Below, one piece after another: positions 1 to 64,000 of a DNA stretch of 64,000 nucleotides. The translations under genes and the position numbers were made by a program. The number at the start of each line of letters is the position of its first letter. Position 1 is the first letter of the stretch. Location of the stretch: positions 233-64,232 of the forward strand of contig JABDDM010000004.1 in the NCBI GenBank assembly GCA_013287605.1, given 5' to 3'. The stretch is from Ignavibacteria bacterium. Its GTDB lineage: Bacteria > Bacteroidota > Ignavibacteria > Palsa-1295. The notes beneath the pieces were generated by a model. It was not told where the DNA came from. It saw only the letters and a list, made by a program, of their open reading frames with translations, and did not search any database.

Positions 1-400
1 TATTGTTTTCCATCTTCATTGCCTCAAGAACCAGGAGGGTGGTATCTTTCTCGATCATGTCCCCAATGGCAACTTTGATCGATCGAACCAACCCTGGCAT
101 CGGAGCTTTGACGATGACAGGGCCAGTCAGCCCAGCACTTTTGCCATTTCCAAGCGTGGATGAGAATCGCTCACGAATTAGGGCCTCACGCGAGGAGAGT
201 ACCGTGATCGAGACATTATCGAGTTTGTTGCCATCACTTAGTGTGCCCTGACCGCTTACATAGATCTCCTGGACATGATGGCCCGCTCGGACTAGATAAG
301 CGCCACCCCCAAGGGCGATGACTTCCGCAATCGCGACCTCGTCAGGCATGTCGATCTCCGTTGGTTCTTCGGAAAGAAGAACCTGTAGCTTTTGCGCCAT
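1..400 (-). CDS. biotin/lipoyl-attachment domain protein (biotin carboxyl carrier-like); 3' end runs off the window
   Basis: Absent from the ORF track because no stop lies in the window. Reverse translation from ATG (398-400) gives MAQKLQVLLSEEP...VKAPMPGLVRSIKVAIGDMIEKDTTLLVLEAMKMENN. EAMKME is the classical biotinyl-lysine motif. The start overlaps the upstream stop (TGATG). Confidence 0.75.
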   Translation of the reverse strand, partial: MAQKLQVLLSEEPTEIDMPDEVAIAEVIALGGGAYLVRAGHHVQEIYVSGQGTLSDGNKLDNVSITVLSSREALIRERFSSTLGNGKSAGLTGPVIVKAPMPGLVRSIKVAIGDMIEKDTTLLVLEAMKMENN

Positions 401-1692
401 CAGAAGAAAATGTGCGTTTGCAGCAGCATTGTCATTTGCGAGTGATCCTCTCTGAGCGTTACTACACCTGTTGGCACAGAAAGTTTTGCAAAGCGAATTT
501 CCGGTCTGAACTCGACGAACCGAATTGGAAACCACTGTAAGCCGCCCGTAATGCGATCCTTCACTTCTGTCCCAATATTTCCAGTGCCGTCTTCATCTTT
601 GTATGTTTCAAAACGCACCAGAGCTGTAAGCCCTTCCGTAATGTCGCCAGTAGCTTCAATCGCGAGCGCGCTTACCTTTGGCAGAGTCTGCAGAACCTGT
701 GTCGGAATATTCTTCCCAAAATCGGCCTCGGCAAGGATGGAGATTGGACCTACGCGCAACCCACCATGAACTGCGGCGACAGAGAGGTTCCGAGTTGAAT
801 CTGCTCCGGTTGAACTTACAAGAGAATGCGGATGCAAATAATAGGATCCTCCAACTTCAATTGACACCATATCAGGTACCAGCTCCGTGGCATATACACC
901 GCGAAATGCCATCGCCATACGGTTCGTCGTGTCTCCGTCAAACGTAGCACCCTGGCGATACTCAAGACCTTCGAAGTAGCCTGCGGTAATTTGGACATGG
1001 TCGAATAATGTAACCCCTAGCTCTGCACCGAGATCCTTGTAGCTCGGTTTCCAAAACAATCCATCCTGGCCAAACCGAGAGAGCGTCCCATCGCCACCTC
1101 GAGTGTACGCAGTGTGGTCATCAAAGCGCACACCGAAGTTTGGCATGAAGTCGCCGATCTTAAGGTAGGCATCAGTAAAGGCATCATTTGCGAGAAAGAT
1201 CTCTCCGCTATTATGGACAAAATGGACCTGGCCAAATGCCTCGTAGGCGCTAGGTGTGAAGAAATCGTATCTCGCGTAGAACGACGTACTCTGCGTTAAT
1301 TGGGCTGCAACGTAAACTGGAAGAGCCATAGCCTGCAGCGTCTTGAGCGTTCGTGTATTCGTTAGGAGGCCGCCGGTTGAATCAGGCGTCGACGTTTTGT
1401 CCTGGAAGAGGAGCGCCTGCGAACGATAGTCCAATCCGATTCGAATTCCTTCTGTTAACTGGCTCGTGAATTTACCAGCAGTCTTCCACATCGGCAGTTT
1501 GTTGATCTCAAAACTCTGCCCGCCAGCAGACCGGAGTCCCTGGCCAGTTGGATTGACATGGCACCCCATACAATTGACCTCGGCGTGCCTCAGGGCATAC
1601 CGAGGAAGCGCAGAGGATTCTTGCGAAAAGGCTACGAAAAACACAACTAAGATGAGAGAGAAAGAGACGTGATGGCGAATGGTGATTTTCAT
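400..1692 (-). CDS. outer-membrane beta-barrel with N-terminal single CXXCH heme c motif (Cyc2-like fused cytochrome-porin candidate)
   Basis: Signal peptide MKITIRHHVSFSLILVVFFVAFSQ. The only two Cys of the protein form CMGCH (aa 41-45, nt 1558-1572). The rest shows an alternating amphipathic strand pattern and ends in ...QTHIFF, an aromatic OMP terminus. Confidence 0.6.
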   Translation of the reverse strand: MKITIRHHVSFSLILVVFFVAFSQESSALPRYALRHAEVNCMGCHVNPTGQGLRSAGGQSFEINKLPMWKTAGKFTSQLTEGIRIGLDYRSQALLFQDKTSTPDSTGGLLTNTRTLKTLQAMALPVYVAAQLTQSTSFYARYDFFTPSAYEAFGQVHFVHNSGEIFLANDAFTDAYLKIGDFMPNFGVRFDDHTAYTRGGDGTLSRFGQDGLFWKPSYKDLGAELGVTLFDHVQITAGYFEGLEYRQGATFDGDTTNRMAMAFRGVYATELVPDMVSIEVGGSYYLHPHSLVSSTGADSTRNLSVAAVHGGLRVGPISILAEADFGKNIPTQVLQTLPKVSALAIEATGDITEGLTALVRFETYKDEDGTGNIGTEVKDRITGGLQWFPIRFVEFRPEIRFAKLSVPTGVVTLREDHSQMTMLLQTHIFF

Positions 1693-1765
1693 GCTTAAGA
1701 AAAAGTTTAAGCAAAAATAGTACGAACTTCAACCAATTGACACGAAAGCCTCGCCTCCTGATACC

Positions 1766-2716
1766 TTACAAGGAGGCTGGTTCAACTCTTAACAACCCAC
1801 GACAGACGGTAACATCGCGCTCGATCTGTTCGCGAAGCTCGATCAGCGAAGCAAAGGCTTGCTGGTTTCGAATAAGCTCAATGCATTCGACGGAGATCGT
1901 GGCGCCATATATATCCTCGGCAAAATCAAGCAAGAATACTTCTACTTGTCGCTCAAGATCTTTTCCAACAGTAGGACGATTACCGATACTCAGAGCGCCC
2001 GCGAACGATCTACCTCGAACGTTGACTCGACAACAATAGACACCATCACCAGGCAGAAGCTTCTCCTCGGCAACCTTCAAGTTGGCCGTTGGGTAACCGA
2101 GGGTTGTTCCAATGCGGTCGCCTAAGACGACAACACCGTTGAGCTCGTAGTGACGACCCAGGCAAGTGTTCGCTGTTACAAGGTCACCGTTGAAAAGCGC
2201 ATTACGAATTCGGGTCGAACTGATATTCATCCATTCCGAAAGGCAAGGGGCAACCTCATAGATAGGGACTTCGAATTTTTTGCCGAGCTCCTCCAGATGT
2301 GTTGTATCGCCCTCTCGGTTCTTACCGAAGGCATGGTTGAAGCCAACTACCATTGCCTTCGTATTGAGTTGTTTCAGCAGAATAGATTCGAAAAACTCGA
2401 CATAGGTCTTCTTCGAGAATTCAGGCGTGAACTTGATGACGACCACCTCATCGACGCCGGTTTTGGATAGAAGTTCAAGACGCTCATCGATCGTAGTCAA
2501 GAGCTGAACCGATGAATCATGTTTTCGAAGAACTTGCTGGGGATGCGGGTGAAAGGTTACAACCACCGAGCGTGCAATCCCAAGCTGCCTTTGATGCTCA
2601 AGCAACTCTTCGATGATCTTAATGTGGCCCAGATGCACCCCATCAAAGCTACCAAGCGTCGTGATCGAGCTCAAGCTCGAATCGATGTTGTCCAGTCCCC
2701 AAGTTACTTTCACCAC
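1766..2716 (-). CDS. ribF: bifunctional riboflavin kinase / FAD synthetase
   Basis: GSFDGVHLGH nucleotidyltransferase motif and a GYPTANL kinase-domain motif. 316 aa with a GTG start, located downstream of truB. Confidence 0.9.
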   Translation of the reverse strand: MVKVTWGLDNIDSSLSSITTLGSFDGVHLGHIKIIEELLEHQRQLGIARSVVVTFHPHPQQVLRKHDSSVQLLTTIDERLELLSKTGVDEVVVIKFTPEFSKKTYVEFFESILLKQLNTKAMVVGFNHAFGKNREGDTTHLEELGKKFEVPIYEVAPCLSEWMNISSTRIRNALFNGDLVTANTCLGRHYELNGVVVLGDRIGTTLGYPTANLKVAEEKLLPGDGVYCCRVNVRGRSFAGALSIGNRPTVGKDLERQVEVFLLDFAEDIYGATISVECIELIRNQQAFASLIELREQIERDVTVCRGLLRVEPASL

Positions 2717-3519
2717 GATGTCTCTGCAGCGTTTGTCTCCAACAGCGCAATGGCCTCGTCGTAGGTGAGCGCTTCATGATTATTGAATTCTCCGACAGAG
2801 GTGCGTTCGAGATCGGTCATAACAGCTCCGACGCCTAAGAGCTCGCCAATATCGTGTACCAGACTTCGAATATACGTGCCTTTGCCACAATGAACCGTCA
2901 GTGTCACGAAAGGAAGTTCTACGCTGACGATGGAGATAGAATGGAAAGTGACCGGACGCGATTCCATTGTCACCGCCTGCCCAGCGCGCGCTTTGTGATA
3001 GACTGCTTTGCCCTGCTGCTTTATCGCGCTGAAGATCGGAGGTACTTGTGATTCGCTTATCTCAAGCTTTTGAACTGTCTCTGCTATCGTTGTCCGATCA
3101 AGAGCAATCGGGTCGCCACTTATCTCGATCTTGGTCTCCAAATCGTGACTGGGAGATGTGACTCCCAACCGCATACGCACACAATAGACTTTGTCCATAT
3201 TGCTTAGCACTGAGATAGACTTCGTGCAGCGTCGAGTGGCGAGAATCAGAAGGCCTGTCGCGAGTGGATCGAGAGTCCCCGCATGGCCGACTTTGACCCG
3301 TTTGATTCCTGTAGCTCGAGTGATGCGTCTGCGAATTTGATTGACGACCGAAAATGAGGTGTAGCCATACGGCTTGTCGATAAGAAGAAACGCGCCTGCT
3401 GGGTCGATGAGAGCGGCCCTTGCACTGGAAGGATCGTCCAGCGCAACACTCCTCGAGACGATAACCGATGGAGCAGTTAGCAACGTTTCCTGTACTGGCA
3501 CCTCAAGAGGCATCAGCAT
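2710..3519 (-). CDS. truB: tRNA pseudouridine-55 synthase
   Basis: LIDKPYGYTS and KVGHAGTLDPLATGLL (catalytic Asp) motifs. The ORF opens at GTG 3534; the first ATG at 3519 is used here, so the start is uncertain. Confidence 0.9.
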   Translation of the reverse strand: MLMPLEVPVQETLLTAPSVIVSRSVALDDPSSARAALIDPAGAFLLIDKPYGYTSFSVVNQIRRRITRATGIKRVKVGHAGTLDPLATGLLILATRRCTKSISVLSNMDKVYCVRMRLGVTSPSHDLETKIEISGDPIALDRTTIAETVQKLEISESQVPPIFSAIKQQGKAVYHKARAGQAVTMESRPVTFHSISIVSVELPFVTLTVHCGKGTYIRSLVHDIGELLGVGAVMTDLERTSVGEFNNHEALTYDEAIALLETNAAETSW

Positions 3520-3868
3520 CGGGCCGTCGCTCACTCCTAATTTTCTTAAAGATCTCTTCGATCTTCTGCGCTTCCTCTTCGGTGTCGTCGATATACCAAA
3601 AAAGCTCAGGAGTGAACTTCAAACGAACTGCACGTCCGACAGCACCTCTCAGACGAGGTGCAACTTCCTGCAAATCGCTAAGCACATGCTGTGGGTTTGA
3701 CGTGCCGCCCATAATACTTACGTAAACCCTGCCACTTCGAAGATCAGGTGACATTCGCACCTGTGTGATCGTGATCAGCCCATCTGTCAGATCAGGATAA
3801 TCTAACAGAAGGGCTGCTGACAATGCCTTCTTGATCTCTCCGGCGACGCGCTCGGTACGAACAGACAT
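3503..3868 (-). CDS. rbfA: ribosome-binding factor A
   Basis: 121 aa with an RbfA-like sequence (RVAGEIKKALS...ITQVRMSPDLRSGRVYVS). It sits in the conserved position between infB and truB. Confidence 0.85.
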   Translation of the reverse strand: MSVRTERVAGEIKKALSAALLLDYPDLTDGLITITQVRMSPDLRSGRVYVSIMGGTSNPQHVLSDLQEVAPRLRGAVGRAVRLKFTPELFWYIDDTEEEAQKIEEIFKKIRSERRPDADAS

Positions 3869-3871
3869 AGG

Positions 3872-6667
3872 TTATACTCGCGCTGCTGCCACCTTCTCGA
3901 GTGTCCGCTTCACTTCGACGACCTTATAAGCCTCGATCATATCACCGACTTTAACGTCGTTGTAGTTTTCGAGGCCAATACCACATTCATAACCAGCGTC
4001 GACTTCACGAACATCGTCCTTAAAGCGACGGAGTGATGCAAGACCACCGGAGAATACTTCGATGCCATCGCGAAGTAATCTGACGCGATTGTTCCTGACG
4101 ATCTTGCCTTCAAGTACATAACAACCGGCAACTGTACCGATCTTCGGCACCTTGAAGACCTCGCGGACTTCCACTGTCGATGTGACTTCTTCCTTCTCTT
4201 CTGGCGAAAGCAAGCCTTCGAGCGCATCGCGCACATCGTTGATACAGTCGTAGATGACGCTGTACAAACGAATCTCGACATGCTCGATAGCAGAGAGCTT
4301 TCGCGCATCGAGATTTGGTCTTACATGGAATCCAAGAATGATTGCGTTTGATGCAGCCGCAAGACTGACATCATTCTCCGTGATCGCACCGACGGCGCGA
4401 TGCACGATTTCAACGACGACTTCCGGTGTCGAAAGTCTGAGCAGAGAATCCGCAAGTGCTTCGACCGAGCCATCCACATCACCCTTGAGGATGAGACGAA
4501 GATGCTCGACTCCACCCTGCTTAATCTGAGCGCTGATATCGTCCAGCGTAATAAACTTGACTTGTTTGAAGTCCTGCTCACGTTTGAGTTGCTGACGAAG
4601 CCCAGCGATCTCTTTCGCTTCGCTATCGCTTTCGACAGCAATGAATTGATCGCCCGCCTGTGGAATACCGTCAAAGCCGAGCAACTGCACCGGTGTTGAT
4701 GGCGGGGCGACTTCGACTCGATTGCCTCGCTCATCGAACATTGCACGAACCCTGCCGGCATAGATACCTGCAATGAAGGGATCACCCATCTTGAGGGTAC
4801 CCTTTTGAACAAGGACCGTAACTTGAATGCCCCGGCCTTTATCAACTTCAGCTTCAATGACGATCCCTCGAGCTTCACGATCAGGATTAGCCTTGAGATC
4901 GAGCAACTCTGCCTCGAGAAGAATTCGATCGAGCAACAGATCTACGTTCTTACCCGTCCTGGCCGAGAGTTCGACGGTGCCGTACTTGCCGCCCCATTCT
5001 TCTACAAGCACATTCTTATCCGCCAACTGCTGACGAATGCGATCGGGATTTGCCTCGGGCCTATCGGTCTTGTTGAAAGCAATGATGATCGGTACTGAAG
5101 CTGCTTGTGCATGCGAGATTGCTTCCCATGTCTGGGGCATGACGCTATCATCTGCTGCGATAACAAGCACCACAATATCTGTTGCTTGCGCACCACGGGC
5201 ACGCATTGCAGTAAAGGCTTCATGACCGGGCGTGTCAAGGAAGGTCACCTGACGACCGTCAGGAAGCGTCACTTCATATGCACCGATGTGCTGCGTAATT
5301 CCACCGGACTCTCCAGCAACCACGTTTGCTTTTCGGATATAATCGAGCAACGAAGTCTTTCCGTGATCTACGTGACCCATGATGGTAACAACAGGCGGAC
5401 GCGGCTTTAGCGTCTCAGGTTCATCCGGTTCATCGTCAAGAGCATCAGTGGTGAATTCATCCTGGAATTCTACTCGGTACCCGAATTCATCCGCGACCAA
5501 CTGGATCGTATCACGATCAAGTCGCTGATTGATCGACACCATTAGACCAAGAGCGATACACTTGGAAATAATCTCGCCGACTTCAACCTTCATCAGGTTG
5601 GCAAGTTCGTTCGCGGTAAGGAATTCAGTAGCACGGATGAGCATCTCCTCACGCGCTGTCTCCTCCTGGTGACGCAGTTCTTCTGTTTCCGCACGTTCGC
5701 GGCGCCGAGTTTTCCTGGCGCGTGCTCGCGTTGAAATTTGAGAGGTCTCGTCGATACCGGCAAGTGTTCGCTTGACTGCATCGGCAACGTCGCGGGCATC
5801 AACCGAAGAGCGATCTCTCCCGCGCTTCTTCTTCGCTCCACGCTCTTCTTCCTCGGCTCCTTCTTTTGCAGGACCCTCAGTCTTGTGCTTGGAGATCAGT
5901 CCCTGAACCTTGTTACCGAGCCTCTCGGATTTCGTCCGGAGCAACGGCATGTCTTCGCGCTGCCGCTGCGGCGCGCCTTCGGCAAGTTCGATTTTACCCT
6001 TGATCTTTAGACCAGGCAGCGTTACGCGAAGGTCCGTAGGATCACCTGTGGCAATCACGGTAGTCTTGCGTTTGCGACGGCGGCGTTTGACGCCATCCGG
6101 ACCAGTTGTGTCTTCATGCGTCTCGTTCGAAGACATATCTTCGATGGCATGGTCAACAACTTCAACAGGATGAACGAAGTCGATCGGGGCGAGGACCTCT
6201 TCGGCAATTTCAACTTCAGGCTCGGCTTCCGCAACTGGGACTACTTCTTCTTCATGTTGAACATGGGCACTGACTGGTTCGGCGACCTCTACGTGTTCTT
6301 CAGCATGGTGTGCTACCACGGGCTCAGCAACCGGTTCAGGCTGATGCGCGACAGGGGCAACTTCAGGTTGTTCTTCCTCGGGCTGAGGCGTTTCCTGTTT
6401 TGGTTCAGCGTCTTCTCGAGATTTGGACCGCTTCTCTTTGAATGCTGCAACCTTCTTTTGACGCTTCTCGGTAACGTCTTTCTCTTTGCTAAACTGCTTG
6501 TGAACAGTTTCGAGAGCTTCGTCCTCGACCTTCGACATGATTGTCTTGATCGACGTATAGCCCTTCTTATGGAGGAATTCGATCAGCGTATCGTGACTGA
6601 TGTTGAGTTCAGTCGCGAGTGTTCGAACGGTAATCTTCTTCGTTTTATCTATCGTCTCTTGTACCAT
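3872..6667 (-). CDS. infB: translation initiation factor IF-2
   Basis: GTPase motifs [20 protein letters not shown] and NKTD, with a long acidic/His-rich N-terminal region. The ORF opens at TTG 6673; the ATG at 6667 is the likely start. Confidence 0.95.
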
Positions 6668-6856
6668 GCTCAATGATTGTGACTCTTCACGACGAACTAC
6701 CTATGAACAATCAGGTAATCCACCTAAAGCAGTCTCGTGTAGCAGGCGAGGCGCGTATATGGTCGTTACATACGTGCCTCCTCCTTTCGCATTTCCGGCG
6801 TAAGCCGGCATATACCAGCGCGCGCGCGCTGGTCAACGGAAGTCCGCATCATCTGC

Positions 6857-8239
6857 TTATGATGCGACACCGTCTTGTGTACCCGCTTCGACGACTTCTT
6901 TGTCGTCAGTGCGTCCTTCGACAGTTCTGTTGACAGAACCATCGCTTTTCAACGTCGTAAGGTTGATTCCGGCTTGCTCGGCAACATTCTCGATCGCGGC
7001 ATCCGCTTGTGCGAATTCGCGTTCGAGGACTCCACGGATAACAGCAAGCTGTTCCGGCGTCATCCCCGGGATCCTCATGATGTCAACTTCTGACGTATTC
7101 AAAAACTCTTTTGCTGTATCAATACGGGCGCGAATAAGCTCGGTGTAAAGATCAAGACCGATCTCATCGCGGAATTCGATCAATTCAATATCCTCTTCGT
7201 CACGCGCCTCTTTTACAAGATTGATCTGGTAACCAGTCAAACGCGAAGCAAGGCGAACGTTCTGTCCCTGCTTGCCGATCGCGAGCGATACCTGATCATC
7301 CGAAACGAGGACGGTGGCTGTATGCGACTCCTCGTTAAGCTCGACCTGAAGCAGTTTAGCAGGAGAAAGTGCGCGCATCAGAAATTGAGCCGTATCCTCC
7401 GACCACGGGATTACATCAATATTCTCGTTAGCGAGTTCGCGGACGATACTATGAATGCGTACACCCTTCATGCCCACGCATGCGCCAACTGGATCGACAC
7501 GATCGTCCGTTGATTCGACGGCGACCTTGGCACGCTCGCCTGGTTCACGTGCAACACCCTTGATCAGGATAATACCATCGTAGATCTCGGGGATCTCGAT
7601 CTCCATCAGGCGCTCGAGGAAGCGAGGATCAGAACGCGAGAGCACCACGACAGGCGTGGAATTCGGCCCGCCGCGGCGGACTTCCTTCACGATCGCGCGG
7701 ATCGTATCGCCCTTGCGCCAGCGCTCACGGCCTATCTGCTCACTTTTTGGAAGCAACAGCTCGCGACGATTATGAAGAACGAAGAGATCGCCATGGCGGA
7801 TCTGATAAACTTCACCTACGAGAATATCGCCTACGAGAGCGTTATACTCATTGAAGAGATTATCCTTCTCGATCTCACGAATGCGCTGATTGAGATTCTG
7901 TTTCGCAGTTACAATCAGACGTCGTCCAAAATCTTTTCCAAGATTGACGATCTCAACATATTCATCGCCCGCTTCGAGATCTTCACCTGACTTCGCAGCG
8001 GCATCCTGCACGGAGATCTGCGTAGTCGGATCTTCGACCGTTTCTACGACCGACTTTTCGAGATAGACTTCGATGTCGCCTTTGTCCATATTCATGACGA
8101 GGTCAAACTTCGCCTCTTGTCCGTATTTCTTGCGGATCATCATGGCAAACGTCTCCTCGATCACTGACATGAGAATGTCGCGGTCGATACCCTTCTCGCG
8201 GACCATGTCCGCGAATGATTCTACAATAAGAGGATTCAT
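6857..8239 (-). CDS. nusA: transcription termination/antitermination factor NusA
   Basis: 460 aa with an N-terminal domain, S1 domain (GDILVGEVYQI) and KH domains (VGACVGMKGVRI, AIGKQGQNVRLAS). It lies between rimP and infB. Confidence 0.95.
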   Translation of the reverse strand: MNPLIVESFADMVREKGIDRDILMSVIEETFAMMIRKKYGQEAKFDLVMNMDKGDIEVYLEKSVVETVEDPTTQISVQDAAAKSGEDLEAGDEYVEIVNLGKDFGRRLIVTAKQNLNQRIREIEKDNLFNEYNALVGDILVGEVYQIRHGDLFVLHNRRELLLPKSEQIGRERWRKGDTIRAIVKEVRRGGPNSTPVVVLSRSDPRFLERLMEIEIPEIYDGIILIKGVAREPGERAKVAVESTDDRVDPVGACVGMKGVRIHSIVRELANENIDVIPWSEDTAQFLMRALSPAKLLQVELNEESHTATVLVSDDQVSLAIGKQGQNVRLASRLTGYQINLVKEARDEEDIELIEFRDEIGLDLYTELIRARIDTAKEFLNTSEVDIMRIPGMTPEQLAVIRGVLEREFAQADAAIENVAEQAGINLTTLKSDGSVNRTVEGRTDDKEVVEAGTQDGVAS

Positions 8240-8455
8240 GTACCTGTTGTCATTCCCGAATCAACTGCGTCCGATGCGCCCTGGCTGGTTCGGGTAATGA
8301 GTTGTGTCCCAGATTGGGAAAAATTAGCATAGCGGAAAGCTCTGATGCCTTTAGCCGGATGTTGGTCTGACTAGGTGTAGCTCCCACTTGGAAACGTTAC
8401 TCAACAGGCGTCGAATGCCTAAAATTTCTTTAGAATTGGCTAAATTAGGAGAAAA

Positions 8456-9043
8456 TCAAGAGGGATTCCCGGAAAAATCTGGCAATGCGACAAGTTTTTC
8501 GATCTCAGAGCGTGCGATCAAGACCAGTTCGACGCTATCGTCGTAGAGCTGCTCGTCAGGCTTTATGGGTATTGGAGCCACCAATTCGGTCTCCAAGGCC
8601 TTCATTAGGCCTTTTCGGGCCACTTTCCCAGTTTTTAAGGTTGGTTCTATGGCAATGTTTTCCTCGGTAAATTCGCGAAGGCGACCATGTACAGTATGGG
8701 TCTCGCCTGTGTCCCGATAGTGCACCTCGACAAGTCGATCGAGATTCTTCTCGAACTGCCAGGGCTCAACGATCGGCTCCTCCAGCCCAGGCGACATTAC
8801 ATCAAGACGGAAATTCTCGGAGATCTTTCCTTTGGATTCGATCGCGTCATTCAGCTCACGGCTGACAATCTCGCAGTCCTCGATTGATACAAGTCGTGCT
8901 CCATCGATGATAACTTCGATCACTGGGTTGTGCTGTGTGCCGCGCACACTGATGCGAAGCATGTGCAGACCCCGCTTCCTCGAGGCCTCTACGGCAAATG
9001 GTTCGAGGTGGCTGGAAATCTCGTGCCTGAAATCTTTTTCCAT
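8456..9043 (-). CDS. rimP: ribosome maturation factor RimP
   Basis: About 195 aa, upstream of nusA, with a RimP-like sequence (LEPFAVEASRKRGLHMLRISVRG...IEVIIDG...IEDCEIVSRELNDAIE). ATG at 9043; the alternative TTG is at 9049. Confidence 0.75.
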   Translation of the reverse strand: MEKDFRHEISSHLEPFAVEASRKRGLHMLRISVRGTQHNPVIEVIIDGARLVSIEDCEIVSRELNDAIESKGKISENFRLDVMSPGLEEPIVEPWQFEKNLDRLVEVHYRDTGETHTVHGRLREFTEENIAIEPTLKTGKVARKGLMKALETELVAPIPIKPDEQLYDDSVELVLIARSEIEKLVALPDFSGNPS

Positions 9044-9077
9044 GGTCAAGGTAAAGAAGAGTGGTCCAAATTTCGTT

Positions 9078-10658
9078 TTACGGCTTCGAAGAGACTACTC
9101 GGAAGACTACTCTCCTGTTGAGCTGTCTGCCTTCCTCTGTTGTATTCGCATCGATCGGGTCTCGATCCCCCAATCCAGCCGCCGTTAACCTATCATTATT
9201 GATGCCAGCGCGCACAAGGTAGCTCACCACCGCTTCAGCTCGCGCCTGAGAAAGCTGAATATTATGCGCTGCCGTACCTATACTGTCAGTGTAACCTTCG
9301 ATCTTAGCGGTCAGGGTACGGTTGTGTTTCAGCAATGAGACAAGCTTGTTCAGCTCGTACTTTGAATCCTTACGAAGCACTGCCTGGTCAAAATCAAAAA
9401 AGATGTTCTTTAAAACAAAGCTGCTTCCTGCTTGTAAAGAATCGAGCTCAATGGTCAAGGTCACCTCTCGATAGAGAGCGGCATTCGTCAGATCCAGGTT
9501 ATCGCTGAATGGCAAGTAGTTTGGGGATTCGACTCTGAGTTCATAATTGTGACCCGACGGAAGCACAACCGCGAAATGGCCATTGAGAATATTCGTGATT
9601 GTCGATACGGTCGACGTGTCGCTCCCGATCGGAGTATAACTGACGCTCGCCTCGAGCGGCACATGTGCCTTATTAGTGACTTTGCCCGTCACGAGGATCA
9701 CAGGATTCGGACGAACGTCCTGGTTGAGGGACACAATGTACAAGTCCATGTGATTCGCACCGTTGGCGGAGGAATAATAGGCCACGTCTCCACTCGCCGG
9801 TATGCTATAATAAGCATCCATCCCAGGAGTATTCAACTCCGGTCCGAGATTCTTTGGGGTCGTCCAATTGACCCAGGAATCATCCAACCGCTTCGATACG
9901 AAGACATCCGCGTCCCCATATCCGCCGTGTCCTCTCGAAGAGAAATAGAGTGACTGACCATCGGCTGCAAGGAACGGAGCAAATTCATCTTGCGGCGTAT
10001 TGATCACGGGACCAAGGTTTTCAGGAGTGCCGTAATGATTGGTCGAGGCATCGATCAATCGCGAAACATAGAGATCGAGAGCGCCGTAGCCATCCTGTCG
10101 TTCAACGCTGAAGAGGATGTACTGAAAATCGGCACTGATGCACTGCGATGAGAACTGATTAGTATTGCTGTAGCCATCGATCGTTATCGAATCGATTTTC
10201 CAGCCTACGCGCGTATGTCGCGCAAAACAAAGACCGCTCACACGATTGTAGGCAAAATTCTTGATAAACAGTGTACTACCATCTGGCGAGACACCCGAGA
10301 TTGCGTCGTTACCTGTTGAATTTATGGGAGCACCAAGATTCACGGGCGCAGACCAGCCCCCGTTTGGAAGGCGTCTCGATACATAGCAATCCTGCAAGTG
10401 TTCGCTGCCAAGATTTTTTGGATTGCCGATCCCCATTGTGAAAAAGAGAAGCTTTCCATCCGGAGAGATGATCGGTGATAGTTCTGAATATTCGGAATTG
10501 ACTTCGTGTCCGAGATTCGTCTTCTTCAGGATTGGGCTGCGATCAATTTGCACCTTGTCCTTGGACTGCGCGAACGCGACAGACGCCGTCACCGACAGGA
10601 AAAGAACTACTAGGTAGAATGAACGAACGAGATACAAATCAAAAACGACGAATAACAA
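9078..10658 (-). CDS. OmpA-family protein with TolB/PD40-like beta-propeller repeats
   Basis: Signal peptide, SPDGKLLFF / SPDGSTLF / AADGQSLYFSS repeats, and a C-terminal OmpA domain (IEGYTDSIGTAAHNIQLSQARAEAV...NRRVVFRVV). The start is non-ATG (TTG). Confidence 0.8.
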   Translation of the reverse strand: MLFVVFDLYLVRSFYLVVLFLSVTASVAFAQSKDKVQIDRSPILKKTNLGHEVNSEYSELSPIISPDGKLLFFTMGIGNPKNLGSEHLQDCYVSRRLPNGGWSAPVNLGAPINSTGNDAISGVSPDGSTLFIKNFAYNRVSGLCFARHTRVGWKIDSITIDGYSNTNQFSSQCISADFQYILFSVERQDGYGALDLYVSRLIDASTNHYGTPENLGPVINTPQDEFAPFLAADGQSLYFSSRGHGGYGDADVFVSKRLDDSWVNWTTPKNLGPELNTPGMDAYYSIPASGDVAYYSSANGANHMDLYIVSLNQDVRPNPVILVTGKVTNKAHVPLEASVSYTPIGSDTSTVSTITNILNGHFAVVLPSGHNYELRVESPNYLPFSDNLDLTNAALYREVTLTIELDSLQAGSSFVLKNIFFDFDQAVLRKDSKYELNKLVSLLKHNRTLTAKIEGYTDSIGTAAHNIQLSQARAEAVVSYLVRAGINNDRLTAAGLGDRDPIDANTTEEGRQLNRRVVFRVVSSKP

Positions 10659-10760
10659 ATTTCACGCACACTCCGACTCAAGTACAGCCCCGAGCGGGTC
10701 CTAGGTACGATTCGGGCAACACACGATGCTATTGTGAGAGAGGATGAAAGAAGTTGTCTC

Positions 10761-10835
10761 TGGAGGCGCCGCGCAGATTCGAACTGCGGAATAAAGCTTT
10801 TGCAGAGCTCTGCCTTACCACTTGGCTACGGCGCC
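10761..10835 (-). tRNA. tRNA-Cys (GCA), CCA encoded
   Basis: Minus-strand read: GGCGCCG-TA-GCCAAGTGGTAAGGCA-GAGCT-CTGCAAA-AGCTT-TATTC-CGCAG-TTCGAAT-CTGCG-CGGCGCC-T-CCA. It forms a cloverleaf with a 7-bp acceptor stem, GCA anticodon, GTTCGAATC T-loop and U73 discriminator, which is typical of tRNA-Cys. Confidence 0.88.
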
Positions 10836-10981
10836 ATGACGAGAATGGTTACCCTTCTCGCGATGCACCGAAACTACGAAGCACCGTTTGATAGAGTTCC
10901 CTTTTCCCATTGGAAGGACCAGTTGTGAATATATTCGCAGCGAGAATAAGCTTACTCATGTTTCAATGAATCATCCGATTG

Positions 10982-11908
10982 ATGGAGATCCTGTCTGTTA
11001 CTGAGCTCACCAAGACGTTTGGTTCTCGGACCAAATCTGTACACGCATTACAGGGGGTCACCCTCTCTGTCAACCAGGGCGAGATATTCTCACTCCTGGG
11101 ACCCAATGGCGCTGGCAAGACGACCCTGATCAAGTGTGTGCTGGGCATCGTCTTCAATACCTCTGGCACTGGCACTGTGCTGGGCCAACCGCTTGGCTCG
11201 GTGCGCGCAAAAGATCGCATCGGTTATTTGCCAGAGAATCACAGATATCCGCTTCATTTAACCGGTGAGCAGGTCCTGGGTTATTTCGGTAAACTCTCCG
11301 GAGTAAGAGGATTGACACTCGAACGCAGGATCACCGAGACTCTCGGATTGGTAGGGATGTCTGAATGGAGAACGACAAAGGTTCGAAAGTACTCCAAAGG
11401 CATGATGCAGCGGCTTGGGCTTGCGCAGGCACTTATCAACGATCCCGACCTAATTATGCTCGATGAACCGACGGATGGCGTCGATCCCGTCGGCAGAAAG
11501 GAGATCCGAGATATTTTGGGTCACCTCAAAAGCGTTCGAAAGACAATTTTTCTCAACTCGCATCTGCTCTCAGAGGTAGAACAGGTTTCTGATCGAGTTG
11601 CGATCATGAACCACGGCAAGCTCATACGGGAAGGTACAATCGATTCTCTTCTTGCCTCGCCGAACAGATATGAAATCTCTGTCGCCTCAACTGGAATCCA
11701 GCAAGCTCGAGAGATTCTTGGCGCCCACGTAATTTCTCAGACCGATAATCTGCTGGAGACAGCATATGACTCGGTCGAGGCATTGAATCTTGGCATCGAT
11801 CAACTCCGCGGAGCAAATCTCATGATTGAAAGCATACATTCAAAACGAGCCAGCCTCGAAGATTTCTTCATCAAACTTGTCGGATCGTCGGAGGTAACCA
11901 AGCAATGA
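10982..11908 (+). CDS. ABC transporter ATP-binding protein (ABC-2 type)
   Basis: Walker A GPNGAGKTT, signature YSKGMMQRLGLA and Walker B LIMLDEPTDGVD. Confidence 0.9.
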   Translation: MEILSVTELTKTFGSRTKSVHALQGVTLSVNQGEIFSLLGPNGAGKTTLIKCVLGIVFNTSGTGTVLGQPLGSVRAKDRIGYLPENHRYPLHLTGEQVLGYFGKLSGVRGLTLERRITETLGLVGMSEWRTTKVRKYSKGMMQRLGLAQALINDPDLIMLDEPTDGVDPVGRKEIRDILGHLKSVRKTIFLNSHLLSEVEQVSDRVAIMNHGKLIREGTIDSLLASPNRYEISVASTGIQQAREILGAHVISQTDNLLETAYDSVEALNLGIDQLRGANLMIESIHSKRASLEDFFIKLVGSSEVTKQ

Positions 11909-12765
11909 TCAAGAAATTACTGTCGATTATTGGAGAGACTGTTCGTGAAGCACGGGCAAGGAAAACGCTGATCGGGTTCTTCATCTTTTCGACAATCATG
12001 ATCGTCGTTGCGCTGCTTATTTTCCAGAAGGATTCGATCCAGCAGAACGCGCACAAACTCGCCTCTGACGCGATCTCGAACAAGGGAAAAAACGGCAAGG
12101 TAACGATGGACCTCATGGCTGCGACGGTAATCGAATACGTCTGGTCGATCATTTCAGAGATGATTTTTTTCATGACCATCTGCATCGGCATATTCTCTAC
12201 AGCGGGGCTTATCACTTCGATCATGGAGAAAGGGACGATCGATCTCCTGTTGAGCAAGCCAGTACCTCGTTGGCTCTATGTTGTTGGTCGATACCTGGGA
12301 GCGCTCACGATCATTGTCTTTGAAGTGACCTATTTCGTACTCGGGTTGTGGATCGTAACCGGCATCAGCTTCGGTACATGGAGTCCAGCGTTCTTGCTAA
12401 CCATCATCTACATCTCGATTGGCTTTGCAGGAATTTTTGCCGTAACGGTCTTGATCGGCACGATGAGCCGATCAAGCTGGCTTGCGATCATCCTTGGTAT
12501 CACGATCTATTTTGTTACCGGAATCATTCTACCATTCGGCAAGTGGTTGGATAAGTTGATCAATGGTAGCGACTCAACCGGTGTCTTCACCGTGATTGCA
12601 GATATCGTCCATTGGACCATCCCCCAGATGAATGACATTGCGAGCAACATGGGCGAGGTGATTCTCGGCAAGCCCATGCTATTCACACCTTTGCTCGTGA
12701 CCCTTGGTCTCAGTGCTGCATATCTCGCTCTTTCTTCCTGGAGTTTTTCCAGGAAGGAGTTCTAA
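11905..12765 (+). CDS. ABC-2 family transporter permease
   Basis: ATGA start/stop overlap with the ATPase gene. About 6 hydrophobic helices, 286 aa. Confidence 0.7.
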   Translation: MIKKLLSIIGETVREARARKTLIGFFIFSTIMIVVALLIFQKDSIQQNAHKLASDAISNKGKNGKVTMDLMAATVIEYVWSIISEMIFFMTICIGIFSTAGLITSIMEKGTIDLLLSKPVPRWLYVVGRYLGALTIIVFEVTYFVLGLWIVTGISFGTWSPAFLLTIIYISIGFAGIFAVTVLIGTMSRSSWLAIILGITIYFVTGIILPFGKWLDKLINGSDSTGVFTVIADIVHWTIPQMNDIASNMGEVILGKPMLFTPLLVTLGLSAAYLALSSWSFSRKEF

Positions 12766-13316
12766 GGCTGCCACTCTACATCTGGAACTCCGGCAGCAAC
12801 ATTTGCAGCTCGGGCAAGAACGTAGAGGAGATCCGAAACACGATTTAGAAATATAATATCGTGCACTCCGATATTCTCCTTAGCGCTTAGCGTAACGAGA
12901 ATACGCTCCGCCCGCCGAGCCACCGTTCGAGCAAGATGAAGCCTTGCACTCGCTTCGCTCCCGCCAGGTAAAATGAATCGCTTTAGCTCTGGAAGAACAA
13001 TGTTGAATTGATCTATGAATTTCTCAAGTCGCTCAATTTGCTCCTGAGTAATCCGAGGGATTGCGAACTTGATCTTTTGATCTTTTGGAGTAGCGAGATC
13101 AGCGCCCAAAACAAAGAGATCATTCTGCAGCGACAGGATGACATTGTCGATATCCGTGCCTGCGATCAGTGCGGTTCGGACCAACCCAAGGATCGAGTTT
13201 AATTCATCGACGGTTCCATACGCTTCGATTCGGAAATCATCCTTTGAGACACGCTCGCCTCCGAAGAGTCCGGTAGTGCCATCATCGCCGGTCCGCGTGT
13301 ATATCTTAGCACTCAT
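12762..13316 (-). CDS. ATP:cob(I)alamin adenosyltransferase, PduO type
   Basis: N-terminus MSAKIYTRTGDDGTTGLFGGERVSKDD...IEAYGTVDELNS is the hallmark of the PduO/MMAB family. 184 aa. Confidence 0.85.
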   Translation of the reverse strand: MSAKIYTRTGDDGTTGLFGGERVSKDDFRIEAYGTVDELNSILGLVRTALIAGTDIDNVILSLQNDLFVLGADLATPKDQKIKFAIPRITQEQIERLEKFIDQFNIVLPELKRFILPGGSEASARLHLARTVARRAERILVTLSAKENIGVHDIIFLNRVSDLLYVLARAANVAAGVPDVEWQP

Positions 13317-13319
13317 GAA

Positions 13320-13694
13320 TTATTCCTCGATCTCGACTGAAGCATGGAGCAATTGCTTCACCATCTCGAGCTTCTTGCGTAAGGCTTCGATCTCAGGAGG
13401 ATTGATTGATTTCGCAACAGGTTTTTGATAGTAGATCTCGAGGGCGTTAAGCTCGATGAGCATATCCGTAAGCACTGTAAGCGCAGTCCTAAGCCGGCCC
13501 TTTGATTCTCCGGCCTTGAATATCTCTTCTTCGAGCAGCGAGCGGTATTCTTTCACGGATTGATCAGAATACGAATCGAAGCGGAACGTCTGAACCGAAG
13601 CGCCTGACGAGCGCACGGTTTCTCCGCCCACTGCGATCCATTGTAAAGACGATAGCCTGGCGCGAGCGACCCTCGAGCGCTTCCATCGCGCCAA
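13320..13694 (-). CDS. hypothetical small protein (coiled-coil-like C-terminal half); start uncertain
   Basis: ORF only. From about VQTFRFDSYSDQSVKEYRSLLEEEIF... the sequence looks protein-like, but the Arg-rich N-terminal 35 aa do not. TTG start in the track. Confidence 0.35.
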   Translation of the reverse strand: MARWKRSRVARARLSSLQWIAVGGETVRSSGASVQTFRFDSYSDQSVKEYRSLLEEEIFKAGESKGRLRTALTVLTDMLIELNALEIYYQKPVAKSINPPEIEALRKKLEMVKQLLHASVEIEE

Positions 13695-13702
13695 CGGCTG
13701 GA

Positions 13703-14422
13703 CTAACGGTGATCAGGAATAGAAACATCGCTCCTTTCGCCAGGTAATTGCGCATATGCTGTCGTTACTCCTAATTCCTTTTCGATCGTCTCGCGCTTCA
13801 GAACACCCTCGCGATAAATAATGATTCGATTTTCCTCGATGACACGCAAGATAGTGGACGGAAAATGTTCGGGAAGATTACCACCATCGATCGCGTAGTC
13901 CACCTGATCAATCAAGCCCTGTGGTACATCCGAAAGTTTTCTCGGAATAACGTCACCCATGGCTGCATCAGGGATGAGCCGATTGGAGAGGTTAGCCATC
14001 GTTGTTGTCAGTGGTTCGGCAAGCCGTTCGGTGAAGAGCCGGCAAAGCTCAGTTGATGCCAGTCGGACACCAAGTGTATTCGCGCCGCCGCGAACTCTTG
14101 TAGAGACGAAAGCCCTCGCATCAAGCACAACGGTTAACCCTTCGGCTCCAAAACATTCGAACAGTCGATATTCGAGTCCAAATCTGAACTGCGCAAACGA
14201 CTCTGCCTGGCGGAGATCGTAGGTGATACTAAGCAATGCGCGCGAGCGCTCTCTATCTTTAAGTGCGAAAATCTTTTCCGTTGCATTCGCAGAACTCAAC
14301 GCACCGCCAATGCCATAGACCGTCTCGGTTGGATAGATGATCACCCCGCCTTTGCGAAGACACTCAAATATTTCCTCAAGGCGGGTCTCGTCTCGCAGTA
14401 TAAGACTCTCGCTGATGATCAT
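13703..14422 (-). CDS. tsaC: L-threonylcarbamoyladenylate synthase (YrdC/Sua5/TsaC family)
   Basis: GGVIIYPTETVYGIGG motif and YrdC-domain length. ATGA overlap with the upstream heptosyltransferase gene. Confidence 0.8.
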   Translation of the reverse strand: MIISESLILRDETRLEEIFECLRKGGVIIYPTETVYGIGGALSSANATEKIFALKDRERSRALLSITYDLRQAESFAQFRFGLEYRLFECFGAEGLTVVLDARAFVSTRVRGGANTLGVRLASTELCRLFTERLAEPLTTTMANLSNRLIPDAAMGDVIPRKLSDVPQGLIDQVDYAIDGGNLPEHFPSTILRVIEENRIIIYREGVLKRETIEKELGVTTAYAQLPGERSDVSIPDHR

Positions 14423-15387
14423 TGAACGCGGGTAATTAAGAAAGTGGCTTCAAGTACCTGATCTACCGAGATGCGTTTCATGCAGTCATGCGTGTGAATG
14501 GGACAAACTTCTGGTCCATGAGAGGTGCACGGTCTGCACCATACCTCAGATTCTACAACTGCTCCCCATTCACTAGGCGGTGCGAAACCGAATTCAGACA
14601 CTGTGGGACCGAAGATCGCAACGACAGGTGTGCGAACTGCAGTTGCAATATGAACTGGAGCGCTATCGTTAGCAATCACAACTTGAGCGCAAGCGATGAT
14701 CGAAGCTGCTTCGACGAAAGAAGTCTGCCCTGTAAGATCAACACAGAGCGCATTACCTGACGCGACGATTGCCCCTCGTTGGTGATCATTTATAGCTCCG
14801 ATGATCACGCTGGGAATGGATTGCTCCTCAAATGTCGCAACCACAGACTGAAACCGCTCCGCTCCCCAGCACTTTGTTGCCCATACACTGCCAGGGGCGA
14901 CAACAATATATTCCGATGGAAGATTGAATTTCCCGTTTATCATTGGCGGCGCAAGCCGTGGTAAAGTCTTGCCAGAAAATCCCTGATAGTCTTGAGAAAG
15001 AATACTGATAAACACTTCGCTTCGTGGTCTTCCAGCGAGGTGTTGGTCATCGAGAAAGCGTATGTTCGGGATATGCGATCGCTCGATCAGCGCGCTATTC
15101 CGAGTCGAAGGATTTAACACGAACGCTACATCATAAGCCCCTTCCGTCAACTCACCGGCCATTCTCTTGATCCCTTCGACTCCAGTATCACTGCCATATT
15201 TGTCGAATGACTTCACTTCATCGATGGCAGGCGCACATCTGATAAGGTCAGCAACTTCTGGCCTGACCAGATAGGTGATAGTTGTCTCGGGTTGGAGACG
15301 TTTAATCTCTTCTGCGACGGCAGTAGCGATCACAGCATCGCCCGGGAATGCAGTCTCGACAACGAGGACTCGATTAAATTTTGGCAT
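14419..15387 (-). CDS. glycosyltransferase family 9 (LPS heptosyltransferase-like)
   Basis: RVLVVETAFPGDAVIATAVAEEIKR N-terminus and a ...VIANDSAPVHIATAVRTPVVAIFGPT C-terminal motif. The ATG at 15387 is preferred over the track start at 15441. Confidence 0.8.
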   Translation of the reverse strand: MPKFNRVLVVETAFPGDAVIATAVAEEIKRLQPETTITYLVRPEVADLIRCAPAIDEVKSFDKYGSDTGVEGIKRMAGELTEGAYDVAFVLNPSTRNSALIERSHIPNIRFLDDQHLAGRPRSEVFISILSQDYQGFSGKTLPRLAPPMINGKFNLPSEYIVVAPGSVWATKCWGAERFQSVVATFEEQSIPSVIIGAINDHQRGAIVASGNALCVDLTGQTSFVEAASIIACAQVVIANDSAPVHIATAVRTPVVAIFGPTVSEFGFAPPSEWGAVVESEVWCRPCTSHGPEVCPIHTHDCMKRISVDQVLEATFLITRVQ

Positions 15388-16186
15388 GTTTCCATCGCTT
15401 ATGCTGCCAGAGCCACTCACTGGGATGCTCGATGATCGCATGCTCGAGGAGTGCAGTGTGGCGACGGGTTAGTTCTCGAACATTTTCTTCAGAATCGCCT
15501 TTGAGGTCAGCATACTCTATCGTTTCAAATCTGACAGCGTAACGACCGTCCGAGAGCCTGGTTGGAGCGTAAAAGATCATTTCTGCCCGTGTCCTTAGTG
15601 CGAGTCTTGCAGCGCCCTCGAATGTCGGTACCTCTCTGCCAAAGAATGGCACGCGAACACTATCAGCCGGTGCAGCCTGATCGGTAAGCATTGACACAGC
15701 TTCCCCTCGTTGAAGAGCACGAAAGAGCGTCAATACGTCGCCGGCATTAACTAACTGTCCGCCGAACCGCTGCCTCATCCTTGAAACGAAGCGTTCTGCA
15801 AATCCCTTAGTCTGGTTCTTTACAACAAGATAGAACGACTTCTTGAGAAAAAGATTAAAGCCTATTCCACCCCACTCCCAGTTAGAAAGATGACCACTAA
15901 GAATGAGAACGCCTTTACCAGATTCAAGAGCGGATTGAAGAATCTCGGGATTGACAAGTTGAAGACCGTAACGGAATGTATCGCGACTTGCGAACCGCAG
16001 ATAAAGCATCTCGGCGAAAACCCTTCCGAGATTGACGTAAGATGCTGAAGCGATTCGACGAATGTGGGCCTCGGACTCAAGAGGAAATGCATGCCTAAGA
16101 TTTTGCAGGGTTACATCTCGTCTGATCCCCAACCAATAGGCGACAAGGGCTAACGTACTGCCGATCAGATCAAGTAGTTGGCGCAA
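15374..16186 (-). CDS. lipid A biosynthesis (lauroyl/myristoyl) acyltransferase, LpxL/HtrB family
   Basis: Sequence is NLRHAFP...GKGVLILSGHLSNWEW, containing the H(X4)E/D acyltransferase motif. 270 aa with a TTG start. Confidence 0.75.
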   Translation of the reverse strand: MRQLLDLIGSTLALVAYWLGIRRDVTLQNLRHAFPLESEAHIRRIASASYVNLGRVFAEMLYLRFASRDTFRYGLQLVNPEILQSALESGKGVLILSGHLSNWEWGGIGFNLFLKKSFYLVVKNQTKGFAERFVSRMRQRFGGQLVNAGDVLTLFRALQRGEAVSMLTDQAAPADSVRVPFFGREVPTFEGAARLALRTRAEMIFYAPTRLSDGRYAVRFETIEYADLKGDSEENVRELTRRHTALLEHAIIEHPSEWLWQHKRWKHAKI

Positions 16187-16201
16187 AAGAGGCGCTCTCG
16201 A

Positions 16202-17698
16202 TCAAAAAGTTTTTTTTGCGTCGCGAGTGTACCAATCGGGTTCGGAGGTCTCACCTTTCACGTTGCTGTGGATCAACACATACTTTCCGGCGCCCTGACG
16301 ATCAATGAAAATGAAGTGCGGAAGTGAGGGTGTGTATTTCAGTTCACCAGTCTCTTCTCCCAGATTTGAGTTCACAATCATGTTCATATTGGTGTATTCC
16401 CAGACGACTGAGGGAAGTGCATCTGTTGTAAATGGTTTGCTAAATTCACGATCGCATGGTCCGTAAGTCATATAGATCCTGCCCATATCGCTCTTCCATC
16501 CGACTGTTTTCTGATGGGTAAATCTCTTATTCGCCTCTTCTGTACGCTGAGCGTAAATGCGGTAGAAGTCGAGCGGCTTATCGGTAGGCTTGTCAAACTT
16601 TCTCCAGAAATTGAAGAAGAACTTTCGCTTGGCTTCTGAATCAGTGATTGTCTTCCAGGCTTTCTTGTCATCGGCGCTTGCTATGTATCGTGCCTGTTCA
16701 AATCGCTCGTTCAGCTCGTTGTCTGACATCTTGCTTATGTCAGCGTTCAGATAGATCCCCTGGTCATCTGTTGGAGTAGTTGGTGCTGCTGCCGCAGCGC
16801 TTTCTTCAGAAAGTTTGATACTGCTCTCATAATAAAATGTCTTTGCAGCGCGAGCCTCTTCATTCCCATTACGACTCGCAGAGATGATCAGTTTGTAGCT
16901 ATCACCGGGCAGGCCGTCAACATCAAGACTGCCGAGAACAGGAATCGATTGGGCGATGAGCTCCTGATTGCGTGTTGTATTGACAAGCGTGTGGCCGGCA
17001 CCATCCTGGATCACAGCGGTAATTTGGGCAGTCGTCCCAGCTTTTACAAGTGATGCCGGAAGATAGAGTTCTGCATAATAAAAGAGCTTGTTGTACATCT
17101 CTCCGAAAACTGACGATGGATTAGGAGTAACGATATAGCCGACCTTCTCCAGCGGATTTCCATCGGTGGTTGCCTTTTCCAAATTCGAGGCAAGCTCGAT
17201 GGAGCTAAGTGACAATCGATCAGTAAAGAGTTCTGGAACGGGGACATCCCGCACTAAGGTGGAATCGGTACCAATTGATCCATCCTTCCGCTTGTATCTC
17301 CATAGAAGCACTACGTGTACAGGGACCCCATACCCAATGGGAAGATTTGCCACACCCACTACTTTGGTCGCTCCCGCCGACTCGAATTCGTGCTTTGTCC
17401 CAGTGAAATGTACTTGCTGCTGAACCTCTTGGCTCGCAACGAGTTTGCCCGACTGCCACGCTTCAGCCCTGGCGTTGATGGGTGCCGTCCAGCCGCCCTT
17501 ATCAGGCGAAAAACTCAATGTTTGGTAGAGGATCCCATAGTCGATCTCGACCATTGCCTTGGCTGAATCGAGTCTGAATGCCGTAGCATCCATCTCCGCT
17601 CCTCCAGCGGGTGTCTCCTGCGCCTCTGCAATCGGAACATGATTGCTGACGAGCAATGCAGTTAGGAATAGTCCAAGAACGAAATGTTTCATGATCAT
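16202..17698 (-). CDS. GWxTD domain-containing secreted protein
   Basis: Signal peptide MIMKHFVLGLFLTALLVSNHVPIAEAQ (ATG 17698 or 17692). C-terminal region ...FWRKFD...YAQRTEEANKRF...GWKSDMGRIYMTYGPCD matches the GWxTD signature. Confidence 0.7.
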   Translation of the reverse strand: MIMKHFVLGLFLTALLVSNHVPIAEAQETPAGGAEMDATAFRLDSAKAMVEIDYGILYQTLSFSPDKGGWTAPINARAEAWQSGKLVASQEVQQQVHFTGTKHEFESAGATKVVGVANLPIGYGVPVHVVLLWRYKRKDGSIGTDSTLVRDVPVPELFTDRLSLSSIELASNLEKATTDGNPLEKVGYIVTPNPSSVFGEMYNKLFYYAELYLPASLVKAGTTAQITAVIQDGAGHTLVNTTRNQELIAQSIPVLGSLDVDGLPGDSYKLIISASRNGNEEARAAKTFYYESSIKLSEESAAAAAPTTPTDDQGIYLNADISKMSDNELNERFEQARYIASADDKKAWKTITDSEAKRKFFFNFWRKFDKPTDKPLDFYRIYAQRTEEANKRFTHQKTVGWKSDMGRIYMTYGPCDREFSKPFTTDALPSVVWEYTNMNMIVNSNLGEETGELKYTPSLPHFIFIDRQGAGKYVLIHSNVKGETSEPDWYTRDAKKTF

Positions 17699-17816
17699 CC
17701 AATTGCTACGACATGACACGTGAATGGGTTTCGGGAACGACGGATACTCCCCCAAAATAGTTCGAGCGCCCTCGAGGATGAAAGCGCTCAAGACTAACTG
17801 TAAATCCTTCGACCTA

Positions 17817-18860
17817 TTACTGGAAGGCAGCGCTGATCGAGATCCTGTGGATCAGTCCAAATGTTCGCGTCGGCGAGATCGCGTAATCAATGTTTCCGTT
17901 AAAATCTTCCGACTTATACCGGACGCCTAGACCGCCGGCAATTCCCAACTGATCCTGGTTAAAGGCGTATCCTGCTCTCAGGGCAAGGAGGTCATTCCAA
18001 AGATATTCTCCACCAAGATTTATCGTCTCTGCATTGTCCGAATGAGTGGCGAAGTCAACGGCGACGTTCAATTTCTGGCCCTCAATTTTCCCCTGAAAAA
18101 TATCGGTTGCTACACCAATGCGGAAAGTAAGAGGAATTGGAAAATCGCTGGTAACCAAGCGCGTATCAAGTTGGCGACCCACCACGTTGAGCGAAGGATT
18201 ATTTGCCAGCAAGGCTAATGAATTCCCGGTGAAGCCACGATCAGGTCCGAGATTAGAGAGATCAAGAGAGATCTTCATATTATAGAAGTCGGTCTGATAC
18301 AGCGAACCAGCATCGAAGGAAATACCATCGGCAGAAAGGTCGAGGATGGCGTTATGGATATACCTGGCCGTCACACCGAACGAGAATCGATCCGTTAGTG
18401 CACCAGCAAGGGTGAGTCCGATTGCAAGGTCATTCGCATTGAATGTCCCTGCATTGTAGTCTTTATCGATCGTAGCCTTACGCATGGAGCCGTAATCGAC
18501 GAACGTCATACTAATACCCGCGCGATACTTCTCACTAATAGGGAGAACCGCACCTACAAAGTTATGCGAAATATCCCCAAACCACCGAGTATATGTTGCG
18601 CCGACATTTATGCCATTTCCGATCTTTGCGATACCAGCCGGATTCCAATAGAGCGCCGTAATGTCGTCAGCGAGAGCGCTGAACGCGCCTCCCATTGCTG
18701 CTGCACGAGCACCTACCCAGATATTCTGGAATGTTGCGCCCGTCGAACCGACATTAGTGAAATTGGAATTCGTCGTTGTAGTTGCCGTTCCCTGAGCATG
18801 AACCAGGCTGCTCGATGCAAACCCAGCCACAATCAATAGCGACAACCCAAAACGACGCAT
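17817..18860 (-). CDS. PorV/PorQ- or FadL-like outer-membrane beta-barrel
   Basis: Signal peptide MRRFGLSLLIVAGFASSSLVHAQG, then GARAAAMGGAFSALADDITALYWNPAGIA, the N-terminal hatch-like motif shared by FadL/PorV-type barrels. It ends in ...ISISAAFQ. Confidence 0.55.
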   Translation of the reverse strand: MRRFGLSLLIVAGFASSSLVHAQGTATTTTNSNFTNVGSTGATFQNIWVGARAAAMGGAFSALADDITALYWNPAGIAKIGNGINVGATYTRWFGDISHNFVGAVLPISEKYRAGISMTFVDYGSMRKATIDKDYNAGTFNANDLAIGLTLAGALTDRFSFGVTARYIHNAILDLSADGISFDAGSLYQTDFYNMKISLDLSNLGPDRGFTGNSLALLANNPSLNVVGRQLDTRLVTSDFPIPLTFRIGVATDIFQGKIEGQKLNVAVDFATHSDNAETINLGGEYLWNDLLALRAGYAFNQDQLGIAGGLGVRYKSEDFNGNIDYAISPTRTFGLIHRISISAAFQ

Positions 18861-18965
18861 GCTTGGCAGTGACACTTTAGACGTATAAACCATACTGTTC
18901 ATCAACTCTTTGAAACTTCGAATTACCTGATCCTGAAGACACCCGGGTATCACAGGGGTCCACAG

Positions 18966-21900
18966 TTAGTTTGATGCGGGCTTGATGATATGAAAACCAC
19001 CGAGCACAACGGCGAACTTCGTCGTTGTTTCGCCGATCGCGGCAAGATGTTCGTCACGAGCTATGATCCTCGCGATCAAGACCTGACTACCAACACGCTG
19101 CCTGCCTTCAGTAAGGAGATTCCATTCTTCCTGCGAATAACGATCACCGAGTCGTGTATAATCGTAGGTGGTGATATTTCCACCAATGTTATTCGGATCC
19201 GGAATCGATGTCGAGGAATATCCATTATGTTCGATCGTCTTGATCAGATCACCAGATATGGAATAGATCTCAATCGTACACCGCGGAGGAAGTCTCGTAA
19301 AATAGAGCTTCGCATTGTCAGTGCTTGATTGGCCATCATGCGTAACGATGTAAGGATTCGGAACAACCTGCACTTGATCGAGCACCGCTTTCACATCATA
19401 CAATCTGGCATCAGCAAAGTTCGTGTTGTTATTGCCAGATGTATAGATCGCGAATGACGAGTCAGGGAATGGCAGCCCACTTACGCCTCCTGAGAACGTA
19501 ATAGTGAGTTTGTCCCCTGCTTTGAAGTCAGCTACCGGCGTTGCGGCAATTGTAGTATCACCGACCTCTGTCGCAAGAATTCTCTGCGGGTTCAGTATGA
19601 TCTCCGCTCCACCTAAGCGAAGGCGATGAACCGTGATCAAATGCTTGGAGCCCGAAGAATTATCGGCAAGATTGTTATTCGAGAAATAGAGAGCATCGAC
19701 TGTGTGACGATCCAGCCCGGTGAACGGCGCCAGATTAGAATTCGCCGACTTATCATCAACGGTATAGTGATATGCGTCCAGCGCAAAATGACCGGGGATC
19801 GGAACAAGCATTGAATCCGGATCTGACCAGGTTGGCACCGGTGTGGCTCCACAACCGCTCGAAGAATAGTATCGGCAATCGAATTCGGTTGTTACGTCAT
19901 TTACCTTGCCCGGACGGATCGGCTTCAACTGGCCGCACGGCTGAGCGATGCTTTTGATCGTAACCGGAAGCACCATCGGTTTGAAGGTTGTCTTCGTGGT
20001 CTTATCGGTAATCTGATCCTCGTGGATCACCTTCTTTTGAATCGTGTCAAATTCATCACCAACAAATGGGATCGCGTCGCCAAAATCAACTTCATAGGTC
20101 GCATTGCCCAACGATCCGAGGAAGGATGGATTGGTCACGCTATCAAGTTGCGACAGGCTGACGGGCGGGTCAGTGACCGGCGGTGCATGCATCGTACGAT
20201 TCGATAGGCGCACTCCAAGTGGATCAGCGCCAGTAACATCGATTGAATGCAAACGATAGGGTGCTTTCAATTGCGTAAACTGGTAATCGACGAGCAGACG
20301 GAACGCCTGGTCGATCAATTGATTTGGCGCAAATGCATTGTTCTCGGTAATGAAACGCCCAACAAACGTCGAATCTCCCTGCTGTCCAATCACATGGTTT
20401 ACTAATCCTGTAGGGAAATTATATGGCGTGATCGGCGGGCTCGCGAGTGGGTTGAAAAGCTGATCGTATGTCAGATTCACCCCCTGTCGTTGCTCAGTCA
20501 CATCGACATAGAGATTGAGAGGGCTTTGATTGATCACAGGCGCTGGATTGCCAAATGCCTGTGCGAACTCCGCCCAACGTGGCTGAAGCTTTACATACAC
20601 CGTGTCGTTCGTGAATAGCTGCTCGAACTTCCCGGTATCGGCGATATCGATTGTGATCGCCTTAATCCCGTTGCCTACACACCCAAGAATACCTGGCGAA
20701 AGCTTTGTTGAATCTGGGATACCAACGAACGGTGGCTTTGTCGGAATTTCTGAAACGAAATTCTTCGGTGGAACAATAGCCGTATAGAGAGGGCCAACAT
20801 TGTTGATCGAATCGTACTCATCGTACGCAATAAGATAGTAGTAATACTTCACACCATTCTTCAAGCCTTCGCTACTTTCCAGCGTGCCATTATGGTTATC
20901 ATCACCAACATCAAAATACGAATGCGGAATCGGATTCGGCGTATTATTGAGTCGGTGAAAACGGAAGCCAGCTACCTTGCCTTTTGAATTGAAGACAGTA
21001 TCCTGTCTGAAATTGTATAGTGCCCACTCGCCGAGTTTTATGACCGGGTTTTGACCGTCAGGTCGAATGGTCGAATCATGGTCACTTCGAGTCGTGCGGT
21101 AAAGCTGATATCCAATGAACGGAAGAGCGACAGCACTATCGGTAAGCGGGTCGAACGAGCGTTCAGAGGCGGAATCCCACGTTACCATCACCGCACGGTC
21201 CAATGCCTGCGTGTAAAGGTTTGGCACCTCCGGTGGGACAGGTGAAAGGAAATGATGTAGCTGCGGCGCCGTATCCGAACCAACCCGATTGTTGAAAACA
21301 CTCTGAGCGAATGCCATCAAGCGTATGCACGAATCGATATTCTTTTGCAGCGTCTTCGTATCTGCGAGTGCGATACCGATGCCGATTGTTGTCTCAACCG
21401 ATTTGCCTGGGGGCAGTATGAACGGACCAGTTGCGAAGAGCAAGCGCATATCACCTTTGGCGTTCTTATCCGTGTTCAGGATATTGGCCGCCATAAAGTC
21501 ATATCGAAGGTCCTGCGTGCTTGGGTCATTCTGAAGCGTCCATTTCTGGAACGTCTTAAGGCCAAGCTGCTGCAAGCCGCTCGGGCCGTAACCACCCAGA
21601 GCCGCACTATCGCTGTTGTCGACGATCTCACCATTGCTCGGGTTGATCGTTGGAGATTCAAGGAAGGAGAAGCCTATGACGCCATATTCTTTTCCTTGCT
21701 CCTGCTCGCTCCATTGGTAGCCCATATTCAACTTTGAAGGATGGCTGCGATAGGGTTCAGCGAGACCGGGATTCTGCAAAGTTGTTACAGCGTCCGCATC
21801 AGCGAGGTACGTATTGTGATCATTCTGGGGATCACCAAGATCAGGATCGAATGCCGGAGCGAGATAACACTCGTGCAGAGTATCTTTGGTCGTTGTGTTC

Positions 21901-22739
21901 GTCACCTTGTATCGGACGAACAAGAGATCGCGATATTTACCGAAGCTCCAGCTGTAGATCACTTCCTGGATGTTCAGCCCAAAGGGATATCCGGTGTTGG
22001 GTCTGTATTCCGGGTTCTGAGTATTGTCGGCATCGTCATAAAAATCGATAATGTCTTCCTGCGACAACATTGCGGGCGTTGCGATCTTCTTGTTGGTCGC
22101 TCCCATCTTTGTCTGCAGCGCTTGCTGATCACGATCCGCTATCTTCGAGACATAGTCTCCAAAATAGAAATTCTGCTTAATAGTTCTTGTTGCGGACGTG
22201 TCCCAGAGCGGCCAATGCACATTGATATCAGGCACAAATGCTGACGGCGCACCTGAATAAGTACCCTTGTACTTATCGTAACGCGAACTCATGTAGGTGA
22301 TGAACTTCGTGTCTGCTTTTGTCGCCTCGTCGGGATCCCCCCACTCGCCTGGGCCATACCAGCCCGCGCCAGAGTTAGGATTATATCCGATCTCACATAG
22401 CTTCTGTCGGCGCCCGGCAATAACTTTCTTCGTAGCGAACCAGAGGCCTCCACCAAAAATATAGGAGTTGGAAGATCCACGCGGCCAAAACAAGCCTTCA
22501 GCCTGGTTGTTGCCCGAGTTGAAAATAACACCTTTGTTTGTCGTATAGAAAAAGATGTTGCTGTAATTATTGGTCTGACGCATGAACCGTTCGGGCTCAA
22601 TTTTGTCCTTCTTCCCTTTCGGAATCGGCCTAGAAGAGGCTTGACCAACTAACATCGCGGGCACGATGAGAACACCCAGGAGGAGCATCACCTTCCGCTG
22701 TAAGCGAGAACGAACGAATGATCGTGAAACCATCATCAC
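18966..22739 (-). CDS. large secreted protein of unknown function (1257 aa) with FN3-like segment and C-terminal PNPY beta-sandwich
   Basis: Signal peptide, VMVTWDS...GYQLYRTT (FN3-like), and a C-terminal VVPNPYIV...KLYFTRLPPRCTIEIYSISGDLIKTIEH (CTD/FlgD-Ig-like) followed by an extra ~80-aa tail. No catalytic motif recognised. Confidence 0.6.
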   Translation of the reverse strand: MMMVSRSFVRSRLQRKVMLLLGVLIVPAMLVGQASSRPIPKGKKDKIEPERFMRQTNNYSNIFFYTTNKGVIFNSGNNQAEGLFWPRGSSNSYIFGGGLWFATKKVIAGRRQKLCEIGYNPNSGAGWYGPGEWGDPDEATKADTKFITYMSSRYDKYKGTYSGAPSAFVPDINVHWPLWDTSATRTIKQNFYFGDYVSKIADRDQQALQTKMGATNKKIATPAMLSQEDIIDFYDDADNTQNPEYRPNTGYPFGLNIQEVIYSWSFGKYRDLLFVRYKVTNTTTKDTLHECYLAPAFDPDLGDPQNDHNTYLADADAVTTLQNPGLAEPYRSHPSKLNMGYQWSEQEQGKEYGVIGFSFLESPTINPSNGEIVDNSDSAALGGYGPSGLQQLGLKTFQKWTLQNDPSTQDLRYDFMAANILNTDKNAKGDMRLLFATGPFILPPGKSVETTIGIGIALADTKTLQKNIDSCIRLMAFAQSVFNNRVGSDTAPQLHHFLSPVPPEVPNLYTQALDRAVMVTWDSASERSFDPLTDSAVALPFIGYQLYRTTRSDHDSTIRPDGQNPVIKLGEWALYNFRQDTVFNSKGKVAGFRFHRLNNTPNPIPHSYFDVGDDNHNGTLESSEGLKNGVKYYYYLIAYDEYDSINNVGPLYTAIVPPKNFVSEIPTKPPFVGIPDSTKLSPGILGCVGNGIKAITIDIADTGKFEQLFTNDTVYVKLQPRWAEFAQAFGNPAPVINQSPLNLYVDVTEQRQGVNLTYDQLFNPLASPPITPYNFPTGLVNHVIGQQGDSTFVGRFITENNAFAPNQLIDQAFRLLVDYQFTQLKAPYRLHSIDVTGADPLGVRLSNRTMHAPPVTDPPVSLSQLDSVTNPSFLGSLGNATYEVDFGDAIPFVGDEFDTIQKKVIHEDQITDKTTKTTFKPMVLPVTIKSIAQPCGQLKPIRPGKVNDVTTEFDCRYYSSSGCGATPVPTWSDPDSMLVPIPGHFALDAYHYTVDDKSANSNLAPFTGLDRHTVDALYFSNNNLADNSSGSKHLITVHRLRLGGAEIILNPQRILATEVGDTTIAATPVADFKAGDKLTITFSGGVSGLPFPDSSFAIYTSGNNNTNFADARLYDVKAVLDQVQVVPNPYIVTHDGQSSTDNAKLYFTRLPPRCTIEIYSISGDLIKTIEHNGYSSTSIPDPNNIGGNITTYDYTRLGDRYSQEEWNLLTEGRQRVGSQVLIARIIARDEHLAAIGETTTKFAVVLGGFHIIKPASN

Positions 22740-22810
22740 TTTGTTGAATTCAAAACTTGGCTATAAACACTCTTCAAAAATCTTCATCGGAATGGAAGTA
22801 TCCATTTCAC

Positions 22811-25800
22811 TTAGAATCGAAGTGCGACGTTCAAGAAGAAACGGCGCGGTGCCTGGTAATTGGTGCGGCGAGCGAATCGATCGTGGCGAAGTAGATCGTA
22901 CATCGTCTGCTGCTCGGCAAGCGAGACCTTCCCATCGTGGTTGAGATCAGCACGGGGATTGTAAAGCAATTTCCCGAGCGGATCGTACTGCGGTCCAAAC
23001 ATCTGGATGATCGCGTTCGTCGGGTTATTATAGAATTCCTGTGTCGCCAACAACTTGTTGTTAGAACCGTCATCATCGCCCTGACCCGTCTGCGCATACA
23101 CGCGGATAGGCTCTGTGCGATTGAAGAGGTTCGTCACTTCGAGCGTTAAGTCGAGGAAGAAATTCTTCATACCCTCACCGAAGATATCACCAAATGGTAT
23201 CGTGCGTGTAAGCTGAGCGTCGGTCTGAAAGTAGTCGGGCTGACGTTCCGCGTTGAACTCGCCAATTTGCACGCCCTTTTGATCAAGACGCGTGTAAGGC
23301 GTACCAGTCTGGTACTCGGTCGTCGAGGATAGCGAAATGTTCTGAAGAAGTTTTGTACCGAATATTGTCGGTCCCTCACCCTTTTGGAAATTCAGGTTGA
23401 AGATGAACTGTGCTACATGTGTACGATCATAGTCCAGTGCGAATGGCTGCAGCGGCAGGACTGCATTCTCAGAATTCGGATTCGCGTTGAGGAGCAATTG
23501 GTAATTTGAAACGGCCGATGAGGATGTTCCTTTCGCGACAGAGTATGTGTAATTTAGTCGCGCAGAGAAGTTATTCGACATCCGCTTATCCATCGTCAAC
23601 TGCAAACTCCGAACATTGCCGTACTGATCATCAGAGTAGATCGTGTAAGCAATCGGGAGCAACGGTCCGCTGATTTGCTGCAATCCCGTATGATTACGGA
23701 GATCCTTGTAGATCCCTTCAATGCTCACCGCAAATACGTCGCTAAGCTGGGTATTGAAGCCAACGGTAATTTCTTTCGTCCGCTCTGCTTTCAGCGCCCC
23801 GTTACCAATAATCTGGTTACCTCGAGCGAATACCTGTTGAAGATTGCCACTTGTATTCGACAACACGTCTGTTAACAGTGGCTCCTTGAAATACCAGCCG
23901 TAGTTAAAGTTAAACGTGGTCTGTTCGGTAACGGCGTATGTGATACCTAAGCGCGGGCTCAATTGCGTCTGGATCGGTGCGGTGCCCACGTTATACGTCG
24001 TCACAGTGTCAATCTTATGCGTGATGCTGTTCAAGACATAATTCGTGTGGAACGGATCGAACAGATTCGTGATATTGCGATCTGAGCCCGGACTATAATA
24101 ATCGAAGCGGACGCCAGGAGCAAAGGTGATATCTGCAAACTCCATCTTATCTTCAACGAAGACATCACCATAGCTTGGTCTCACATCGAACGAGTCCTTA
24201 AACGGGTTCGCATCCCAGGGTAACTGGTTCGAAGTACTCGCTACGTGCCAGAAGTGACCCTCTACCCCTCCATTTAATAAGTGCGCTCCAACCTGCTGAG
24301 TGTAGTTACCGTCGAACTGAATCTGCTGGCGCTGATCGAACGTGTAACCGCCCGCATTGCCGGCAGTGGCAAATTGATTGTATAACCCATACGAATTTGC
24401 CGTTGTTTGAGTGATGAGTGGACCCTCAATATGCCCGGTGAGCGGATTAATGCCGGCGCTTGTAAGCGTCTTTACCTGCGCAGGATTCGTTGGATCAGGG
24501 ATCTGTCGCGAGACTGGAGCGTAGATGTCAATGATCCCATCAGGTCCAGGGGTCAGAATATGATTGTTATCGTCGTAGGTGTACTTATCAGTTGGAGTGT
24601 ATATATTGTACAACGAGAACAAACCGCCAGTGTGCGAATGATCATACTTACCCTCGTCGAATGTCTTTGTAAGATAACTTAGGTCGAACTGAAGAACACC
24701 CTCCCCGATCTGCTTATTGCCACCCAACGTATAAAGATTATTGAGCTCATTGCTAGCGGTTAGATTCGCCGGGTCCGCATAATAATAGAAAACGTCGTTG
24801 TATTGCCGGCTGTCAGAACCAATGGCAACATCCGCATTAAGATTGAATCCAAGCAGTCCAAAAGTCAATTTGCCGGTGACCGTTCGGTAGATGTGGCTCC
24901 GATTTGGAAGTTGACCAGCAGTATTGCCAACCGGGTCGCGCACATCTAATCCCTCGTTGACATATATGGGGGTCGTAAAATAATTGTCGAATTCACGGGT
25001 GTTCCCTTTGGCGGTGATATAGTATTTCAACTCATCGGTAAGCGGACCACCCAAAGCAACTTCGTAGATCTTGTCGTTCTGTCCCAACTGCCTGTAGCCA
25101 TTGCTCGAATAGCCAAACAACGCGGGAAGATCCTGGCGATAGTTGAACAGAAATTCGAAGGCTTCTCCGCCTGCTTTAGTTGTGGAGTTTGCCATCCCAC
25201 CGGTGAAATTTCCATACTTCGCACCTGCGCCTGCAGAGACGACATTAATTTCGGATATTGCAAATTTCGAAAGACCGTTTTGAAGCGCACTCGTATGGCC
25301 GTCAACTGGATCGACCGTTTCCTGACCGTTGATGCGAATCGAGTTAGATGTGCCGCGGCTACCGTTAAAGCTTAGTCCGCCATTCGTAGCATCAGTATAG
25401 ACACCAGGGGTTAGACGGATGATTTCATCAAGACGTTGACGACCAGGCGTATTCACAACATTTGAGGCCGTGAATTTTCGGCCCACATCGGTCGTAGTCT
25501 TCGAAACCATGATCTTCTCGGTCGATACGATGATCGTGTCGACATCGGAATTCGTTAGTTTGAAGGTCAGGGTAGTCGTTTCGTCGGAAAGGACCTTCAC
25601 ATTGGAGATGGTCTGAGGCTTGTACCCAGCGTACTTTGCCATCACATGATAGCCCTCACTCGGTGCAACGTTTATAATCGTCGCGAAGCCGTCATCTTTG
25701 GTATAGGCACCCTGCTTGGTCTCAATGACCTGGACGGTAGCGCGTACCAGCGCTTCTCCCGTTTTCGCATCGACGACCTTAGCACGGATCTTACCCGTTT

Positions 25801-25894
25801 GTGCCGAGGCGGCAGTGAACGAAACAACGAGGGCTACGGCAACGTAGCACATCGAGATGAGGGAGCGAGTAGAAAGAACTCTTCTCAGATTCAT
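22811..25894 (-). CDS. TonB-dependent-receptor-like outer-membrane protein with N-terminal carboxypeptidase-regulatory-like domain
   Basis: Signal peptide (ATG 25894), GKIRAKVVDAKTGEALVRATVQV...GYHVMAKYAGYKPQ (CarboxypepD_reg-like), a plug-like region, a long barrel, and the terminal ...FLNVALRF. Confidence 0.8.
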   Translation of the reverse strand: MNLRRVLSTRSLISMCYVAVALVVSFTAASAQTGKIRAKVVDAKTGEALVRATVQVIETKQGAYTKDDGFATIINVAPSEGYHVMAKYAGYKPQTISNVKVLSDETTTLTFKLTNSDVDTIIVSTEKIMVSKTTTDVGRKFTASNVVNTPGRQRLDEIIRLTPGVYTDATNGGLSFNGSRGTSNSIRINGQETVDPVDGHTSALQNGLSKFAISEINVVSAGAGAKYGNFTGGMANSTTKAGGEAFEFLFNYRQDLPALFGYSSNGYRQLGQNDKIYEVALGGPLTDELKYYITAKGNTREFDNYFTTPIYVNEGLDVRDPVGNTAGQLPNRSHIYRTVTGKLTFGLLGFNLNADVAIGSDSRQYNDVFYYYADPANLTASNELNNLYTLGGNKQIGEGVLQFDLSYLTKTFDEGKYDHSHTGGLFSLYNIYTPTDKYTYDDNNHILTPGPDGIIDIYAPVSRQIPDPTNPAQVKTLTSAGINPLTGHIEGPLITQTTANSYGLYNQFATAGNAGGYTFDQRQQIQFDGNYTQQVGAHLLNGGVEGHFWHVASTSNQLPWDANPFKDSFDVRPSYGDVFVEDKMEFADITFAPGVRFDYYSPGSDRNITNLFDPFHTNYVLNSITHKIDTVTTYNVGTAPIQTQLSPRLGITYAVTEQTTFNFNYGWYFKEPLLTDVLSNTSGNLQQVFARGNQIIGNGALKAERTKEITVGFNTQLSDVFAVSIEGIYKDLRNHTGLQQISGPLLPIAYTIYSDDQYGNVRSLQLTMDKRMSNNFSARLNYTYSVAKGTSSSAVSNYQLLLNANPNSENAVLPLQPFALDYDRTHVAQFIFNLNFQKGEGPTIFGTKLLQNISLSSTTEYQTGTPYTRLDQKGVQIGEFNAERQPDYFQTDAQLTRTIPFGDIFGEGMKNFFLDLTLEVTNLFNRTEPIRVYAQTGQGDDDGSNNKLLATQEFYNNPTNAIIQMFGPQYDPLGKLLYNPRADLNHDGKVSLAEQQTMYDLLRHDRFARRTNYQAPRRFFLNVALRF

Positions 25895-26192
25895 CGTAAA
25901 AGCTAACGAGTACAAAGGTTAACACACCGAACACACACCACCGGCGCAGAGCGCTCCAAGGGTCTACAGCAACATATCGTCAGGAAGCTTCCCCGCTACT
26001 GAAGAGCCATATGGGCTTTCGGGGAAATTCGTCTATTTCCTGAACACACAACTCTCGCGTAAGTCGCAGGAAAGGCCTACCTTAATTTGATCGGCCGATC
26101 AGAGCATGCTACAAAAGGAGATTCTCCACTGCAGGGCGAGACTTGGAGCATCCCGGCCGAAAACCAAAGTTCTCAGCCGGGCGACGCAACAC

Positions 26193-28163
26193 CTATTTCG
26201 ACAATACCATTCTCTGTGTGAACGACTGGCCGTTCGCCTTCATGGTATATGAATAAACTCCGCTTGTGAGCATGCTTGCATCAAACTTCACATAGTGCGA
26301 CCCAGCAGAAATCTGACCGTTCAAAAGCGTTGCAACGACTCGACCGAGCACATCCGAAACCGTCAACTCAACATTTGATGTCTTCGCAAGTGTAAACTTG
26401 ATTGTCGTCGATGGGTTGAAGGGGTTTGGATAGTTCTGAGCCATAGTAAAAGTTGTGGGCAAGATCTGATCAACTTTCAAATTGCCCAATGACCTATAAT
26501 ACCACCCAACTTCGTCCCAGCCTGGGTAGCCTGCATTTTCCCATAGTCCCGCTGCGGTGTCTGCAGCAAAGAGAATGTTATATCCGAAGTTTGAGCCTGT
26601 CGGCGGATTGTAGCTGGAAACTTCGGGGAAACGGTAATCATAGTGAACAACCGTCGATGCATCATTTGTCAGTACTCCAGCTGATGGAGTCCAACTCGTC
26701 CCGTTATCCCCAGTATGCATTTCGTAGATACCTGAATAGGGATAAATAAGCGTATCGTTCACCTGCTCGAGATCATTTTGCCAGGCTTGGAAAAACACTC
26801 CCCATTTACCCGGCGTGGAGCTTCTAGCAATCGTTGGAAACTGGATGCTTACTACGCCCTGCGGCTCGAATGTGCCGGTACTTGGCGCCTGCCATATCGG
26901 TGATCTGCCTGTGTCGACTGTACCAGGCCAAGTCTTGGAGAGCAACACGTTGACGTGCATCGTAGCAGTATTTGTGTCACCATCCCAATATCCGATTCCC
27001 CCTGAATTAGGCATGTAAAGGTCACCCGAAGTTTTTTCCTGATCTTCCCAAAGCCCAGTGATTAGTTTTACCTTTTCGCCATCGTAAAACATGTCCAGAC
27101 CAAAACCGGGACGAAGGAAGAATCCAGCAGTGTTAGAAGTGCTGAGCGTGCTCCAAATGGGCTGATAATTAGAAACCCAGGTTGCCCCAGCGTCTTTTGA
27201 CTCAGCAAAATAGAGACCGAGGTCCGGAGTGTTGAAATCGTAGTTGTCCCAAGCTAGGCCAAGCTTCCCTGTGGGGGATACGCGTAGAACATATTCACCA
27301 CCAGAAGTCCGTCCTTCGGTTCCACCTGGACCGTTCGGGCCAGTCTTCCATCCGTTCCATGTCGCGCTGCCTGTTGCATCCAATGTGAAGGATCCGATCT
27401 CCGAGGGATAGAAGGTGAACTTGCCATCATGCTGTTCAGCGTTCGTCTCATTCAACGAGGCTGCCATGTAGACAGTCTGATTGTCCGGCGAAACCGCGAT
27501 GCTTGGCCAGAGAATGTCTCGTAGTCCAGTGGTAACTGTTGCCTTGCGGTCTGTTAAGGTCTCCTTGAAATTACCAGCTCCGGGATCACCCATTTCAACA
27601 TAGAGTGCGCATATGAAATCAGTTGCAGAGGCAGCCGCGTAACGGTGTGCACCGATGATAGGCACATAGTTCGCTCCCCTTTTGTACAGAATCATGTCCG
27701 GAAAACCAGCGCGAACCGACGAAATGGCTTTTGGCGCTGACCACGTAACACCACCATCATTACTGAATACGTAAAATATGTTTCGAGTCGGGTACGCACC
27801 GCCCACAGTATCCGCAACACCGATATTTGGAGCTGCCATCACCACAGCATGGATTCGCTGTGGATTTAATGGATCCACCTGGATATTGTGAAGCCCTCCA
27901 TGATTGGTCTGAACGTGATACTTTGTAGAAACTCCGATAAAGACAGCTCCCGGAATCGCGATTGACTCGGGTAAGCGGTTGTCCTTCGTGTTCAACACCT
28001 GCTCCAAGTGCCGTCCGATTGCCGAGATCGTCTCAGCATTGGCTGCACGCCCAATTCCAGTCGCTGGGGCGGAGGCGCGTAGGCCCTGTTGAGCCATTAC
28101 ATCAGAACCAATAAAGAGAAGGAAGAAGGAAAAAATCGAAAGTAACCGAGTTCTCATGTTCAT
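26193..28163 (-). CDS. BNR/Asp-box (sialidase-like fold) secreted protein with T9SS C-terminal sorting domain
   Basis: Asp-boxes SNDGGVTW, SKDAGATW and TGDNGTSW. CTD is QNYPNPFNPSTTIKFTL...LTVSDVLGRVVATLLNG...LTSGVYSYTMKANGQSFTQRMVLSK. Confidence 0.7.
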   Translation of the reverse strand: MNMRTRLLSIFSFFLLFIGSDVMAQQGLRASAPATGIGRAANAETISAIGRHLEQVLNTKDNRLPESIAIPGAVFIGVSTKYHVQTNHGGLHNIQVDPLNPQRIHAVVMAAPNIGVADTVGGAYPTRNIFYVFSNDGGVTWSAPKAISSVRAGFPDMILYKRGANYVPIIGAHRYAAASATDFICALYVEMGDPGAGNFKETLTDRKATVTTGLRDILWPSIAVSPDNQTVYMAASLNETNAEQHDGKFTFYPSEIGSFTLDATGSATWNGWKTGPNGPGGTEGRTSGGEYVLRVSPTGKLGLAWDNYDFNTPDLGLYFAESKDAGATWVSNYQPIWSTLSTSNTAGFFLRPGFGLDMFYDGEKVKLITGLWEDQEKTSGDLYMPNSGGIGYWDGDTNTATMHVNVLLSKTWPGTVDTGRSPIWQAPSTGTFEPQGVVSIQFPTIARSSTPGKWGVFFQAWQNDLEQVNDTLIYPYSGIYEMHTGDNGTSWTPSAGVLTNDASTVVHYDYRFPEVSSYNPPTGSNFGYNILFAADTAAGLWENAGYPGWDEVGWYYRSLGNLKVDQILPTTFTMAQNYPNPFNPSTTIKFTLAKTSNVELTVSDVLGRVVATLLNGQISAGSHYVKFDASMLTSGVYSYTMKANGQSFTQRMVLSK

Positions 28164-28274
28164 TACTGGGTGGTTCACAAACGGAAGAAAAAGGATATCA
28201 GCCTCAGTACGCCTCGTGACATATCCAAGACCTGCAAAATAACTCATTTTTTCAAACTTGTAACAAAATCCGAG

Positions 28275-28883
28275 CTAAATCGTATGCGTCGGGTTTGTCT
28301 GAAAGCTTACCCACTCCTGCGAGCCGACAAAACTTCGCAATTGCTTAACTCCCCTACCCGTCTCGCTTGAAGTGCGGAATATCCCGGCTAGTTCAGGGTG
28401 GTGTTGACGCAGGTGCTTCTCGTGAGCAGCGGCTTCCTGCTGTTTGATCTTGTCAATTTTCGTCAGCGCCACATACGTCGGTATCCCAGCCTCCGAAAGC
28501 CACTCGATCGCCGCGTCGTCGGAAGCAATACCGGGGTGTCTGCTATCGATGAGAAGAAGCACCAGCCGGAGATTTTCACTTTTCTTCAGGTAATCCTGAG
28601 ACAACTTTGCCCATTCGATGCGTGATGTCTTAGCAGCTTTCGCATAACCGTAGCCTGGCATGTCAACAAGATAGAACGCGTCGTCGATTCGAAAGTAATT
28701 GAGCAGTTGCGTTTTTCCTGGTGTTGAACTAGTCTTCGCAAGATTTCGCCGCTCAGTTAACGCATTGATGAGCGACGACTTCCCTACATTCGAACGACCC
28801 AAAAGCGCGATTTCCGGACGGCCTTCCGCCCGAAGATCTCCCCAGCGACTGACACTCGTGACAAACTCTGCATTAAGCTTCAC
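28275..28883 (-). CDS. engB: ribosome biogenesis GTP-binding protein YihA/YsxC/EngB
   Basis: GRSNVGKSSLINAL (G1), DMPGYGY (G3) and TKIDK (G4). 202 aa with a GTG start. Confidence 0.9.
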   Translation of the reverse strand: MKLNAEFVTSVSRWGDLRAEGRPEIALLGRSNVGKSSLINALTERRNLAKTSSTPGKTQLLNYFRIDDAFYLVDMPGYGYAKAAKTSRIEWAKLSQDYLKKSENLRLVLLLIDSRHPGIASDDAAIEWLSEAGIPTYVALTKIDKIKQQEAAAHEKHLRQHHPELAGIFRTSSETGRGVKQLRSFVGSQEWVSFQTNPTHTI

Positions 28884-28910
28884 TTACAATACGCGTCTGA
28901 CAGGTGTCGG

Positions 28911-30014
28911 TTACTGAACAAATGTGACGGAATGTGGGGTGAGATTGATATTTTCGCTGCCGTGGCTGCGACAGATTGCAATGTCCTCGATGCGAACACC
29001 GAATCTACCGGGCAGATAAACTCCGGGCTCGATAGAGAAGGCCATCCCCTCGTCGAGCGCTTCCTGATTGCCTTGACGGATGTAGGGATGCTCGTGGACG
29101 TCAATTCCGATACCATGACCCGTGCGGTGCGTAAAGTAGTCGCCATAGCCTGCGTCAGCGATAACCTTGCGAGCTGCACGGTCAATATCTTCACATGCAG
29201 CACCAACTTTCACTGCTGCATGTGCAGCAGCGTTCGCCTCATTCACAATTTCATGTACTCGCTCGTATTCCGAATCAAGCGATCCACCTTTTACGACGAC
29301 CATTCGGGTCATGTCGCTTTGATAACCTTTGTACGTGCCGCCAAAATCAAGCACGATGCTGTCGCCAGGCTGGATGACTCGATCGCCGGCTTCATGATGA
29401 GGCTTTGCTCCATTTGGCCCAGAGCCTACAATGCCAAATTGCATTTGCTCCTGCCCATGCACGAGCAACAACCGTTGGATCTCTGCTGCGATCTCGCTCT
29501 CTTTTCTTCCAGCGAATTTCTGCTGCGTCAGTTCGGAAAATGTTTTGTCGGCGATCGCGGCGGCTTCCTTCATAAGGTTGATCTCAGCCTCAGACTTGCG
29601 CGATCGAAGTTGCTGCATGATCACGCTTGCTTTGGACCAGGTCGCCTTGAGAGCTAATGCTTGGAGATCAAGCAGGAAGGCACTCCAGAGCTGATCGTCA
29701 ACAGCGACGGTACCCGAAGATGTATCCGCAACAAAAGCTTTGGTGGCAGCAGCAGGACCAGTTGCGTCAGACCACTCGATGATTTCTGCTTCAATACCCG
29801 AATCCTCCGCTCCGAGGCGCTCAAACGTAGGAAGAAGCAGCGAGGCTTTTCCTGTTGCGGGAAGTTGGAACAGATAGATGCGCTCACTGATGATCGCGCG
29901 AATGCCGGTTAGGTAAAAGAGATTCGAGCCAGGACCGATGAACAAACGCGAGACTCCGCGATGCTGCATCTCGCTTTGTGCTTTGAGAATTCTATTTCGA
30001 TGTTCTGATTGCAT
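28911..30014 (-). CDS. M24 family metallopeptidase (Xaa-Pro aminopeptidase/dipeptidase)
   Basis: Metal-ligand motifs VLDFGG, HRTGHGIGIDVHE, EPGVY and GVRIEDI. Confidence 0.85.
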   Translation of the reverse strand: MQSEHRNRILKAQSEMQHRGVSRLFIGPGSNLFYLTGIRAIISERIYLFQLPATGKASLLLPTFERLGAEDSGIEAEIIEWSDATGPAAATKAFVADTSSGTVAVDDQLWSAFLLDLQALALKATWSKASVIMQQLRSRKSEAEINLMKEAAAIADKTFSELTQQKFAGRKESEIAAEIQRLLLVHGQEQMQFGIVGSGPNGAKPHHEAGDRVIQPGDSIVLDFGGTYKGYQSDMTRMVVVKGGSLDSEYERVHEIVNEANAAAHAAVKVGAACEDIDRAARKVIADAGYGDYFTHRTGHGIGIDVHEHPYIRQGNQEALDEGMAFSIEPGVYLPGRFGVRIEDIAICRSHGSENINLTPHSVTFVQ

Positions 30015-30060
30015 CGCTCGAACGGTTAGGATCCGCAGTTTACCAGAATTGTCTTGTCCC

Positions 30061-30093
30061 TAAAATAAAAGAGGCGGGATTGATGCCCGCCTC
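30061..30093 (-). terminator. rho-independent terminator after rplI
   Basis: Minus-strand GAGGCGGG-CATCAAT-CCCGCCTC (stem 30071-30078 / 30086-30093) followed by TTTTATTTTA. It lies 18 nt after the rplI stop. Confidence 0.65.
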
Positions 30094-30110
30094 TCTTCAA
30101 AGCTCCGCTT

Positions 30111-30554
30111 TTATTGGGCGATGACGTTCACGCGCACTTTGCCCTGTACGCCGTGCTTGAGCTTGACGGCGACATCATGGGATCCAAGTGTGCGGATCGG
30201 CTCATCGAGCACGATCGAGCGACGGTCGATCGCATAACCTTGATTGCCAAGATTATCCGAGACCATCTGCGAAGTGACAGAGCCATAGAGGCGGTCCTCT
30301 TCACCGACTTTCATCGGGATCGTGACCGACACATCGCCGAGACGCTTCGCAAAATCTTCGGCATCAACCTTCTCACGAGCAACTACTCGCGAACGCTGCT
30401 TCATTTCTTCTTCGATACGACGCAGCGCACCTTCGGTAGCCACGTAGGCAAGCCCACGAGGCACAAGGAAGTTGCGGGCAAAACCGTCGCGGACCACTAC
30501 GGCCTCGCCAGCTCTGCCAAGCTTCTCAACTTCCTTGCGTAGAATTACTTTCAT
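30111..30554 (-). CDS. rplI: 50S ribosomal protein L9
   Basis: MKVILRKEVEKLGRAGEAVVVRDGFARNFLVPRGLA is a canonical L9 N-terminus. Confidence 0.9.
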   Translation of the reverse strand: MKVILRKEVEKLGRAGEAVVVRDGFARNFLVPRGLAYVATEGALRRIEEEMKQRSRVVAREKVDAEDFAKRLGDVSVTIPMKVGEEDRLYGSVTSQMVSDNLGNQGYAIDRRSIVLDEPIRTLGSHDVAVKLKHGVQGKVRVNVIAQ

Positions 30555-30648
30555 AGTTCTGGTGCGTTAATAAATAGGAATCACAATCTGTCCGAGTGCG
30601 CGAAGAGTATGCTGGAGTTCATCCAGCGTATCTTCACCAGAAAAAGTC

Positions 30649-31104
30649 TTAAATGACTTCTTCGGCGATCTCTTCCTTCGGAACGCGGATGCGGCCTGCG
30701 GCAGCAGCTTCTTCGGCCTGGAGCGCGTTTGCGGCATCGAGTGCGCGACGGGCGGTAACATCCTGAACGCGTTTTTTCATCGCGGCGCGCATCTTGAAGT
30801 TCTCGTCTGGCATGACAAGGGTAAGCCAACGAACGACACTTTCATCAAGCTGATAGACACGCTCGAGCTTTGCGATGACGGGACCGGCAGCACGGAAATG
30901 GAGCGACACGTAGATCGCGTGGTCTTCTTTCTCGATCGGGTAAGCAAGCTTGCGGCGACCCCAGCGTTCGGTCTCGATCAGCGTACCACCGTTTTTCGTG
31001 ACGGAGTCCTCAACTTTTGAGATGATTGCGTTCTGCGCATCTTCCTCAAGGCTGCCTTTGATAATGAATGTTGATTCGTAGCGTGTCTCTTCTGCCTGTG
31101 CCAT
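30649..31104 (-). CDS. rpsF: 30S ribosomal protein S6
   Basis: From ATG 31104: MAQAEETRYESTFIIKGSLEED...ERWGRRKLAYPIEK. The 29-aa upstream extension in the track ORF looks non-coding. Confidence 0.85.
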   Translation of the reverse strand: MAQAEETRYESTFIIKGSLEEDAQNAIISKVEDSVTKNGGTLIETERWGRRKLAYPIEKEDHAIYVSLHFRAAGPVIAKLERVYQLDESVVRWLTLVMPDENFKMRAAMKKRVQDVTARRALDAANALQAEEAAAAGRIRVPKEEIAEEVI

Positions 31105-31346
31105 TGTATAGTTTGTTCCTCTGGATACTGCGGCCGGAGTTTCCGGGCTTTCACACCCGCGACTCGTTCCTCCGCCCTGCGTAGCCCACAATGTGCCTTT
31201 TATTGGCCTTTGCGAGCAGGAAATCTGGATTAGAAGGGGCTAAACGGCAAGCGCGAGGTGGCAGTTCCGGCAGGCACAGATCCGGAGCTTAGCGATGGGT
31301 CTTATAGGACTTATGTTACCTATAGGATCAATGAATTCAAAAGAGC

Positions 31347-31871
31347 TTAATGCTTAGGTGCTCCGGTCGGCGGAAAGAGTTTGCTATTCGAAAATTCCGG
31401 GAGGAGAGCCATTAGGTCCTCGGGCCGCATATTGGTCGCATCAAGGAAGCCCCAAGTCTGGCCTGCGTTCAGCGAGACACCGATGAGGAATCCGTTGTTC
31501 AGCGATAGTGCGGTCTTTTTGTGCTCGTGAAGTGACAAAACAAACGGCAGTGTGACCGCAATATGATTGCCGATTGCCACCAATTCGACCGCATCGTTGA
31601 CAGCGAAGCTCGCGGGATAATCGCCCGCATCTGCCGCACGGCGCATACTCTCGCCTACCTTCTCCACAAACCGAGTCCTACCACCCATCGAATCAACGAA
31701 GGGCTTAAAGAGCAAATCAACAAACGCTGGATAGTCCTTTCTCAGGAGCGCCGACGTGAAGCGGTTGGCTTCTTTCTTCGCCGTGATGGCGCGTGGATCG
31801 CTGGCCTGAGCGTAACCTATTGAATGACTGAAAAGAGTGAAACAAAGGGTAAGAGCAAGGAGGAGCTTCAT
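31347..31871 (-). CDS. hypothetical secreted protein
   Basis: Signal peptide MKLLLALTLCFTLFSHSIGYAQA. No recognised motif. Confidence 0.5.
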   Translation of the reverse strand: MKLLLALTLCFTLFSHSIGYAQASDPRAITAKKEANRFTSALLRKDYPAFVDLLFKPFVDSMGGRTRFVEKVGESMRRAADAGDYPASFAVNDAVELVAIGNHIAVTLPFVLSLHEHKKTALSLNNGFLIGVSLNAGQTWGFLDATNMRPEDLMALLPEFSNSKLFPPTGAPKH

Positions 31872-31884
31872 GAATGGCACTAAT

Positions 31885-31927
31885 CAAAATGAAAAGGTGG
31901 ATGAATCGCAATAGCGATTCATCCACC
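31885..31927 (-). terminator. rho-independent terminator after the pyrophosphatase gene
   Basis: 14-bp perfect stem GGTGGATGAATCGC / GCGATTCATCCACC (31896-31909 / 31914-31927) with a 4-nt loop. On the minus strand it is followed by TTTTCATTTTG. Confidence 0.7.
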
Positions 31928-31943
31928 CTCTTGAACTTCGAAC

Positions 31944-34175
31944 TTAGATGAATAGTGGCGCGAGAACCAGCGTGATCGTACTTAAGAGTTTGATCAACAC
32001 ATGCAGCGACGGTCCAGCAGTATCCTTAAACGGATCGCCAACGGTGTCACCAACGACAGCGGCTTTGTGAGCTTCAGAACCCTTGCCACCGTAATTACCC
32101 ATCTCGATAAACTTCTTTGCGTTATCCCACGCACCACCGCCGTTGTTGAGCATGAGTGCAACGAGAATGCCGACGATCGTAGCGACCATAAGGAAGCCCG
32201 CGACAACTTCACCGCCGGATGCAAGTCGATGACTTGAATCTAGAACTACAGCCTGAATCGCGCCTACTCCGACTTCCCCACCGCGTGCGTGGAAGAGCCA
32301 CTTGAATACGAGCCCTACACCAATCGGTGTAGCGATCACGAGGATACCAGGCAACACCATCTCCTTAAGAGCTGCACGCGTAACAATATCAACTGTGCGG
32401 CCATAGTTTGGCTGATCGGTACCAAGCAGGATACCCGGCTTCTCTCTGAACTGATCGCGGACGTCCTTAATAACCGCGAATGCAGCACGACCCACGGCTT
32501 TGATTGCCATTGCAGTGAAGAGGAATACAAGTCCACCACCTATCAAAGCACCGACGAACACTTCCGGCTTCGTCAGATCAACGGCATCAAGCTTCAGACC
32601 GTAATTCTTCAGCTCATCGAGATACGCACTAAAGAGCAGGAATGCTGCGAGAGCAGCTGAGCCGACTGCATAACCCTTGGTGAGAGCCTTCGTCGTATTA
32701 CCAACCGCATCGAGGCGATCGGTCTTCTCGCGGATCTCATCCGGCTGCTGCGACATCTCGACGATTCCGCCAGCATTATCAGTGATCGGTCCGAACGTGT
32801 CCATTGCCAGAATATAGGCAGCGGTTCCGAGCATGCCCATTGTCGCCACGGCTGTTCCAAAGAGTCCAGCCTCCTTAAGACCGCTGGCAGCGCCGACATA
32901 ATACGAGCCAATAATCGCAGCGCCAATGACAAGGACCGGAACAGCGACGTTCTCAAATCCGACTGCCATACCAGCGATAATGTTCGTGGCTGGACCAGTC
33001 TGCGAAGCTTCGGCGATACTCTGAACAGGACGGAACCGGTATTCTGTGTAGTACTGCGTGATGAATACGAACGCGAGCGCAGTTGTGAGTCCGATCAGTC
33101 CGCAAATGAAGAAATTGATCCAGGCATTTGCGAGTGCGCCGTTCGGATCGGCAGGTGCAAGCAGCCAGTACGATGCAATTCCAAACCCTATTGCGGCAAG
33201 GACCGATGTGATGTAATAACCGCGATTGAGCGCCTTCATCGGATCTTCCGTCTCCTTCGTACGTACAGACATGATGCCGATGATGGAGGCGATAAGTCCG
33301 AATGCGCGAGCAACAAGTGGGAATAAGAGAATGCCAATAATGTCTGCCTTGAACGCGCCAGGGTTTGCAACGAAAAGCGCGGATGCGAGGATCATCGCTC
33401 CGATGTTCTCGGCGGCAGTCGACTCAAACAAGTCAGCACCACGGCCTGCGCAATCGCCAACATTATCACCAACGAGATCGGCGATCACGGCGGGATTGCG
33501 AGGATCGTCTTCAGGAATTCCGGCTTCAACCTTGCCAACGAGATCCGCACCGACGTCGGCGGCCTTTGTATAAATACCTCCGCCCAACTGCGCGAAGAGT
33601 GCGACGAATGAAGCACCGAATCCGTATCCGCCGATAAGCAGCGGGATCTTTGCGATGTCCGAAACAACACCTGTAGCTTTCACTAATGCAAAAAGCCCGG
33701 CCACGCCGAGCAATGATAGCGATACGACGAAGAGCCCTGAAACCGCGCCTCCACGAAGCGCCGTCTGAAGTGCTCCGTTAAGACTCTTTGTTGCTGCTGC
33801 TGCGGTACGAATGTTTGTGCGGATTGAGACCCACATTCCGATATAACCAGATGCGACCGAACAGAGCGCTCCAAGAATAAAGCTTAGTGTCGTCCAGAAT
33901 GCAAGCGTCTGGGTACTATCGACTGGATCATTCGCATTATGACTCCGAACGAAGCCATAGATCAGGAAGATAAGAGCTGCGACAAGGATCGCGAGCAATA
34001 CGATCGTCTTGTTCTGACGACGAAGGAATGCCTCTGCACCCTCCTTGATCGCATCGGAGATACGCCGCATTGCCGGCGTACCCGTGTCGCGCTTGAGTAC
34101 ATTCGGAATCAGATAGAACGCCGCGAAGGCCAGCGCAAAAATACTTATACCCAGAATCAACCAGAGTTCTTGCAT
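31944..34175 (-). CDS. hppA: membrane-bound proton-translocating pyrophosphatase (K+-independent-type signature)
   Basis: About 16 TM helices with motifs DLVGKVE, DNVGDCAGRGADLFES, GNTTKALTKGYAVGSAAL and GGGAWDNAKK. ATG at 34175 is preferred over the track start at 34253. Confidence 0.9.
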   Translation of the reverse strand: MQELWLILGISIFALAFAAFYLIPNVLKRDTGTPAMRRISDAIKEGAEAFLRRQNKTIVLLAILVAALIFLIYGFVRSHNANDPVDSTQTLAFWTTLSFILGALCSVASGYIGMWVSIRTNIRTAAAATKSLNGALQTALRGGAVSGLFVVSLSLLGVAGLFALVKATGVVSDIAKIPLLIGGYGFGASFVALFAQLGGGIYTKAADVGADLVGKVEAGIPEDDPRNPAVIADLVGDNVGDCAGRGADLFESTAAENIGAMILASALFVANPGAFKADIIGILLFPLVARAFGLIASIIGIMSVRTKETEDPMKALNRGYYITSVLAAIGFGIASYWLLAPADPNGALANAWINFFICGLIGLTTALAFVFITQYYTEYRFRPVQSIAEASQTGPATNIIAGMAVGFENVAVPVLVIGAAIIGSYYVGAASGLKEAGLFGTAVATMGMLGTAAYILAMDTFGPITDNAGGIVEMSQQPDEIREKTDRLDAVGNTTKALTKGYAVGSAALAAFLLFSAYLDELKNYGLKLDAVDLTKPEVFVGALIGGGLVFLFTAMAIKAVGRAAFAVIKDVRDQFREKPGILLGTDQPNYGRTVDIVTRAALKEMVLPGILVIATPIGVGLVFKWLFHARGGEVGVGAIQAVVLDSSHRLASGGEVVAGFLMVATIVGILVALMLNNGGGAWDNAKKFIEMGNYGGKGSEAHKAAVVGDTVGDPFKDTAGPSLHVLIKLLSTITLVLAPLFI

Positions 34176-34365
34176 TCGTCTAGTGTTGCGGTGAAAACGT
34201 GAGTTTTGATGCCGTTCGGCAAAAGGCAGCTCTTGGGGAGCGCCGTAATTCAATATCTCTAAAAATACGGAGAAAAATGGGAGGCAAGCTAAAAACTCAC
34301 CAGTTTATTGATTTCTCGCGTATCCAACCGCCAGGAAGGTGCCTTTCAACCCCCGAAGGCCTTAG

Positions 34366-37300
34366 TTACTTTGATACAACGAAACGCTGGACTGCAACAC
34401 CACGCCTGCTAGTTATGACCATCTGATAAGTCCCGCTCGCCAACCCCGTAGTGCTGAACTGAATCTGAAGATGTTGAGCAAAGATCCCATTCCCAGGGGA
34501 CTCAATGAATCGGCCTGCTGCGTCATGAATCTCCATCGTGAAATGCTCACCGTCGAGTTCACTTCCCGCACCTATGCTGATAGTTGCATTCGTCCGAACA
34601 GGATCCGGCGAAATCGAACAGTTGATCCCGGAAAGCGTCCCTGCCCCAGCAACTGCTTGTGAAGCGTTCGCAAGCAGAGGGATCGTGTCGTGCCCAGGAT
34701 TGCCATCTGTTACGAAGACCAGTCGAGCTGAAAGCGCGCCAAGGTTCTGAGGTAAACATCTGATCCTGAGATTATAGGGTTGCGACGAAGTGATGAAGGC
34801 GGCGATGCTATCACTTTGGATTAAAAATGTATTTTTTGCCGATCCTTCGATCGCGAGCTTCGCGAGATGAAGAGTGTCTAGCGTAGAGATAAAACCTTGT
34901 GCCGTTAGCGAGATCGTGGTATCTCTGAATCCAGAAATCGGCACAATTCCGAACTCGATCTTTGAAACGGCCTGCAGAGTAGGCATCGAGCCTAGCCCGA
35001 CCAAGCGTGTAATTGTCTCGCTGGTACCATCTGTGAAATCAGCCTGAATCGTAGCAGCGTAACTCTTCGAAAGCAGAGGCGAGAATCGCAGTGACATCGA
35101 ATAACTCACATGCGGAGAAATCGTAATCGGTCCAGCGTTGCTGATGATCTCGAAACTCGGATCGGTTAACGTCAACGACTTGATCGTAATACTTGACTCG
35201 CCAGTATTTGTGATAACTGATTGAATCATGAAGTCCTGGTGCTGTCCGACTCGAACTTTTCCAACATCCAGAAAATCTACCTTGCTGATCGAATGCTGCA
35301 CATGTCCCCGAATAATCCCCCGCCCATACGAACCGACAAGCAGGCAATGCTCCCCCCCTAGATTCTGCCAAGCAAGATCAACGACCTGAACCGATGGCAG
35401 GCCACTCAACATCGACCACGATGTTCCGTTATCATTGGAGGTGAAGACTCCCGTAGTTGTCCCGACATAGAGCCTTTGCGATGCGTTTGGATCTACAAGA
35501 ATCTTACTCGTGCTTGTATTTGTCAATCCTTGTGTGATCTTCAGCCAGGTGTGCCCACCATCAAGTGTCCGATAGAGCGGAGTTCCACCTGATCCGACTT
35601 GCATCGAAAGATATGCTTTCCTCGCGTCCTGCGGATCGCAGGCTATTGAATAGATCCTGCCCGTTTGTTGATTGAACTGTGCGAGTGATGCGGTGTCCCA
35701 TGTCACCCCTCCATCATGCGTGTTCGAGAGAAGCCCGTCATTGGAACCGACATAGATCGTGCTTGGATCGCTTGGTGCGACCGAGATGCTTGAGATGTAA
35801 CTACCTCGAGAAAAACGACGATTAGCAAGAAGTGTCCATAGATCTCCGCTGTTGTTCGTCTTGAAGAGCGAATCCGTACCGCAGTATAAGGTATGAGGAG
35901 TGCTCGGATCAACCGCAACAGCCTGACCATACCAGTCAACAGGCTCGTTGACGATACCAGTATAGAAATCGGTTGTTGTTGAAAGCCCATTCATGATCTT
36001 CGTACTCCACCAATTAAATCCATCGTCGGCGCGATGAAGATTCATGTTGGTGTATTCATGATAGAATTGGAGAGGATCACCTGGATCATAGAGAGTCACA
36101 AAACCATCGCCGCCAATGATCCTCCAGTTTGTCGGATCAGAGGTGTACTTCGCATAGCCGTTGTCCTGATTGCCGGCGACGAGCGTGTCTTCACCAGTTG
36201 GAGTAGCAGCGACGTTGTACGCTTCTAGTGTGATGAGTCCAGTGCTTTGATATCTCCATACCGGATCGGCCAGAGTGTAATTGTCCGTCACATAAACTCC
36301 ACCATCGCAACCAAGCACGGCGCGTTTCCCGCCTGGAAATGCAAGCGTGTGAAAGTCGGCATGGACATTCTTATCCACTCGAAGCCATGTTGCTCCTCCG
36401 TCCTGCGTTCGGAATAAGCCTGGGCCGCCGGCAAAAGCTGTGAGAGGATCGGATGGATCAGCGGCGCAGCACCAGAACCCTGCATAATAACTGTCTGCGA
36501 CTGGAGCGGTCGCGCATTGCTGCCAATTCAAACCGGCATCGGAAGAGCGATAATAAACGCGCGCAGAATCTGTACCGAGCCACAATACTTCAGGATGGGC
36601 TTTGCACATCATAAGCAGCACATCTGACCAATAACCTTGTGGTTGGGAGAACACTACTTTGAAGGTCTTCCCCGCATCGACTGATTTCATCACGCTCTCA
36701 CGTGAATAGGGCCACGTCCAATCCATCTGGCCGTAATAAATAACATTCGGATTACCGGGATCGATAAGAACCGATCGGGCGCGGCCCGGGGCAAGATTTT
36801 TCCAGTTGTTACCCTGGTCAGTAGAAATCTTCAGACCATCGTCAGTAGCCGCGTACACTGTCGTTGGAGTTTGCGGATGAAATGCAAGTGCGAGGACGTT
36901 CGCACCAGGAGCATGTTGTGTAACGTGCCAGGTATTGCCGCTATCGGTCGAAACATAAACAAAGCCTTCGCGCGTCCCCATTGCGATCATCGCTGGTTTG
37001 CTTGGCGCCACCGCGGAGGAACTCATTTTAAGCGACGGAAACGAATCGGTCTTCACCTTCCAGATAGAATCCCTTCCGAGACGCCAAACGCCTCCGCCCG
37101 AGGCTCCGGCAATGATCTCTGCGCTTCCTGGAATCATCTGGATGGTTTGTACATGGCCCGATTGATTCTTGGGTCCGAGATACTCCCAGCGAAATTGGAT
37201 GGAGGAGCTTTGAATCTCAAGCCCTTTTGATGGCTGATGCTGGCTACGCCATTGACTTAGCATGTCATCCGGGCTCAGATGGCTTTCCTGCTGCAGTGTG

Positions 37301-37440
37301 ATCGCCCGCCGCCGCATTTCCTCACCAGCTCGCCATTCGCGCTCTCCGTCTTGCGGTGAGAGCTGAGCATAGAGTTTAGGCGCAACGAACTGATTTAGAA
37401 CAACGAGAAAGGCGATCCAGAAAACTCGTTTCATCGTCAT
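34366..37440 (-). CDS. BNR/sortilin-Vps10-like multi-propeller protein with Ig-like domains and T9SS C-terminal sorting domain
   Basis: Signal peptide from MTMKRVFWIAFLVVLNQFVAPKLYAQ (ATG 37440 or 37434). At least 8 Asp-boxes (DSGNTW, DQGNNW, SDAGLNW, QDGGATW, HDGGVTW, LDGGHTW, NDNGTSW). CTD ends ...GTYQMVITSRRGVAVQRFVVSK. Confidence 0.75.
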   Translation of the reverse strand: MTMKRVFWIAFLVVLNQFVAPKLYAQLSPQDGEREWRAGEEMRRRAITLQQESHLSPDDMLSQWRSQHQPSKGLEIQSSSIQFRWEYLGPKNQSGHVQTIQMIPGSAEIIAGASGGGVWRLGRDSIWKVKTDSFPSLKMSSSAVAPSKPAMIAMGTREGFVYVSTDSGNTWHVTQHAPGANVLALAFHPQTPTTVYAATDDGLKISTDQGNNWKNLAPGRARSVLIDPGNPNVIYYGQMDWTWPYSRESVMKSVDAGKTFKVVFSQPQGYWSDVLLMMCKAHPEVLWLGTDSARVYYRSSDAGLNWQQCATAPVADSYYAGFWCCAADPSDPLTAFAGGPGLFRTQDGGATWLRVDKNVHADFHTLAFPGGKRAVLGCDGGVYVTDNYTLADPVWRYQSTGLITLEAYNVAATPTGEDTLVAGNQDNGYAKYTSDPTNWRIIGGDGFVTLYDPGDPLQFYHEYTNMNLHRADDGFNWWSTKIMNGLSTTTDFYTGIVNEPVDWYGQAVAVDPSTPHTLYCGTDSLFKTNNSGDLWTLLANRRFSRGSYISSISVAPSDPSTIYVGSNDGLLSNTHDGGVTWDTASLAQFNQQTGRIYSIACDPQDARKAYLSMQVGSGGTPLYRTLDGGHTWLKITQGLTNTSTSKILVDPNASQRLYVGTTTGVFTSNDNGTSWSMLSGLPSVQVVDLAWQNLGGEHCLLVGSYGRGIIRGHVQHSISKVDFLDVGKVRVGQHQDFMIQSVITNTGESSITIKSLTLTDPSFEIISNAGPITISPHVSYSMSLRFSPLLSKSYAATIQADFTDGTSETITRLVGLGSMPTLQAVSKIEFGIVPISGFRDTTISLTAQGFISTLDTLHLAKLAIEGSAKNTFLIQSDSIAAFITSSQPYNLRIRCLPQNLGALSARLVFVTDGNPGHDTIPLLANASQAVAGAGTLSGINCSISPDPVRTNATISIGAGSELDGEHFTMEIHDAAGRFIESPGNGIFAQHLQIQFSTTGLASGTYQMVITSRRGVAVQRFVVSK

Positions 37441-37624
37441 TGGTCTGAAGGGTGAATCTTGGCAAGTACAAAAGGAGTCTGTGCAAACTTCCGTTCGGCA
37501 ACTAGCCGGAGTGTTCCTCCTCGGAATCGTGGCACAATTGTGGTCTTCGTTAAAACAACTATTTCGCTGAAGCAACGTTTTATCATGCTGAAAAAACCCA
37601 ACATTGACGACACAAATGCAAATC

Positions 37625-38056
37625 ATGACCTCCCGGACCACACGCCTTACTGACGCAGCCGTCCTCATTCTGCGACTCATGCTCGGGATCTGGCTTTTTG
37701 CCCACGGCGCTCAAAAGTTATTCGGCATCTTCGGTGGCAAGGGCATTGATAGCGCACTGGCCGGCCAGGCGACCTCCGGAATACCGGGCTGGTTGACTTA
37801 TCTTTCGGTCTATACTGAGTGCTTCGGCGGCTTGATGATCGCGTTTGGATTCCTGACGAGAATTGCGTCAGTCTTTATGCTGATCAATATGCTGGTAGCA
37901 GCGTCAATGCATTTGAGCAAAGGCTTTTTCGCAGTCGAAGATCCGCTCTCCTTTGCCATCATGTCACTCGCCATATTGCTGATTGGCCCCGGAATGTGGA
38001 GCATCGATTACTTGATCTTTCAGAAACGAGCCTCGGGAACTACGGTTTTGTTGTAA
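37625..38056 (+). CDS. DoxX family membrane protein
   Basis: LILRLMLGIWLFAHGAQKLFGIFGG... with 4 TM helices. The start is ambiguous (TTG 37604, ATG 37616 or ATG 37625). Confidence 0.75.
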   Translation: MTSRTTRLTDAAVLILRLMLGIWLFAHGAQKLFGIFGGKGIDSALAGQATSGIPGWLTYLSVYTECFGGLMIAFGFLTRIASVFMLINMLVAASMHLSKGFFAVEDPLSFAIMSLAILLIGPGMWSIDYLIFQKRASGTTVLL

Positions 38057-38077
38057 GTACAACGGAGGGCAAATTTT

Positions 38078-38779
38078 ATGATGCAGGTATTAAAATCGAA
38101 CGAGCGCGGACATGCCAATCACGGCTGGCTCGACACTAATTACTCATTCTCATTCAGCGATTATTATGATCCCCGGCGAATGGGCTTTCGCCATTTACGC
38201 GTGATCAATGAAGACACGATCGCACCCGGTGGCGAATTCGGTATGCACCCGCATCAGGATATGGAAATCATCACCTATATCCTGGAAGGCGCTATCGAAC
38301 ATAAAGATAGCATGGGTAATGGAGGGATTATCTATCCAGGTGAGATACAACGCATGTCCGCAGGGACAGGGGTCTATCACAGTGAATCGAATCCTTCGAA
38401 AACGAATCCTACACACCTGTTACAGATTTGGCTTTTTCCGGACAAGAAAGGCGTGAAGCCGAGCTATGAGCAAAAATCGCTTCCCCGAGAAGACAGGCTC
38501 AACGCCCTACAATTACTCGCTGGGCCTGAAGGTGCTGGCGGATTAGTAACGATCCATCAGAATGCCCAACTCTATTCGAGCCTGTTGTCGAAAGATAAAC
38601 AGGTGAAGCACTCATTCAAAGATGGCCGTCACGGCTGGTTGCAAATGGCGCGGGGAGAGGCGAAGATCAATGGCACGAAGGTCGCCGCCGGCGATGGCGT
38701 TGCGTTGGAAGCCGAACCCGAAATCACGATCGAAGGAGTTGCTCCCGAGAGTGAATTTCTGCTCTTTGACCTCGTCTGA
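38078..38779 (+). CDS. pirin family protein (YhhW-like bicupin)
   Basis: RGHANHGWLDTNYSFSFSDYYDP...GMHPHQDMEIITYILEGAIEHKDSMGN is the canonical pirin N-terminal cupin. Confidence 0.85.
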   Translation: MMQVLKSNERGHANHGWLDTNYSFSFSDYYDPRRMGFRHLRVINEDTIAPGGEFGMHPHQDMEIITYILEGAIEHKDSMGNGGIIYPGEIQRMSAGTGVYHSESNPSKTNPTHLLQIWLFPDKKGVKPSYEQKSLPREDRLNALQLLAGPEGAGGLVTIHQNAQLYSSLLSKDKQVKHSFKDGRHGWLQMARGEAKINGTKVAAGDGVALEAEPEITIEGVAPESEFLLFDLV

Positions 38780-38804
38780 TTTGCAATTCAAGCGATTACC
38801 AACC

Positions 38805-38827
38805 AAAAGGGCGGGCAATGCCCGCCC
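38805..38827. terminator. GC-rich hairpin between convergent genes (terminator for the minus-strand OMP gene, possibly bidirectional)
   Basis: GGGCGGG-CAATG-CCCGCCC (38809-38827). It is preceded by AAAA on plus, which reads as a T-tract on minus. Confidence 0.5.
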
Positions 38828-38853
38828 TTCCCCATCCAAATTTCCGCATTCAC

Positions 38854-39540
38854 TTAGAACCCAACCATTACTCCACCGGTCCACTTGACGTCTCGAGCTT
38901 TAGGGTTGCCAGCGTTCGAAGTAGTGACGCTATTGTACACATCAACTAGTCCGAATGTATACCGGACATCGGCGAATAGCCACATGATAGGTAAGATCTT
39001 TGCCTGAAGGCCACCGCCCACGTCAAGTCCGAGATCGATGAAATTAAAGAGCGAATTCTGATCGTACGTTGTGGGTACCCCGGAAGTATCAGTAACCGTA
39101 GTAGCAGAGAGCTTAAAACCGATATTCGGTCCAATAAAGACGAATGGTGCCACCACCCAATCAGCTGGCGTTATCTTTAGTAATATCGGGGTCTGCAAAT
39201 ACGTCAGCTTTTGAATCCAGGACTCAGCGTTGCCTTGATTCGGCGAACCACTCGGAAATGTCGTGGCATCCTTAAAAGTACGCTGGACTACAAACATCTC
39301 TGACAAGATTGAAAGCGGCCCAAAGAGCGATTGTTCGTAGGCAAGGCCAAAGACATAACCAGTCGCACCCTGCGCGGTGGAATTTGGAAACGGAGAAGGC
39401 ATTGTCTGGCTTCCGGCGAAATCTTCACCACCCAGCAAGCCAATCTTAAAGCCTACTTGTGCCCTGGCGGGGATTGCAGTCACAATAAATGCGACGAGTG
39501 TGAATGCGAGTAAGAGAAATGGCTGTTTGAAGCTACGCAT
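38854..39540 (-). CDS. small outer-membrane beta-barrel protein
   Basis: Signal peptide MRSFKQPFLLLAFTLVAFIVTAIPARAQ (ATG 39540), alternating strands, terminal ...WTGGVMVGF. Confidence 0.65.
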   Translation of the reverse strand: MRSFKQPFLLLAFTLVAFIVTAIPARAQVGFKIGLLGGEDFAGSQTMPSPFPNSTAQGATGYVFGLAYEQSLFGPLSILSEMFVVQRTFKDATTFPSGSPNQGNAESWIQKLTYLQTPILLKITPADWVVAPFVFIGPNIGFKLSATTVTDTSGVPTTYDQNSLFNFIDLGLDVGGGLQAKILPIMWLFADVRYTFGLVDVYNSVTTSNAGNPKARDVKWTGGVMVGF

Positions 39541-39663
39541 GAGATTCAAGATCGTGATAATGTCTACTTCATTGTCCGAGACTGGCACGTCGCAAAGATC
39601 GGGCCTTTGAAAGGCTGTTGGCAAGGGAAGTTTCATGTATTTTCGTTCACAATAGCAATTGGA

Positions 39664-40059
39664 ATGGATCGTAAGAATATCTCCTCGAATACACCCTGGG
39701 AGCCAATCGTCGGATATTCCCGAGCAGTTCGCCTGGGAGACCACGTTTATGTTTCTGGAACAACCGCGACGGATGAGAACGGTTCAATCGTTGGAATTGG
39801 AGACCCCTTCGCACAAACAGTGCAGATCCTCAAGAATATCGAGACAGCGCTAAGGCAATGCGGCGCTCAAATGCGAGACGTGGTGCGAACCCGAATCTTC
39901 GTAACGGACATCTCACAGTGGCGGGAGATTGGCCGTGCGCATGCAGAGGTATTCTCTAACATCCTCCCTGCTACGACGATGGTCGAAGTTCAGCGACTGA
40001 TCGCGGATAACATCCTGCTCGAAATCGAAGCCGACGCCATCGTCACAAGCGTTCAGTAA
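39664..40059 (+). CDS. RidA/YjgF family protein
   Basis: WEPIVGYSRAVRLGDHVYVSGTTA...RTRIFVTDI...ATTMVEVQRL...LLEIEADA. ATG at 39664 is preferred over the track start. Confidence 0.8.
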   Translation: MDRKNISSNTPWEPIVGYSRAVRLGDHVYVSGTTATDENGSIVGIGDPFAQTVQILKNIETALRQCGAQMRDVVRTRIFVTDISQWREIGRAHAEVFSNILPATTMVEVQRLIADNILLEIEADAIVTSVQ

Positions 40060-40125
40060 CCGAACTTTGCATTTGCCGAGCATGTATATCCTTGGCATTC
40101 TGAACGCACCATCAATCTATTTGAT

Positions 40126-41823
40126 ATGAATCGAATTGTTTCTCTCGGGCTACTCGCTTTACTGCTACTGACTTCGTGTGGAAAAAAGAGCGCGACACAC
40201 ACGCTTCGCGAAGGCAAAGGCGGCAAAAAACTTGGTGGGACCTTCTACACCAACGAAACCGGAGATCTTCGCTCGGTCGATCCTCCGCAGAATAACGACG
40301 AAACAAGCTCGCATATCTCTGAAAGTCTTTACAATGGCTTGCTGGAATTCGATCAGAACTTGAATGTGATCCCCTGTCTTTCGCAGATCCCCGAAGTATC
40401 GGCAGACGGATTGACATACACCTATCACTTACGCTCGGACGTCTATTACCATGATGATCCCTGCTTCGCAAATAGCAAGGGCAGGAAGTTCGTGGCGCAG
40501 GACGTTGTCTACTGCTGGTCGCGTGCACTCGATCCCAGCACGAATACGCTTGCACTCCCCTATTTTCAGGTGATCGCCGGAGCCAACGAATACTTTAAGA
40601 GCGGGGCGACGCTTGCTGGTGGCGTTGTAGGTCTGAAAGCACCGAATGATACGACGTTTGTCGTGACGCTCGTCAGGCCGTTCTCGCCATTCTATTATTA
40701 CCCGATGCTTGGCTGCGCTTATATCTACCCACACGAAGCGATCGAAAAATACGGGAAGGACTATGCACATCACGGTGTCGGTACCGGACCATTCCAGTTT
40801 GTCGAGTACAAAGAAGGTCAGTACTGCATGGTTAAGCGAAACCCACACTATTGGGAGCATGACGCAGAGGGCAATCAACTTCCCTATCTCGACTCGATCA
40901 AGTACAGCTTCATGAAAGAAACGAAGGCGGAGTTGCTAAGCCTCGAGCAGAATTCACTTGACCATGTTTACCGCATTCCAAGTGAATTCTATAAAGATGT
41001 CGTCGATGAGAATAAGCACGCCAAGGGCAAGTACGCCAAGTATCAGGTGTTGCATATTCCCGCGATCGCCAGCCAATTTTACGGCTTCAATACGCGCGAT
41101 GGAGTTTCAAACGTTCACTTACGCCGCGCGTTTGCGTTTGCCATCGATCGCAACAAGATCATCAAGTACGTGTTGCAAGGGCAGGCTGCAGAGCCTGGAG
41201 AGCATGGTATCGTACCGCCATCGATGCCAGGCTATCCGTTTAAGACGGTGACAGGTTTCACATTCAATCTTGATTCCGCGAAGGCCGAACTCGAATTGGC
41301 AAAGAAAGAACTGAAGGGTCAGCTTCCCGATCTTACGCTGCAATACAACACGGGCGGCGGGCGAAATGAAGACGTCGCACAGGCGATCCAGTCGCAGTTG
41401 CAATCAAATCTTGGGATAAAGATCGGTCTGCATCAGGTCGAATGGGCACAGCACACAGCGATGATCGACGAAGGAAAGGCAAAGTTCTTTCGATTGGGAT
41501 GGATCGCAGATTATCCGGATCCGCAGAATTTCCTGAATCTGCTTTATGGAAAAAATATTCCGGCAACCGGGCCGAGTTCGATCAACTCAACTCGCTACAG
41601 CAACCCCGAATTTGATAAACGCTATGAAGCCGCAATTGCGGCGACGGACCGTGCTGAGGTCAACAGAATCTGGGCGGAGGCCGAGAGTATCGCAATGCAC
41701 GATGCTCCAATGCTCGTCATCTACTACGATGAAGATTATCACATCCTTCAACCCGATGTGAAAGACTTCCCGCTAAACGCGATGAACCGCCTGGTGTTCA
41801 CCCATACGTGGTTCAATGATTGA
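40126..41823 (+). CDS. ABC transporter substrate-binding lipoprotein, family 5 (peptide/nickel type)
   Basis: Lipobox LLLLTSC. Family-5 SBP-like sequence (ESLYNGLLEFD..., RLGWIADYPDPQNFL). No cognate permease or ATPase gene is adjacent. Confidence 0.85.
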   Translation: MNRIVSLGLLALLLLTSCGKKSATHTLREGKGGKKLGGTFYTNETGDLRSVDPPQNNDETSSHISESLYNGLLEFDQNLNVIPCLSQIPEVSADGLTYTYHLRSDVYYHDDPCFANSKGRKFVAQDVVYCWSRALDPSTNTLALPYFQVIAGANEYFKSGATLAGGVVGLKAPNDTTFVVTLVRPFSPFYYYPMLGCAYIYPHEAIEKYGKDYAHHGVGTGPFQFVEYKEGQYCMVKRNPHYWEHDAEGNQLPYLDSIKYSFMKETKAELLSLEQNSLDHVYRIPSEFYKDVVDENKHAKGKYAKYQVLHIPAIASQFYGFNTRDGVSNVHLRRAFAFAIDRNKIIKYVLQGQAAEPGEHGIVPPSMPGYPFKTVTGFTFNLDSAKAELELAKKELKGQLPDLTLQYNTGGGRNEDVAQAIQSQLQSNLGIKIGLHQVEWAQHTAMIDEGKAKFFRLGWIADYPDPQNFLNLLYGKNIPATGPSSINSTRYSNPEFDKRYEAAIAATDRAEVNRIWAEAESIAMHDAPMLVIYYDEDYHILQPDVKDFPLNAMNRLVFTHTWFND

Positions 41824-41844
41824 GGAGAGGATTAAAGAGATCAA

Positions 41845-41875
41845 GAATGTCCGGTCAGAGTTCGACCGGACATTC
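41845..41875. terminator. bidirectional hairpin terminator between convergent genes
   Basis: 12-bp perfect stem GAATGTCCGGTC / GACCGGACATTC with a 7-nt loop, followed by CTTTCT on plus. Confidence 0.6.
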
Positions 41876-41879
41876 CTTT

Positions 41880-42716
41880 CTAATGCTGAACAATCAATTT
41901 AGACGACGCAATGAGCGAAGAGCCGGAACGGACCTTTACGAAGTAGATGCCGTTCGGCAGAGCGTTAGTAGCAACGCTTACATCATTGCTCCCGCGATCA
42001 AGTGTCACTGAAGCAGATGAACGACGGCGTCCAGCTACATCATAAACTTCTATCGTGGATTCCTGATGACGATCGACGGAGATGGAAAGATTCGCTTGCC
42101 GATTGCTTGGGTTTGGCGAGATGCTGAGTGCCTGTGCAACATCAATGCTTGGTTCGACACCACGAGCCGGCGCAAGTTTGAGGATGTACTTTGGTGCCCA
42201 ATTCCAGAGATCAGAGCAATCACTACCAGAGCTTCCATCGCCATTTACTGCGTTGCCCGTTGCGTAGAGTGTGTCAGTGGTTGCGCCGATCGGAGCTTTA
42301 TAGTTAAACAACCAAGTTGCTGATCCCGAGTTAAGCACCTTCGGACCATTCTGATAAAGCTGTCCCGAATTTGAGCCGAGTCCGTCATTTTTGATGGTGG
42401 TCAATGTTCCCTTCCACACAGAGACGTTCACACCTGCAAGCAATTCTGACGCGTTGGAGACCTTAACCTGAAACTGATAAGTGCCGCCCTGAACGAAGGT
42501 CGTATCGAGAACGACAGGACTGAAGGATACTTGAGTTGCATTATCCGACTGCGGACAATGACAGGTACATCCCTGAATGTTATCTCCGGGACGATTCGTC
42601 GTTTGAATTATCCCGCCAGGATAGCTCGAGGCCTTGAATGTCACATAAAACACACTCAAAACAAAACAAGCTGCGATCCAGAAAGAGCGAGATCTATAAA
42701 TAGTAAACAATTTCAT
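41880..42716 (-). CDS. secreted protein: GCTCHC-motif N-terminal module + T9SS C-terminal sorting domain
   Basis: Signal/anchor MKLFTIYRSRSFWIAACFVLSVFYVTF. GCTCHC at nt 42555-42572. The module is paralogous to the N-terminus of the next gene. CTD is ...SISPNPSNRQANLSI...IEVYDVAGRR...LPNGIYFVKV...KLIVQH. Confidence 0.65.
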   Translation of the reverse strand: MKLFTIYRSRSFWIAACFVLSVFYVTFKASSYPGGIIQTTNRPGDNIQGCTCHCPQSDNATQVSFSPVVLDTTFVQGGTYQFQVKVSNASELLAGVNVSVWKGTLTTIKNDGLGSNSGQLYQNGPKVLNSGSATWLFNYKAPIGATTDTLYATGNAVNGDGSSGSDCSDLWNWAPKYILKLAPARGVEPSIDVAQALSISPNPSNRQANLSISVDRHQESTIEVYDVAGRRRSSASVTLDRGSNDVSVATNALPNGIYFVKVRSGSSLIASSKLIVQH

Positions 42717-42851
42717 GAATGATACAGAAAAGCACAAACTACTTGTTAAGACACAGATTCCTGCGCTTAGGATACACCAATATTTACACCAGCCTTTGAG
42801 TGCCCGAGCAAATCAAGAACGCCATCCTGGGTTGAAATTACACCCAAGCTT

Positions 42852-42883
42852 AAAACAAAAGGCCGCCAAACTGGCGGCCTTTT
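42852..42883 (-). terminator. rho-independent terminator after the 1031-aa adhesin-like gene
   Basis: GGCCGCC-AAACT-GGCGGCC (42861-42879) flanked by A4/T4. The minus strand reads AAAAGGCCGCCAGTTTGGCGGCCTTTTGTTTT. Confidence 0.65.
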
Positions 42884-42895
42884 GAAGCAAATGAC

Positions 42896-45800
42896 TCAAT
42901 GCTGCACAATAATGCGCGCGGATGCGGTAATCGATTCTCCAGCAAACGATTTCCCACTTGTACGAACGATGTAAATTCCGTTCGGTGCGGCCTCGCCTGA
43001 AGCGTTGCGTCCATTCCAAATCCACTGCCCCGTGACGCTGTGTGCCTCGGCGACAACCCGTCCCATGAGATCGAGCACTTGCGCATCGGCTAAACGAATG
43101 CCTTCAAAGTTGAATGCAATCTGACCGTGCGTTGGATTCGGGTTCGCTGTGATCGAGAAGCTCTTTGGCTGAAGCGATGCGACGCCTGAAGTAGTAAGTG
43201 TTCCTGTGATCGGATAAAGCGTACTTGTAATCCCCTGCTCACTCATGACGACAAGTGTGTCGAGATACGTACCAGCCTGAGACTCGAGCAATGAAATGCG
43301 AACATAGATCGAAGCCTGATCAGCCAGTAAGAATGGAATCGTTGAATCCGGAGACGTGAGAGTCTCAGAATAATGAGTGCCGCTCATAAGCCCGACACCA
43401 TCGATCTTCACTCGATGCCCCGAATTATTCGTAATCTTCGAGATCCACGATTTTGCACCATCTGATTTCAGCGTGATCACTATGTTCTCTGTCGAAGCCG
43501 AAACGAGCTGAAGGTTTGTCGTATCCGGTAGGATTGGTCCGACTGATCTGCCGACTCCGTGAAGTGTGACATCCGTCGTCTTACCGTCACTCTTTGAGAT
43601 CGTAAGTTTCGCTGAAAATTGGCCTGCTCCAGGTGGATCGAATGAGACCACAACATTCAGTTTCCCTGCGGTTTGCAAGGTCGCCGGCAGTGCAGGCAAT
43701 GTTGACTTCACGCCAAACATACTCGCATTTGCGCCTGTAATCGCCACAGACTGAATCGTCACCCCTGCTGTCCCGGTATTTGTAATGTCTACCGGCGAGG
43801 TTACAGTCTTCCCCGAATCAACAGTGCCAAAATCGAGGCTGGCGGGCGAGATGCTCAGTGCTCCCTCCAAACCATGTCCTGCGAGTCCGATCGTCAATGT
43901 ATGTGCGTTCGGATCATCCGTCGTCAGCGTGAGCGTACCAGAGTAGTTTTGGGCTGCAGTCGGCTTGAACGAAAGCGTGACATGAATGCTCGAGTTACCT
44001 GCGATGGTATGACTGACCGAGTCCTTCACACTAAAGACACCGCTCGCATCCGTCAGTGTATACTTAAGAATATTGACACCAGCCGCGCCGGTATTTTGGA
44101 GCGTGATGATCGTGTCGTGCGAAGTTTGCGTAGCAACACCCAGGAAATCAACGTTCGATGGAATGTTGAGAGCGCTATTGATACCCGCGCCCTTCAGATA
44201 TACCACCGTCGAGGGTTTGTTGAGATCGTCGCTCGCAATCGCGACCGAACCGGTGAACGAGCCAACAGTCGTTGGTGCGAAGTTAATTGAAACGATCGCG
44301 CTTGTTCCCACATCCACACTCGACGGTTTTGACTTGAGTGAGAATGGCGGCGAAGGCAATGGGACTGCGCTCGCAAGATTGAGCACATCGGTCCCTGTGT
44401 TTTGAACCGTAATACCCCGCGAAGCAGGAGCTGCGTTGATTCGTACGCTGCCAAAGTCGAGCGTATCTGCCGGCTGCACAGCAATGTGCGGAGCAAGCCC
44501 TTGTGCGATGACCGTAACGTTCGAAGTCGGATTCGCGGCATCATCAGTTGCGATCGCGATGCTTGCAGTGTCGAATTTTTCAGCAAGTGGAGAATAGTTT
44601 ATCAGTACTACTCCCTGTCCGCTTGGAGCGATCACTGGCGAAAAGTTTGAGATACTAAATCGTGCTGCGTTGCTGCCCGAGAGCGTAACTCCCGAAACGT
44701 GTAAGGAATCTGTGCCCGTGTTGCGAATAATGACACTCCCTTGCGTCTGTGCGTTGACGCGGACTCCACCGATGTTCGTCGGAGAAGTCACAGCAATCGT
44801 TGGAGCAATGCCAGTACCGGACAACGCTACCGTCGGAATCGTAAAGCCAGGCGCGCTAAGTGTGAGCGTGCCATTGTAAGTCGTTTTTGCAACTGGACTG
44901 AATCGCACTACCACCGAATCAGTCACGCCCGGAGGAAGCGCCAACCTCGTCGGCTGCGTTGCGATGGCAAATCCGCTACCGGAAATACTAGGAGACTGCA
45001 TGAACAGCGTATCGTCACCCGTATTCGAATAGACGAAGCCCTTCAATTTTGTCTGATTCGTTCGCAAGTTTGCAAACGCCAGCGTGTTGCCGCCGGAATA
45101 GATGGCCTGGATACCTGTGCCATTGAGGTAAACGGCCTTGCGCTGATCGGCAGGCGCGTCAACATCAGATGTAATGATGAGCGAATCGGTGTAACTTCCG
45201 CGCCCTGTGGGCGCAAAATAAATTGTGTCGATCTCCTGCGTACCATTGGCGATCGAGCGACTGCTCGTTGTTGGATAGCGGCTGAACGCAGTACCGGTCT
45301 TAAGCGACGTGTTAACCGTGATTGATGCCGTGCTCGTTGAACGGAGCTGCATCGTATCTTTCTTTGTCCTGCCAACGCGCAAATTCCCCATTGAAATCGA
45401 ATTGCGGCTAAGAGTGATCGCCTTCGTCACTGGTAAATCGACAACTGTGATCACATACTTCGGCGAGAAATTCCAAACATCGGTGCAGTTGCCTCCGCCG
45501 TTACTTCCGTCGAGATTCACAGCGTTACCAGTACCAAAGAGTGTGTCGGTGCCGCTTGTTGATGGAGCGGTATAGGTAAATGACCAACTTGCTGGCAGCG
45601 ATGTCGCTGCAGCACTGTGCGTCAATTCATTATTGATGACCTGCGACCCTGTTCCTGCAGTGAGCGTGCCTCGCTGAACCGCTACCTCGACGCCCGCTCC
45701 AGATTCTGACGAATTCGAAACCGTAACAGTGTACGTATACGAATGACCAGTATAGATCGTCGTTGCGGCCGTAGAAAATGATACCGTGGTGGAAGAATTC

Positions 45801-45991
45801 GCCGACGCACAATGACATGTACATCCTGAAGTGTTGCCACCTTTTTGAGTAAGCCCAGCGATATTCTGCCCATTCGAATGGGCATTTGCTTGATAGATGA
45901 CATAAACCCCTGCCAGGAGCATTGTCATGCCGATCCAGAGGCTTCGTAAAAACGCCTTTCGCATGAACGACCGAGTATCAACGATTTTCAT
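42896..45991 (-). CDS. large surface protein: GCTCHC-motif module + at least 6 tandem Ig-like (ASH/choice-of-anchor-D-like) domains + T9SS C-terminal sorting domain
   Basis: GCTCHC at nt 45809-45826. Repeats of the type LDFG.V......I.I.NTG...L.I......G.....F. CTD is ...FSITANPNPTHGQIAFNF...LDLMGRVV...APNGIYIVRTSGKSF...ARIIVQH. Confidence 0.75.
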   Translation of the reverse strand: MKIVDTRSFMRKAFLRSLWIGMTMLLAGVYVIYQANAHSNGQNIAGLTQKGGNTSGCTCHCASANSSTTVSFSTAATTIYTGHSYTYTVTVSNSSESGAGVEVAVQRGTLTAGTGSQVINNELTHSAAATSLPASWSFTYTAPSTSGTDTLFGTGNAVNLDGSNGGGNCTDVWNFSPKYVITVVDLPVTKAITLSRNSISMGNLRVGRTKKDTMQLRSTSTASITVNTSLKTGTAFSRYPTTSSRSIANGTQEIDTIYFAPTGRGSYTDSLIITSDVDAPADQRKAVYLNGTGIQAIYSGGNTLAFANLRTNQTKLKGFVYSNTGDDTLFMQSPSISGSGFAIATQPTRLALPPGVTDSVVVRFSPVAKTTYNGTLTLSAPGFTIPTVALSGTGIAPTIAVTSPTNIGGVRVNAQTQGSVIIRNTGTDSLHVSGVTLSGSNAARFSISNFSPVIAPSGQGVVLINYSPLAEKFDTASIAIATDDAANPTSNVTVIAQGLAPHIAVQPADTLDFGSVRINAAPASRGITVQNTGTDVLNLASAVPLPSPPFSLKSKPSSVDVGTSAIVSINFAPTTVGSFTGSVAIASDDLNKPSTVVYLKGAGINSALNIPSNVDFLGVATQTSHDTIITLQNTGAAGVNILKYTLTDASGVFSVKDSVSHTIAGNSSIHVTLSFKPTAAQNYSGTLTLTTDDPNAHTLTIGLAGHGLEGALSISPASLDFGTVDSGKTVTSPVDITNTGTAGVTIQSVAITGANASMFGVKSTLPALPATLQTAGKLNVVVSFDPPGAGQFSAKLTISKSDGKTTDVTLHGVGRSVGPILPDTTNLQLVSASTENIVITLKSDGAKSWISKITNNSGHRVKIDGVGLMSGTHYSETLTSPDSTIPFLLADQASIYVRISLLESQAGTYLDTLVVMSEQGITSTLYPITGTLTTSGVASLQPKSFSITANPNPTHGQIAFNFEGIRLADAQVLDLMGRVVAEAHSVTGQWIWNGRNASGEAAPNGIYIVRTSGKSFAGESITASARIIVQH

Positions 45992-46231
45992 AGAATGGAA
46001 TGTGAAAGATTACAACACCTCAAACCCGCGGTGAGCAGCAGCAGAAGCCAACACAAAAAAGGCGGAGTGGAGCGCATAGGAGTGACACGGGGAAGACAAC
46101 GCTTGTTACAACGAACTCAAACTACCGAGGACTTAGCTCCTTTCCGAGCTGATTTCTCGAATAAAGATAGACTAACGCATATAATAAAATTGTTTATATT
46201 GTACGAGGACGTTCCCACTTGACTCCTGCGC

Positions 46232-46253
46232 AAAGAGAAAGCAGCGGCGCTGC
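46232..46253 (-). terminator. possible terminator after the patatin-like gene
   Basis: Minus strand GCAGC-GCC-GCTGC followed by TTTCTCTTT. The stem is short, so this is weak. Confidence 0.35.
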
Positions 46254-46265
46254 CCAGAAGATCGG

Positions 46266-49200
46266 TTAGAGTTGACTCGGTCGAGCGTAGAGCTTCGAGA
46301 GTAACCCAAAGAGGTTTTTAATATGATCAGCATCATACCCTTCTAGCGCATTCGATCCAGTTGCCTCAACAGTGTACTTCTGTGCAATTTCGAGTGCTTG
46401 CATCACGCTTCGATCTCCGAGCTTGCGATAGCTCTCGAATTCGGCTTCATCGAACCACTGATTTGGCAGCGAGTTATCAGGGAAGGCATCGTTCTCGCGT
46501 TTGTACTGCAGAACATCTACCTTTTCGCTTGCCGTCATCGATGGTTTGATCACGATGATCGTACCTTGCCTGCTATCGCGGTCTGTGTTACGCCAACCCA
46601 ATTCTGTTACATGCGCTTCGGAGTACGTGATCTTGCCGACGATAAAATGTTGGGCGTTGTTTCCATCGGCACCCGGAATGAGCGGCGTTAGATCGAGGTC
46701 GAACTCGGCACCGAAGTCAATGCGAGCACGACGAATGGCGTTTCCAAGATCGTCAAACGAAGGTGGGTCCCTATCCGCACCATTATCGCAAACCACGATG
46801 AACTTGCAAGCCCGCTGGATCAACGGATAGAGTCCTGTATTATCAAAGTGCCCTCCATCCGTGAGATAACAATAGGTAGTCTGCTCATTTGTCTGACTCA
46901 GCAGTTCGCGGATCATATAATACGGCCACAGTCTCGGCTGCGGCGATTTCCAGTGAGCTTTGTTGGGAGTGGGCGCCCAATAGCCGAGACGAATATTGAG
47001 CAAGGACATGAGCATCACAAGCGAACTTCCCGGCGTCTTGAAGCCCATATTCGGACTAGCTGCAGCGCCAGAAGTCGAGACCGCCGTACCAAGCGTCAGC
47101 TTCCCCGCCATGTATTCATCGGTCTTGCGATACCCTGTTCGCATTGAGCCGCAGTAGCGCTTACTCATGAGAAAGGAATCGGAACGGCGTTGCGCGGTTG
47201 CAAGATCGTTGCCCGCAACCAGATTCAATGTCGTCTGGATCAGGTGGAGCGGCCCTCCCTGGCTGCAGTTCTCAAGGTCTTTGAGATTAATGTCGTCATT
47301 TTGCACAGCATCATATATCTCCTCCTGGGAATCACCTCGCTCACGATTGGAGGCACCGAGATAGGCACGTACCAGCCTTGCTTTGTAGAATGTATGAATC
47401 GAGATCGCATTCGGGTCGATCATCCACCCCACGACTGCAACAAACGAGATCGCGAGCGATATTAATGTGACGGTCGAAGCCATTAATGAAAGCCGTGTAC
47501 TCGGCGTGGTGACGAAAAAGCTAAGCATCTGCATGAGCGTAAGGAGCGAATAGAGCAAAGCGAGCGTCGCAAATGTTCGAACGTTACGCTTCGAGCGCGC
47601 ATAGCGAATCTCGAACAGTATGAACGTGAGGACGATGATAAGGCCTGCGCAGCTCAGGAGCGCGATCTCCGGGGTATCAGCTCTATATCGCTGTGACACA
47701 TCGATCAAATGATCTACCAATTCGTTGACACCTGCGGCCAACAAAAGCAAACCAACCAGAAACATCGGTTTATGACCCTTTAACCAAAGGGACATTCTTG
47801 CAAGCGGCCGATTTACACGCGTTGGACTGAGACCGGTCGGATAGTACAGAACTACCCGATATACCAGCCCCGCACCGATCATGATAACCACGACAAACCA
47901 GTAAGCGGCAAGGTCATCGTCGATTCTCTTTGTCGGATTCTGCAAAGCCAAATAGATCGCGGCCGCTGCAATTACAAGAGCAACCGAAATCAGCGACCAT
48001 CGCCAACGACGAGCATCCGTACCCTCTTCCCATTCGATCTCCGTCGCTGCATAAAAGAACAGCACAGAAATCCCAACGAATGCAAGTCGCGTTAATAGGT
48101 GGTAAGCGGTGGCGTCCATCTTGTCCATGCTTCCGAGCAGATTGGTAGTGAGCCATGACGACTCCGCCAGCATTACCAGGAGTACCAGCGTGGGAGCGAC
48201 GAGAAGTATTAGATTGCGAAATCCAGAAGGCGCCTGTTGTTTTGTATGGTCGGATCCTCCCTTGGGTGAAACGACAACCGAAGTATAGATCGCGGCTGCG
48301 AGCGAGGCAAGGATCGCTAGCGGACCTCCATTCTGAAGAATGGCTTTCCCAAACAATCCCTCGGGATTGCTTTGGTCGATGATAACGCGCATCATATAGC
48401 CGCCGAATCCGGCAAAGAGCAGCACGACGAAGGTTATCGCAAATGTCACAAGCAACGTCGCATGCTTATTTACGATGCGATTGCGAAGGATCTCCTTAAA
48501 CGAATGTCCCTGAATCTTCGCATCAAGCAAGTCAGGTTTTTTCTTGAACACATTGATCAATAGTCCATACGCTATGATGAACCAAAGTGTTGCGCCGAAG
48601 CCGATATGATACGGGTGCTGTTGGACGTATTTCCACATTGCGGAGAAGCCAACGCCCTGCAGACGGAACAGCCACAGAATCAACAAAGCTACAACGAAGC
48701 CCGTGGCTGGCGCGACTCCGAGGATCCGACGACGCGTACGAGGGGCATTATCTCGTACACATTGCATCCATGCGGTCGTCAGCATGACGATCCAACCGAA
48801 GATCGCCAGGAGAGGCCAAAGGGCAAACTCGGCTCGGTTAATCAAATAATAATTTCCAGCACGCTTTACATAATTGAGAGAGTCCTCAGTGTTAAGTGAT
48901 ACGATCCTGGCGTGGTATAATCGCGATTTCTCGCTGTCTGCCTTCGCCGAATCACGGCGAGCAAGTTTTATCTGCGATGCGATGGAGTCTTTGAAACTCG
49001 CGAGCGCCACTGCGTCGCGATTGAGGAACTCGGTAGAATATGGCGTCCTTCCTTTCGGAAATGTGAACTCGATATTCGATTCAGGTTGCAGCGTGAAGTA
49101 GAACTGACCAACAAGAAGTGCTGCAATGAGGATCGGAACAAAAACAAGCCAAGTCAATACGAGATTGCGGGAGATCACAGCAGTCGCCCGCCATGTATCC

Positions 49201-49700
49201 GCACTGAGCAGCCCTTTGCGAGGCGTCAGATAATTCGAAAAAAGGCGAAGGTGGTGAATGGGATCCTTGCCCGCAGAAGCTGCGCTGTCAGGCAGATCAC
49301 GTAATCCGGGTTCGGATTTCTTACCAAAATAAGCAGAACGTTCATAGGCAATCTTTTCTTCATCCGGGAAGAGTCCTTTCCACTTGTTCTCTTTTCGAGA
49401 GAGCCATGCGCTCCACCAACCGCCCGTATATCCTCCACCGGAAACAGTTGAGAGATAATCGAAGATACCGAGGAGGTTGAGACGATGCAAGGCTTGCAGG
49501 ACCCCAAGCGAGAAAGTCGCGCTGCGAATGCCACCACCGGAAAGCGCAAGTCCTACGAGGTTCGACGGATCCGCCTGTTCCTTCGTTTCGGACCGATCTC
49601 GCCGAACGGCAATATCGGAAAGCTCCGCTTTGAATACATCTTCAAAGGTACTGGGGGCTTGAGGTGGCGGAGGCGGTATAGTCACACGCGCTGCAGTCAA
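46266..49700 (-). CDS. patatin/cPLA2-like phospholipase with ~14-TM insertion between the catalytic Ser and Asp motifs
   Basis: GLALSGGGIRS (oxyanion hole, aa 50-60), STVSGGG (Ser87), hydrophobic helices across aa ~176-761, then FYKARLVRAYLG, TAVSTSGAAASPNMG, LTDGGHFDNTGLYPLIQR (Asp948, nt 46857-46859). Non-ATG start (TTG 49700 or GTG 49685). Confidence 0.8.
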   Translation of the reverse strand: MTAARVTIPPPPPQAPSTFEDVFKAELSDIAVRRDRSETKEQADPSNLVGLALSGGGIRSATFSLGVLQALHRLNLLGIFDYLSTVSGGGYTGGWWSAWLSRKENKWKGLFPDEEKIAYERSAYFGKKSEPGLRDLPDSAASAGKDPIHHLRLFSNYLTPRKGLLSADTWRATAVISRNLVLTWLVFVPILIAALLVGQFYFTLQPESNIEFTFPKGRTPYSTEFLNRDAVALASFKDSIASQIKLARRDSAKADSEKSRLYHARIVSLNTEDSLNYVKRAGNYYLINRAEFALWPLLAIFGWIVMLTTAWMQCVRDNAPRTRRRILGVAPATGFVVALLILWLFRLQGVGFSAMWKYVQQHPYHIGFGATLWFIIAYGLLINVFKKKPDLLDAKIQGHSFKEILRNRIVNKHATLLVTFAITFVVLLFAGFGGYMMRVIIDQSNPEGLFGKAILQNGGPLAILASLAAAIYTSVVVSPKGGSDHTKQQAPSGFRNLILLVAPTLVLLVMLAESSWLTTNLLGSMDKMDATAYHLLTRLAFVGISVLFFYAATEIEWEEGTDARRWRWSLISVALVIAAAAIYLALQNPTKRIDDDLAAYWFVVVIMIGAGLVYRVVLYYPTGLSPTRVNRPLARMSLWLKGHKPMFLVGLLLLAAGVNELVDHLIDVSQRYRADTPEIALLSCAGLIIVLTFILFEIRYARSKRNVRTFATLALLYSLLTLMQMLSFFVTTPSTRLSLMASTVTLISLAISFVAVVGWMIDPNAISIHTFYKARLVRAYLGASNRERGDSQEEIYDAVQNDDINLKDLENCSQGGPLHLIQTTLNLVAGNDLATAQRRSDSFLMSKRYCGSMRTGYRKTDEYMAGKLTLGTAVSTSGAAASPNMGFKTPGSSLVMLMSLLNIRLGYWAPTPNKAHWKSPQPRLWPYYMIRELLSQTNEQTTYCYLTDGGHFDNTGLYPLIQRACKFIVVCDNGADRDPPSFDDLGNAIRRARIDFGAEFDLDLTPLIPGADGNNAQHFIVGKITYSEAHVTELGWRNTDRDSRQGTIIVIKPSMTASEKVDVLQYKRENDAFPDNSLPNQWFDEAEFESYRKLGDRSVMQALEIAQKYTVEATGSNALEGYDADHIKNLFGLLSKLYARPSQL

Positions 49701-49876
49701 TTAAAGGCGTTCGAACTTGGACAGCGCAATATAATGCAACAGAAGGCAAAATCAAAACCCGAAGAGTGCAATATTCCGTATTTCGTCCGAGGCACCGTGT
49801 AACTTGGACGGCCTCTTTTTTGTCACTCTATTGGAATCTCTGCTCAACTCATTAACCAACTGGAGTTTGAAATCTT

Positions 49877-50341
49877 GTGGATACATCGACCGCATATGGC
49901 ATCGAAGCCGGGCGTGCGCTTGATCTTTGGACGAAGCTGGCACGCGCGTTCACGACGTTTAACAAATTGACCATCAAGGATATTTCTGCGTATGGATTAA
50001 CACAGCCGCAGTTCGCTGTGCTTGAAACCATCGGACATCTTGGCCCGATGACCATCGGACTGCTCTGCAAGAAGATGCTGGTCTCCGGTGGGAATATGAC
50101 CGTGGTGTTGGATAATCTCCAGCGTGAAGGTCTGGTTGAGCGGGTAACAAATAAAGATGACCGTCGCTCTATCGAGATACGCTTGAGTGCGGAAGGCACA
50201 AGGCTGTTTAGCGAGATCTTCCCCAAGCATGCGAGTTATGTCGCGAATATCGCGAAGGTTCTCACGCCTGAAGAACAACGTGATCTTGCCGCAATGCTAA
50301 AGAAGCTTGGTACCTCATTGTCAGAAAGATTTGACGGCTGA
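49877..50341 (+). CDS. MarR family transcriptional regulator
   Basis: Winged-helix region LTQPQFAVLETIGHLGPMTIGLLCKKMLVSGGNMTVVLDNLQREGLVERVTNKDDRRS. GTG start. Divergent from the patatin-like gene. Confidence 0.85.
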   Translation: MDTSTAYGIEAGRALDLWTKLARAFTTFNKLTIKDISAYGLTQPQFAVLETIGHLGPMTIGLLCKKMLVSGGNMTVVLDNLQREGLVERVTNKDDRRSIEIRLSAEGTRLFSEIFPKHASYVANIAKVLTPEEQRDLAAMLKKLGTSLSERFDG

Positions 50342-51776
50342 TTTCAAACCTTTCCTTCTTCGATTCATCCGATCTATCAGCAGCGGCACGATCGAGAATA
50401 CAAGCCCGGCATACATCGGCTCCATTCCCCACAAGTACTGAGGCGAGACCGCATCGCCACGAGTTACCCCAAGGAGGTAAGCTGTGAGCGATCCCGAGAG
50501 TCCCAGCACCGTACTCCAGAATGCAGCCTTGGGACTGGGACGCCATTTGGGGAAATAGCTTAATGTTAGCGGGAAGAGAATCGCTGGCACCATGATCGAT
50601 CCGAGCGCATACCAGATCAAATAGATCTTCGGCGTGATCTGAATTATGACAAACGTAACAATCGCGGTGATAAGCAATCCGTAGCGAGTGAACCGCGTGA
50701 TCTTCGTAACATCTCCATACCCAAACAATCGCCAAAGGATATCATGACCTACAATCGTAGCGCTTGTAAACGTGAAGGCATCGACCGCACTCAATTCGGA
50801 TGCGAGTAAGCCAGTGTAGAATACACCTTTGAGTCCCATCGGCAGCACACGTTCTGCGAGCGCTGGATAGGCGAATCGACTTTCAGGAAGCGAGGCGAAT
50901 GCCGCTCTGGCATAAAGCCCCGCAAGATTCGTCATCAGATCAAAAACCAGCCAGCAGCCAACCGAGATAATCAATCCCCACTTCGCGACCTGGGGCTTCT
51001 TTGCAGCAAACACTCGCGTGTTCACATTCGGATCGACGAGCGTGCTAAGCGCAATGATGTACCACACAGCGATGTACCACGGACTAAGCCCGCCTGTCGG
51101 CTTCAAATGACCCGGCGGAACGTGTGATACAATAAAACTCCAACCACCAAATGTTTGGTAAGCGTATGGCAGAACCACTGCAAAGCCGAAGAACATTGTC
51201 AGGAAGCGCAGCGAATCTGCCCGCACAGGTGCTCGCAAACCGCCCATCAGCAGATACGGTAATGGAGTAACGACCGCAATGATCATCCCTAATGTCGTAT
51301 TGATTCCAAAAAAACCACTGATACAGCGTGCCCAGCGTCATGATATATCCAGCAGGACTCGTCAGGAAGAAGACGATTCCTGCACCAAGATAGCCCGTAC
51401 GCTCCCCGTAGGTTGATCGCAGGCGATCAGGAATGGTCGCATTCGCACGATCGCTGTTAACTCTGTGCGCCAGAAAGAACGCGAAAAGAAGTGCTGCGGC
51501 ATAATAAGGTATGCCGAAGACAACCCACATCACGATTCCTTTATCATACGAGAACTCGCCAACGCCAAGCACTCCGCCATACCACATCGTGACGAGAGTC
51601 GCGACGAATGCAGGTATTGTCAGCGTTCGACCGGCGAGGATAAAGTCTTCTGCATCGCTCTTGGGCTTATGCCGGCGAACGGTGATGAAACCGATGAGTG
51701 AATTGGCAGCGATATAGAAAATGATGATCGCAAGATCGAGTCCGCCTAAATGTGGCGTGAGCGAAGTTGACATCAT
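50321..51776 (-). pseudogene. sodium:solute symporter (SSS) family transporter interrupted by a 1-nt frameshift
   Basis: Track ORFs 51084-51776 and 50321-51286 are the N- and C-terminal parts of one SSS protein. Removing one base from the A7 run at 51308-51314 gives the continuous sequence ...LYQWFFGINTTLGMIIAVVTPLPYLLMGG... (about 484 aa). Confidence 0.75.
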
Positions 51777-51780
51777 CTTT

Positions 51781-52431
51781 TTATTTGCTCTTCACTCGCT
51801 CGAGGAACACGATCAGTGCGCCTGAAGTCATGCTCACCGATGCTTCGTCCGAGAGCATGCGATTGCTCAAGCCTTCTCGCACGCCGAGCATCATATCTTC
51901 GTCGTTGAGCGGGTACTCAAATCCGCGCAGCTTCACTTTGAGCGAGATTGGGTATGGTATGAGAGAGACTCGACGTCCAGCCCACCCGCTTACGCGGATT
52001 TCGCCTGGGCTATGCATGAACTGTATTTTATGGTTTAAGTCATATGCCATGAAGACGGGAAACCTCGATGCGTATCGCATCATCACGCTGTAATTTGTCA
52101 AGGTATGATCCTGTCTCCCACCGCCACCGTGCCCTAGCACGATTACCCCATCGATCGCATGGGCGAGCATCCACTTAAGCGCCTTTTCGCAATCGCCTGT
52201 TTCCTGATCCGGAATGTTGACGATCTGCACATCCTCACTGGCGGCCATCTTTAAATCCTTTGGCGTGATAGAGTCAATGTCACCTATGATTACGTCTGGT
52301 ATGATATTGTGCTTGAAAGTATAATGGGCAGCGCCATCTGCGCAGATGATACGATCGCTCCCTTCAATCATCGCGCTGACTTCCGCAATCGGAAGATCAA
52401 TATCGCCCGCAAGCAAGAGTACTGCTCTCAT
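51781..52431 (-). CDS. thiN: thiamine pyrophosphokinase
   Basis: RIICADGAAHYTFKHNIIPDVIIGDIDSITPKDL is a TPK catalytic motif of the GDxDS type. 216 aa. ATGA overlap with the upstream receptor gene. Confidence 0.85.
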   Translation of the reverse strand: MRAVLLLAGDIDLPIAEVSAMIEGSDRIICADGAAHYTFKHNIIPDVIIGDIDSITPKDLKMAASEDVQIVNIPDQETGDCEKALKWMLAHAIDGVIVLGHGGGGRQDHTLTNYSVMMRYASRFPVFMAYDLNHKIQFMHSPGEIRVSGWAGRRVSLIPYPISLKVKLRGFEYPLNDEDMMLGVREGLSNRMLSDEASVSMTSGALIVFLERVKSK

Positions 52432-54731
52432 AGTCCGATCTCGATTTGTCCAAAAAGATTGAACGGCGCACCGACAAAGAAGCCGAGGTCCTTTTCGACA
52501 TAGCTTGTATAGAGCACGTTCGTAAGGTTATTCGCCGTGATCTTGAACTGCAGATAGCTAAGTCCGAGTACCTTCGCCAGTTTGTAACTGGCTGAGCCGT
52601 TAAACAGAACGTATGCCGCATTCTTATAAAGATCTGAATTAAATATATCTCCGTAGAACGCTCCAACGTATCGGCCTGTGATTGCGATGTTAAATCCTGC
52701 CGCCGGGGCGAGCATGAGCATCAGGCCTCCGGTCGTTGAGGGAAATCCGATTGGGACCTTGCCATTTACACTAATCGTATCGGAGTATTTCGAAAACTGA
52801 GTGATCTCGTTGTGGCTGGCAGTGAACGTTAGCGCAAGTGATATCCAATCCGCAAAACGCGCATCGATGGATGTCTCCAGACCATAGTGAAGCGATTTGT
52901 CCGCGTTGGCAACGATTGAAGAGCCATAGTGATCCGTTCGTCCTGTTTTTATTATTTCGTCCCTGAAGCCCATGTAATAGCCGTTTACGGATAGACTAAG
53001 ATCGTTGATCGCTGCGTTCTGCAAAATCGATGACCTGGCTCCCAGTTCCAGATCGAGGAGGTGTTCGGGTTTGATGTTTGGATTACTGAAATCATACCCT
53101 CCGTCCGCAGTTCGCGCAAAATTCGGTTCGTGAAGGAAGTCAGGATTGTAGTAATCAGTAAGCACCGGCTCGCGAGACGTGTATGCAACAGAAGCGAAAA
53201 TACTGGCCTTCTCAAAGGCATAGTTTACGCCTAGTCGAGGATTAACGAACAGGAGTGGCACTGTAAAATCATAACTCTTCCAGCCTACGCTGGTACCGGT
53301 CGCTGTTGACATTCCGCTATCGACATAAAATGGCTTCTGATTGTAAAACAGATAACGATCACTTACCACTTGCAAACTGGCAAGCGCGCTAAGTGGAGTC
53401 GAGAGCGATAGCGCATCCGAAAGATATCCGGCGATCACATCTTTTCCACCATTGTACTCGTAAAAGTGATAATCACCAGGAAGATCGACAGGCATCTGGG
53501 CAGCAGAAAGCAATTTACCCCAATGCGTTGATCGATAGCGGCGAAGTTCTGCTCCGGCAGTGAACGTGCCATTTTCATGCTCGACTTCAACACGAGGCAG
53601 CCAGCCTATCTGATCACCGGCGACGTAAGCTCGCACAAGCTCATTGCCTAATGTCGAATCAGAGATCGGCAAACCGGTGAACCCATAGCGCGCACCATAT
53701 TGAGGAGTAAGGCAATAGTATTCAGTATGAGAATATCCGGTGAATGGCTTGACCCACGTTCCATCAAAATCGAATTGGCCGCTGCCATGGATATAAAAGA
53801 TTGCGTTCGAGACCTTGATCGAAGAACTTGGATTCCAGGTCGCGAGCAACTCGTAATGCGGCTGGAAGAAATCTTCGCGCTCCTCTGGCCTTCGTTGATA
53901 CGTTAACTGTTCCGATAAGTTGACCTTACGCAGGACGGGGTCTGTTAGTTCGGGACCATTCGGAACGGTTGGAAAGACTCCATAATAGTTCAGACCATCC
54001 GAGATCGGTCCGCCATAAAAATTGGCCTGAAGGCTGAACAATGAGTCGAATCGTGAAGCAGAGATATAGTACGAATTGAGATTGACGAATGAAAAATTGC
54101 GATAGCCATCCGTACTTAACTGACTTAACCGCGCGGTGATCAGATACTTATCATCGATGATACCCGAATTCAGCGTTGCCGAATACTTCTGTGTGTTGTA
54201 ACTTCCGTATCCGCCCGAAAAAGAGATTTGCCTGATCGCGTTCGGAGTTGTCTCGACATTGATCGAACCCCCAATTGCTGGAGGACCGTAAAATGCTGCG
54301 CCCGCGCCTCTCTCCACCGTCAACGTGCCAGTGCTCGCACTGAGGTCCGGCATATCGATCCAATAGACATTATGATCTTCCGGATCATTTTGCGGAATGC
54401 CATTAACGAGAATGGATAACCGTCGCTGATCAAATCCACGAATACTGACGAACGAATATCCAGTCTCCGTGCCGTTGTAAGAATAGACTGTGGCCGAAGG
54501 ATTTGTCGCAATAAGCTGCGGAACATCCTGAATTGTGGTCCGTGGATCAAGCGTGCTTCGATCGTATCTGTCGATCGGCGCGGGGGTCTTCCCTTCTGTC
54601 GCTGGAAAACCGGTAACGATGACTGGTTTGCCGATGACCTTTCGATGAACCGAATCGACAGAGGTCTGAGCGATTGATGTTGTACTAAATCCAAGAATGA
54701 GAAAAAGAGACAGGAAGAAAAGTCGGCGCAT
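52428..54731 (-). CDS. TonB-dependent outer-membrane receptor (TPP-riboswitch controlled, probable thiamine/precursor uptake)
   Basis: Signal peptide MRRLFFLSLFLILGFSTTSIAQ, plug region (ISIRGFDQRRLSILVNGIPQNDPE), 22-strand-size barrel, terminal ...FGQIEIGL. The riboswitch lies 80 nt upstream. Confidence 0.85.
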   Translation of the reverse strand: MRRLFFLSLFLILGFSTTSIAQTSVDSVHRKVIGKPVIVTGFPATEGKTPAPIDRYDRSTLDPRTTIQDVPQLIATNPSATVYSYNGTETGYSFVSIRGFDQRRLSILVNGIPQNDPEDHNVYWIDMPDLSASTGTLTVERGAGAAFYGPPAIGGSINVETTPNAIRQISFSGGYGSYNTQKYSATLNSGIIDDKYLITARLSQLSTDGYRNFSFVNLNSYYISASRFDSLFSLQANFYGGPISDGLNYYGVFPTVPNGPELTDPVLRKVNLSEQLTYQRRPEEREDFFQPHYELLATWNPSSSIKVSNAIFYIHGSGQFDFDGTWVKPFTGYSHTEYYCLTPQYGARYGFTGLPISDSTLGNELVRAYVAGDQIGWLPRVEVEHENGTFTAGAELRRYRSTHWGKLLSAAQMPVDLPGDYHFYEYNGGKDVIAGYLSDALSLSTPLSALASLQVVSDRYLFYNQKPFYVDSGMSTATGTSVGWKSYDFTVPLLFVNPRLGVNYAFEKASIFASVAYTSREPVLTDYYNPDFLHEPNFARTADGGYDFSNPNIKPEHLLDLELGARSSILQNAAINDLSLSVNGYYMGFRDEIIKTGRTDHYGSSIVANADKSLHYGLETSIDARFADWISLALTFTASHNEITQFSKYSDTISVNGKVPIGFPSTTGGLMLMLAPAAGFNIAITGRYVGAFYGDIFNSDLYKNAAYVLFNGSASYKLAKVLGLSYLQFKITANNLTNVLYTSYVEKDLGFFVGAPFNLFGQIEIGL

Positions 54732-54811
54732 TGTATGGTCGCGATAAGAATTCGGCGGGGGAAGGACGACCGGAGCGCAATTGGTGAGCTAAGTGTGCTC
54801 AAAGGCTTCGC

Positions 54812-54897
54812 ATCGTTTCCCTTCGCTGGCATGATCCAGATCAGGTTCCAAGGGTGAATCTCAGCCTGATCCCCATGGATCAGACACCCCTAACGAT
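54812..54897 (-). promoter_or_regulatory. TPP (THI-box) riboswitch aptamer
   Basis: Minus strand: AUCGUU-AGGGGUGUCUGAUCCAUGGGGAUCAGGCUGAGAUUCACCCUUGGAACCUGAUCUGGAUCAUGCCAGCGAAGGGA-AACGAU. It contains the conserved GGGGUG, CUGAGA, ACCUGAUCUGGAU.AUGCCAGCG.AGGGA elements and a 6-bp P1 stem. Confidence 0.92.
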
Positions 54898-55013
54898 CGC
54901 GCTGCGCAGCAAAGCCGCACAGAGTGACGGTGATGAAATTGTTTGGAGAGGCGAAAAATTCCGAGGAAGTTGGAGAAGCACCACCGACTTGCCTTCTTAG
55001 CCTTGGTAAAGCA

Positions 55014-55955
55014 TCAATGAGAAAGCTTATTCTGTGAGTCGATCATTTCCGAAAGAGGGCGTCCCCAGACGCCGTAATGAGTGCCTGCAAAAAGATTCTG
55101 TCCGCTCGCGGCAAGGGCCCGGACTTCAGTGCTTGTCAGACCGCTATTGACCGCAATCCAGCTTGCGCCAAGGTTCGACGAAAGAAAAACGCCATTAGAA
55201 GACCCGACGAAGAGGTTTGAATCACACACCATAAGGGCATTGATATAACCTTTTGGCAAGCCGGTATTTACTTCCGTCCAGTTTGTGCCATTGTTCGTTG
55301 AGAGAAAAACGCCTTCGCAGTCAGTCCCGGCAAACACATTCGCGCCAATCGCCGCAAAGGCTCGGACAAATGGATGTGTCAAACCGGTGTTGACTGCAGT
55401 CCAGCCCGTTCCGTTGTTGGTTGAAAGGAATACGCCGCGCCAGAAAGCCCCTGCAAATAGATTCGCCCCGCTTACTACGAGAGCTATCACATTCTTGTTC
55501 AGCCCAGTATTGACCGCAGACCAAGTTGCACCATTATTCGTTGACAGAAAGACGCCGCCGGCGTAAGTCCCTGCAAAGAGTTTAGTACCACTAACCGCGA
55601 GCGCAGAGACAGAATCGTTCGTCAAACCGGAATTTACCGCAACCCAGCTTGCCCCATCGTTCGTAGAACGGAAGACGCCGCGGCCGCAAGTCCCTGCAAA
55701 GAGATTCTTGCCGCTCACCACAAGCGCCGCAACAGGAGTCTTCTTTAAACCGATGCCAATCGACGTCCAACTTGAGCCTCTATCAATTGAGCGGAAAACA
55801 CCTCCGCTTGGAGTTCCAACAATGAGGTTCGAGTCGATCACTGCAAAGGAACTGACAGGTTCCGTCATGCTGGTTTTAACCCACTGGGCTTCAGCGAACT
55901 CCGGTGTAAAACAAAGTAGAGTGATCGAGAAGGCAAAGAGGCTATTGAGCTTCAT
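55014..55955 (-). CDS. secreted 7-bladed Asp-box beta-propeller-like repeat protein
   Basis: Signal peptide MKLNSLFAFSITLLCFTPEFAEAQ. Seven ~45-aa repeats G(G)VF(R/L)STNxGxxWxxVNxGLxxxxVxALxxSGxNLFAGT. Confidence 0.7.
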   Translation of the reverse strand: MKLNSLFAFSITLLCFTPEFAEAQWVKTSMTEPVSSFAVIDSNLIVGTPSGGVFRSIDRGSSWTSIGIGLKKTPVAALVVSGKNLFAGTCGRGVFRSTNDGASWVAVNSGLTNDSVSALAVSGTKLFAGTYAGGVFLSTNNGATWSAVNTGLNKNVIALVVSGANLFAGAFWRGVFLSTNNGTGWTAVNTGLTHPFVRAFAAIGANVFAGTDCEGVFLSTNNGTNWTEVNTGLPKGYINALMVCDSNLFVGSSNGVFLSSNLGASWIAVNSGLTSTEVRALAASGQNLFAGTHYGVWGRPLSEMIDSQNKLSH

Positions 55956-56177
55956 GGCTTTATATTGGAACACGTCATGTGCTGTTTCGCTTCGAAGACC
56001 AACGTTTAACTTTCATCCTTCACGACGCTGACCTCTGGAGCCAACGTTAACCTGGCAACAGTTGTTTTGCACGGTCACAGAAGCACTCAATTTCCCTTAA
56101 TATTCAATGGAAAGCAGCCCAAACGTCAAGCTACCAACTCTCGTCCTCCCTTTCGGTTCGCTGGTAGTAGTTGTCAA

Positions 56178-58298
56178 ATGAGTATCTGCAGACGCAAGTC
56201 TTGGAAACTGTTAATGGAAATGACACTGGTCGTTTGCACTGTAGTGATGTCATTCCTCAATCATGTGTACAGCCAGACTGGGGCCACTCCGCTTGAGGGA
56301 GGTCCCATCTGGTTTCGGTACCTTGTTTGCAATCCTAGTAGCTCTGGAGGCGATACTGCCTCAAGGTTCTTTGACATTCAACTGGCATCGGACCAGGACA
56401 CTGTTATTACGGTATTCATTTCCTCGCTATGCGACAGCAAACTAAACGATACTTTTAGGGTGCCTGCCCATAGTGGATTGGGATTCAGGGTTTCCTCGGA
56501 TCTTAAATTCATGATCCGTGGCTCCGGCCATGTATCAAATCAGGTTGTGCTCGTTCGAGCCTCTGCCCCTATATATGTTGCAACCGTATATGGGTCGCAA
56601 GGAGGCACCGAAGGGACAGTCGTGCCCGAGGAGCGTGAACTGGGAACAGTTTACCGCGCAATTTCTTACTCTGACCCACATTTGAATAAGAATTTGGACG
56701 AAAATATACTCTCCGAATTCGTCGTCGCCGCTTTCGAGGATTCCACTCGAGTAACTATTACACCTTCCGTCCCTACTTTCGATGGGTCGCCAGCTGATAT
56801 CCCGTTTGAAATAGTATTGAGTGCAGGAGAATGTTACCAGCTTCAAACGGAATACACCCTAAAGCCCGACGATGTGACAGGGTCAACCATCACATCTTCA
56901 AAACCCGTAGCCGTTTACGGTGCTCACGGAGCTTCGATCTACCTCCCAAATAGCTACGATCAGGGTGGAGAGGCGTACGGTGGACTATTGTGCGAATCGG
57001 TTACGCCCATGCAAAGCTGGGGACATACCTTTGCGTGCCAACAAATTGCGCTTCGACCTACCAAGGATAAATATCCTGGTGAGATACTTGGAGATGTGGT
57101 AAGGGTCCTCGCACTGGAGCCACGAACAACCGTTAGGGTTAACGGGATAACATGGGGGTCAGCTCTGAATGCCAACGAATTCCGAGATACGTTGATCTCG
57201 AGCCCGTTGCTTATCGAGACGTCGAGTCCTTCACTCGTCGTAGAATATTCGCATTGTGCTTATTGGCAGGAGGATTCCACCGGGAACACATTTATGGTAA
57301 TGGTGCCGCCCGTAGAACAAATGCTAAACCGATCGGTTTTTTTTCTAACCCAGGATACGAACTATGATCGGCATTACCTGAACATCGTCACCGAATCGAG
57401 CAGCAAGAATAAACTCATGCTCGACGGCAAACCGGTGATCGATACGATGTTTACCGACCTTCCAACCACCACCGCGGGCGGCCATTATTCGGTGGGGTCG
57501 CTCAAAGTCTCATCCGGGTACCATGTGCTCACGAGTCCAACCGATTCTGCACACGGATTTAATGCATTCGCATATGGCACTCCAGGGATAGTTGTGTGGG
57601 ACGGCATCAGTTACTACCCGAATCTTTGGAGTTATGGAATAACCACTTCCTCCGCTCATCGAACTTTGCAGGGAATTTTCGCTGAGCAAGCAAAGCCCGT
57701 TGGTACCAGCGGCTCAGCGGTCATGAAACTGACGAACCTTGCGCAGGTGGTATCCGTACTCGATAGCGCATCGATCAAGCTTGACAGCGCTTCCAAGGCT
57801 CAAGGATACACTGTGTCAATTTCACGAACAATTGGCAATCAGTTCAATTTTATCTCACCAGTCCTTAGTGACACGGTTCGCCTTTCCATCGTACCACGCC
57901 CGAAGGATACCGTTACAGGCACGATGACGATCTACCATCATATCAATGGTGAGAAAACCCTTGTACCTGCATTTACTACGTTTGTAGTTCTTCCGTATGT
58001 GCAGGGCGTTGTGACATCGGATGCGATTGCCGGAATGCAGGTGCTCCCGATTTCTCCCAATCCCGTTTCTGGTAAGCTCGACTTTCTTTCGATCACATTA
58101 CGCAATCCTCGCTCCCGAGAAGTAATCCTGATAGTTACGGATATTCTTGGCCGTCAGTTCGGTGACGCTATTCGAATCAAGACTGTCGGCGATTGGCAGC
58201 GCGTAAAGCTCCGAGCACCAATAACGCCTGGCATATACTCGGTCGTAATCTCCGACGGCACCGAGCGTAATGTGGAAAATTTCGTTGTGACGCGCTGA
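56178..58298 (+). CDS. secreted protein with IgGFc-binding-protein-N-terminal-like domain and T9SS C-terminal sorting domain
   Basis: GPIWFRYLVCN...VITVFI...VYRAISY...EFVVAAFEDSTRVTITPS...GECYQLQT...GSTITSSKPVAVYGAH pattern. CTD is VLPISPNPVSGKLDFLSITL...ILIVTDILGRQ...ITPGIYSVVISDG...NFVVTR. Start ATG 56178 is inferred. Confidence 0.6.
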   Translation: MSICRRKSWKLLMEMTLVVCTVVMSFLNHVYSQTGATPLEGGPIWFRYLVCNPSSSGGDTASRFFDIQLASDQDTVITVFISSLCDSKLNDTFRVPAHSGLGFRVSSDLKFMIRGSGHVSNQVVLVRASAPIYVATVYGSQGGTEGTVVPEERELGTVYRAISYSDPHLNKNLDENILSEFVVAAFEDSTRVTITPSVPTFDGSPADIPFEIVLSAGECYQLQTEYTLKPDDVTGSTITSSKPVAVYGAHGASIYLPNSYDQGGEAYGGLLCESVTPMQSWGHTFACQQIALRPTKDKYPGEILGDVVRVLALEPRTTVRVNGITWGSALNANEFRDTLISSPLLIETSSPSLVVEYSHCAYWQEDSTGNTFMVMVPPVEQMLNRSVFFLTQDTNYDRHYLNIVTESSSKNKLMLDGKPVIDTMFTDLPTTTAGGHYSVGSLKVSSGYHVLTSPTDSAHGFNAFAYGTPGIVVWDGISYYPNLWSYGITTSSAHRTLQGIFAEQAKPVGTSGSAVMKLTNLAQVVSVLDSASIKLDSASKAQGYTVSISRTIGNQFNFISPVLSDTVRLSIVPRPKDTVTGTMTIYHHINGEKTLVPAFTTFVVLPYVQGVVTSDAIAGMQVLPISPNPVSGKLDFLSITLRNPRSREVILIVTDILGRQFGDAIRIKTVGDWQRVKLRAPITPGIYSVVISDGTERNVENFVVTR

Positions 58299-58555
58299 AG
58301 AAATTGGGCTGTTTCGGCCTTGCACGGGAACCATCATGCAGTTATTCCATGTTTCTTATGTTGTGAGCTTATTCCCGTGACCAACCCCTTCAATCTCTAG
58401 CTTCAGACTTGTACAAAGACTCCCGACCGACCGAAGGACTTACATGCATCCGTTCGGACGGGACAACCCAGTCCCTCCTCAAACTGGCGAAAGAATCAGA
58501 CAAATCCGTTCAATCCACGTAATCCAGGTTCTGATAGTTTTCTGTAAGAAGGAGA

Positions 58556-58576
58556 ATTATGAATAAAGTTTTCACA
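58556..58576 (+). repeat. copy 1 of 21-nt direct repeat ATTATGAATAA(A/G)GTTTTCACA spanning a mini-ORF start
   Basis: attatgaataaagttttcaca, preceded by AAGGAG (58549-58554), 4 nt before ATG 58559. The ORF at 58559-58612 encodes MNKVFTHTSLEIANWRF. Confidence 0.5.
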
Positions 58577-58638
58577 CACACAAGCTTGGAAATTGCGAAT
58601 TGGCGTTTTTAGCCCAGAATCGAATGGTTGGAGTTTGG

Positions 58639-58659
58639 ATTATGAATAAGGTTTTCACA
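58639..58659 (+). repeat. copy 2 of the 21-nt direct repeat
   Basis: attatgaataaggttttcaca (20/21 identical). GGAG lies 8 nt before ATG 58642. The ORF at 58642-58728 (28 aa) runs antisense into the 3' end of the kinase gene. Confidence 0.5.
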
Positions 58660-58681
58660 TCAGCACACCGAGCAACGTGGA

Positions 58682-61600
58682 CTAGCCCTTCTTCGACAAG
58701 GCGTAATTCTTCTCGATTACTTCGATGACTTCTCGTTTGGTGGCTGGTTTGGAGAGGTAGTCGTTGCAGCCGGCTTCGATGCAGCGCTGGCGATCGCCGG
58801 TCATTGCGAAAGCGGTGACTGCGATGATGGGGACATCAGGTCTAACGGTGCCAGCTCGGATTTCACGCGTGACAGTCAGACCATCGGTACCACCTGGAAG
58901 ATTAACATCCATTAGGATCACGTCCGGCAGATTCGCATGAAAGACCTCGATCGCCTCCTGTGCATTTAGCGCCTGAAAGATCTCGTATCTATCTCGAAGA
59001 TATACCGCCATCAGTCGCTGTGTCTCGACATTGTCCTCGACGACCAGCACCTTGAGCCGATCACCTGCTGGCTGCTCCGTCCGAGCCGTAGGTTGGGTAG
59101 GCACGGATGGCTTGAAGATTCTTCCGATCGGATACTCTTGTTCGAGTAGATCATGGGCCCGAGGAAAGACGAGTCTGAATGTTGTACCAACCCCCTGCTG
59201 CGACTTGACTTCGATCGAACCGGACATCATTGCAACCAGCCTTCGTGTGATCGCAAGGCCGAGACCCGTGCCTCCAAACTCACGAGTCACGCCGGTGTGC
59301 TCTTGTCTGAATTCTTCAAAGAGATGCGGTATGAAATCTTCATCGATTCCAATTCCGGTGTCAGTAACCGAGATAGCAATCTCCTCCATCGAAGGACTCT
59401 CAATGTTGATCGTGATCGAGCCCTGACGTGTGAACTTGATCGCGTTGCTGAGAATATTCGTAAACACTTGTCCGATCCGCTGACGATCGCCGCGAATTGC
59501 AAATGTTTCGGTTTGATGTTCGATGAGCAGACTAAGTCCTTTTTGCTTGGCGATATAGCTAAGGCTTGATACGACAGCTTCGATCTCCCGCATGACGTCG
59601 AGCGTCTCGGATTGAAGTTCGAGTCTGCCGGATTCGATCTTGGATAGATCGAGGATATCGTTGATCAGATGGAGCAGCCGCTTGCCGGAGACGTTGATCG
59701 ACCGTAGAAATGCGTAGTGTTGTTCGCTGACAGCACCAGAGAGTTCGCTCGAGAGAATATCCGAAAAGCCAAGAATGGCTGTCATCGGAGTTCGGATCTC
59801 ATGCGACATATTGGCAAGAAAGCTCGACTTGAGTCGATTGGCTTCGTTTGCGCGATCGCGTTCGATGGCGAGTTTATCGTTCAACTCCTTCAGTGCCTGC
59901 CGATGCTTGACTGTGGAAGTGACTTCAGGGAATGTGACGATGGCGCCCGTGACATCACCCTGATCATCAAAAAGCGGAGCAGCGCTTTCGAGGATCCACG
60001 TGAGCGATCCATCTGGACGGAGCACACCCAACTCCAGATTTGTCACGGCCCGCTTTTCTCGAAGTGCGCGAACGGCAGGCATCTCCTCAGTTGGTACCGG
60101 TGTCCCGTCTTCGAGATAGGCCTTCCAGATATCAGAATCGTGTCGAAGCTTTGTAAGCTCCTCGATCGACATTCCGAGAATGCGCGCGGCTGCCTCGTTG
60201 GCACGGACAAGTTTTCCATCTTTGTCCGAGATGAGCACCGCTTCTCCAAGCTCATTGAATAGTTGTGTAAAGAGTCTCGAATCTTCGATCTGCTTTTGGA
60301 CAGCGCGGAGTTCGGTGACATCAACCACGGTCCAGCGCCAATACCAATGCTTCTCGATGGGATCGAAGATAGGTAGTGCGTTGACAAGCCCGCGCAGCAC
60401 GTCACCGTTCTTCTTCACGAATTCAAGCTCGACGTTCGTCAGCGGCGATTCGAGTCCGCTGGTGCTCAACTCATGTTCGAAATAGGCGAGACTTGTCGGC
60501 GATAGCATCAGTGAAAGCCCTTCCTTCGTGAAGTGCTCCTGCGAGTCATGACCGAGCCATTGCGCCATTCGCAGATTGATCTCAACGACCGTTCCGTTGG
60601 GATGCACGGAAAGATAGCCGCATGGAGCGTTGTTGTAGAGATCGAGAAGATTGTGGTTCGAACGATCGAGTTCCGCAGCTTGCAGTACCTGTTGCGTGAC
60701 ATCTTCGAGCAGTACAGCAACTTCGTCACCGACTGGGAAAGCTCTGATGTCATATGTGCCACGAACTCCCTCTCGACCAGGCCTGACGCGAATCCGAATA
60801 TCGCGCTCGCCACCGCGTGCGCGAGCGAGAAGACTGTCGAGCGTGGCTTCCCTCATCGGCAGCATGTCGGCGGCGTCTCTGTAGAGTGCAATTGGGGCAA
60901 GAATGCCATCGGATGCCAATTCGCATGCGCGATTCCAATAGGTGATCCTCCGTTTTGAATCGACCAGCACAAGTGCGAGAGAAATATTTTCTGCCAGTGT
61001 GCGAAAGCGCTCTTCGCTTGTTGCAAGGTTGCGCTCCGACTCGGCCTGGTTTGTCCTGTCGTCAATAAGGATTGCGAGCTCATCGGCTACGGGGAATGCC
61101 CGAATGCTGAAGCTATATGTGCCTCGCGTGCCGGAGTAAGCGTATCGGTTGATTGAAAAGGCGCTTCGTTCGCGCAACGCTTCTTCGCACTGCTCGAGAA
61201 GCGCTGGAGAAAGTGCAGGAAAGAGATCGGTGCCTTTGAGGCCGACCGCTTTCTGCGCACGGATCCCGGTCATCGCTTCGGCACGAGGATTCCAATACGT
61301 CACTCTGAGCGAGCGGTCAATAATGACGAGTGCCATATTGACGGATTCGGAAAGCAGGCGAAAGCGCTCTTCGTTTTGTCTCGCAGATTTTTCCTTGCGC
61401 TCAATCGCTTCCAGATCGTCATAGAAAACGATGAGTTGCTCGCCCAGGCGCATCCCATGGATGTTCATCTTTGGGAATCGAGGGTCCGCGGGTTGATAAT
61501 TGCGAAGAACGAATTCGTTGCCGGTCTCTAGTACTGCATGAAAGGCCTGAGCAACCTTCTCGGTCATCGCAACTTTCTTCGTCAGGCTGTCGCCAACTTT

Positions 61601-61837
61601 TATGTCCAACGCAAACGGACGCACGGCCTTACTGATGTGACGAAAGACAAGGTCGCGATCGAAAATGGTGAACTTGAGCTCGAGCGACTCCATCATTTCT
61701 ATGAAGAGATCGAACGAATCTCCTTGGGCGGCATCGACCAAATGTTCGATCAAGTGGTTGCCTTCACGGTCGGATTTTGGAACAGTCCGGACAGATCCCG
61801 CACGGGTTTTTGACTTCGCAGATAGTTTCTGATCCAT
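58682..61837 (-). CDS. hybrid sensor histidine kinase (multiple PAS domains, HisKA, HATPase_c, C-terminal receiver)
   Basis: At least 4 PAS-like segments, H-box SFLANMSHEIRTPMTAILGF, G-boxes DTGIGI / GGTGLGLAI, receiver KVLVVEDN...VILMDVNLPGG...SKP. Confidence 0.9.
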   Translation of the reverse strand: MDQKLSAKSKTRAGSVRTVPKSDREGNHLIEHLVDAAQGDSFDLFIEMMESLELKFTIFDRDLVFRHISKAVRPFALDIKVGDSLTKKVAMTEKVAQAFHAVLETGNEFVLRNYQPADPRFPKMNIHGMRLGEQLIVFYDDLEAIERKEKSARQNEERFRLLSESVNMALVIIDRSLRVTYWNPRAEAMTGIRAQKAVGLKGTDLFPALSPALLEQCEEALRERSAFSINRYAYSGTRGTYSFSIRAFPVADELAILIDDRTNQAESERNLATSEERFRTLAENISLALVLVDSKRRITYWNRACELASDGILAPIALYRDAADMLPMREATLDSLLARARGGERDIRIRVRPGREGVRGTYDIRAFPVGDEVAVLLEDVTQQVLQAAELDRSNHNLLDLYNNAPCGYLSVHPNGTVVEINLRMAQWLGHDSQEHFTKEGLSLMLSPTSLAYFEHELSTSGLESPLTNVELEFVKKNGDVLRGLVNALPIFDPIEKHWYWRWTVVDVTELRAVQKQIEDSRLFTQLFNELGEAVLISDKDGKLVRANEAAARILGMSIEELTKLRHDSDIWKAYLEDGTPVPTEEMPAVRALREKRAVTNLELGVLRPDGSLTWILESAAPLFDDQGDVTGAIVTFPEVTSTVKHRQALKELNDKLAIERDRANEANRLKSSFLANMSHEIRTPMTAILGFSDILSSELSGAVSEQHYAFLRSINVSGKRLLHLINDILDLSKIESGRLELQSETLDVMREIEAVVSSLSYIAKQKGLSLLIEHQTETFAIRGDRQRIGQVFTNILSNAIKFTRQGSITINIESPSMEEIAISVTDTGIGIDEDFIPHLFEEFRQEHTGVTREFGGTGLGLAITRRLVAMMSGSIEVKSQQGVGTTFRLVFPRAHDLLEQEYPIGRIFKPSVPTQPTARTEQPAGDRLKVLVVEDNVETQRLMAVYLRDRYEIFQALNAQEAIEVFHANLPDVILMDVNLPGGTDGLTVTREIRAGTVRPDVPIIAVTAFAMTGDRQRCIEAGCNDYLSKPATKREVIEVIEKNYALSKKG

Positions 61838-61955
61838 GAAAAGATCAACAGAGACGTTTAACGAGCTAACAAATGAGCCAGATTTACACAGAAAACAGGA
61901 CTACTCCCTGCAACAGAGGTAAATGCGATTGATTCCGAGACTCAGGAAACGAGGC

Positions 61956-64000
61956 TCAAGCGATAGGAAGGGCATCGAAGCTAACTGCTTCTCGATACCG
62001 GCAGGCATCCTTAACAACGCAGTTTCGGCACACCTGGGGAGCAATATCGGCCAAAGCCAGGCGAAAGGTGCCACCGACGATCCCATCCACATAGCTTTCA
62101 GCGCGCTCGATGGTCTTATCAAGAAGCTCCATGATTTCCGCCTCAGTCAGAACCCCGGGTCCATGAGGCAGGCTTTCGCCCTTTTTGACCCGCATCGATT
62201 GCAGTTGTCCCAAACGAAATTCGGCTTCTTCCTTCACAGCAATGCCGAGCTTTCGCTTGCCTTCTTTGAGGGATTCATAGATCGAGCCAACTCCGCGTAG
62301 TGGGCTTTCTCCGCGAGCACGCCTGTCGCGATTGATAAGCTCTTCGGCCACTCGCATGTAGATGAGAAGCTGGAGGCTCGTGCCGCGCTCGATCTCGCTG
62401 AATGATTTAGTGCCGCCACTTTTGTAATCGACGACGCTAAACGTTGCATCATCAATATCGATTCTGTCGATCTTGCCGCGAAGTTTCAGTTTCCCGAACT
62501 GCATCGGATCCTTCGTCGAAAGCCTGGTTTCCTGTTCCTGCGACGAACCCGTCAGGCTTCCAAAACTCACTTCAAAATATGCTGGCTTCTGACTTCCCTT
62601 CCGCAGCATCTCTTCTGCGGCAAGGACACGATCCCATACGCTAACTTTACCATGCAGATTGAGCATTCGATCTGCATCAAGCTGGTAGAACGGATGTGTA
62701 TCGTCCTTTATTCGGAGATGATGCATCGCAAGCTCAGTTGCTCGATCTTTGAATTCCTTGAGTTCTACCGGATCCTCGATTTCAGAGACTGGTCCTCTTT
62801 CAGCTTCTCTTCGCTCGGTAAAAATTTCATAGAGTACTTTGTGCAGCAGATTGCCTTTCTCTCGTTCGTCAAGACCCTCTTCTGCCTCTTCCGGTGAATC
62901 AAAATGGAAAAGATTCTGGGTCACGAATCGGAAAGGGCAATTGGCGTAAGCTTCGAGCTGGCTAACCGACCACGTGCGATCGGTATACGTTTGCAATGCA
63001 ATCTTCTCGTCTACTGTGAGAGCACCCACATCAACCTGACCGGCAAACTGATGTACGCCACGTTCCTTACGTTGCATCTGCATATTGACTGCAATTGGCA
63101 AATGCTCGAATAGCTCTTTACGGATGGAATCGTCTTCAATGCTGACATCACTTAATCGACGTAGATCTCCGAAGCGCGCGAGTTCTTGTCCTGCAAATTC
63201 GTAGAGTTGGTTGTAAGAGAAGATACCGGACGATGTTTCTTCATCTTCGTCATCTCGTCCGAGTGATTGCATCAACTGAGTCAAAAACGCAGAACGCGTT
63301 TGCTCGGCACTTCCAGAGCCATGACTAGGCCAGGAAAGTGAGAGTTGCTTTCTGAATTTTGTTACCACGGTGAAGAAAAGGAGCCGCTCCTCTTCACGCT
63401 TGATCTTCTCCCCTTCTTTTTGAAGTTCCGAGAGAAGAAATACCTGCGGCTCGAATGTGGATGGGAAGACTCCATCAACGAGGCCGGGAATAAAGAGATA
63501 CTCAAATTCGAGTCCGAGTATTTGTTCGAGCGATGTCACATAGACGCTGCCTGGATCGAAGCGTGGCGTGAAGCGCCGAAGCTGAGCAGCTGTCTTTAGA
63601 CGTTCTATATAGAACTGCAATGGTTCTTCTTCCTCATCGACCTTGAGCAGTGAGAAGATGCTCGTGAGATCTTCTACCAACTTCATGAGTGTTCCGTAAC
63701 CGCGGGCGTCACGTTCAAGCGCGTGTTCCTTCAGAATGACATCACTATTCGTGAGGATCGCTTCTGAAACGTTAAGCCCCTGAAAGAGCCGAAGCAATGC
63801 TGCTCGGAAATGCTTGGAGCGCAATGGATTCGCAAAAGGCTCAACGATATTGGTTACAATCTGGTAATCCTTCAGAGCCACTATCGCAGAACGGCGCTCG
63901 CTTTCCAAACGTCGAAGCTGTACGTCATCGCCCGTGTCTTTGCACGTCTGGATCTCATCTTCGAGTTGACCAATCCTTGAAGAGAGCCTTGACTGCCATT
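61956..64000 (-). CDS. PD-(D/E)XK nuclease family protein, AddB/RexB-like helicase-nuclease subunit; 5' end outside window
   Basis: The frame stays open to position 64000. The C-terminal nuclease region has SQLEAYANCPFRF, ...RGKIDRID...VVDYKSG (D..D/EYK), and terminal CRNCVVKDAC. Together these give the C...CX2CX5C Fe-S pattern of AddB/Cas4-type nucleases. Confidence 0.75.
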   Translation of the reverse strand, partial: WQSRLSSRIGQLEDEIQTCKDTGDDVQLRRLESERRSAIVALKDYQIVTNIVEPFANPLRSKHFRAALLRLFQGLNVSEAILTNSDVILKEHALERDARGYGTLMKLVEDLTSIFSLLKVDEEEEPLQFYIERLKTAAQLRRFTPRFDPGSVYVTSLEQILGLEFEYLFIPGLVDGVFPSTFEPQVFLLSELQKEGEKIKREEERLLFFTVVTKFRKQLSLSWPSHGSGSAEQTRSAFLTQLMQSLGRDDEDEETSSGIFSYNQLYEFAGQELARFGDLRRLSDVSIEDDSIRKELFEHLPIAVNMQMQRKERGVHQFAGQVDVGALTVDEKIALQTYTDRTWSVSQLEAYANCPFRFVTQNLFHFDSPEEAEEGLDEREKGNLLHKVLYEIFTERREAERGPVSEIEDPVELKEFKDRATELAMHHLRIKDDTHPFYQLDADRMLNLHGKVSVWDRVLAAEEMLRKGSQKPAYFEVSFGSLTGSSQEQETRLSTKDPMQFGKLKLRGKIDRIDIDDATFSVVDYKSGGTKSFSEIERGTSLQLLIYMRVAEELINRDRRARGESPLRGVGSIYESLKEGKRKLGIAVKEEAEFRLGQLQSMRVKKGESLPHGPGVLTEAEIMELLDKTIERAESYVDGIVGGTFRLALADIAPQVCRNCVVKDACRYREAVSFDALPIA

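What the first reader, a model, noticed from the sequence alone, without database searches (positions are those of the whole stretch)
400..1765. Cyc2-like fused monoheme cytochrome-porin, translationally coupled to a biotinyl-domain protein
- **Sequence:** the 430-aa protein has a signal peptide, and its only two cysteines form CMGCH (nt 1558-1572) about 15 residues after the predicted cleavage site (context LPRYALRHAEVNCMGCHVNPTG). About 380 aa of beta-barrel-like sequence follow, ending in ...HIFF.
- **Family:** signal peptide, one CXXCH and a porin of ~400-450 aa is the defining architecture of Cyc2. Cyc2 is the outer-membrane Fe(II)-oxidising fused cytochrome-porin of Acidithiobacillus, Zetaproteobacteria and Gallionellaceae, with homologs reported in Chlorobi.
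- **Context:** here it sits directly behind the rimP-nusA-infB-rbfA-truB-ribF block.
- **Possible promoter:** TATTTTTG at 1712-1719 on the minus strand fits the Bacteroidota -7 consensus TAnnTTTG. I found no properly spaced -33 element.
- **Coupling:** the stop overlaps the start (TGATG) of a biotin-carrier-domain gene, an unexplained pairing.
- **Implication:** if real, it points to extracellular electron exchange in this lineage.
Basis: partly seen in the sequence, partly recalled or inferred. Interest (0 to 1): 0.62.

Follow-up and report, generated by a model that had tools for sequence, protein, structure and literature searches.

The report
Cyc2-like cytochrome-porin, divergent sister family
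This gene encodes an outer-membrane pore fused to a single-heme cytochrome; it is a distant relative of the bacterial iron-oxidising protein Cyc2 and belongs to a large, unnamed sister family that fails Cyc2's defining motif, so its substrate and electron direction are unknown.

Summary
A 430-aa ORF (window 400-1692, minus strand) has a signal peptide, only two cysteines (CMGCH), about 350 aa of beta-barrel, and a TGATG overlap with a biotinyl-carrier gene.

CXXCH is present in all 117 full-length homologues examined. AlphaFold gives a 16-strand barrel (pLDDT 82), and its best PDB matches are OprP, OprO and PorB.

Profile comparison with 89 proteins carrying the published Cyc2 motif shows remote homology over both domains (hhalign 98.5%, E 2.5e-15). 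One canonical-motif protein (L122) matches the family HMM end to end at 58 bits.

It is not Cyc2 in the strict sense:
- It has ALPRYALRH instead of AXPXFAR[Q/K][T/Y], and VNPTGG instead of PXL.
- It falls outside all canonical groups in a tree.
- It scores 11-25 bits on my canonical HMMs, against 23-150 bits between canonical groups.

It belongs to a large unannotated family (1,035 50%-identity clusters at E<=1e-10) found in Ignavibacteria, Kapabacteria, Nitrospirota and Eisenbacteria. The family has its own near-invariant residues (M122, D192-H193, His four residues from the C-terminus).

The biotinyl pairing is clade-limited synteny, and the proposed promoter is no better than chance. Fe(II) oxidation is plausible but untested.

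The parts
400..1692 (-). ORF of 430 aa (stop TGA at 402-400): fused monoheme cytochrome-porin, divergent Cyc2-like family
1609..1692 (-). Signal peptide, aa 1-28 (MKITIRHH / VSFSLILVVFFVAF / SQESSA). Cleavage is inferred after A28, so the mature protein starts LPRYALR
   Evidence: Read from the sequence. AF2 helix 7-21. The same position of the conserved (A)LPRF motif directly after the signal peptide in all homologues. No SignalP run.
1585..1611 (-). ALPRYALRH (aa 28-36): family version of the Cyc2 AXPXFAR[Q/K][T/Y] motif. A, P, aromatic and A are kept; R, Q/K and T/Y are not
1558..1572 (-). CMGCH (aa 41-45), predicted covalent heme c attachment site. These are the only two Cys in the protein
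1447..1608 (-). Short cytochrome segment (aa 29-82) including the family signature CH-VNPTGG-x-R (P48, G50, R54 invariant). AF2 confidence is low, as expected without heme
403..1446 (-). Beta-barrel, aa 83-430; 16 strands in the AF2 model
1036..1146 (-). Long loop between strands 5 and 6 (aa 183-219), in the position of porin loop L3. It carries the most conserved block of the family: F.PNFG.R.DDHTAYTRGG
   Evidence: Its identity as L3 and its location in the lumen are inferred.
1114..1122 (-). D191-D192-H193 (gat gac cac). H193 is kept in 112 of 122 and D192 in 102 of 122 wide-family representatives. Candidate distal heme ligand or cation site (inferred)
1327..1329 (-). M122, kept in 113 of 122 wide-family representatives. 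Candidate axial ligand (inferred)
412..414 (-). H427, His at position -4 from the C-terminus. Present in 116 of 122 wide-family representatives and never the majority residue in canonical Cyc2
398..402 (-). TGATG: the stop of the cytochrome-porin gene shares one base with the start of the next gene
2..400 (-). 5' part (133 codons; runs off the window) of a cytoplasmic biotinyl-carrier-domain protein with EAMKMEN. A neighbour by synteny; not shown to be part of the system
1712..1719 (-). TATTTTTG, proposed Bacteroidota -7 element. Not conserved in relatives; a chance-level match
1766..2716 (-). ribF (FAD synthetase/riboflavin kinase), last gene of the upstream rimP-nusA-infB-rbfA-truB-ribF block. 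A syntenic anchor in Kapabacteria-like relatives

Best explanation
The ORF encodes an outer-membrane protein in which a very short monoheme c-type cytochrome segment (aa 29-82) is fused to a 16-strand porin (aa 83-430). It belongs to a large, unannotated sister family of the Fe(II) oxidase Cyc2.

**Proposed mechanism**
1. (Inferred) The protein is exported by Sec and the signal peptide is cut after A28.
2. (Inferred) A periplasmic cytochrome c maturation system attaches heme to C41 and C44, with H45 as the proximal ligand.
3. (Inferred, by analogy with the Cyc2 model) The heme segment sits at or in the periplasmic mouth of its own barrel.
4. (Inferred) Family-specific conserved residues on the barrel complete the heme pocket and/or form a cation site. 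These are M122, the loop-3 block D191-D192-H193, and H427 four residues from the C-terminus.
5. (Inferred) Single electrons then pass across the outer membrane between a small soluble extracellular redox species, most plausibly Fe2+/Fe3+, and periplasmic carriers.

Direction and substrate are not known.

**Shown here:** the architecture, conservation of the heme motif, the porin fold, remote homology to Cyc2 over both domains, and the distinct family signature.
For: **Heme motif and family**
- CXXCH and the flanking (A)LPRFALR...CxxCHVNPTGGxMR are conserved in all full-length homologues.
- They are also conserved in 122 of 122 wide-family representatives.

**Fold**
- AF2 gives pLDDT 82 and pTM 0.81, with 16 strands from aa 83 to 429.
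- Top Foldseek PDB hits are the 16-strand porins PorB, OprP (2o4v) and OprO (4rjw), at E about 1e-11. OprO and OprP are the templates Keffer et al. report for Cyc2.

**Remote homology to canonical-motif Cyc2 proteins (signal peptides removed)**
- hhalign over the whole protein: Prob 98.5%, E 2.5e-15, 326 columns.
- Cytochrome part alone: E 9.8e-9. Porin part alone: E 1.8e-9. Reversed and column-shuffled controls score P 0.1-0.9.
- The motif upstream of CXXCH alone gives P 5e-5.
- The canonical-motif protein L122 matches the family HMM end to end at 58 bits.
- Wider-family members carry intermediate motifs such as PRYAARYGQxC.

**Context**
- In two loci a c-type cytochrome gene lies directly upstream on the same strand: L130 (dihaem, 135 aa) and L131 (Cytochrome_P460-like, 542 aa).
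- In L129 a VIT1 iron transporter gene lies directly downstream.
Against: - There is no biochemical evidence for any member of this family.
- The window holds no cytochrome c maturation gene (no CcsA-like WWD motif) and no other credible cytochrome, so heme attachment in this organism is unverified.
- The AF2 model has low confidence exactly at the heme segment and at D192-H193.
- The family fails both Cyc2-defining motifs.
- In most loci the gene stands alone with no redox partner nearby.
- Its carriers are mostly organoheterotrophic lineages, and in Kapabacteria-like genomes it sits in a vertically inherited housekeeping neighbourhood. That fits lithotrophic Fe(II) oxidation poorly.
Confidence: 0.62

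Rival explanations
1. It is a bona fide Cyc2 (clusters 1-3): a dedicated Fe(II) oxidase that feeds electrons from dissolved Fe2+ into a respiratory chain.
For: - It has the same architecture and length class, and remote homology over both domains.
- Cyc2 homologues have been reported in Ignavibacteriaceae MAGs (PMC6344600; PMC8478452).
Against: - The defining motif AXPXFAR[Q/K][T/Y] and the PXL motif are not met (ALPRYALRH; CH-VNPTGQ).
- The family is monophyletic, on a long branch, and outside all canonical groups. Identity to canonical Cyc2 is 15.5%, against 23.5% among canonical Cyc2 proteins.
- Group HMMs give the window protein 11-21 bits, whereas canonical groups score 23-150 bits against each other.
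- Canonical-motif Cyc2 proteins exist as separate proteins in Kapabacteria and Ignavibacteria MAGs (L018, L038, L044, L064). These may be what earlier surveys counted.
Confidence: 0.08
2. It belongs to the same protein family as in the best explanation, but its physiological role is iron handling or electron export rather than energy-yielding Fe(II) oxidation. Examples are reduction of extracellular Fe(III) or humics for assimilation or anaerobic respiration, or redox conditioning of iron at the outer membrane.
For: - Carriers include Ignavibacteria, a class with known Fe(III)- and humic-reducing organoheterotrophs.
- In Kapabacteria-like genomes the gene sits at a fixed, vertically inherited position after ribF.
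- A VIT1 iron transporter gene lies directly downstream in L129.
- Two additional conserved His residues (H193, H427) could give bis-His ligation, which generally lowers heme potential (general knowledge of heme ligation).
Against: - Only one locus has an iron-transport neighbour.
- There is no expression or phenotype data.
- The ligand assignment is a guess.
Confidence: 0.2
3. It is an ordinary diffusion porin whose CXXCH does not bind heme (a metal-binding or disulfide motif).
For: - The fold matches general and phosphate porins.
- There is a weak Pfam BBP2 porin hit (E 0.0056, below cut-off).
- No maturation genes are seen in the window.
Against: - CXXCH including the His is invariant in all full-length members.
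- It lies at a fixed distance from the mature N-terminus, as in Cyc2.
- The upstream motif is homologous to the Cyc2 cytochrome motif.
- Relatives in class Ignavibacteria make c-type cytochromes (PMC5492636).
Confidence: 0.07
4. The cytochrome-porin and the biotinyl-domain protein form a functional unit, as the translational coupling might suggest.
For: - The stop and start overlap in TGATG.
- The two genes are adjacent in four related loci: L001, L002, L127 and L128.
- The biotinyl proteins are orthologous at 45-53% identity.
Against: - The biotinyl protein has no signal peptide and carries a canonical EAMKMEN biotinylation site, so it is a cytoplasmic carboxyl carrier.
- The pairing is absent in L005, L126 and in every Ignavibacteria, Nitrospiraceae and Eisenbacteria locus examined.
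- The whole block nusA...ribF-X-biotinyl-glycosyltransferases-Wzy is simply syntenic.
Confidence: 0.03

Closest known systems
Cyc2 fused cytochrome-porin (Acidithiobacillus ferrooxidans Cyc2; Mariprofundus ferrooxydans Cyc2 PV-1; clusters 1-3 of McAllister 2020 and Keffer 2021)
   Same: - Signal peptide, then a conserved motif that starts at the mature N-terminus (A-x-P-x-aromatic-A).
- One CXXCH about 10-11 residues after the Pro.
- A 16-strand porin, with 360-450 aa in total.
- Profile-profile homology over both domains.
- A bridging sequence, L122.
   Different: - FAR[Q/K][T/Y] is replaced by [FY]A[LA]R-x.
- PXL is replaced by [VI]NP[TS]GG-x-R.
- One extra residue lies before the first Cys in the Kapabacteria-like subgroup.
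- The barrel is much better conserved (40% identity against 23%), with near-invariant polar residues (R90, M122, D192-H193, R198, E224, E322, His at -4) that canonical Cyc2 lacks.
- It forms a separate long-branch clade.
- Its function is untested.
Cyt572 of Leptospirillum (Cyc2 cluster 3 representative)
   Same: An outer-membrane monoheme cytochrome fused to a barrel, very divergent from other Cyc2 proteins (from PMC8406198).
   Different: It is still counted inside the Cyc2 tree through the shared motif. No direct comparison was possible because no Cyt572 sequence was to hand.
OprP/OprO phosphate porins and PorB/OmpF general porins
   Same: - The 16-strand barrel fold (Foldseek E about 1e-11, TM about 0.5).
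- A long loop between strands 5 and 6 with a P-x-F-G motif that recalls the porin L3 PEFGG motif (my recollection; not tested).
   Different: - These porins have no N-terminal heme segment.
- There is no significant sequence similarity: PDB sequence searches found nothing.
Porin-cytochrome complexes (MtrCAB, MtoAB, PioAB, Geobacter Omb/Oma/Omc)
   Same: They are outer-membrane electron conduits that combine a barrel with c-type heme.
   Different: - Those are separate polypeptides with multiheme cytochromes and larger barrels.
- Here a single heme and the barrel are one 430-aa chain.

Membership tests
Cyc2 sensu stricto (Keffer 2021 / McAllister 2020, clusters 1-3) | N-terminal signal peptide | tested here: met
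   The sequence shows n-, h- and c-regions ending SSA|LP. AF2 places a helix at 7-21. The conserved motif starts right after the signal peptide in all homologues. SignalP was not run.
Cyc2 sensu stricto (Keffer 2021 / McAllister 2020, clusters 1-3) | Single CXXCH near the N-terminus | tested here: met
   CMGCH at aa 41-45, the only Cys residues in the protein. Conserved in 117 of 117 full-length homologues.
Cyc2 sensu stricto (Keffer 2021 / McAllister 2020, clusters 1-3) | AXPXFAR[Q/K][T/Y] motif upstream of CXXCH (PXFAR[Q/K][T/Y] was used as an inclusion filter) | tested here: not met
   The window has ALPRYALRH. A, P, the aromatic and A match. R is replaced by L, Q/K by R and T/Y by H, and there is one extra residue before the Cys.
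Cyc2 sensu stricto (Keffer 2021 / McAllister 2020, clusters 1-3) | PXL motif a few residues after CXXCH | tested here: not met
   The window has CH-VN-PTG. The family consensus is CHVNPTGGxMR. Canonical proteins have P 94% and L 98% at the motif positions.
Cyc2 sensu stricto (Keffer 2021 / McAllister 2020, clusters 1-3) | At least 365 aa with a 16-strand porin | tested here: met
   430 aa. AF2 gives 16 strands. Foldseek top hits include OprP and OprO.
Cyc2 sensu stricto (Keffer 2021 / McAllister 2020, clusters 1-3) | Recognised by Cyc2 cluster HMMs / falls inside clusters 1-3 | tested here: inconclusive
   FeGenie's HMMs were not available. My own HMMs from 89 canonical-motif proteins give 25 bits (all groups together) and 11-21 bits (per group), against 23-150 bits between canonical groups. 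The NJ tree puts the family outside all canonical groups, but distances are saturated.
Cyc2 sensu stricto (Keffer 2021 / McAllister 2020, clusters 1-3) | Fe(II) oxidase activity / suitable heme potential | not testable with these tools
   Needs expression and biochemistry.
Cyc2 superfamily in the broad sense (homologous fused cytochrome-porins) | Statistically supported homology over both the cytochrome and the porin parts, in the same order | tested here: met
   hhalign 98.5%, E 2.5e-15, 326 columns. Each domain is significant on its own and controls are negative. The bridging sequence L122 scores 58 bits end to end.
c-type cytochrome | Cytochrome c maturation system present in the genome | not testable with these tools
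   No CcsA-like WWD motif in the six-frame translation of the 64-kb window. Class Ignavibacteria is documented to make c-type cytochromes (PMC5492636).
Pfam BBP2 (OmpL-like porin, PF07642) | Score above the gathering threshold (26.2 bits) | tested here: not met
   16.4 bits, E 0.0056, aa 278-430 only.
Porin-cytochrome complex (Mtr/Mto/Pio type) | A separate multiheme periplasmic cytochrome gene next to a large porin gene | tested here: not met
   This is one chain with one heme motif. No multiheme gene is nearby in the window.

The most novel reading that the evidence does not exclude
The 'NPTGG' cytochrome-porins are a distinct, widespread class of outer-membrane redox protein, with at least 1,000 clusters at 50% identity in Ignavibacteria, Kapabacteria, Nitrospirota, Eisenbacteria and others. 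Their heme would be ligated or gated by barrel residues (H193 on loop 3, M122, His at -4). This would give them a different potential and a different job from Cyc2, for example electron export or a non-iron substrate. Current Cyc2-based marker surveys, which filter on PXFAR[Q/K][T/Y], would miss a whole branch of extracellular electron exchange.
Probability: 0.3. Interest if true: 0.75.

Novelty: new variant of a known kind. Interest (0 to 1): 0.55.

Why it matters
Cyc2 is the main genetic marker used to infer microbial Fe(II) oxidation from genomes and metagenomes.

This work shows a large, consistently unannotated sister family with the same fused architecture. Every named member seen is called 'hypothetical protein'. 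Pfam and NCBIfam hit neither this family nor canonical Cyc2.

The family has a different signature and a much more conserved barrel. The published motif filter would exclude it, and cluster-level HMMs score it weakly.

If these proteins carry heme and move electrons across the outer membrane, then Ignavibacteria and Kapabacteria, which are abundant in sediments, soils, aquifers and anammox reactors, and several other phyla have an unrecognised route of extracellular electron exchange.

The family's extra conserved His and Met residues also offer a natural experiment on how a porin lumen tunes a single heme.

Tried and rejected
- **Curated libraries.** Pfam, NCBIfam and PDB sequence searches on the protein and on its family profile gave nothing usable. 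The 8e5f hit at E 0.64 covers only the signal peptide and CXXCH, so it is chance. Calibration showed that canonical Cyc2 proteins also hit nothing in Pfam or NCBIfam, so 'no hit' carries no information.
- **Printed Cyc2 sequences.** The supplements of Keffer 2021 hold only identity tables and figure legends. A full-text search for motif strings returned German 'Infarkt' papers.
- **Pseudo-motif profile.** A profile I wrote myself from the published motif, partly from memory (A3), returned only 49-86 aa fragments, apparently because hits come back in the query's length range. I used them only as real N-terminal examples.
- **The search for related loci.** I replaced it with a back-translated motif scan of genome contigs.
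- **Rotation control.** Rotating the porin alignment as an off-register control was uninformative, because local alignment simply re-found the true register. Reversed and shuffled controls were used instead.
- **Promoter.** TAnnTTTG is not conserved in relatives, and there is no sigma-70-like site in the intergenic region.
- **ribF stop hairpin.** Folding of the ribF-gene spacer is not better than shuffles (z -0.99).
- **Maturation genes.** None are found in the 64-kb window.
- **Other CXXCH ORFs.** The three other ORFs with CXXCH (24950-25372, 41122-41403, 50265-50741) have no Pfam family and may not be genes.
- **Heme geometry.** AF2 coordinates are not exposed, so distances between the heme segment and H193, M122 or H427 could not be measured.
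Full report
**1. The observation**

- The minus-strand ORF at window 400-1692 encodes 430 aa, starting MKITIRHHVSFSLILVVFFVAFSQESSALPRYALRHAEVNCMGCHVNPTGQGLR and ending QTHIFF.
- It has exactly two cysteines, both in CMGCH (aa 41-45, nt 1572-1558).
- Its stop TGA (402-400) shares one base with the ATG (400-398) of a downstream ORF that runs off the window. That ORF matches Pfam Biotin_lipoyl (E 2e-7) and several biotin carboxyl carrier models.
- Upstream on the same strand lie rimP, nusA, infB, rbfA, truB and ribF. Pfam confirms five of them. The infB ORF and its IF-2 orthologues in syntenic loci cover the sixth.
- The proposed -7 element TATTTTTG is present (1719-1712, 27 nt before the ATG). 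However, it is a six-specified-base motif, it is absent from the equivalent upstream regions of four relatives, and no sigma-70-type site is found there. I treat it as chance.

**2. A conserved family**

- A search of 5.8 billion proteins gave 289 hits, and every one that carries a name is called 'hypothetical protein'.
- One group of 420-450 aa proteins at about 45% identity comes from MAGs labelled Kapabacteria or Bacteroidota. A second group of about 375 aa proteins at about 30% identity comes from Ignavibacteria.
- Of the 120 hits listed, 117 carry CXXCH at the same place, embedded in (A)LPRFALRxGxxCxxCHVNPTGGxMR. The three exceptions are N-terminally truncated gene calls.
- An alignment of 58 members (A1) has 28 invariant positions. 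These include P30, C41, C44, H45, P48, G50, R54, M122, D192, H193 and H427, plus a striking block G.F.PNFG.R.DDHTAYTRGG.
- A profile search of 1.84 billion 50%-identity representatives found 286 representatives at E<=1e-30, 1,035 at E<=1e-10 and 2,289 at E<=1e-3.
- Named examples of the wider family come from marine Nitrospiraceae, Nitrospirota, Eisenbacteria, Deltaproteobacteria and Ignavibacteriales. Again all are 'hypothetical'.
- The following are kept across 122 full-length representatives of the wide family:

| Residue(s) | Kept in |
|---|---|
| C41, C44, H45, G50 | 122 |
| R54 | 120 |
| R90 | 118 |
| M122 | 113 |
| H193 | 112 |
| R198 | 113 |
| E224 | 116 |
| His at position -4 from the C-terminus | 116 |

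**3. Fold**

- AlphaFold2 with A1 gave mean pLDDT 82 and pTM 0.81.
- The model has 16 beta strands between residues 83 and 429 and a 37-residue loop between strands 5 and 6.
- Confidence is low only in the signal peptide, around the heme motif (41-51) and at 192-199.
- Foldseek against the PDB returned 241 hits at E<=1e-3. The top hits are the 16-strand porins PorB, OprP (2o4v), OprO (4rjw, 4rjx) and OmpF-type porins.
- OprO and OprP are the structures Keffer et al. 2021 report as the structural match for the Cyc2 porin (PMC8406198).

**4. Is it Cyc2?**

*The published definition.* Keffer et al. define the family by signal peptide, one CXXCH, a 16-strand porin, a consensus AXPXFAR[Q/K][T/Y] before CXXCH and PXL after it. 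They filtered their tree on PXFAR[Q/K][T/Y] and a length of at least 365 aa.

*Building a reference set.*
- No Cyc2 model exists in Pfam or NCBIfam. Canonical proteins from Sideroxydans, Acidithiobacillus and Kapabacteria MAGs also hit nothing.
- I therefore back-translated the published motif and scanned one genome per GTDB species.
- These loci include Mariprofundus, other Zetaproteobacteria, Sideroxydans, Gallionellaceae, Acidithiobacillus and Nitrospira defluvii.
- They also include Kapabacteria (L018), Melioribacteraceae (L038, L044), Ignavibacteriaceae (L064) and Marinilabilia salmonicolor (L021).
- From these loci I extracted 89 full-length proteins.

*Results in favour of homology.*
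- An HMM built from the 89 proteins scores the window protein at 25 bits and other family members at 17-46 bits, mostly collinear over the full length.
- With signal peptides removed, hhalign of the two alignments gives Prob 98.5%, E 2.5e-15 over 326 columns.
- The cytochrome part alone gives E 9.8e-9. The porin part alone gives E 1.8e-9. Cross-domain, reversed and column-shuffled controls give P 0.1-0.9.
- After deleting CXXCH itself, the upstream A-x-P-x-F-A...G stretch alone still gives P 5e-5.
- One canonical-motif protein, L122 (PNFARKYGLACTSCH, a Bacteroidetes MAG), matches the family HMM end to end at 58 bits.
- Many wide-family members have intermediate motifs such as PRYAARYGQxC or PRFAARTGxxC.
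- Homology to Cyc2 is therefore well supported.

*Results against strict membership.*
- The window protein has ALPRYALRH, with L for R, R for Q/K and H for T/Y, and one extra residue before the first Cys. It has VNPTGQ where PXL should be.
- In a neighbour-joining tree the 58 family members are monophyletic on a long branch outside all canonical groups.
- Mean identity is 15.5% between the family and canonical Cyc2, 23.5% among canonical Cyc2 proteins and 40% within the family. These distances are saturated, so placement is only indicative.
- Group-specific HMMs score other canonical groups at 23-150 bits. They score the family at a median of 7-12 bits and the window protein at 11-21 bits.
- Canonical Cyc2 proteins conserve little beyond glycines in the barrel and have no His at -4.
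- I conclude that this is a divergent sister family of Cyc2, not a member of clusters 1-3.
- The Cyc2 homologues reported in Ignavibacteria MAGs (PMC6344600, PMC8478452) may be the canonical-motif proteins that co-occur in these classes. I could not check this.
- I found no paper describing this family.

**5. Context**

- The order nusA-infB-rbfA-truB-ribF-[cytochrome-porin]-[biotinyl protein]-glycosyltransferases-Wzy is kept in four Kapabacteria-like loci (L001, L002, L127, L128).
- In those loci the two genes are separated by a few bases, abut, or overlap, and the biotinyl proteins are orthologous (45-53% identity, EAMKMEN).
- In L005 the gene is still near ribF but has no biotinyl neighbour. 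In L126 only a ribF remnant is left.
- In Ignavibacteria, Nitrospiraceae and Eisenbacteria loci the gene stands alone in unrelated neighbourhoods.
- The biotinyl protein has no signal peptide. The coupling is best read as compact, inherited gene order.
- Two loci have a c-type cytochrome gene directly upstream on the same strand: L130 (135 aa, two CXXCH, CytoC_RC) and L131 (542 aa, Cytochrome_P460).
- One locus (L129) has a VIT1 iron transporter gene directly downstream.
- These are weak but coherent hints of electron transfer and iron.

**6. Mechanism**

*Shown.*
- A secreted protein with an invariant heme c attachment motif 13 residues from the mature N-terminus.
- Fusion to a 16-strand porin.
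- Homology to Cyc2 over both parts.

*Inferred.*
- Heme is attached in the periplasm.
- The roughly 55-residue heme segment sits at or in the periplasmic mouth of its own barrel, as modelled for Cyc2.
- The strand 5-6 loop is in the position of porin loop L3, which in classical porins folds into the lumen. It carries P-N-F-G and D191-D192-H193.
- The alternation of a terminal beta strand should put H427 (-4 from the C-terminus) facing the lumen at the periplasmic end, next to strand 1.
- H193, M122 or H427 are therefore candidates for the sixth heme ligand. The Asp-Asp-His cluster is a candidate cation site.
- Electrons would pass one at a time between a small extracellular redox species, most plausibly iron, and periplasmic carriers.
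- Direction and substrate are open.
- The lineages involved are mostly organoheterotrophs, and the gene is vertically inherited in Kapabacteria-like genomes. This makes classical lithotrophic Fe(II) oxidation less likely than a more general redox or iron-handling role.

**7. Limits**

- No RNA data exist for this gene.
- FeGenie's own HMMs were not run.

**8. Verdict**

The biotinyl coupling and the promoter are not meaningful.

The gene is one member of a large, uncharacterised sister family of Cyc2, which I class as a new variant of a known kind. Interest is moderate (0.55). It rises to about 0.75 if the family proves to have distinct heme chemistry or function.

Noticed in passing
L018 (Kapabacteria MAG), L038 and L044 (Melioribacteraceae), L064 (Ignavibacteriaceae), L021 (Marinilabilia salmonicolor MSL42), and several Bacteroidales MAGs: Canonical-motif Cyc2-like proteins of about 390-400 aa (AIPAFARKY...C..CH...P.LK.YGDEFAGNGF) form their own Bacteroidota-type group. 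One is in a cultured Marinilabilia, which is not known as an iron oxidiser.
   Followed up: partly
L122 (Bacteroidetes MAG FW215_bin.12), 400-aa protein: It has the canonical PNFARKYGLACTSCH motif yet matches the NPTGG-family HMM end to end at 58 bits. It is a bridging sequence between the two families. In the NJ tree it groups with three Acidobacteria proteins (L028, L061, L062).
   Followed up: partly
L130:4508-4915 and L130:3116-4453: Directly upstream of a family member (P0112) lies a 135-aa dihaem cytochrome (CytoC_RC hit). Before that is a 445-aa secreted protein with no Pfam family whose sequence ends in an aromatic residue, like a beta-barrel. This may be a small electron-transfer gene cluster.
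   Followed up: partly
L131:3315-4943 (Tara Oceans Nitrospiraceae contig): A 542-aa Cytochrome_P460-domain protein gene lies 58 nt upstream of a wide-family member (P0243) on the same strand.
   Followed up: no
L129:6236-7345: A VIT1-family iron transporter with an N-terminal ferritin-like region is encoded about 100 nt downstream of an Ignavibacteria family member (P0052).
   Followed up: no
Proteins P0284, P0304, P0331, P0341, P0349; also P0351 (583 aa) and P0341 (506 aa): Some wide-family representatives carry a second CXXCH about 25-30 residues after the first (dihaem variants). Some have long N-terminal extensions.
   Followed up: no
L080 (Zetaproteobacteria MAG contig): Two canonical Cyc2-motif matches lie 3.3 kb apart on the same strand, so the genes are in tandem.
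   Followed up: no
window 1745-1775 (minus strand): A 7-bp GC-rich hairpin (GCCUCCU...AGGAGGC) spans the ribF stop codon. Folding of the whole ribF-gene spacer is not better than shuffles (z -0.99).
   Followed up: yes
window 24950-25372 (+), 41122-41403 (-), 50265-50741 (-): These three other ORFs contain a CXXCH but have no Pfam family. They may be spurious ORFs or small unannotated cytochromes.
   Followed up: partly
Downstream of the biotinyl gene in L001, L127 and L128: A conserved block of a GT4 glycosyltransferase-methyltransferase fusion, two further glycosyltransferases and a Wzy-type polymerase follows. The cytochrome-porin therefore sits between a translation-factor operon and a surface-polysaccharide cluster.
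   Followed up: no

What the first reader, a model, noticed from the sequence alone, without database searches (positions are those of the whole stretch)
41880..45991. Two adjacent T9SS cargo paralogs share an unassigned ~150-aa N-terminal module with invariant GCTCHC motif
- **Shared module:** right after the signal sequence, both proteins carry the same module.
  - 278-aa protein: ...NIQGCTCHCPQSDNATQVSFSP...YQFQVKVSNASELLAGVNVSVWKGTL...WLFNYKAP...DTLYATGNAVNGDGSSGSDCSDLWNWAPKY
  - 1031-aa protein: ...NTSGCTCHCASANSSTTVSFST...YTYTVTVSNSSESGAGVEVAVQRGTL...WSFTYTAP...DTLFGTGNAVNLDGSNGGGNCTDVWNFSPKY
- **Conserved residues:** three Cys plus His sit in GCTCHC, a fourth Cys lies near the end, and the GNAVN.DGS and D.WN..PKY blocks are shared. 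Even the codons match (GGATGTACNTGTCATTGT).
- **Possible role:** the overall pattern (N-terminal Cys/His cluster, then a beta-sandwich-like alternation) recalls reeler/DOMON-type ligand- or metal-binding domains. That comparison is only an impression.
- **Arrangement:** the short paralog is module plus CTD only. The long one inserts at least 6 Ig-like domains. A terminator (42852-42883) separates the two genes.
- **Interpretation:** a secreted Cys3-His module displayed by T9SS could be a metal- or cofactor-binding or redox domain.
Basis: partly seen in the sequence, partly recalled or inferred. Interest (0 to 1): 0.62.

Follow-up and report, generated by a model that had tools for sequence, protein, structure and literature searches.

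The report
Surface domain with probable haem-c site
Two neighbouring secreted surface proteins share a named but uncharacterised domain (choice-of-anchor V) whose one invariant motif, Cys-X-Cys-His, is most likely a shortened covalent haem attachment site, so the family may be an overlooked class of small cell-surface cytochromes.

Summary
Two tandem minus-strand genes (278/285 aa and 1031 aa) share a ~150-aa N-terminal module (BLASTP 2e-38), and a strong terminator lies between them.

The module is not unassigned. Both copies match NCBIfam NF041895, "choice-of-anchor V domain" (97 bits, cutoff 42). Pfam has no model for it. The family is large: 3,820 clusters at 50% identity.

Only G-C-Xn-C-H is conserved across the family. 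In 353 non-redundant modules n = 1 (330), 2 (18), 4 (4) or 5 (1).

The fold is an Ig-like beta-sandwich. Its best full-length PDB match is the F-spondin Reeler domain (TM 0.54-0.57).

I think the motif is a contracted haem-c site (confidence about 0.5):
- Myxococcota-type members all carry canonical CXXCH.
- Archaeal members sit at the end of a ccmF-ccmC-ccmA-ccmB cytochrome c maturation cluster, beside multihaem cytochromes.
- A CKCH motif is a proven haem site in Kuenenia KsTH.

The main rival is a disulfide-stapled loop that presents the His for metal or ligand binding. No haem binding has been shown. A biochemical test would be simple.

The parts
42896..45991 (-). Long paralog gene, 1031 aa: signal peptide, choice-of-anchor V module, Ig-like stalk, T9SS-type C-terminal domain
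   Evidence: ORF. NCBIfam and Pfam domains. Only 4 Cys in the whole protein, all in the module.
45881..45991 (-). Sec-type signal peptide of the long paralog (aa 1-37, predicted cleavage after A-N-A; no twin-arginine motif)
   Evidence: Read from the sequence. The cleavage site is inferred, not computed by a predictor.
45440..45880 (-). Choice-of-anchor V module of the long paralog (aa 38-184), Reeler-like beta-sandwich with an N-terminal arm
   Evidence: NF041895 at 97.8 bits against cutoff 42. AF2 pLDDT 86, pTM 0.82. Foldseek matches.
45809..45826 (-). G56-C57-T-C59-H60-C61. C57, C59 and H60 form the family-invariant C-X-C-H (proposed contracted haem-c site). C61 is clade-specific.
45617..45628 (-). 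E122-L-T-H125, second conserved block. His is present in 312 of 341 modules. It is a candidate distal ligand, which is an inference.
45485..45487 (-). C169, a clade-specific Cys that co-occurs with C61 (probable extra disulfide), just before the conserved D171-x-W173-N174
   Evidence: Cys pattern counts. Coordinates.
43172..45439 (-). Stalk of the long paralog (aa 185-940), with at least 6 choice-of-anchor D / ASH / HYDIN-type Ig-like domains
   Evidence: NF012200 at 215 bits in 6 stretches. PF22073, PF22544 and PF15780 each in 6 stretches.
42899..43165 (-). C-terminal sorting domain of the long paralog (aa 943-1031), T9SS type A-like but below the curated cutoffs
   Evidence: TIGR04183 at 20.1 bits (cutoff 23) and PF18962 at 17 bits (cutoff 27). 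Aligns to the short paralog's CTD (E = 9e-8) and has the same ...IVQH end.
42848..42888 (-). Intrinsic terminator between the two genes
   Evidence: Hairpin dG -25.7 kcal/mol, z = -5.99, followed by UUUUGUUUU.
41880..42716 (-). Short paralog gene, 278 aa from the ATG (the ORF extends to a TTG at 42737): signal peptide, module, 17-aa linker, T9SS CTD
   Evidence: An identical 278-aa protein is in the public collection (P0054).
42174..42629 (-). Choice-of-anchor V module of the short paralog. It has GCTCHC (42555-42572), but the ELTH block is degenerate (QLYQ at 42351-42362).
   Evidence: NF041895 at 97.3 bits. Alignment. Coordinates.
41883..42122 (-). T9SS type A C-terminal sorting domain of the short paralog
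   Evidence: TIGR04183 at 46.8 bits (cutoff 23) and PF18962 at 44.4 bits (cutoff 27).
41843..41877 (.). Bidirectional terminator-like hairpin between the short paralog (-) and the convergent SBP_bac_5 gene (+)
   Evidence: 15-pair and 12-pair stems found on both strands.

Best explanation
**What it is**
- Both genes encode Sec-exported proteins that the type IX secretion system (T9SS) sorts to the cell surface.
- In each, the first ~150 residues after the signal peptide form a choice-of-anchor V domain (NCBIfam NF041895).
- The domain is a Reeler-like Ig-type beta-sandwich preceded by a ~30-residue arm that carries the only invariant motif of the family, G-C-Xn-C-H. In this window the motif is CTCH (n = 1).

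**Proposed mechanism**
- The motif is a contracted c-type haem attachment site. In the periplasm the cytochrome c maturation machinery joins haem to C57 and C59 by thioether bonds, and H60 becomes the proximal iron ligand.
- The conserved His of the E-L-T-H block may be the distal ligand.
- The folded holo-domain is then exported by the T9SS, the C-terminal domain is removed, and the protein is tethered to the outer membrane.
- The short paralog would hold a monohaem redox domain at the cell surface. The long paralog would hold one at the far end of a stalk of at least 6 Ig-like domains. The likely role is electron exchange with extracellular partners such as minerals, humics or other cells, or redox or ligand sensing.

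**Shown here**
- Family membership, domain architecture, motif conservation and spacing variation, the fold, and the gene neighbourhoods in relatives.

**Inferred**
- Haem attachment, the identity of the distal ligand, anchoring chemistry, and physiological role.
For: **1. Motif pattern**
- In 353 non-redundant modules both Cys and the adjacent His are always present, while the spacer varies: n = 1 (330), 2 (18), 4 (4), 5 (1).
- The spacer changes between domains that are still 50-61% identical, so it has shifted repeatedly.
- An invariant C...CH with a free spacer length is the known signature of haem-c sites. This rests on established knowledge, and review PMC7096707 says the adjacent Cys-His is the critical part.

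**2. Whole clades use the canonical motif**
- All 5 Myxococcota-type members with MYXO-CTERM-like tails have GCG[ANDS]CH.
- L093, L094 and L095 are bona fide NF041895 members (92-107 bits) and have CTSCH, CTACH and CNDCH.

**3. Gene context in the archaeal clade**
- In L085/L086 the module gene directly follows ccmF (PF01578), ccmC (PF01578), a 145-aa ORF, ccmA and ccmB. An octahaem cytochrome lies on the L086 contig.
- In L084 it directly follows ccmA-ccmB. In L081 one gene for an N-terminal CXXCH protein lies between ccmB (PF03379, 5.5e-19) and the module gene, and a tetrahaem cytochrome lies nearby.
- The same clusters hold other proteins built as signal peptide, CXXCH, then Ig-like domain.

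**4. Other cytochrome neighbours**
- L093 and L095 have a small CXXCH cytochrome-c-like lipoprotein immediately upstream.
- In L051/L066 a tandem module pair abuts a cluster of 18-, 13- and 6-CXXCH cytochromes, including MtrC-like domains and a cytochrome b561 fusion.

**5. Precedent**
- A contracted CKCH motif binds haem c in Kuenenia stuttgartiensis KsTH (Ferousi 2019, as described in PMC7096707).

**6. Compatible features**
- Both proteins have a Sec-type signal peptide with no twin-arginine motif.
- Cys is otherwise absent from the 1031-aa protein.
- The module is always at the mature N-terminus.
- With a deeper alignment AF2 models the sandwich at pLDDT 90-97 but the motif arm only at 68-77.
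- The window encodes one other secreted CXXCH protein (400-1692), so the organism probably matures c-type cytochromes.
Against: - No experiment or structure shows haem in any member.
- n = 1 is the rarest documented haem-c spacing, yet it is the majority form here. From memory, E. coli Ccm was reported to handle n = 2-6. I could not read the primary CXCH paper.
- In the 80 bacterial genome loci there is no enrichment of cytochrome neighbours. 17 of 946 ORFs have any CXXCH, and multihaem clusters occur at only 3 loci. The contextual support therefore comes from a few lineages, and the ccm-linked archaeal contigs are related to one another.
- The putative distal His is not universal: Q in 26, N in 2 and Y in 1 of 341 modules. 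It is lost in the window's own short paralog.
- Foldseek found no cytochrome among the top PDB matches, and the best match (Reeler) is not known to bind haem.
Confidence: 0.5

Rival explanations
1. Non-haem binding site. C57 and C59 form a short disulfide that staples a loop of variable length. The loop presents the invariant His, together with E122, H125, N156, N159, D171 and N174, as a mononuclear metal site (Cu, Zn, Fe or Ca) or a ligand site. The module would be the binding tip of an adhesin-like surface protein, as in Reeler-type extracellular domains.
For: - The fold is Reeler/Ig-like, and the nearest structures are adhesin, cohesin and matrix-protein domains.
- Fusion partners are stalk or adhesion domains: ASH/HYDIN Ig, Big_7, BNR/sortilin, F5/8-C, PKD.
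- The module is always distal to the anchor, as in fibrillar adhesins.
- Several conserved polar residues lie outside the motif.
- Most bacterial loci have no redox neighbours.
- 282 of 327 CXCH modules have exactly two Cys, an even number compatible with one disulfide.
Against: - A metal site built from C, C and H should not tolerate spacers of 1, 2, 4 and 5 residues.
- A purely structural staple does not explain why His must always directly follow the second Cys.
- It does not explain the placement next to ccm genes and beside cytochromes in archaeal and other loci.
- It does not explain the canonical GCGxCHG form in Myxococcota-type members.
Confidence: 0.3
2. Purely structural domain. The module is a passive cap or spacer domain of surface proteins, and the Cys pair and His are conserved only for folding or stability, with no cofactor or specific ligand.
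For: - No enzymatic or binding family matches.
- The generic Ig-like fold resembles stalk domains such as CLIPPER (9ifr, top Foldseek E-value).
Against: - About 15 positions stay invariant or near-invariant across very divergent lineages of bacteria and archaea.
- The domain is strictly at the N-terminus.
- It is retained as the only functional domain in hundreds of ~267-aa module-plus-CTD proteins. Together these points indicate the module is the functional part.
- The context evidence is the same as above.
Confidence: 0.12
3. The shared motif is a trivial result of recent gene duplication within this genome and carries no functional signal.
For: The two genes are adjacent, and the six motif codons differ only at one third-codon position.
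Against: - The paralogs are only 38% identical overall.
- The tandem pair is conserved in a relative with 77-82% nucleotide identity.
- The motif is conserved in thousands of homologues across phyla.
Confidence: 0.02

Closest known systems
NCBIfam NF041895, choice-of-anchor V domain (and the related NF041894, MXAN_6652 family MYXO-CTERM-anchored protein)
   Same: - Both window proteins score 97 bits against a cutoff of 42 over essentially the whole 150-position model.
- The position (N-terminal, after the signal peptide) and the use of alternative C-terminal anchors match the family concept.
   Different: - The window copies are divergent members. Typical members score 125-160 bits.
- They carry an extra Cys pair (C61/C169).
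- The short copy has lost the ELTH block.
- In the sources I could read, the family has a name but no described function.
Reeler domain (Pfam PF02014; F-spondin structures 2ZOT, 2ZOU, 3COO)
   Same: - It is the best full-length structural match: TMq 0.54, TMt 0.57, rmsd 3.7 A over 142 columns. 8 of the top 20 PDB hits are Reeler chains.
- Both are extracellular N-terminal beta-sandwiches of about 140 residues.
   Different: - Sequence relationship is not established. Only 3 of 95 members give sub-threshold Pfam hits (best E = 3e-4), and the window copies give none.
- Identity in structural alignments is 12-14%.
- The Reeler domain is not known to carry a C-Xn-C-H motif or haem.
Contracted CKCH haem-c motif of the tetrahaem cytochrome KsTH from Kuenenia stuttgartiensis (Ferousi et al. 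2019, J Biol Chem 294:16953)
   Same: A Cys-X-Cys-His motif in a Sec-exported protein. In KsTH it was shown to bind haem c covalently (as summarised in PMC7096707).
   Different: - KsTH is a small, soluble multihaem protein in which the other sites are canonical.
- Here the CXCH would be the only haem site, on a beta-sandwich.
- No homology is implied.
- I could not read the primary paper.
Cytochrome f (large domain)
   Same: From established knowledge: a c-type cytochrome whose body is a beta-sandwich, with haem attached at a C-X-X-C-H about 20 residues from the mature N-terminus. This is the same layout as proposed here.
   Different: - Cytochrome f did not appear among the top 50 Foldseek matches.
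- Its motif is canonical.
- Its sixth ligand is the N-terminal amino group, whereas the mature N-terminal residue here is not conserved.
- The resemblance is an analogy only.
Fibrillar adhesins and T9SS cargo with N-terminal functional domain, Ig-like stalk and C-terminal anchor
   Same: The architecture of the long paralog: N-terminal module, then 6 or more choice-of-anchor D/ASH Ig-like domains, then a CTD. The concept is described in PMC9210967.
   Different: - No known adhesive domain family matches the module.
- Most family members have no stalk at all (module plus CTD, about 267 aa).

Membership tests
NCBIfam NF041895 choice-of-anchor V domain | HMM score above the curated cutoff (42 bits) over most of the 150-position model | tested here: met
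   Short: 97.3 bits, model positions 2-142. Long: 97.8 bits, model positions 4-143.
NCBIfam NF041895 choice-of-anchor V domain | The domain is combined with different C-terminal sorting or anchor signals in different proteins | tested here: met
   - T9SS CTD in most members.
- MYXO-CTERM-like Cys + TM + RRR tails (L074, P0279-P0282).
- IPTL-CTERM (P0082; 17 bits, below the 20.5 cutoff).
- PEF-CTERM-like tails (P0017, P0019; by eye only, no HMM hit).
- Dockerin-like repeats (L085, L087-L091).
-.
NCBIfam NF041894 MXAN_6652 family (equivalog) | Score of at least 200 bits and a MYXO-CTERM anchor | tested here: not met
   49 and 61 bits. The anchor is a T9SS CTD.
T9SS type A cargo (TIGR04183 / PF18962 C-terminal domain) | C-terminal sorting domain above the curated cutoff | tested here: met
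   Short paralog: 46.8 bits (cutoff 23) and 44.4 bits (cutoff 27).
T9SS type A cargo (TIGR04183 / PF18962 C-terminal domain) | The same feature, for the long paralog | tested here: inconclusive
   20.1 bits (cutoff 23) and 17 bits (cutoff 27). It does align to the short paralog's CTD (E = 9e-8) and shares the terminal IVQH.
NCBIfam NF012200 choice-of-anchor D domain (stalk of the long paralog) | HMM score above cutoff (45 bits), in repeated copies | tested here: met
   215.5 bits in 6 stretches. Pfam ASH, HYDIN and Cep192_D4 each match in 6 stretches.
c-type cytochrome | Haem attachment motif C-X-X-C-H (or an accepted variant C-Xn-C-H/K) in a Sec-exported polypeptide | tested here: inconclusive
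   - The window proteins have the contracted variant C-T-C-H, not the canonical motif.
- Relatives have n = 2, 4 and 5 at the same column.
- A Sec-type signal peptide is present.
- The CXCH precedent is known only from a review.
c-type cytochrome | Covalently bound haem (haem stain, pyridine haemochrome, +616 Da) | not testable with these tools
   Needs protein biochemistry.
c-type cytochrome | The host genome encodes a cytochrome c maturation system (Ccm or CcsBA) | not testable with these tools
   - Only a 64-kb window is available. It contains one other secreted CXXCH protein (400-1692) but no maturation gene.
- In archaeal relatives the ccm genes are adjacent.
Reeler domain (PF02014) | Pfam HMM at or above the gathering threshold | tested here: not met
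   No hit for either window protein at E <= 1. 3 of 95 family members hit below threshold. Only fold similarity was found.

The most novel reading that the evidence does not exclude
The whole choice-of-anchor V family would be a previously unrecognised class of monohaem c-type cytochromes.
- It comprises about 3,800 clusters at 50% identity in Ignavibacteriota, Kapabacteria, Chlorobiota, Calditrichota, Myxococcota and archaea.
- The cytochromes would be built on a Reeler-like beta-sandwich.
- Most would use the contracted CXCH attachment motif.
- They would be displayed on the cell surface through interchangeable anchors: T9SS, myxosortase, archaeosortase-type, dockerin.
- That would make CXCH a common natural haem-c motif rather than a curiosity. 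It would also add a simple, abundant surface redox protein to the extracellular electron-transfer toolkit of these phyla.
Probability: 0.45. Interest if true: 0.78.

Novelty: new member of a known kind. Interest (0 to 1): 0.55.

Why it matters
- As annotated today, these are two more "choice-of-anchor V domain-containing proteins" of unknown function, which is ordinary.
- The family-level pattern found here is not recorded in any source I could read. That pattern is an invariant C-Xn-C-H with a variable spacer, canonical CXXCH in whole clades, and linkage to ccm operons and cytochromes in archaea.
- If haem is attached, haem-motif searches that require CXXCH have been missing thousands of surface cytochromes.
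- The substrate range of the maturation systems would then routinely include n = 1.
- T9SS-bearing environmental phyla would have a very simple surface redox module, sometimes held on long Ig-like stalks.
- The claim can be tested in days with a recombinant domain.

Tried and rejected
- **PDB sequence and profile searches.** The 22- and 95-sequence profiles found nothing meaningful.
- **Pfam.** No model covers the module. Only scattered sub-threshold Ig-like hits appeared.
- **Conserved gene neighbourhood in 80 bacterial genome loci.**
  - Only clade-level synteny was found: sigma-54 regulators and a small 2-TM Cys-rich protein in Ignavibacteriaceae, and a 217-aa lipoprotein in Kapabacteria.
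  - There is no enrichment of CXXCH neighbours: 17 of 946 ORFs.
  - Tandem duplication of the module gene occurs in only 5 of the 80 loci.
- **C101 as an alternative distal ligand replacing H125.** An odd third Cys occurs at position 101 in about 26 members. I rejected the idea because C101 occurs with H125 in 20 cases and with Q125 in 6. The position alternates with T, V, F and I, which I read as buried.
- **N-terminal histidine brace** (the mature N-terminus is His in the long paralog and in some Ignavibacteria). Rejected, because the column is His in only 25 of 192 rows.
- **Homology between the module and the neighbouring archaeal 'signal peptide, CXXCH, Ig-like domain' proteins.** The best score is only 8.7 bits, so this is unresolved. 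I treat it as an analogy.
- **Literature.**
  - No paper mentions MXAN_6652, and none was identified that discusses choice-of-anchor V.
  - None links T9SS to this family.
  - The CLIPPER domain (top Foldseek E-value) is a generic isopeptide stalk domain.
  - The primary CXCH paper is not held.
- **Model geometry.** Model coordinates are not exposed, so Cys-Cys distance, pocket volume and the position of H125 relative to H60 could not be measured.

Full report

The two ORFs exist as described. One is 42896-45991(-), 1031 aa.

BLASTP between them gives 38% identity over the N-terminal ~190 residues (E = 2e-38). A second match covers the C-terminal ~85 residues (E = 9e-8).

The shared codon string GGATGTACNTGTCATTGT occurs exactly twice in the window, once in each gene, with none expected by chance.

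The hairpin between the genes folds at -25.7 kcal/mol (z = -6.0) and is followed by a U-run. A second, bidirectional hairpin follows the short gene.

The long protein has 6 HMM-detected Ig-like stretches and a weak T9SS C-terminal domain (CTD). The short one is module, 17-aa linker and a clear T9SS CTD.

Cys is strikingly rare. The mature long protein has four Cys in 1031 residues, all inside the module.

**2. Is the module unassigned?**

It is unassigned in Pfam but not in NCBIfam. Both copies match NF041895, 'choice-of-anchor V domain', at 97 bits against a cutoff of 42. They also match, below threshold, the related NF041894 'MXAN_6652 family MYXO-CTERM-anchored protein'. NCBI already names relatives 'choice-of-anchor V domain-containing protein'.

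The family is large. A profile of 22 modules found 3,820 representatives (50%-identity clusters) at E <= 1e-3 and 1,824 at E <= 1e-10 among 1.84 billion proteins.

In species-representative genomes the closest relatives of the long protein are ~920-aa proteins of Candidatus Kapaibacterium MAGs (53-59% identity in the module). The common form is a ~267-aa module-plus-CTD protein of Ignavibacteriota. Further members occur in Chlorobiota/Chloroherpetonaceae, Calditrichaceae and Kryptonium.

The module always starts within the first ~20-80 residues, directly after the signal peptide.

The tails found are:
- T9SS CTD;
- MYXO-CTERM-like tails (Cys motif + TM + RRR) in L074 and P0279-P0282;
- an IPTL-CTERM-like tail (weak hit, below cutoff);
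- PEF-CTERM-like tails in Bathyarchaeia-labelled proteins (by eye, no HMM hit);
- dockerin-like repeats in further archaeal-type contigs.

**3. What is conserved?**

Across 353 non-redundant modules the invariant core is G-C-Xn-C-H.

| Spacer n | Modules | Examples |
|---|---|---|
| 1 | 330 | CTCH, CSCH |
| 2 | 18 | CGTCH, CGGCH, CNDCH, CGNCH |
| 4 | 4 | CGGGNCH, CGQSGCH, CQQSGCH, CSQAGCH |
| 5 | 1 | CGEGGGCH |

Spacer changes occur between domains that are still 50-61% identical, so they happened repeatedly.

They co-occur in 22 sequences of the Kapabacteria-like clade, with a single exception that has C61 only. They therefore most likely form an additional disulfide. That would place the motif next to the loop preceding the conserved D171-x-W173-N174.

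Of 327 CXCH modules, 282 have exactly two Cys.

Other conserved blocks are G-[IV]-x-G-x-T before the motif, E-L-T-H (aa 122-125), Y-T-A-P, G-N-[SA]-V-N and D-x-W-N. The His of ELTH is present in 312 of 341 modules, with Q in 26. The window's short paralog has QLYQ there.

**4. Fold**

AlphaFold2 gives a confident beta-sandwich (pLDDT 86, pTM 0.82-0.83). With the deeper alignment the sandwich core is at pLDDT 90-97, whereas the N-terminal arm carrying C-X-C-H is at 68-77.

Foldseek against the PDB returns only generic Ig-like folds at modest scores. The best full-length matches are the F-spondin Reeler domain (2ZOT, 3COO, 2ZOU): TMq 0.54, TMt 0.57, rmsd 3.7 A over 142 columns, and 8 of the top 20 hits (weaker).

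Three of 95 diverse members also give sub-threshold Pfam Reeler hits, best E = 3e-4.

No cytochrome appears among the top matches.

**5. Mechanism**

Three lines point to covalent haem c.

(a) The motif behaviour matches the known property of haem-c attachment sites: two Cys and an immediately following His are invariant, while the number of residues between the Cys is free. It is hard to reconcile with a fixed-geometry Cys2His metal site, and a mere disulfide staple does not require it. A review states that the adjacent Cys-His is the critical element and that a contracted CKCH motif binds haem in the Kuenenia tetrahaem protein KsTH (PMC7096707; reference confirmed).

(b) Entire clades use the canonical motif:
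- All five Myxococcota-type members have GCG[ANDS]CH.
- One member of the archaeal clade has CGQCH.
- L093, L094 and L095, three distant T9SS members that pass the NF041895 cutoff, have CTSCH, CTACH and CNDCH. A fourth, L096, has the n = 4 form CSQAGCH.

(c) Gene context is informative where it exists:
- In contigs L085/L086 the module gene is the last gene of a run of ccmF (658 aa, PF01578), ccmC (PF01578), a 145-aa ORF, ccmA and ccmB. An octahaem cytochrome lies on the L086 contig. Proteins built as signal peptide, CXXCH and then PKD/CARDB domains lie on these contigs.
- In L084 (a Bathyarchaeia-labelled MAG) the module gene directly follows ccmA-ccmB.
- In L081 one gene for an N-terminal CXXCH/CARDB protein lies between ccmB (PF03379, 5.5e-19) and the module gene, and a tetrahaem cytochrome lies nearby.
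- L093 and L095 have a small CXXCH cytochrome-c-like lipoprotein immediately upstream.
- In L051/L066 a tandem module pair abuts 18-, 13- and 6-CXXCH cytochromes with MtrC-like domains and a cytochrome b561 fusion.

The signal peptides are Sec-type, as haem-c maturation requires.

The proposed pathway is as follows. The protein is exported by Sec, and haem is attached in the periplasm. The T9SS exports the folded holo-domain. The CTD is then cleaved and the protein is anchored to the surface.

In the short paralog the redox domain would sit at the membrane. In the long paralog it would sit at the end of a stalk of 6 or more domains.

**6. Caveats**

- Nothing here demonstrates haem.
- n = 1 is the least documented spacing, and I could not read the primary paper.
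- In the 80 bacterial genome loci there is no conserved redox neighbourhood and no excess of CXXCH neighbours.
- The ccm-linked contigs are related to one another, so they count as few independent observations.
- The ELTH His is not universal.
- Fusion partners are adhesion or stalk domains.
- The best structural relative is not a haem protein.

A disulfide-stapled loop presenting His for metal or ligand binding in an adhesin-tip domain therefore remains a serious rival (about 0.3). A purely structural role is less likely (about 0.12).

**7. Local genomic setting**

The closest public relatives are L082 (JGI 3300020908) and L083 (Logan SRR8433711), at 77-82% nucleotide identity. They keep the tandem long + short pair (1023 + 281 aa) and the downstream SBP_bac_5, OMP and pirin genes. 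The duplication is therefore older than this genome, although tandem pairs are rare elsewhere (5 of 80 loci).

Neighbours in the window are unrelated by function: a peptide-type solute-binding protein, a patatin-like protein and MarR. They give no functional clue.

**8. Verdict**

The module is a divergent member of a named, functionally uncharacterised family, so the genes themselves are new members of a known kind.

The comparative analysis yields a specific, testable and, as far as I could find, unpublished hypothesis: choice-of-anchor V domains are Reeler-like monohaem c-type cytochromes that mostly use a contracted CXCH motif.

| Score | Value |
|---|---|
| Confidence in haem | about 0.5 |
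| Interest | 0.55 |
| Interest if the family-wide reading is true | about 0.78 |

Noticed in passing
window 400-1692 (-): - A 430-aa protein with a signal peptide and a single CMGCH haem-c motif at residue 41. The body looks beta-barrel-like and ends in Phe.
- It has no Pfam or NCBIfam hit.
- From memory, the layout resembles Cyc2-type fused cytochrome-porins of iron oxidisers. That is a lead only and was not tested by homology.
- It suggests the organism makes outer-membrane c-type cytochromes.
   Followed up: partly
window 46266-49700 (-): - A 1144-aa protein with an N-terminal patatin-like phospholipase domain and many hydrophobic segments.
- It occupies a ~3.7-kb segment that is absent from the otherwise collinear relatives L082/L083. 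There MarR lies directly upstream of the long paralog.
- It is therefore an insertion in this lineage or a deletion in the relatives.
   Followed up: partly
window 50321-51776 (-): - The sodium:solute symporter gene is split into two overlapping ORFs (321 and 230 aa).
- tblastn with the intact 477-aa orthologue of L082 switches frame near 51309-51313.
- This is a frameshift, so either a pseudogene or a sequencing error.
   Followed up: partly
L085/L086, L081, L084 (archaeal-type metagenome contigs): Next to ccm genes and multihaem cytochromes lie several extracellular proteins built as signal peptide, CXXCH and then Ig-like PKD or CARDB domains (for example L081 1369-2490, L084 1768-2541, L086 2507-3343 and 10696-12588). 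They may form a wider class of N-terminal haem plus Ig-like surface proteins.
   Followed up: partly
L085, L087-L091: Archaeal-clade choice-of-anchor V proteins end in paired dockerin-like repeats (GDxDGDGDVDxxDF...) instead of a PEF-CTERM-like tail. This is a further anchor type for the family.
   Followed up: no
L074 7923-9947: A 674-aa Myxococcota-type member joins the module (GCGACH) to about 10 Cys/Asp-rich repeats (CDDxDxxIxPGAxExxDGxDxDCDG) and a MYXO-CTERM-like tail.
   Followed up: no
L020, L022, L025, L036, L047, L055, L057-L060, L063, L067, L069, L072, L073, L079: - In Ignavibacteriaceae a conserved ~113-aa protein lies upstream of the module gene on the same strand. It has two TM helices and a Cys-rich tail (CSTCRHFD...C...C).
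- It has no Pfam hit.
- The arrangement may be only clade-level synteny.
   Followed up: partly
window 18966-22739 (-) and 22811-25915 (-): A 1257-aa protein with no Pfam hit lies directly downstream of a CarboxypepD_reg/TonB-dependent receptor-like outer-membrane protein. This could be an uncharacterised SusC/D-like or surface-protein pair.
   Followed up: no

What the first reader, a model, noticed from the sequence alone, without database searches (positions are those of the whole stretch)
46266..49876. Patatin/cPLA2-like lipase whose catalytic dyad is split by a ~585-residue, ~14-helix membrane domain, divergently paired with MarR
- **N-terminal motifs:** the 1144-aa ORF carries GGGIR (aa 55-59) and the nucleophile-elbow-like STVSGGG (Ser87).
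- **C-terminal motifs:** the family motifs FYKARLVRAYLG, SGAAASPNMG and DGGHFDNTGLYPLIQR (Asp948) resume only after residue ~762.
- **Insertion:** between them I count 14 hydrophobic helices by eye (aa ~176-761, nt ~47417-49175) plus one ~90-aa soluble loop after helix 1.
- **Topology:** an even helix number would return both catalytic halves to the same side of the membrane. This suggests a lipase built around, or gated by, an integral membrane domain rather than a soluble patatin.
- **Context:** the gene has a non-ATG start and its own weak terminator, and it shares a 176-nt divergent control region with a MarR regulator. I know of no characterised patatin with this architecture.
Basis: partly seen in the sequence, partly recalled or inferred. 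Interest (0 to 1): 0.72.

Follow-up and report, generated by a model that had tools for sequence, protein, structure and literature searches.

The report
Membrane-embedded cPLA2-like lipase, split catalytic domain
This gene encodes a phospholipase-type enzyme whose single catalytic domain is interrupted by a 14-helix membrane domain, an architecture shared by thousands of uncharacterised bacterial proteins and not described in any paper I could find.

Summary
ORF 46266-49700 (-) encodes 1144 aa with every stated motif at the stated residue, and 14 hydrophobic helices fill aa 180-757. The positive-inside rule gives an N-in/C-in topology, so both soluble halves are cytoplasmic.

Ser87, Asp948 and the GGGxR oxyanion motif are invariant in 83 of 83 homologues, and all carry a 505-980 aa insert. 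The AlphaFold2 model is confident (pLDDT 82, pTM 0.84). Its best PDB matches are human cPLA2 alpha and delta, well ahead of classical patatins.

With the insert removed, the family profile aligns colinearly with the cPLA2 catalytic domain (R59=R200, S87=S228, D948=D549). This places the membrane domain near the core/cap junction, but that alignment is weak.

Two parts of the reading need correcting. The MarR pairing appears in none of about 76 homologue loci, so it is local. The family is also very common: about 11,000 clusters at 50% identity and at least 589 species.

It has no specific name, no Pfam or NCBIfam model beyond the first ~70 patatin residues, no conserved partner, no defence-island signal and no literature found. 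The membrane domain has no structural relative in PDB. I read it as an integral inner-membrane acyl-hydrolase or transacylase acting on the cytoplasmic leaflet. Its physiological role is unknown.

The parts
46266..49700 (-). Whole gene: 1144-aa integral-membrane cPLA2/patatin-like acyl hydrolase. TTG start at 49700, with an alternative GTG at 49685.
49173..49568 (-). N-terminal catalytic half (aa ~45-176). Strand-GGGIR oxyanion/phosphate motif (aa 55-59), nucleophile elbow T-V-S87-G-G, conserved DPIHHLRLF...YLTPRKG...DTWRA.
   Evidence: Pfam Patatin aa 51-121 at 32.3 bits against a cutoff of 27.7. Aligns to cPLA2 alpha 189-232 with R59=R200 and S87=S228. 63% mean identity across 82 homologues. 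pLDDT ~89.
49101..49172 (-). TM1 (aa ~177-200). As conserved as the catalytic halves: R178 and P189 invariant; N179, T183, W184, L187, Q199 near-invariant.
   Evidence: 57% mean identity
48828..49100 (-). Predicted periplasmic helical loop after TM1 (aa 201-291). Variable in length (7-201 aa) and sequence among homologues.
   Evidence: 18% identity, pLDDT ~68
47430..48827 (-). TM2-TM14 (aa 292-757), poorly conserved overall. Conserved polar positions are N407, E554, E697 and R708, plus the flexible cytoplasmic loop P479-x-G-G-x-D484.
   Evidence: No PDB structural relative. No Pfam or NCBIfam model.
46401..47429 (-). C-terminal catalytic half (aa 758-1100). Interfacial helix FYKARLVRAYLG, probable cap-equivalent region (aa ~762-947) with invariant SGAAxSPxMG, catalytic D948-G-G, and the remaining core strands.
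   Evidence: No Pfam hit when scanned alone. Foldseek best hits are cPLA2 alpha and delta. D948=D549 in the colinear hhalign alignment. 59% mean identity. 10,957 clusters carry this half.
46239..46255 (-). Terminator-like hairpin 11 nt after the stop codon (weak).
   Evidence: Not enriched over shuffles.
49701..49876 (.). 176-nt divergent intergenic region. Contains a sigma70-like -35/-10 for the lipase gene (49755-49728, minus strand) and two copies of the 12-mer AACTTGGACRGC (49714 and 49801), which are the only two in the window.
   Evidence: No perfect inverted repeat.
49877..50341 (+). MarR-family regulator, divergently transcribed. A local neighbour only, not a conserved partner.

Best explanation
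The gene encodes an integral inner-membrane serine acyl-hydrolase (phospholipase A / lysophospholipase, possibly a transacylase) of the patatin/cPLA2 superfamily. One catalytic domain is built from two cytoplasmic segments, aa ~45-176 and ~758-1100. They are joined through a 14-helix membrane domain inserted near the junction between the catalytic core and the cap that walls the active-site funnel in cPLA2.

The catalytic domain is tethered on both sides, by the highly conserved TM1 and by TM14 plus the interfacial helix FYKARLVRAYLG. This should hold the mouth of the active site permanently against the cytoplasmic face of the membrane. The membrane domain would then replace the Ca2+/C2-domain recruitment step of eukaryotic cPLA2, and probably forms or borders the path by which a membrane lipid slides into the funnel.

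Catalysis would then follow the cPLA2 scheme: Ser87 as nucleophile, Asp948 as general base, the G55-G57 backbone as oxyanion hole and Arg59 binding the phosphate.

Shown here:
- the domain architecture and the topology by charge bias
- invariance of the catalytic residues
- cPLA2-like fold of the soluble parts
- stand-alone gene status

Inferred:
- the exact insertion point relative to the cap
- substrate class
- the access-path role of the membrane domain
- physiological role; the most likely is turnover or remodelling of the cell's own membrane lipids
For: - Motifs and 14 helices.
- N-in/C-in topology by the positive-inside rule, 29 against 13 K/R.
- S87, D948, G55-57 and R59 invariant in 83 of 83 homologues, with an insert of 505-980 aa in all.
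- AF2 model with pLDDT 82.3 and pTM 0.84. Two strands come from the N-half and the other sheet strands from the C-half.
- Foldseek top hits are cPLA2 alpha 1cjy (E=3.5e-5, probability 1.0, 439 columns) and cPLA2 delta 5iz5 (E=9e-5). VipD, PlpD, Pat17, ExoU, CapV and CapE match only weakly.
- The insert-deleted profile aligns colinearly to cPLA2 alpha 145-742, with R59=R200, S87=S228, D948=D549 and the junction at about residues 350-375. The cPLA2 sequence was validated against 1cjy.
- Catalytic halves and TM1 are 57-63% identical across the clade, against 21% for TM2-14.
- Distant relatives keep both halves with different and shorter inserts of ~8-10 helices.
- No conserved neighbour and no defence enrichment.
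- No PADLOC hit.
Against: - No biochemical data exist.
- The Ser87-Asp948 distance and the position of the funnel relative to the membrane plane could not be read, because no model coordinates are returned.
- The colinear hhalign alignment is weak (probability 32%, E=4.7e-4) and unreliable in its middle, so 'core/cap junction' is approximate. The cap boundaries (aa 370-548) are recalled from the 1999 cPLA2 structure paper and were not checked here.
- The nucleophile elbow is T-x-S-x-G, not the canonical G-x-S-x-G.
- The patchy phyletic spread, presence on plasmids and chromids and the optional N-terminal sensor-like module would also fit a conflict or toxin role.
Confidence: 0.72

Rival explanations
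1. It is a latent self-destruct or conflict effector, working like CBASS CapV or NLR-associated patatin effectors. The lipase is kept inactive in the membrane and, on a stress or infection signal sensed by the membrane domain or by optional N-terminal modules, degrades the cell's own inner membrane.
For: - Patatin domains are recurrent abortive-infection effectors (established knowledge). CapV and CapE appear among the weak structural matches.
- The phyletic distribution across many phyla is patchy.
- Copies occur on plasmids and chromids.
- The closest homologue, P0002, sits next to a DNA methylase, an AAA_25 protein and an HTH_17 protein, which looks like mobile-element context.
- About half of the clade carries an extra ThuA/GATase1-like N-terminal module without catalytic residues, which could be a sensor.
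Against: - No PADLOC hit for the protein.
- Among 121 nearest neighbours from about 65 loci, defence models hit only sporadically (the most frequent model, mad8, hits 3 members), and 143 unrelated Pfam families are represented.
- There is no conserved sensor or cyclase partner.
- Many loci have plain housekeeping neighbours.
- The structural match is to cPLA2, not to CapV-type patatins.
Confidence: 0.12
2. It is a coupled transporter-enzyme. The 14-helix domain would be a lipid or lysolipid flippase/scramblase that brings substrate from the outer leaflet or periplasm to the cytoplasmic active site. This resembles the LplT-Aas lysophospholipid transport and re-acylation system, which is fused in some bacteria.
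For: - A 14-helix bundle is transporter-sized.
- Conserved intramembrane or interfacial polar residues: N407, E554, E697, R708.
- Weak hairpin-level internal repeat.
- Weak profile hits to 14-TM MFS EmrB and other carriers, E~0.02-1.
- LplT-Aas is a precedent for coupling lipid flipping to a cytoplasmic-face lipid enzyme (PMC11416262 abstract).
Against: - Foldseek finds no transporter or any other fold relative for the membrane domain; the best membrane-protein hits have E>0.5, TM-score <0.15 and rmsd 20-35 A.
- TM2-14 are only ~21% identical within the clade.
- More distant relatives have different inserts with fewer helices, which is unexpected for a conserved transport mechanism.
- The weak profile hits are typical of hydrophobic composition bias.
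Confidence: 0.12
3. The architecture is an artefact: a gene fusion, an assembly chimera, or two independent domains (a degenerate patatin fragment plus an unrelated C-terminal domain) that do not form one active site.
For: Pfam sees only the first 69 of 191 patatin positions. The C-half alone has no Pfam hit.
Against: - The same colinear architecture recurs in thousands of independent assemblies and in complete genomes of cultured bacteria.
- The ORF is uninterrupted.
- The C-half carries the invariant D-G-G motif and matches cPLA2 structurally.
- The AF2 pTM of 0.84 indicates one rigid assembly.
Confidence: 0.02

Closest known systems
Cytosolic phospholipase A2 (group IV PLA2; human cPLA2 alpha 1cjy, cPLA2 delta 5iz5; Pfam PLA2_B PF01735)
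   Same: - Best structural match.
- Ser-Asp dyad, GGGxR with the phosphate-binding Arg, and a D-x-G...N...YPL motif after the Asp.
- Long Ser-to-Asp spacing containing a cap-like region.
- N-terminal helix preceding the first strand.
   Different: - No C2 domain and no Ca2+-dependent recruitment.
- A 505-980 aa polytopic membrane domain inserted inside the catalytic domain.
- Bacterial origin.
- No hit to PF01735.
- Nucleophile elbow is T-V-S-G-G instead of G-L-S-G-S.
Patatin / PNPLA family (Pfam PF01734; Pat17, ExoU, VipD, CapV, CapE)
   Same: The N-terminal 70 residues score above the Pfam gathering threshold. Same dyad chemistry and same superfamily fold.
   Different: Only profile positions 1-69 of 191 match. 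Structural matches cover only ~50-150 columns of the N-part, at E>0.01. Those proteins are soluble or secreted.
Membrane-tethered patatins: PNPLA6/NTE (N-terminal TM anchor, ER) and PlpD (patatin fused to a 16-strand Omp85 barrel; PMC11116518)
   Same: A patatin-type lipase permanently attached to a membrane.
   Different: In those proteins the membrane element is a terminal fusion and the catalytic domain is contiguous. Here the membrane domain is nested inside the catalytic domain, and it is alpha-helical and in the inner membrane.
PlaF of Pseudomonas aeruginosa (single-pass inner-membrane phospholipase A, bacterial Lands cycle; bioRxiv 10.1101/2021.06.22.448587)
   Same: Closest functional analogue for the favoured role: an inner-membrane-anchored, cytoplasm-facing PLA that remodels the cell's own glycerophospholipids.
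   Different: By my recollection (not tested here) PlaF has a classical alpha/beta-hydrolase fold, not a patatin/cPLA2 fold, and one terminal TM helix. It is not homologous.
LplT-Aas lysophospholipid transporter/acyltransferase (PMC11416262)
   Same: A polytopic membrane module coupled or fused to a lipid-modifying enzyme at the cytoplasmic face.
   Different: LplT-Aas is an MFS transporter joined end-to-end with an acyltransferase/acyl-ACP synthetase. There is no domain nesting and no homology detected.

Membership tests
Patatin/cPLA2 (FabD-like) acyl-hydrolase superfamily | Glycine-rich oxyanion-hole motif G-G-G-x-[KR] after the first beta-strand | tested here: met
   GGGIR at aa 55-59. G55, G56, G57 and R59 are invariant in 83 sequences.
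Patatin/cPLA2 (FabD-like) acyl-hydrolase superfamily | Nucleophile elbow G-x-S-x-G with catalytic Ser | tested here: inconclusive
   The sequence is T85-V-S87-G-G. Ser87 is invariant and aligns with cPLA2 S228, but the first Gly is replaced by a near-invariant Thr.
Patatin/cPLA2 (FabD-like) acyl-hydrolase superfamily | Catalytic Asp in a D-G-[GA] motif following a beta-strand | tested here: met
   D948-G-G is invariant and is preceded by strand 943-947 in the model. It aligns with cPLA2 D549.
Patatin/cPLA2 (FabD-like) acyl-hydrolase superfamily | Ser and Asp juxtaposed in one alpha/beta domain | not testable with these tools
   Model coordinates are not returned. Indirect support comes from pTM 0.84, complementary strands from the two halves and colinear non-overlapping mapping onto cPLA2.
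Pfam Patatin PF01734 | Score above the gathering threshold | tested here: met
   32.3 bits against 27.7, but only profile positions 1-69 of 191.
cPLA2 / lysophospholipase catalytic domain (Pfam PLA2_B PF01735) | Match to the family HMM | tested here: not met
   No PF01735 hit at E<=1 for the whole protein or for the C-half.
cPLA2 / lysophospholipase catalytic domain (Pfam PLA2_B PF01735) | Fold similarity to solved cPLA2 catalytic domains | tested here: met
   1cjy at E=3.5e-5 and 5iz5 at E=9e-5, both probability 1.0.
cPLA2 / lysophospholipase catalytic domain (Pfam PLA2_B PF01735) | N-terminal Ca2+-binding C2 domain (group IVA, B, D, E, F) | tested here: not met
   No C2 hit. Only ~45 residues precede the first strand.
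Known anti-phage defence systems (PADLOC) | Match to a defence-protein model, or location in a defence island | tested here: not met
   No hit for the protein. Neighbours of homologues are not enriched for defence models.
MarR-controlled divergent gene pair | Regulator-target adjacency conserved among orthologues | tested here: not met
   No MarR found in the flanks of about 76 homologue loci or.

The most novel reading that the evidence does not exclude
The helical membrane domain nested at the core/cap junction is a new fold that acts as the enzyme's cap. In this reading a membrane lipid, or a damaged, lyso or outer-leaflet lipid, is handed laterally from within the bilayer straight into a cPLA2-type active site. 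The protein would then be the founding member of a widespread, previously unrecognised class of intramembrane-fed bacterial phospholipases or transacylases. It would also be a prokaryotic relative of the cPLA2 lineage, which is usually regarded as eukaryotic.
Probability: 0.3. Interest if true: 0.8.

Novelty: new variant of a known kind. Interest (0 to 1): 0.6.

Why it matters
- **Unusual architecture:** cPLA2 and patatin lipases are interfacial enzymes that normally have to be recruited to membranes. Here the recruitment problem is solved by nesting a polytopic membrane domain inside the catalytic domain. I found this arrangement described for no lipase.
- **Scale of the unknown:** the family is very large (about 11,000 clusters at 50% identity, many soil and freshwater phyla, several cultured genera) and has no assigned function. 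A single biochemical or structural study would therefore annotate thousands of genes.
- **Bacterial lipid turnover:** controlled degradation and remodelling of a bacterium's own membrane phospholipids is poorly understood, and a study of this family could bear on it.
- **Origin of cPLA2:** the result also suggests that cPLA2-like catalytic domains, which are best known from eukaryotes, have abundant bacterial relatives.

Tried and rejected
- **C-half by sequence:** Pfam, NCBIfam and PADLOC scans of the C-half alone gave no hits. A family profile against PDB sequences recovered only the nucleophile region.
- **Profile against one cPLA2 sequence:** hhalign gave only short local matches. A shallow cPLA2 profile made from close vertebrate orthologues gave a colinear but low-probability alignment.
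- **Viral structures:** Foldseek against BFVD found nothing significant.
- **Membrane-domain fold:** no credible PDB match. The internal-repeat test found only a weak hairpin repeat, so a 7+7 transporter-like duplication is not supported.
- **Conserved partners:** all-vs-all clustering of 1,418 flanking ORFs gave a best cluster in only 5 loci, which is lineage synteny. A MarR search in the flanks found nothing.
- **MarR operator:** no exact-seed inverted repeat in the intergenic region. The hairpin plus T-run at 49783-49823 is not more stable than shuffled sequence.
- **Source contig:** an exact look-up of P0001 found no record.
- **Ser-Asp distance:** model files are not exposed to the sandbox.
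- **First alignment:** A1 used coordinates that dropped the start codon, offsetting positions by -1. It was redone as A2.
- **Literature:** seven searches found nothing on this architecture.


Full report
**1. The observation**

The minus-strand ORF 46266..49700 is real. It is 1144 aa with a TTG start. The identical protein in public data (P0001) was called from a GTG five codons downstream. Conserved sequence begins around residue 17, so the start is non-ATG either way.

A Kyte-Doolittle scan finds 14 hydrophobic segments between aa 180 and 757. Pfam's Patatin model matches only aa 51-121, which is profile positions 1-69 of 191, at 32.3 bits against a cutoff of 27.7. NCBIfam and PADLOC give nothing for this protein.

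The divergent neighbour at 49877..50341 is a MarR-family regulator (Pfam E=5e-15), and the gap is 176 nt.

**2. Topology**

I assumed a cytoplasmic N-terminus; no signal-peptide predictor was run. With the 14 helices placed, the predicted cytoplasmic loops hold 29 K/R and the predicted periplasmic loops hold 13. Loops 2, 4, 10 and 12 are strongly basic. This supports N-in/C-in, so both soluble halves face the cytoplasm.

The AlphaFold2 model contains 14 matching long helices, plus a helical periplasmic hairpin in loop 1.

**3. Conservation and family size**

They come mostly from Acidobacteriota, Chlorobiota, Gemmatimonadota and Longimicrobiaceae MAGs. They are labelled 'hypothetical protein' or 'patatin-like phospholipase family protein'.

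In an alignment of the query with 82 homologues (A2):
- S87, D948, G55-G57 and R59 are invariant.
- The segment between W170 and D762 is 505-980 aa in every sequence, with a median of 591.

Mean identity to the query differs sharply by region:

| Region | Mean identity |
|---|---|
| N-half | 63% |
| TM1 | 57% |
| Periplasmic loop 1 | 18% |
| TM2-14 | 21% |
| C-half | 59% |

Inside the insert, the conserved positions are R178, P189, N407, the flexible cytoplasmic loop P479-x-G-G-x-D484, P503, E554, E697 and R708.

An exhaustive HMMER search with the C-half alone found 10,957 clusters at 50% identity at E<=1e-3, and 5,643 at E<=1e-30.

These include cultured Massilia, Luteimonas, Chromobacterium alkanivorans, Rhodanobacter and Caballeronia choica. 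Most of those relatives keep both catalytic halves but have a shorter, unalignable insert: Ser-to-Asp spacing of 553-760 aa and about 8-10 hydrophobic segments.

The family is therefore common, and the split architecture is its defining, conserved feature. The helix number and the sequence of the insert vary.

**4. Structure**

AlphaFold2 with A2 gave mean pLDDT 82.3 and pTM 0.84. By region, pLDDT is about 89 for the N-half, 81 for the TM helices, 68 for loop 1 and 87 for the C-half. The N-half contributes strands 49-53 and 82-85, the latter just before Ser87. The C-half contributes the remaining strands, including 943-947 just before Asp948.

Foldseek against PDB ranks the matches as follows:
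- Human cPLA2 alpha (1cjy): E=3.5e-5, probability 1.0, 439 columns.
- cPLA2 delta (5iz5): E=9e-5.
- VipD, PlpD, Pat17, ExoU, CapV and CapE: only ~50-150 columns, at E>0.01.

No PDB chain credibly matches the membrane domain. The best membrane-protein hits have E>0.5, TM-score <0.15 and rmsd above 20 A. The BFVD viral library gave nothing.

Profile alignment then gave three results:
- Query 48-91 aligns with cPLA2 189-232, so R59=R200 and S87=S228.
- The segment after D948 aligns with the segment after D549.
- With the insert deleted, the family profile aligns colinearly with cPLA2 145-742 (E=4.7e-4, probability 32%). D948 falls on D549 and the deletion junction falls at about cPLA2 350-375.

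From my recollection of the 1999 cPLA2 structure, the cap is residues 370-548. On that basis the membrane domain sits near the core/cap junction, and aa ~762-947 would be the cap equivalent. This middle part of the alignment is low-confidence.

I could not measure the Ser87-Asp948 distance, because coordinates are not exposed.

**5. Genomic context**

The three long-contig homologues have unrelated neighbours and no MarR. An annotated Azospirillum plasmid copy is likewise isolated.

Clustering 1,418 flanking ORFs from about 76 loci gave no cluster present in more than 5 loci. BLAST with the window's MarR against those flanks found nothing.

I scanned the 121 nearest neighbours from about 65 loci:
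- PADLOC hit only sporadically; the most frequent model hit 3 members.
- Pfam found 143 different families. The commonest was Patatin itself (5 members), and Lipase_3 appeared twice.

The gene is a stand-alone unit. The MarR pairing is specific to this genome.

Within the 176-nt intergenic region there is a sigma70-like promoter for the lipase gene. There are also two copies of AACTTGGACRGC, the only two in the 64-kb window, which are candidate regulator sites. No exact inverted repeat was found.

**6. Accessory module in relatives**

About half of the aligned clade members carry an extra N-terminal module of roughly 260-300 aa, which the window protein lacks. It has no Pfam hit.

Its AF2 model (pLDDT 83.9) matches ThuA-like / class-I glutamine-amidotransferase-like folds (4pxy and 2gk3, E~5e-6). 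No Cys or His is invariant in it, so it is probably a non-catalytic regulatory or binding module.

**7. Interpretation**

The best-supported reading is an integral inner-membrane cPLA2-like acyl hydrolase or transacylase, with its active site clamped at the cytoplasmic membrane face. The catalytic core and TM1 are under strong constraint, while TM2-14 drift and are replaced by other helical bundles in distant relatives. This favours a scaffold or substrate-access role for the membrane domain over a conserved transporter or specific sensor.

Two rivals are not excluded. One is a suicide or defence effector, favoured by the patchy distribution, plasmid copies and optional sensor-like module, but lacking any defence-island signal. 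The other is a flippase-coupled enzyme, for which there is no structural support.

**8. Novelty**

Seven full-text searches found no description of a patatin or cPLA2 domain interrupted by a polytopic membrane domain. Known membrane-attached patatins (NTE/PNPLA6, PlpD) use terminal fusions.

Public annotation already flags these proteins generically as 'patatin-like', so the gene is not unseen. Its architecture, its cPLA2 affinity and its scale appear to be undescribed. I rate it a new variant of a known kind, with interest 0.6.

Noticed in passing
window 50321-51776 (-): A sodium:solute symporter (SSF) gene appears to be split into two overlapping ORFs in different frames (51084..51776 and 50321..51286). 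The second matches Pfam SSF positions 128-406. This is likely a frameshift, a pseudogene or a sequencing error.
   Followed up: partly
window 49714-49725 and 49801-49812 (+): The 12-mer AACTTGGACRGC occurs only twice in the 64-kb window. Both copies lie inside the 176-nt MarR/lipase intergenic region, 87 nt apart, and could be regulator binding sites.
   Followed up: partly
window 49783-49823 (+): A hairpin (CGTCCGAGG...CTTGGACGG) followed by a T6 run lies about 54 nt upstream of the MarR start codon on the MarR strand. It looks like a terminator or attenuator, but its folding energy is no better than shuffled sequence (z=-0.4).
   Followed up: partly
window 42896-45991 (-) and 41880-42737 (-): Two proteins with T9SS C-terminal sorting domains (Por_Secre_tail). 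One is a 1031-aa protein with at least six ASH/HYDIN-type Ig-like repeats. This points to an FCB-group organism (Ignavibacteria/Chlorobiota/Bacteroidota-like).
   Followed up: partly
homologues P0005, P0013, P0059, P0072, P0107 and others, N-terminal ~270 aa (not in the window): About half of the clade carries an extra N-terminal domain with no Pfam hit. It is predicted to have a ThuA-like / class-I glutamine-amidotransferase-like fold and lacks conserved catalytic Cys/His.
   Followed up: yes
L051, L053, L071, L082 and other Nitrospira-type loci, immediately downstream of the homologue (convergent, ~28 nt away): An ~870-aa ATPase-like ORF with a P-loop motif recurs next to the lipase homologue in 5 loci. 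It is probably lineage synteny and was not characterised.
   Followed up: no
L001 10363-15699 (context of closest homologue P0002): The closest homologue (47% identity) sits beside a DNA methylase, an AAA_25 ATPase, DUF6371 and an HTH_17 protein. This resembles an integrated mobile element.
   Followed up: no
window 51781-54731 (-): A thiamin pyrophosphokinase gene lies directly downstream of a TonB-dependent receptor gene with a 4-nt overlap, so they may form an operon. An unusual pairing, possibly for thiamin uptake and activation.
   Followed up: no
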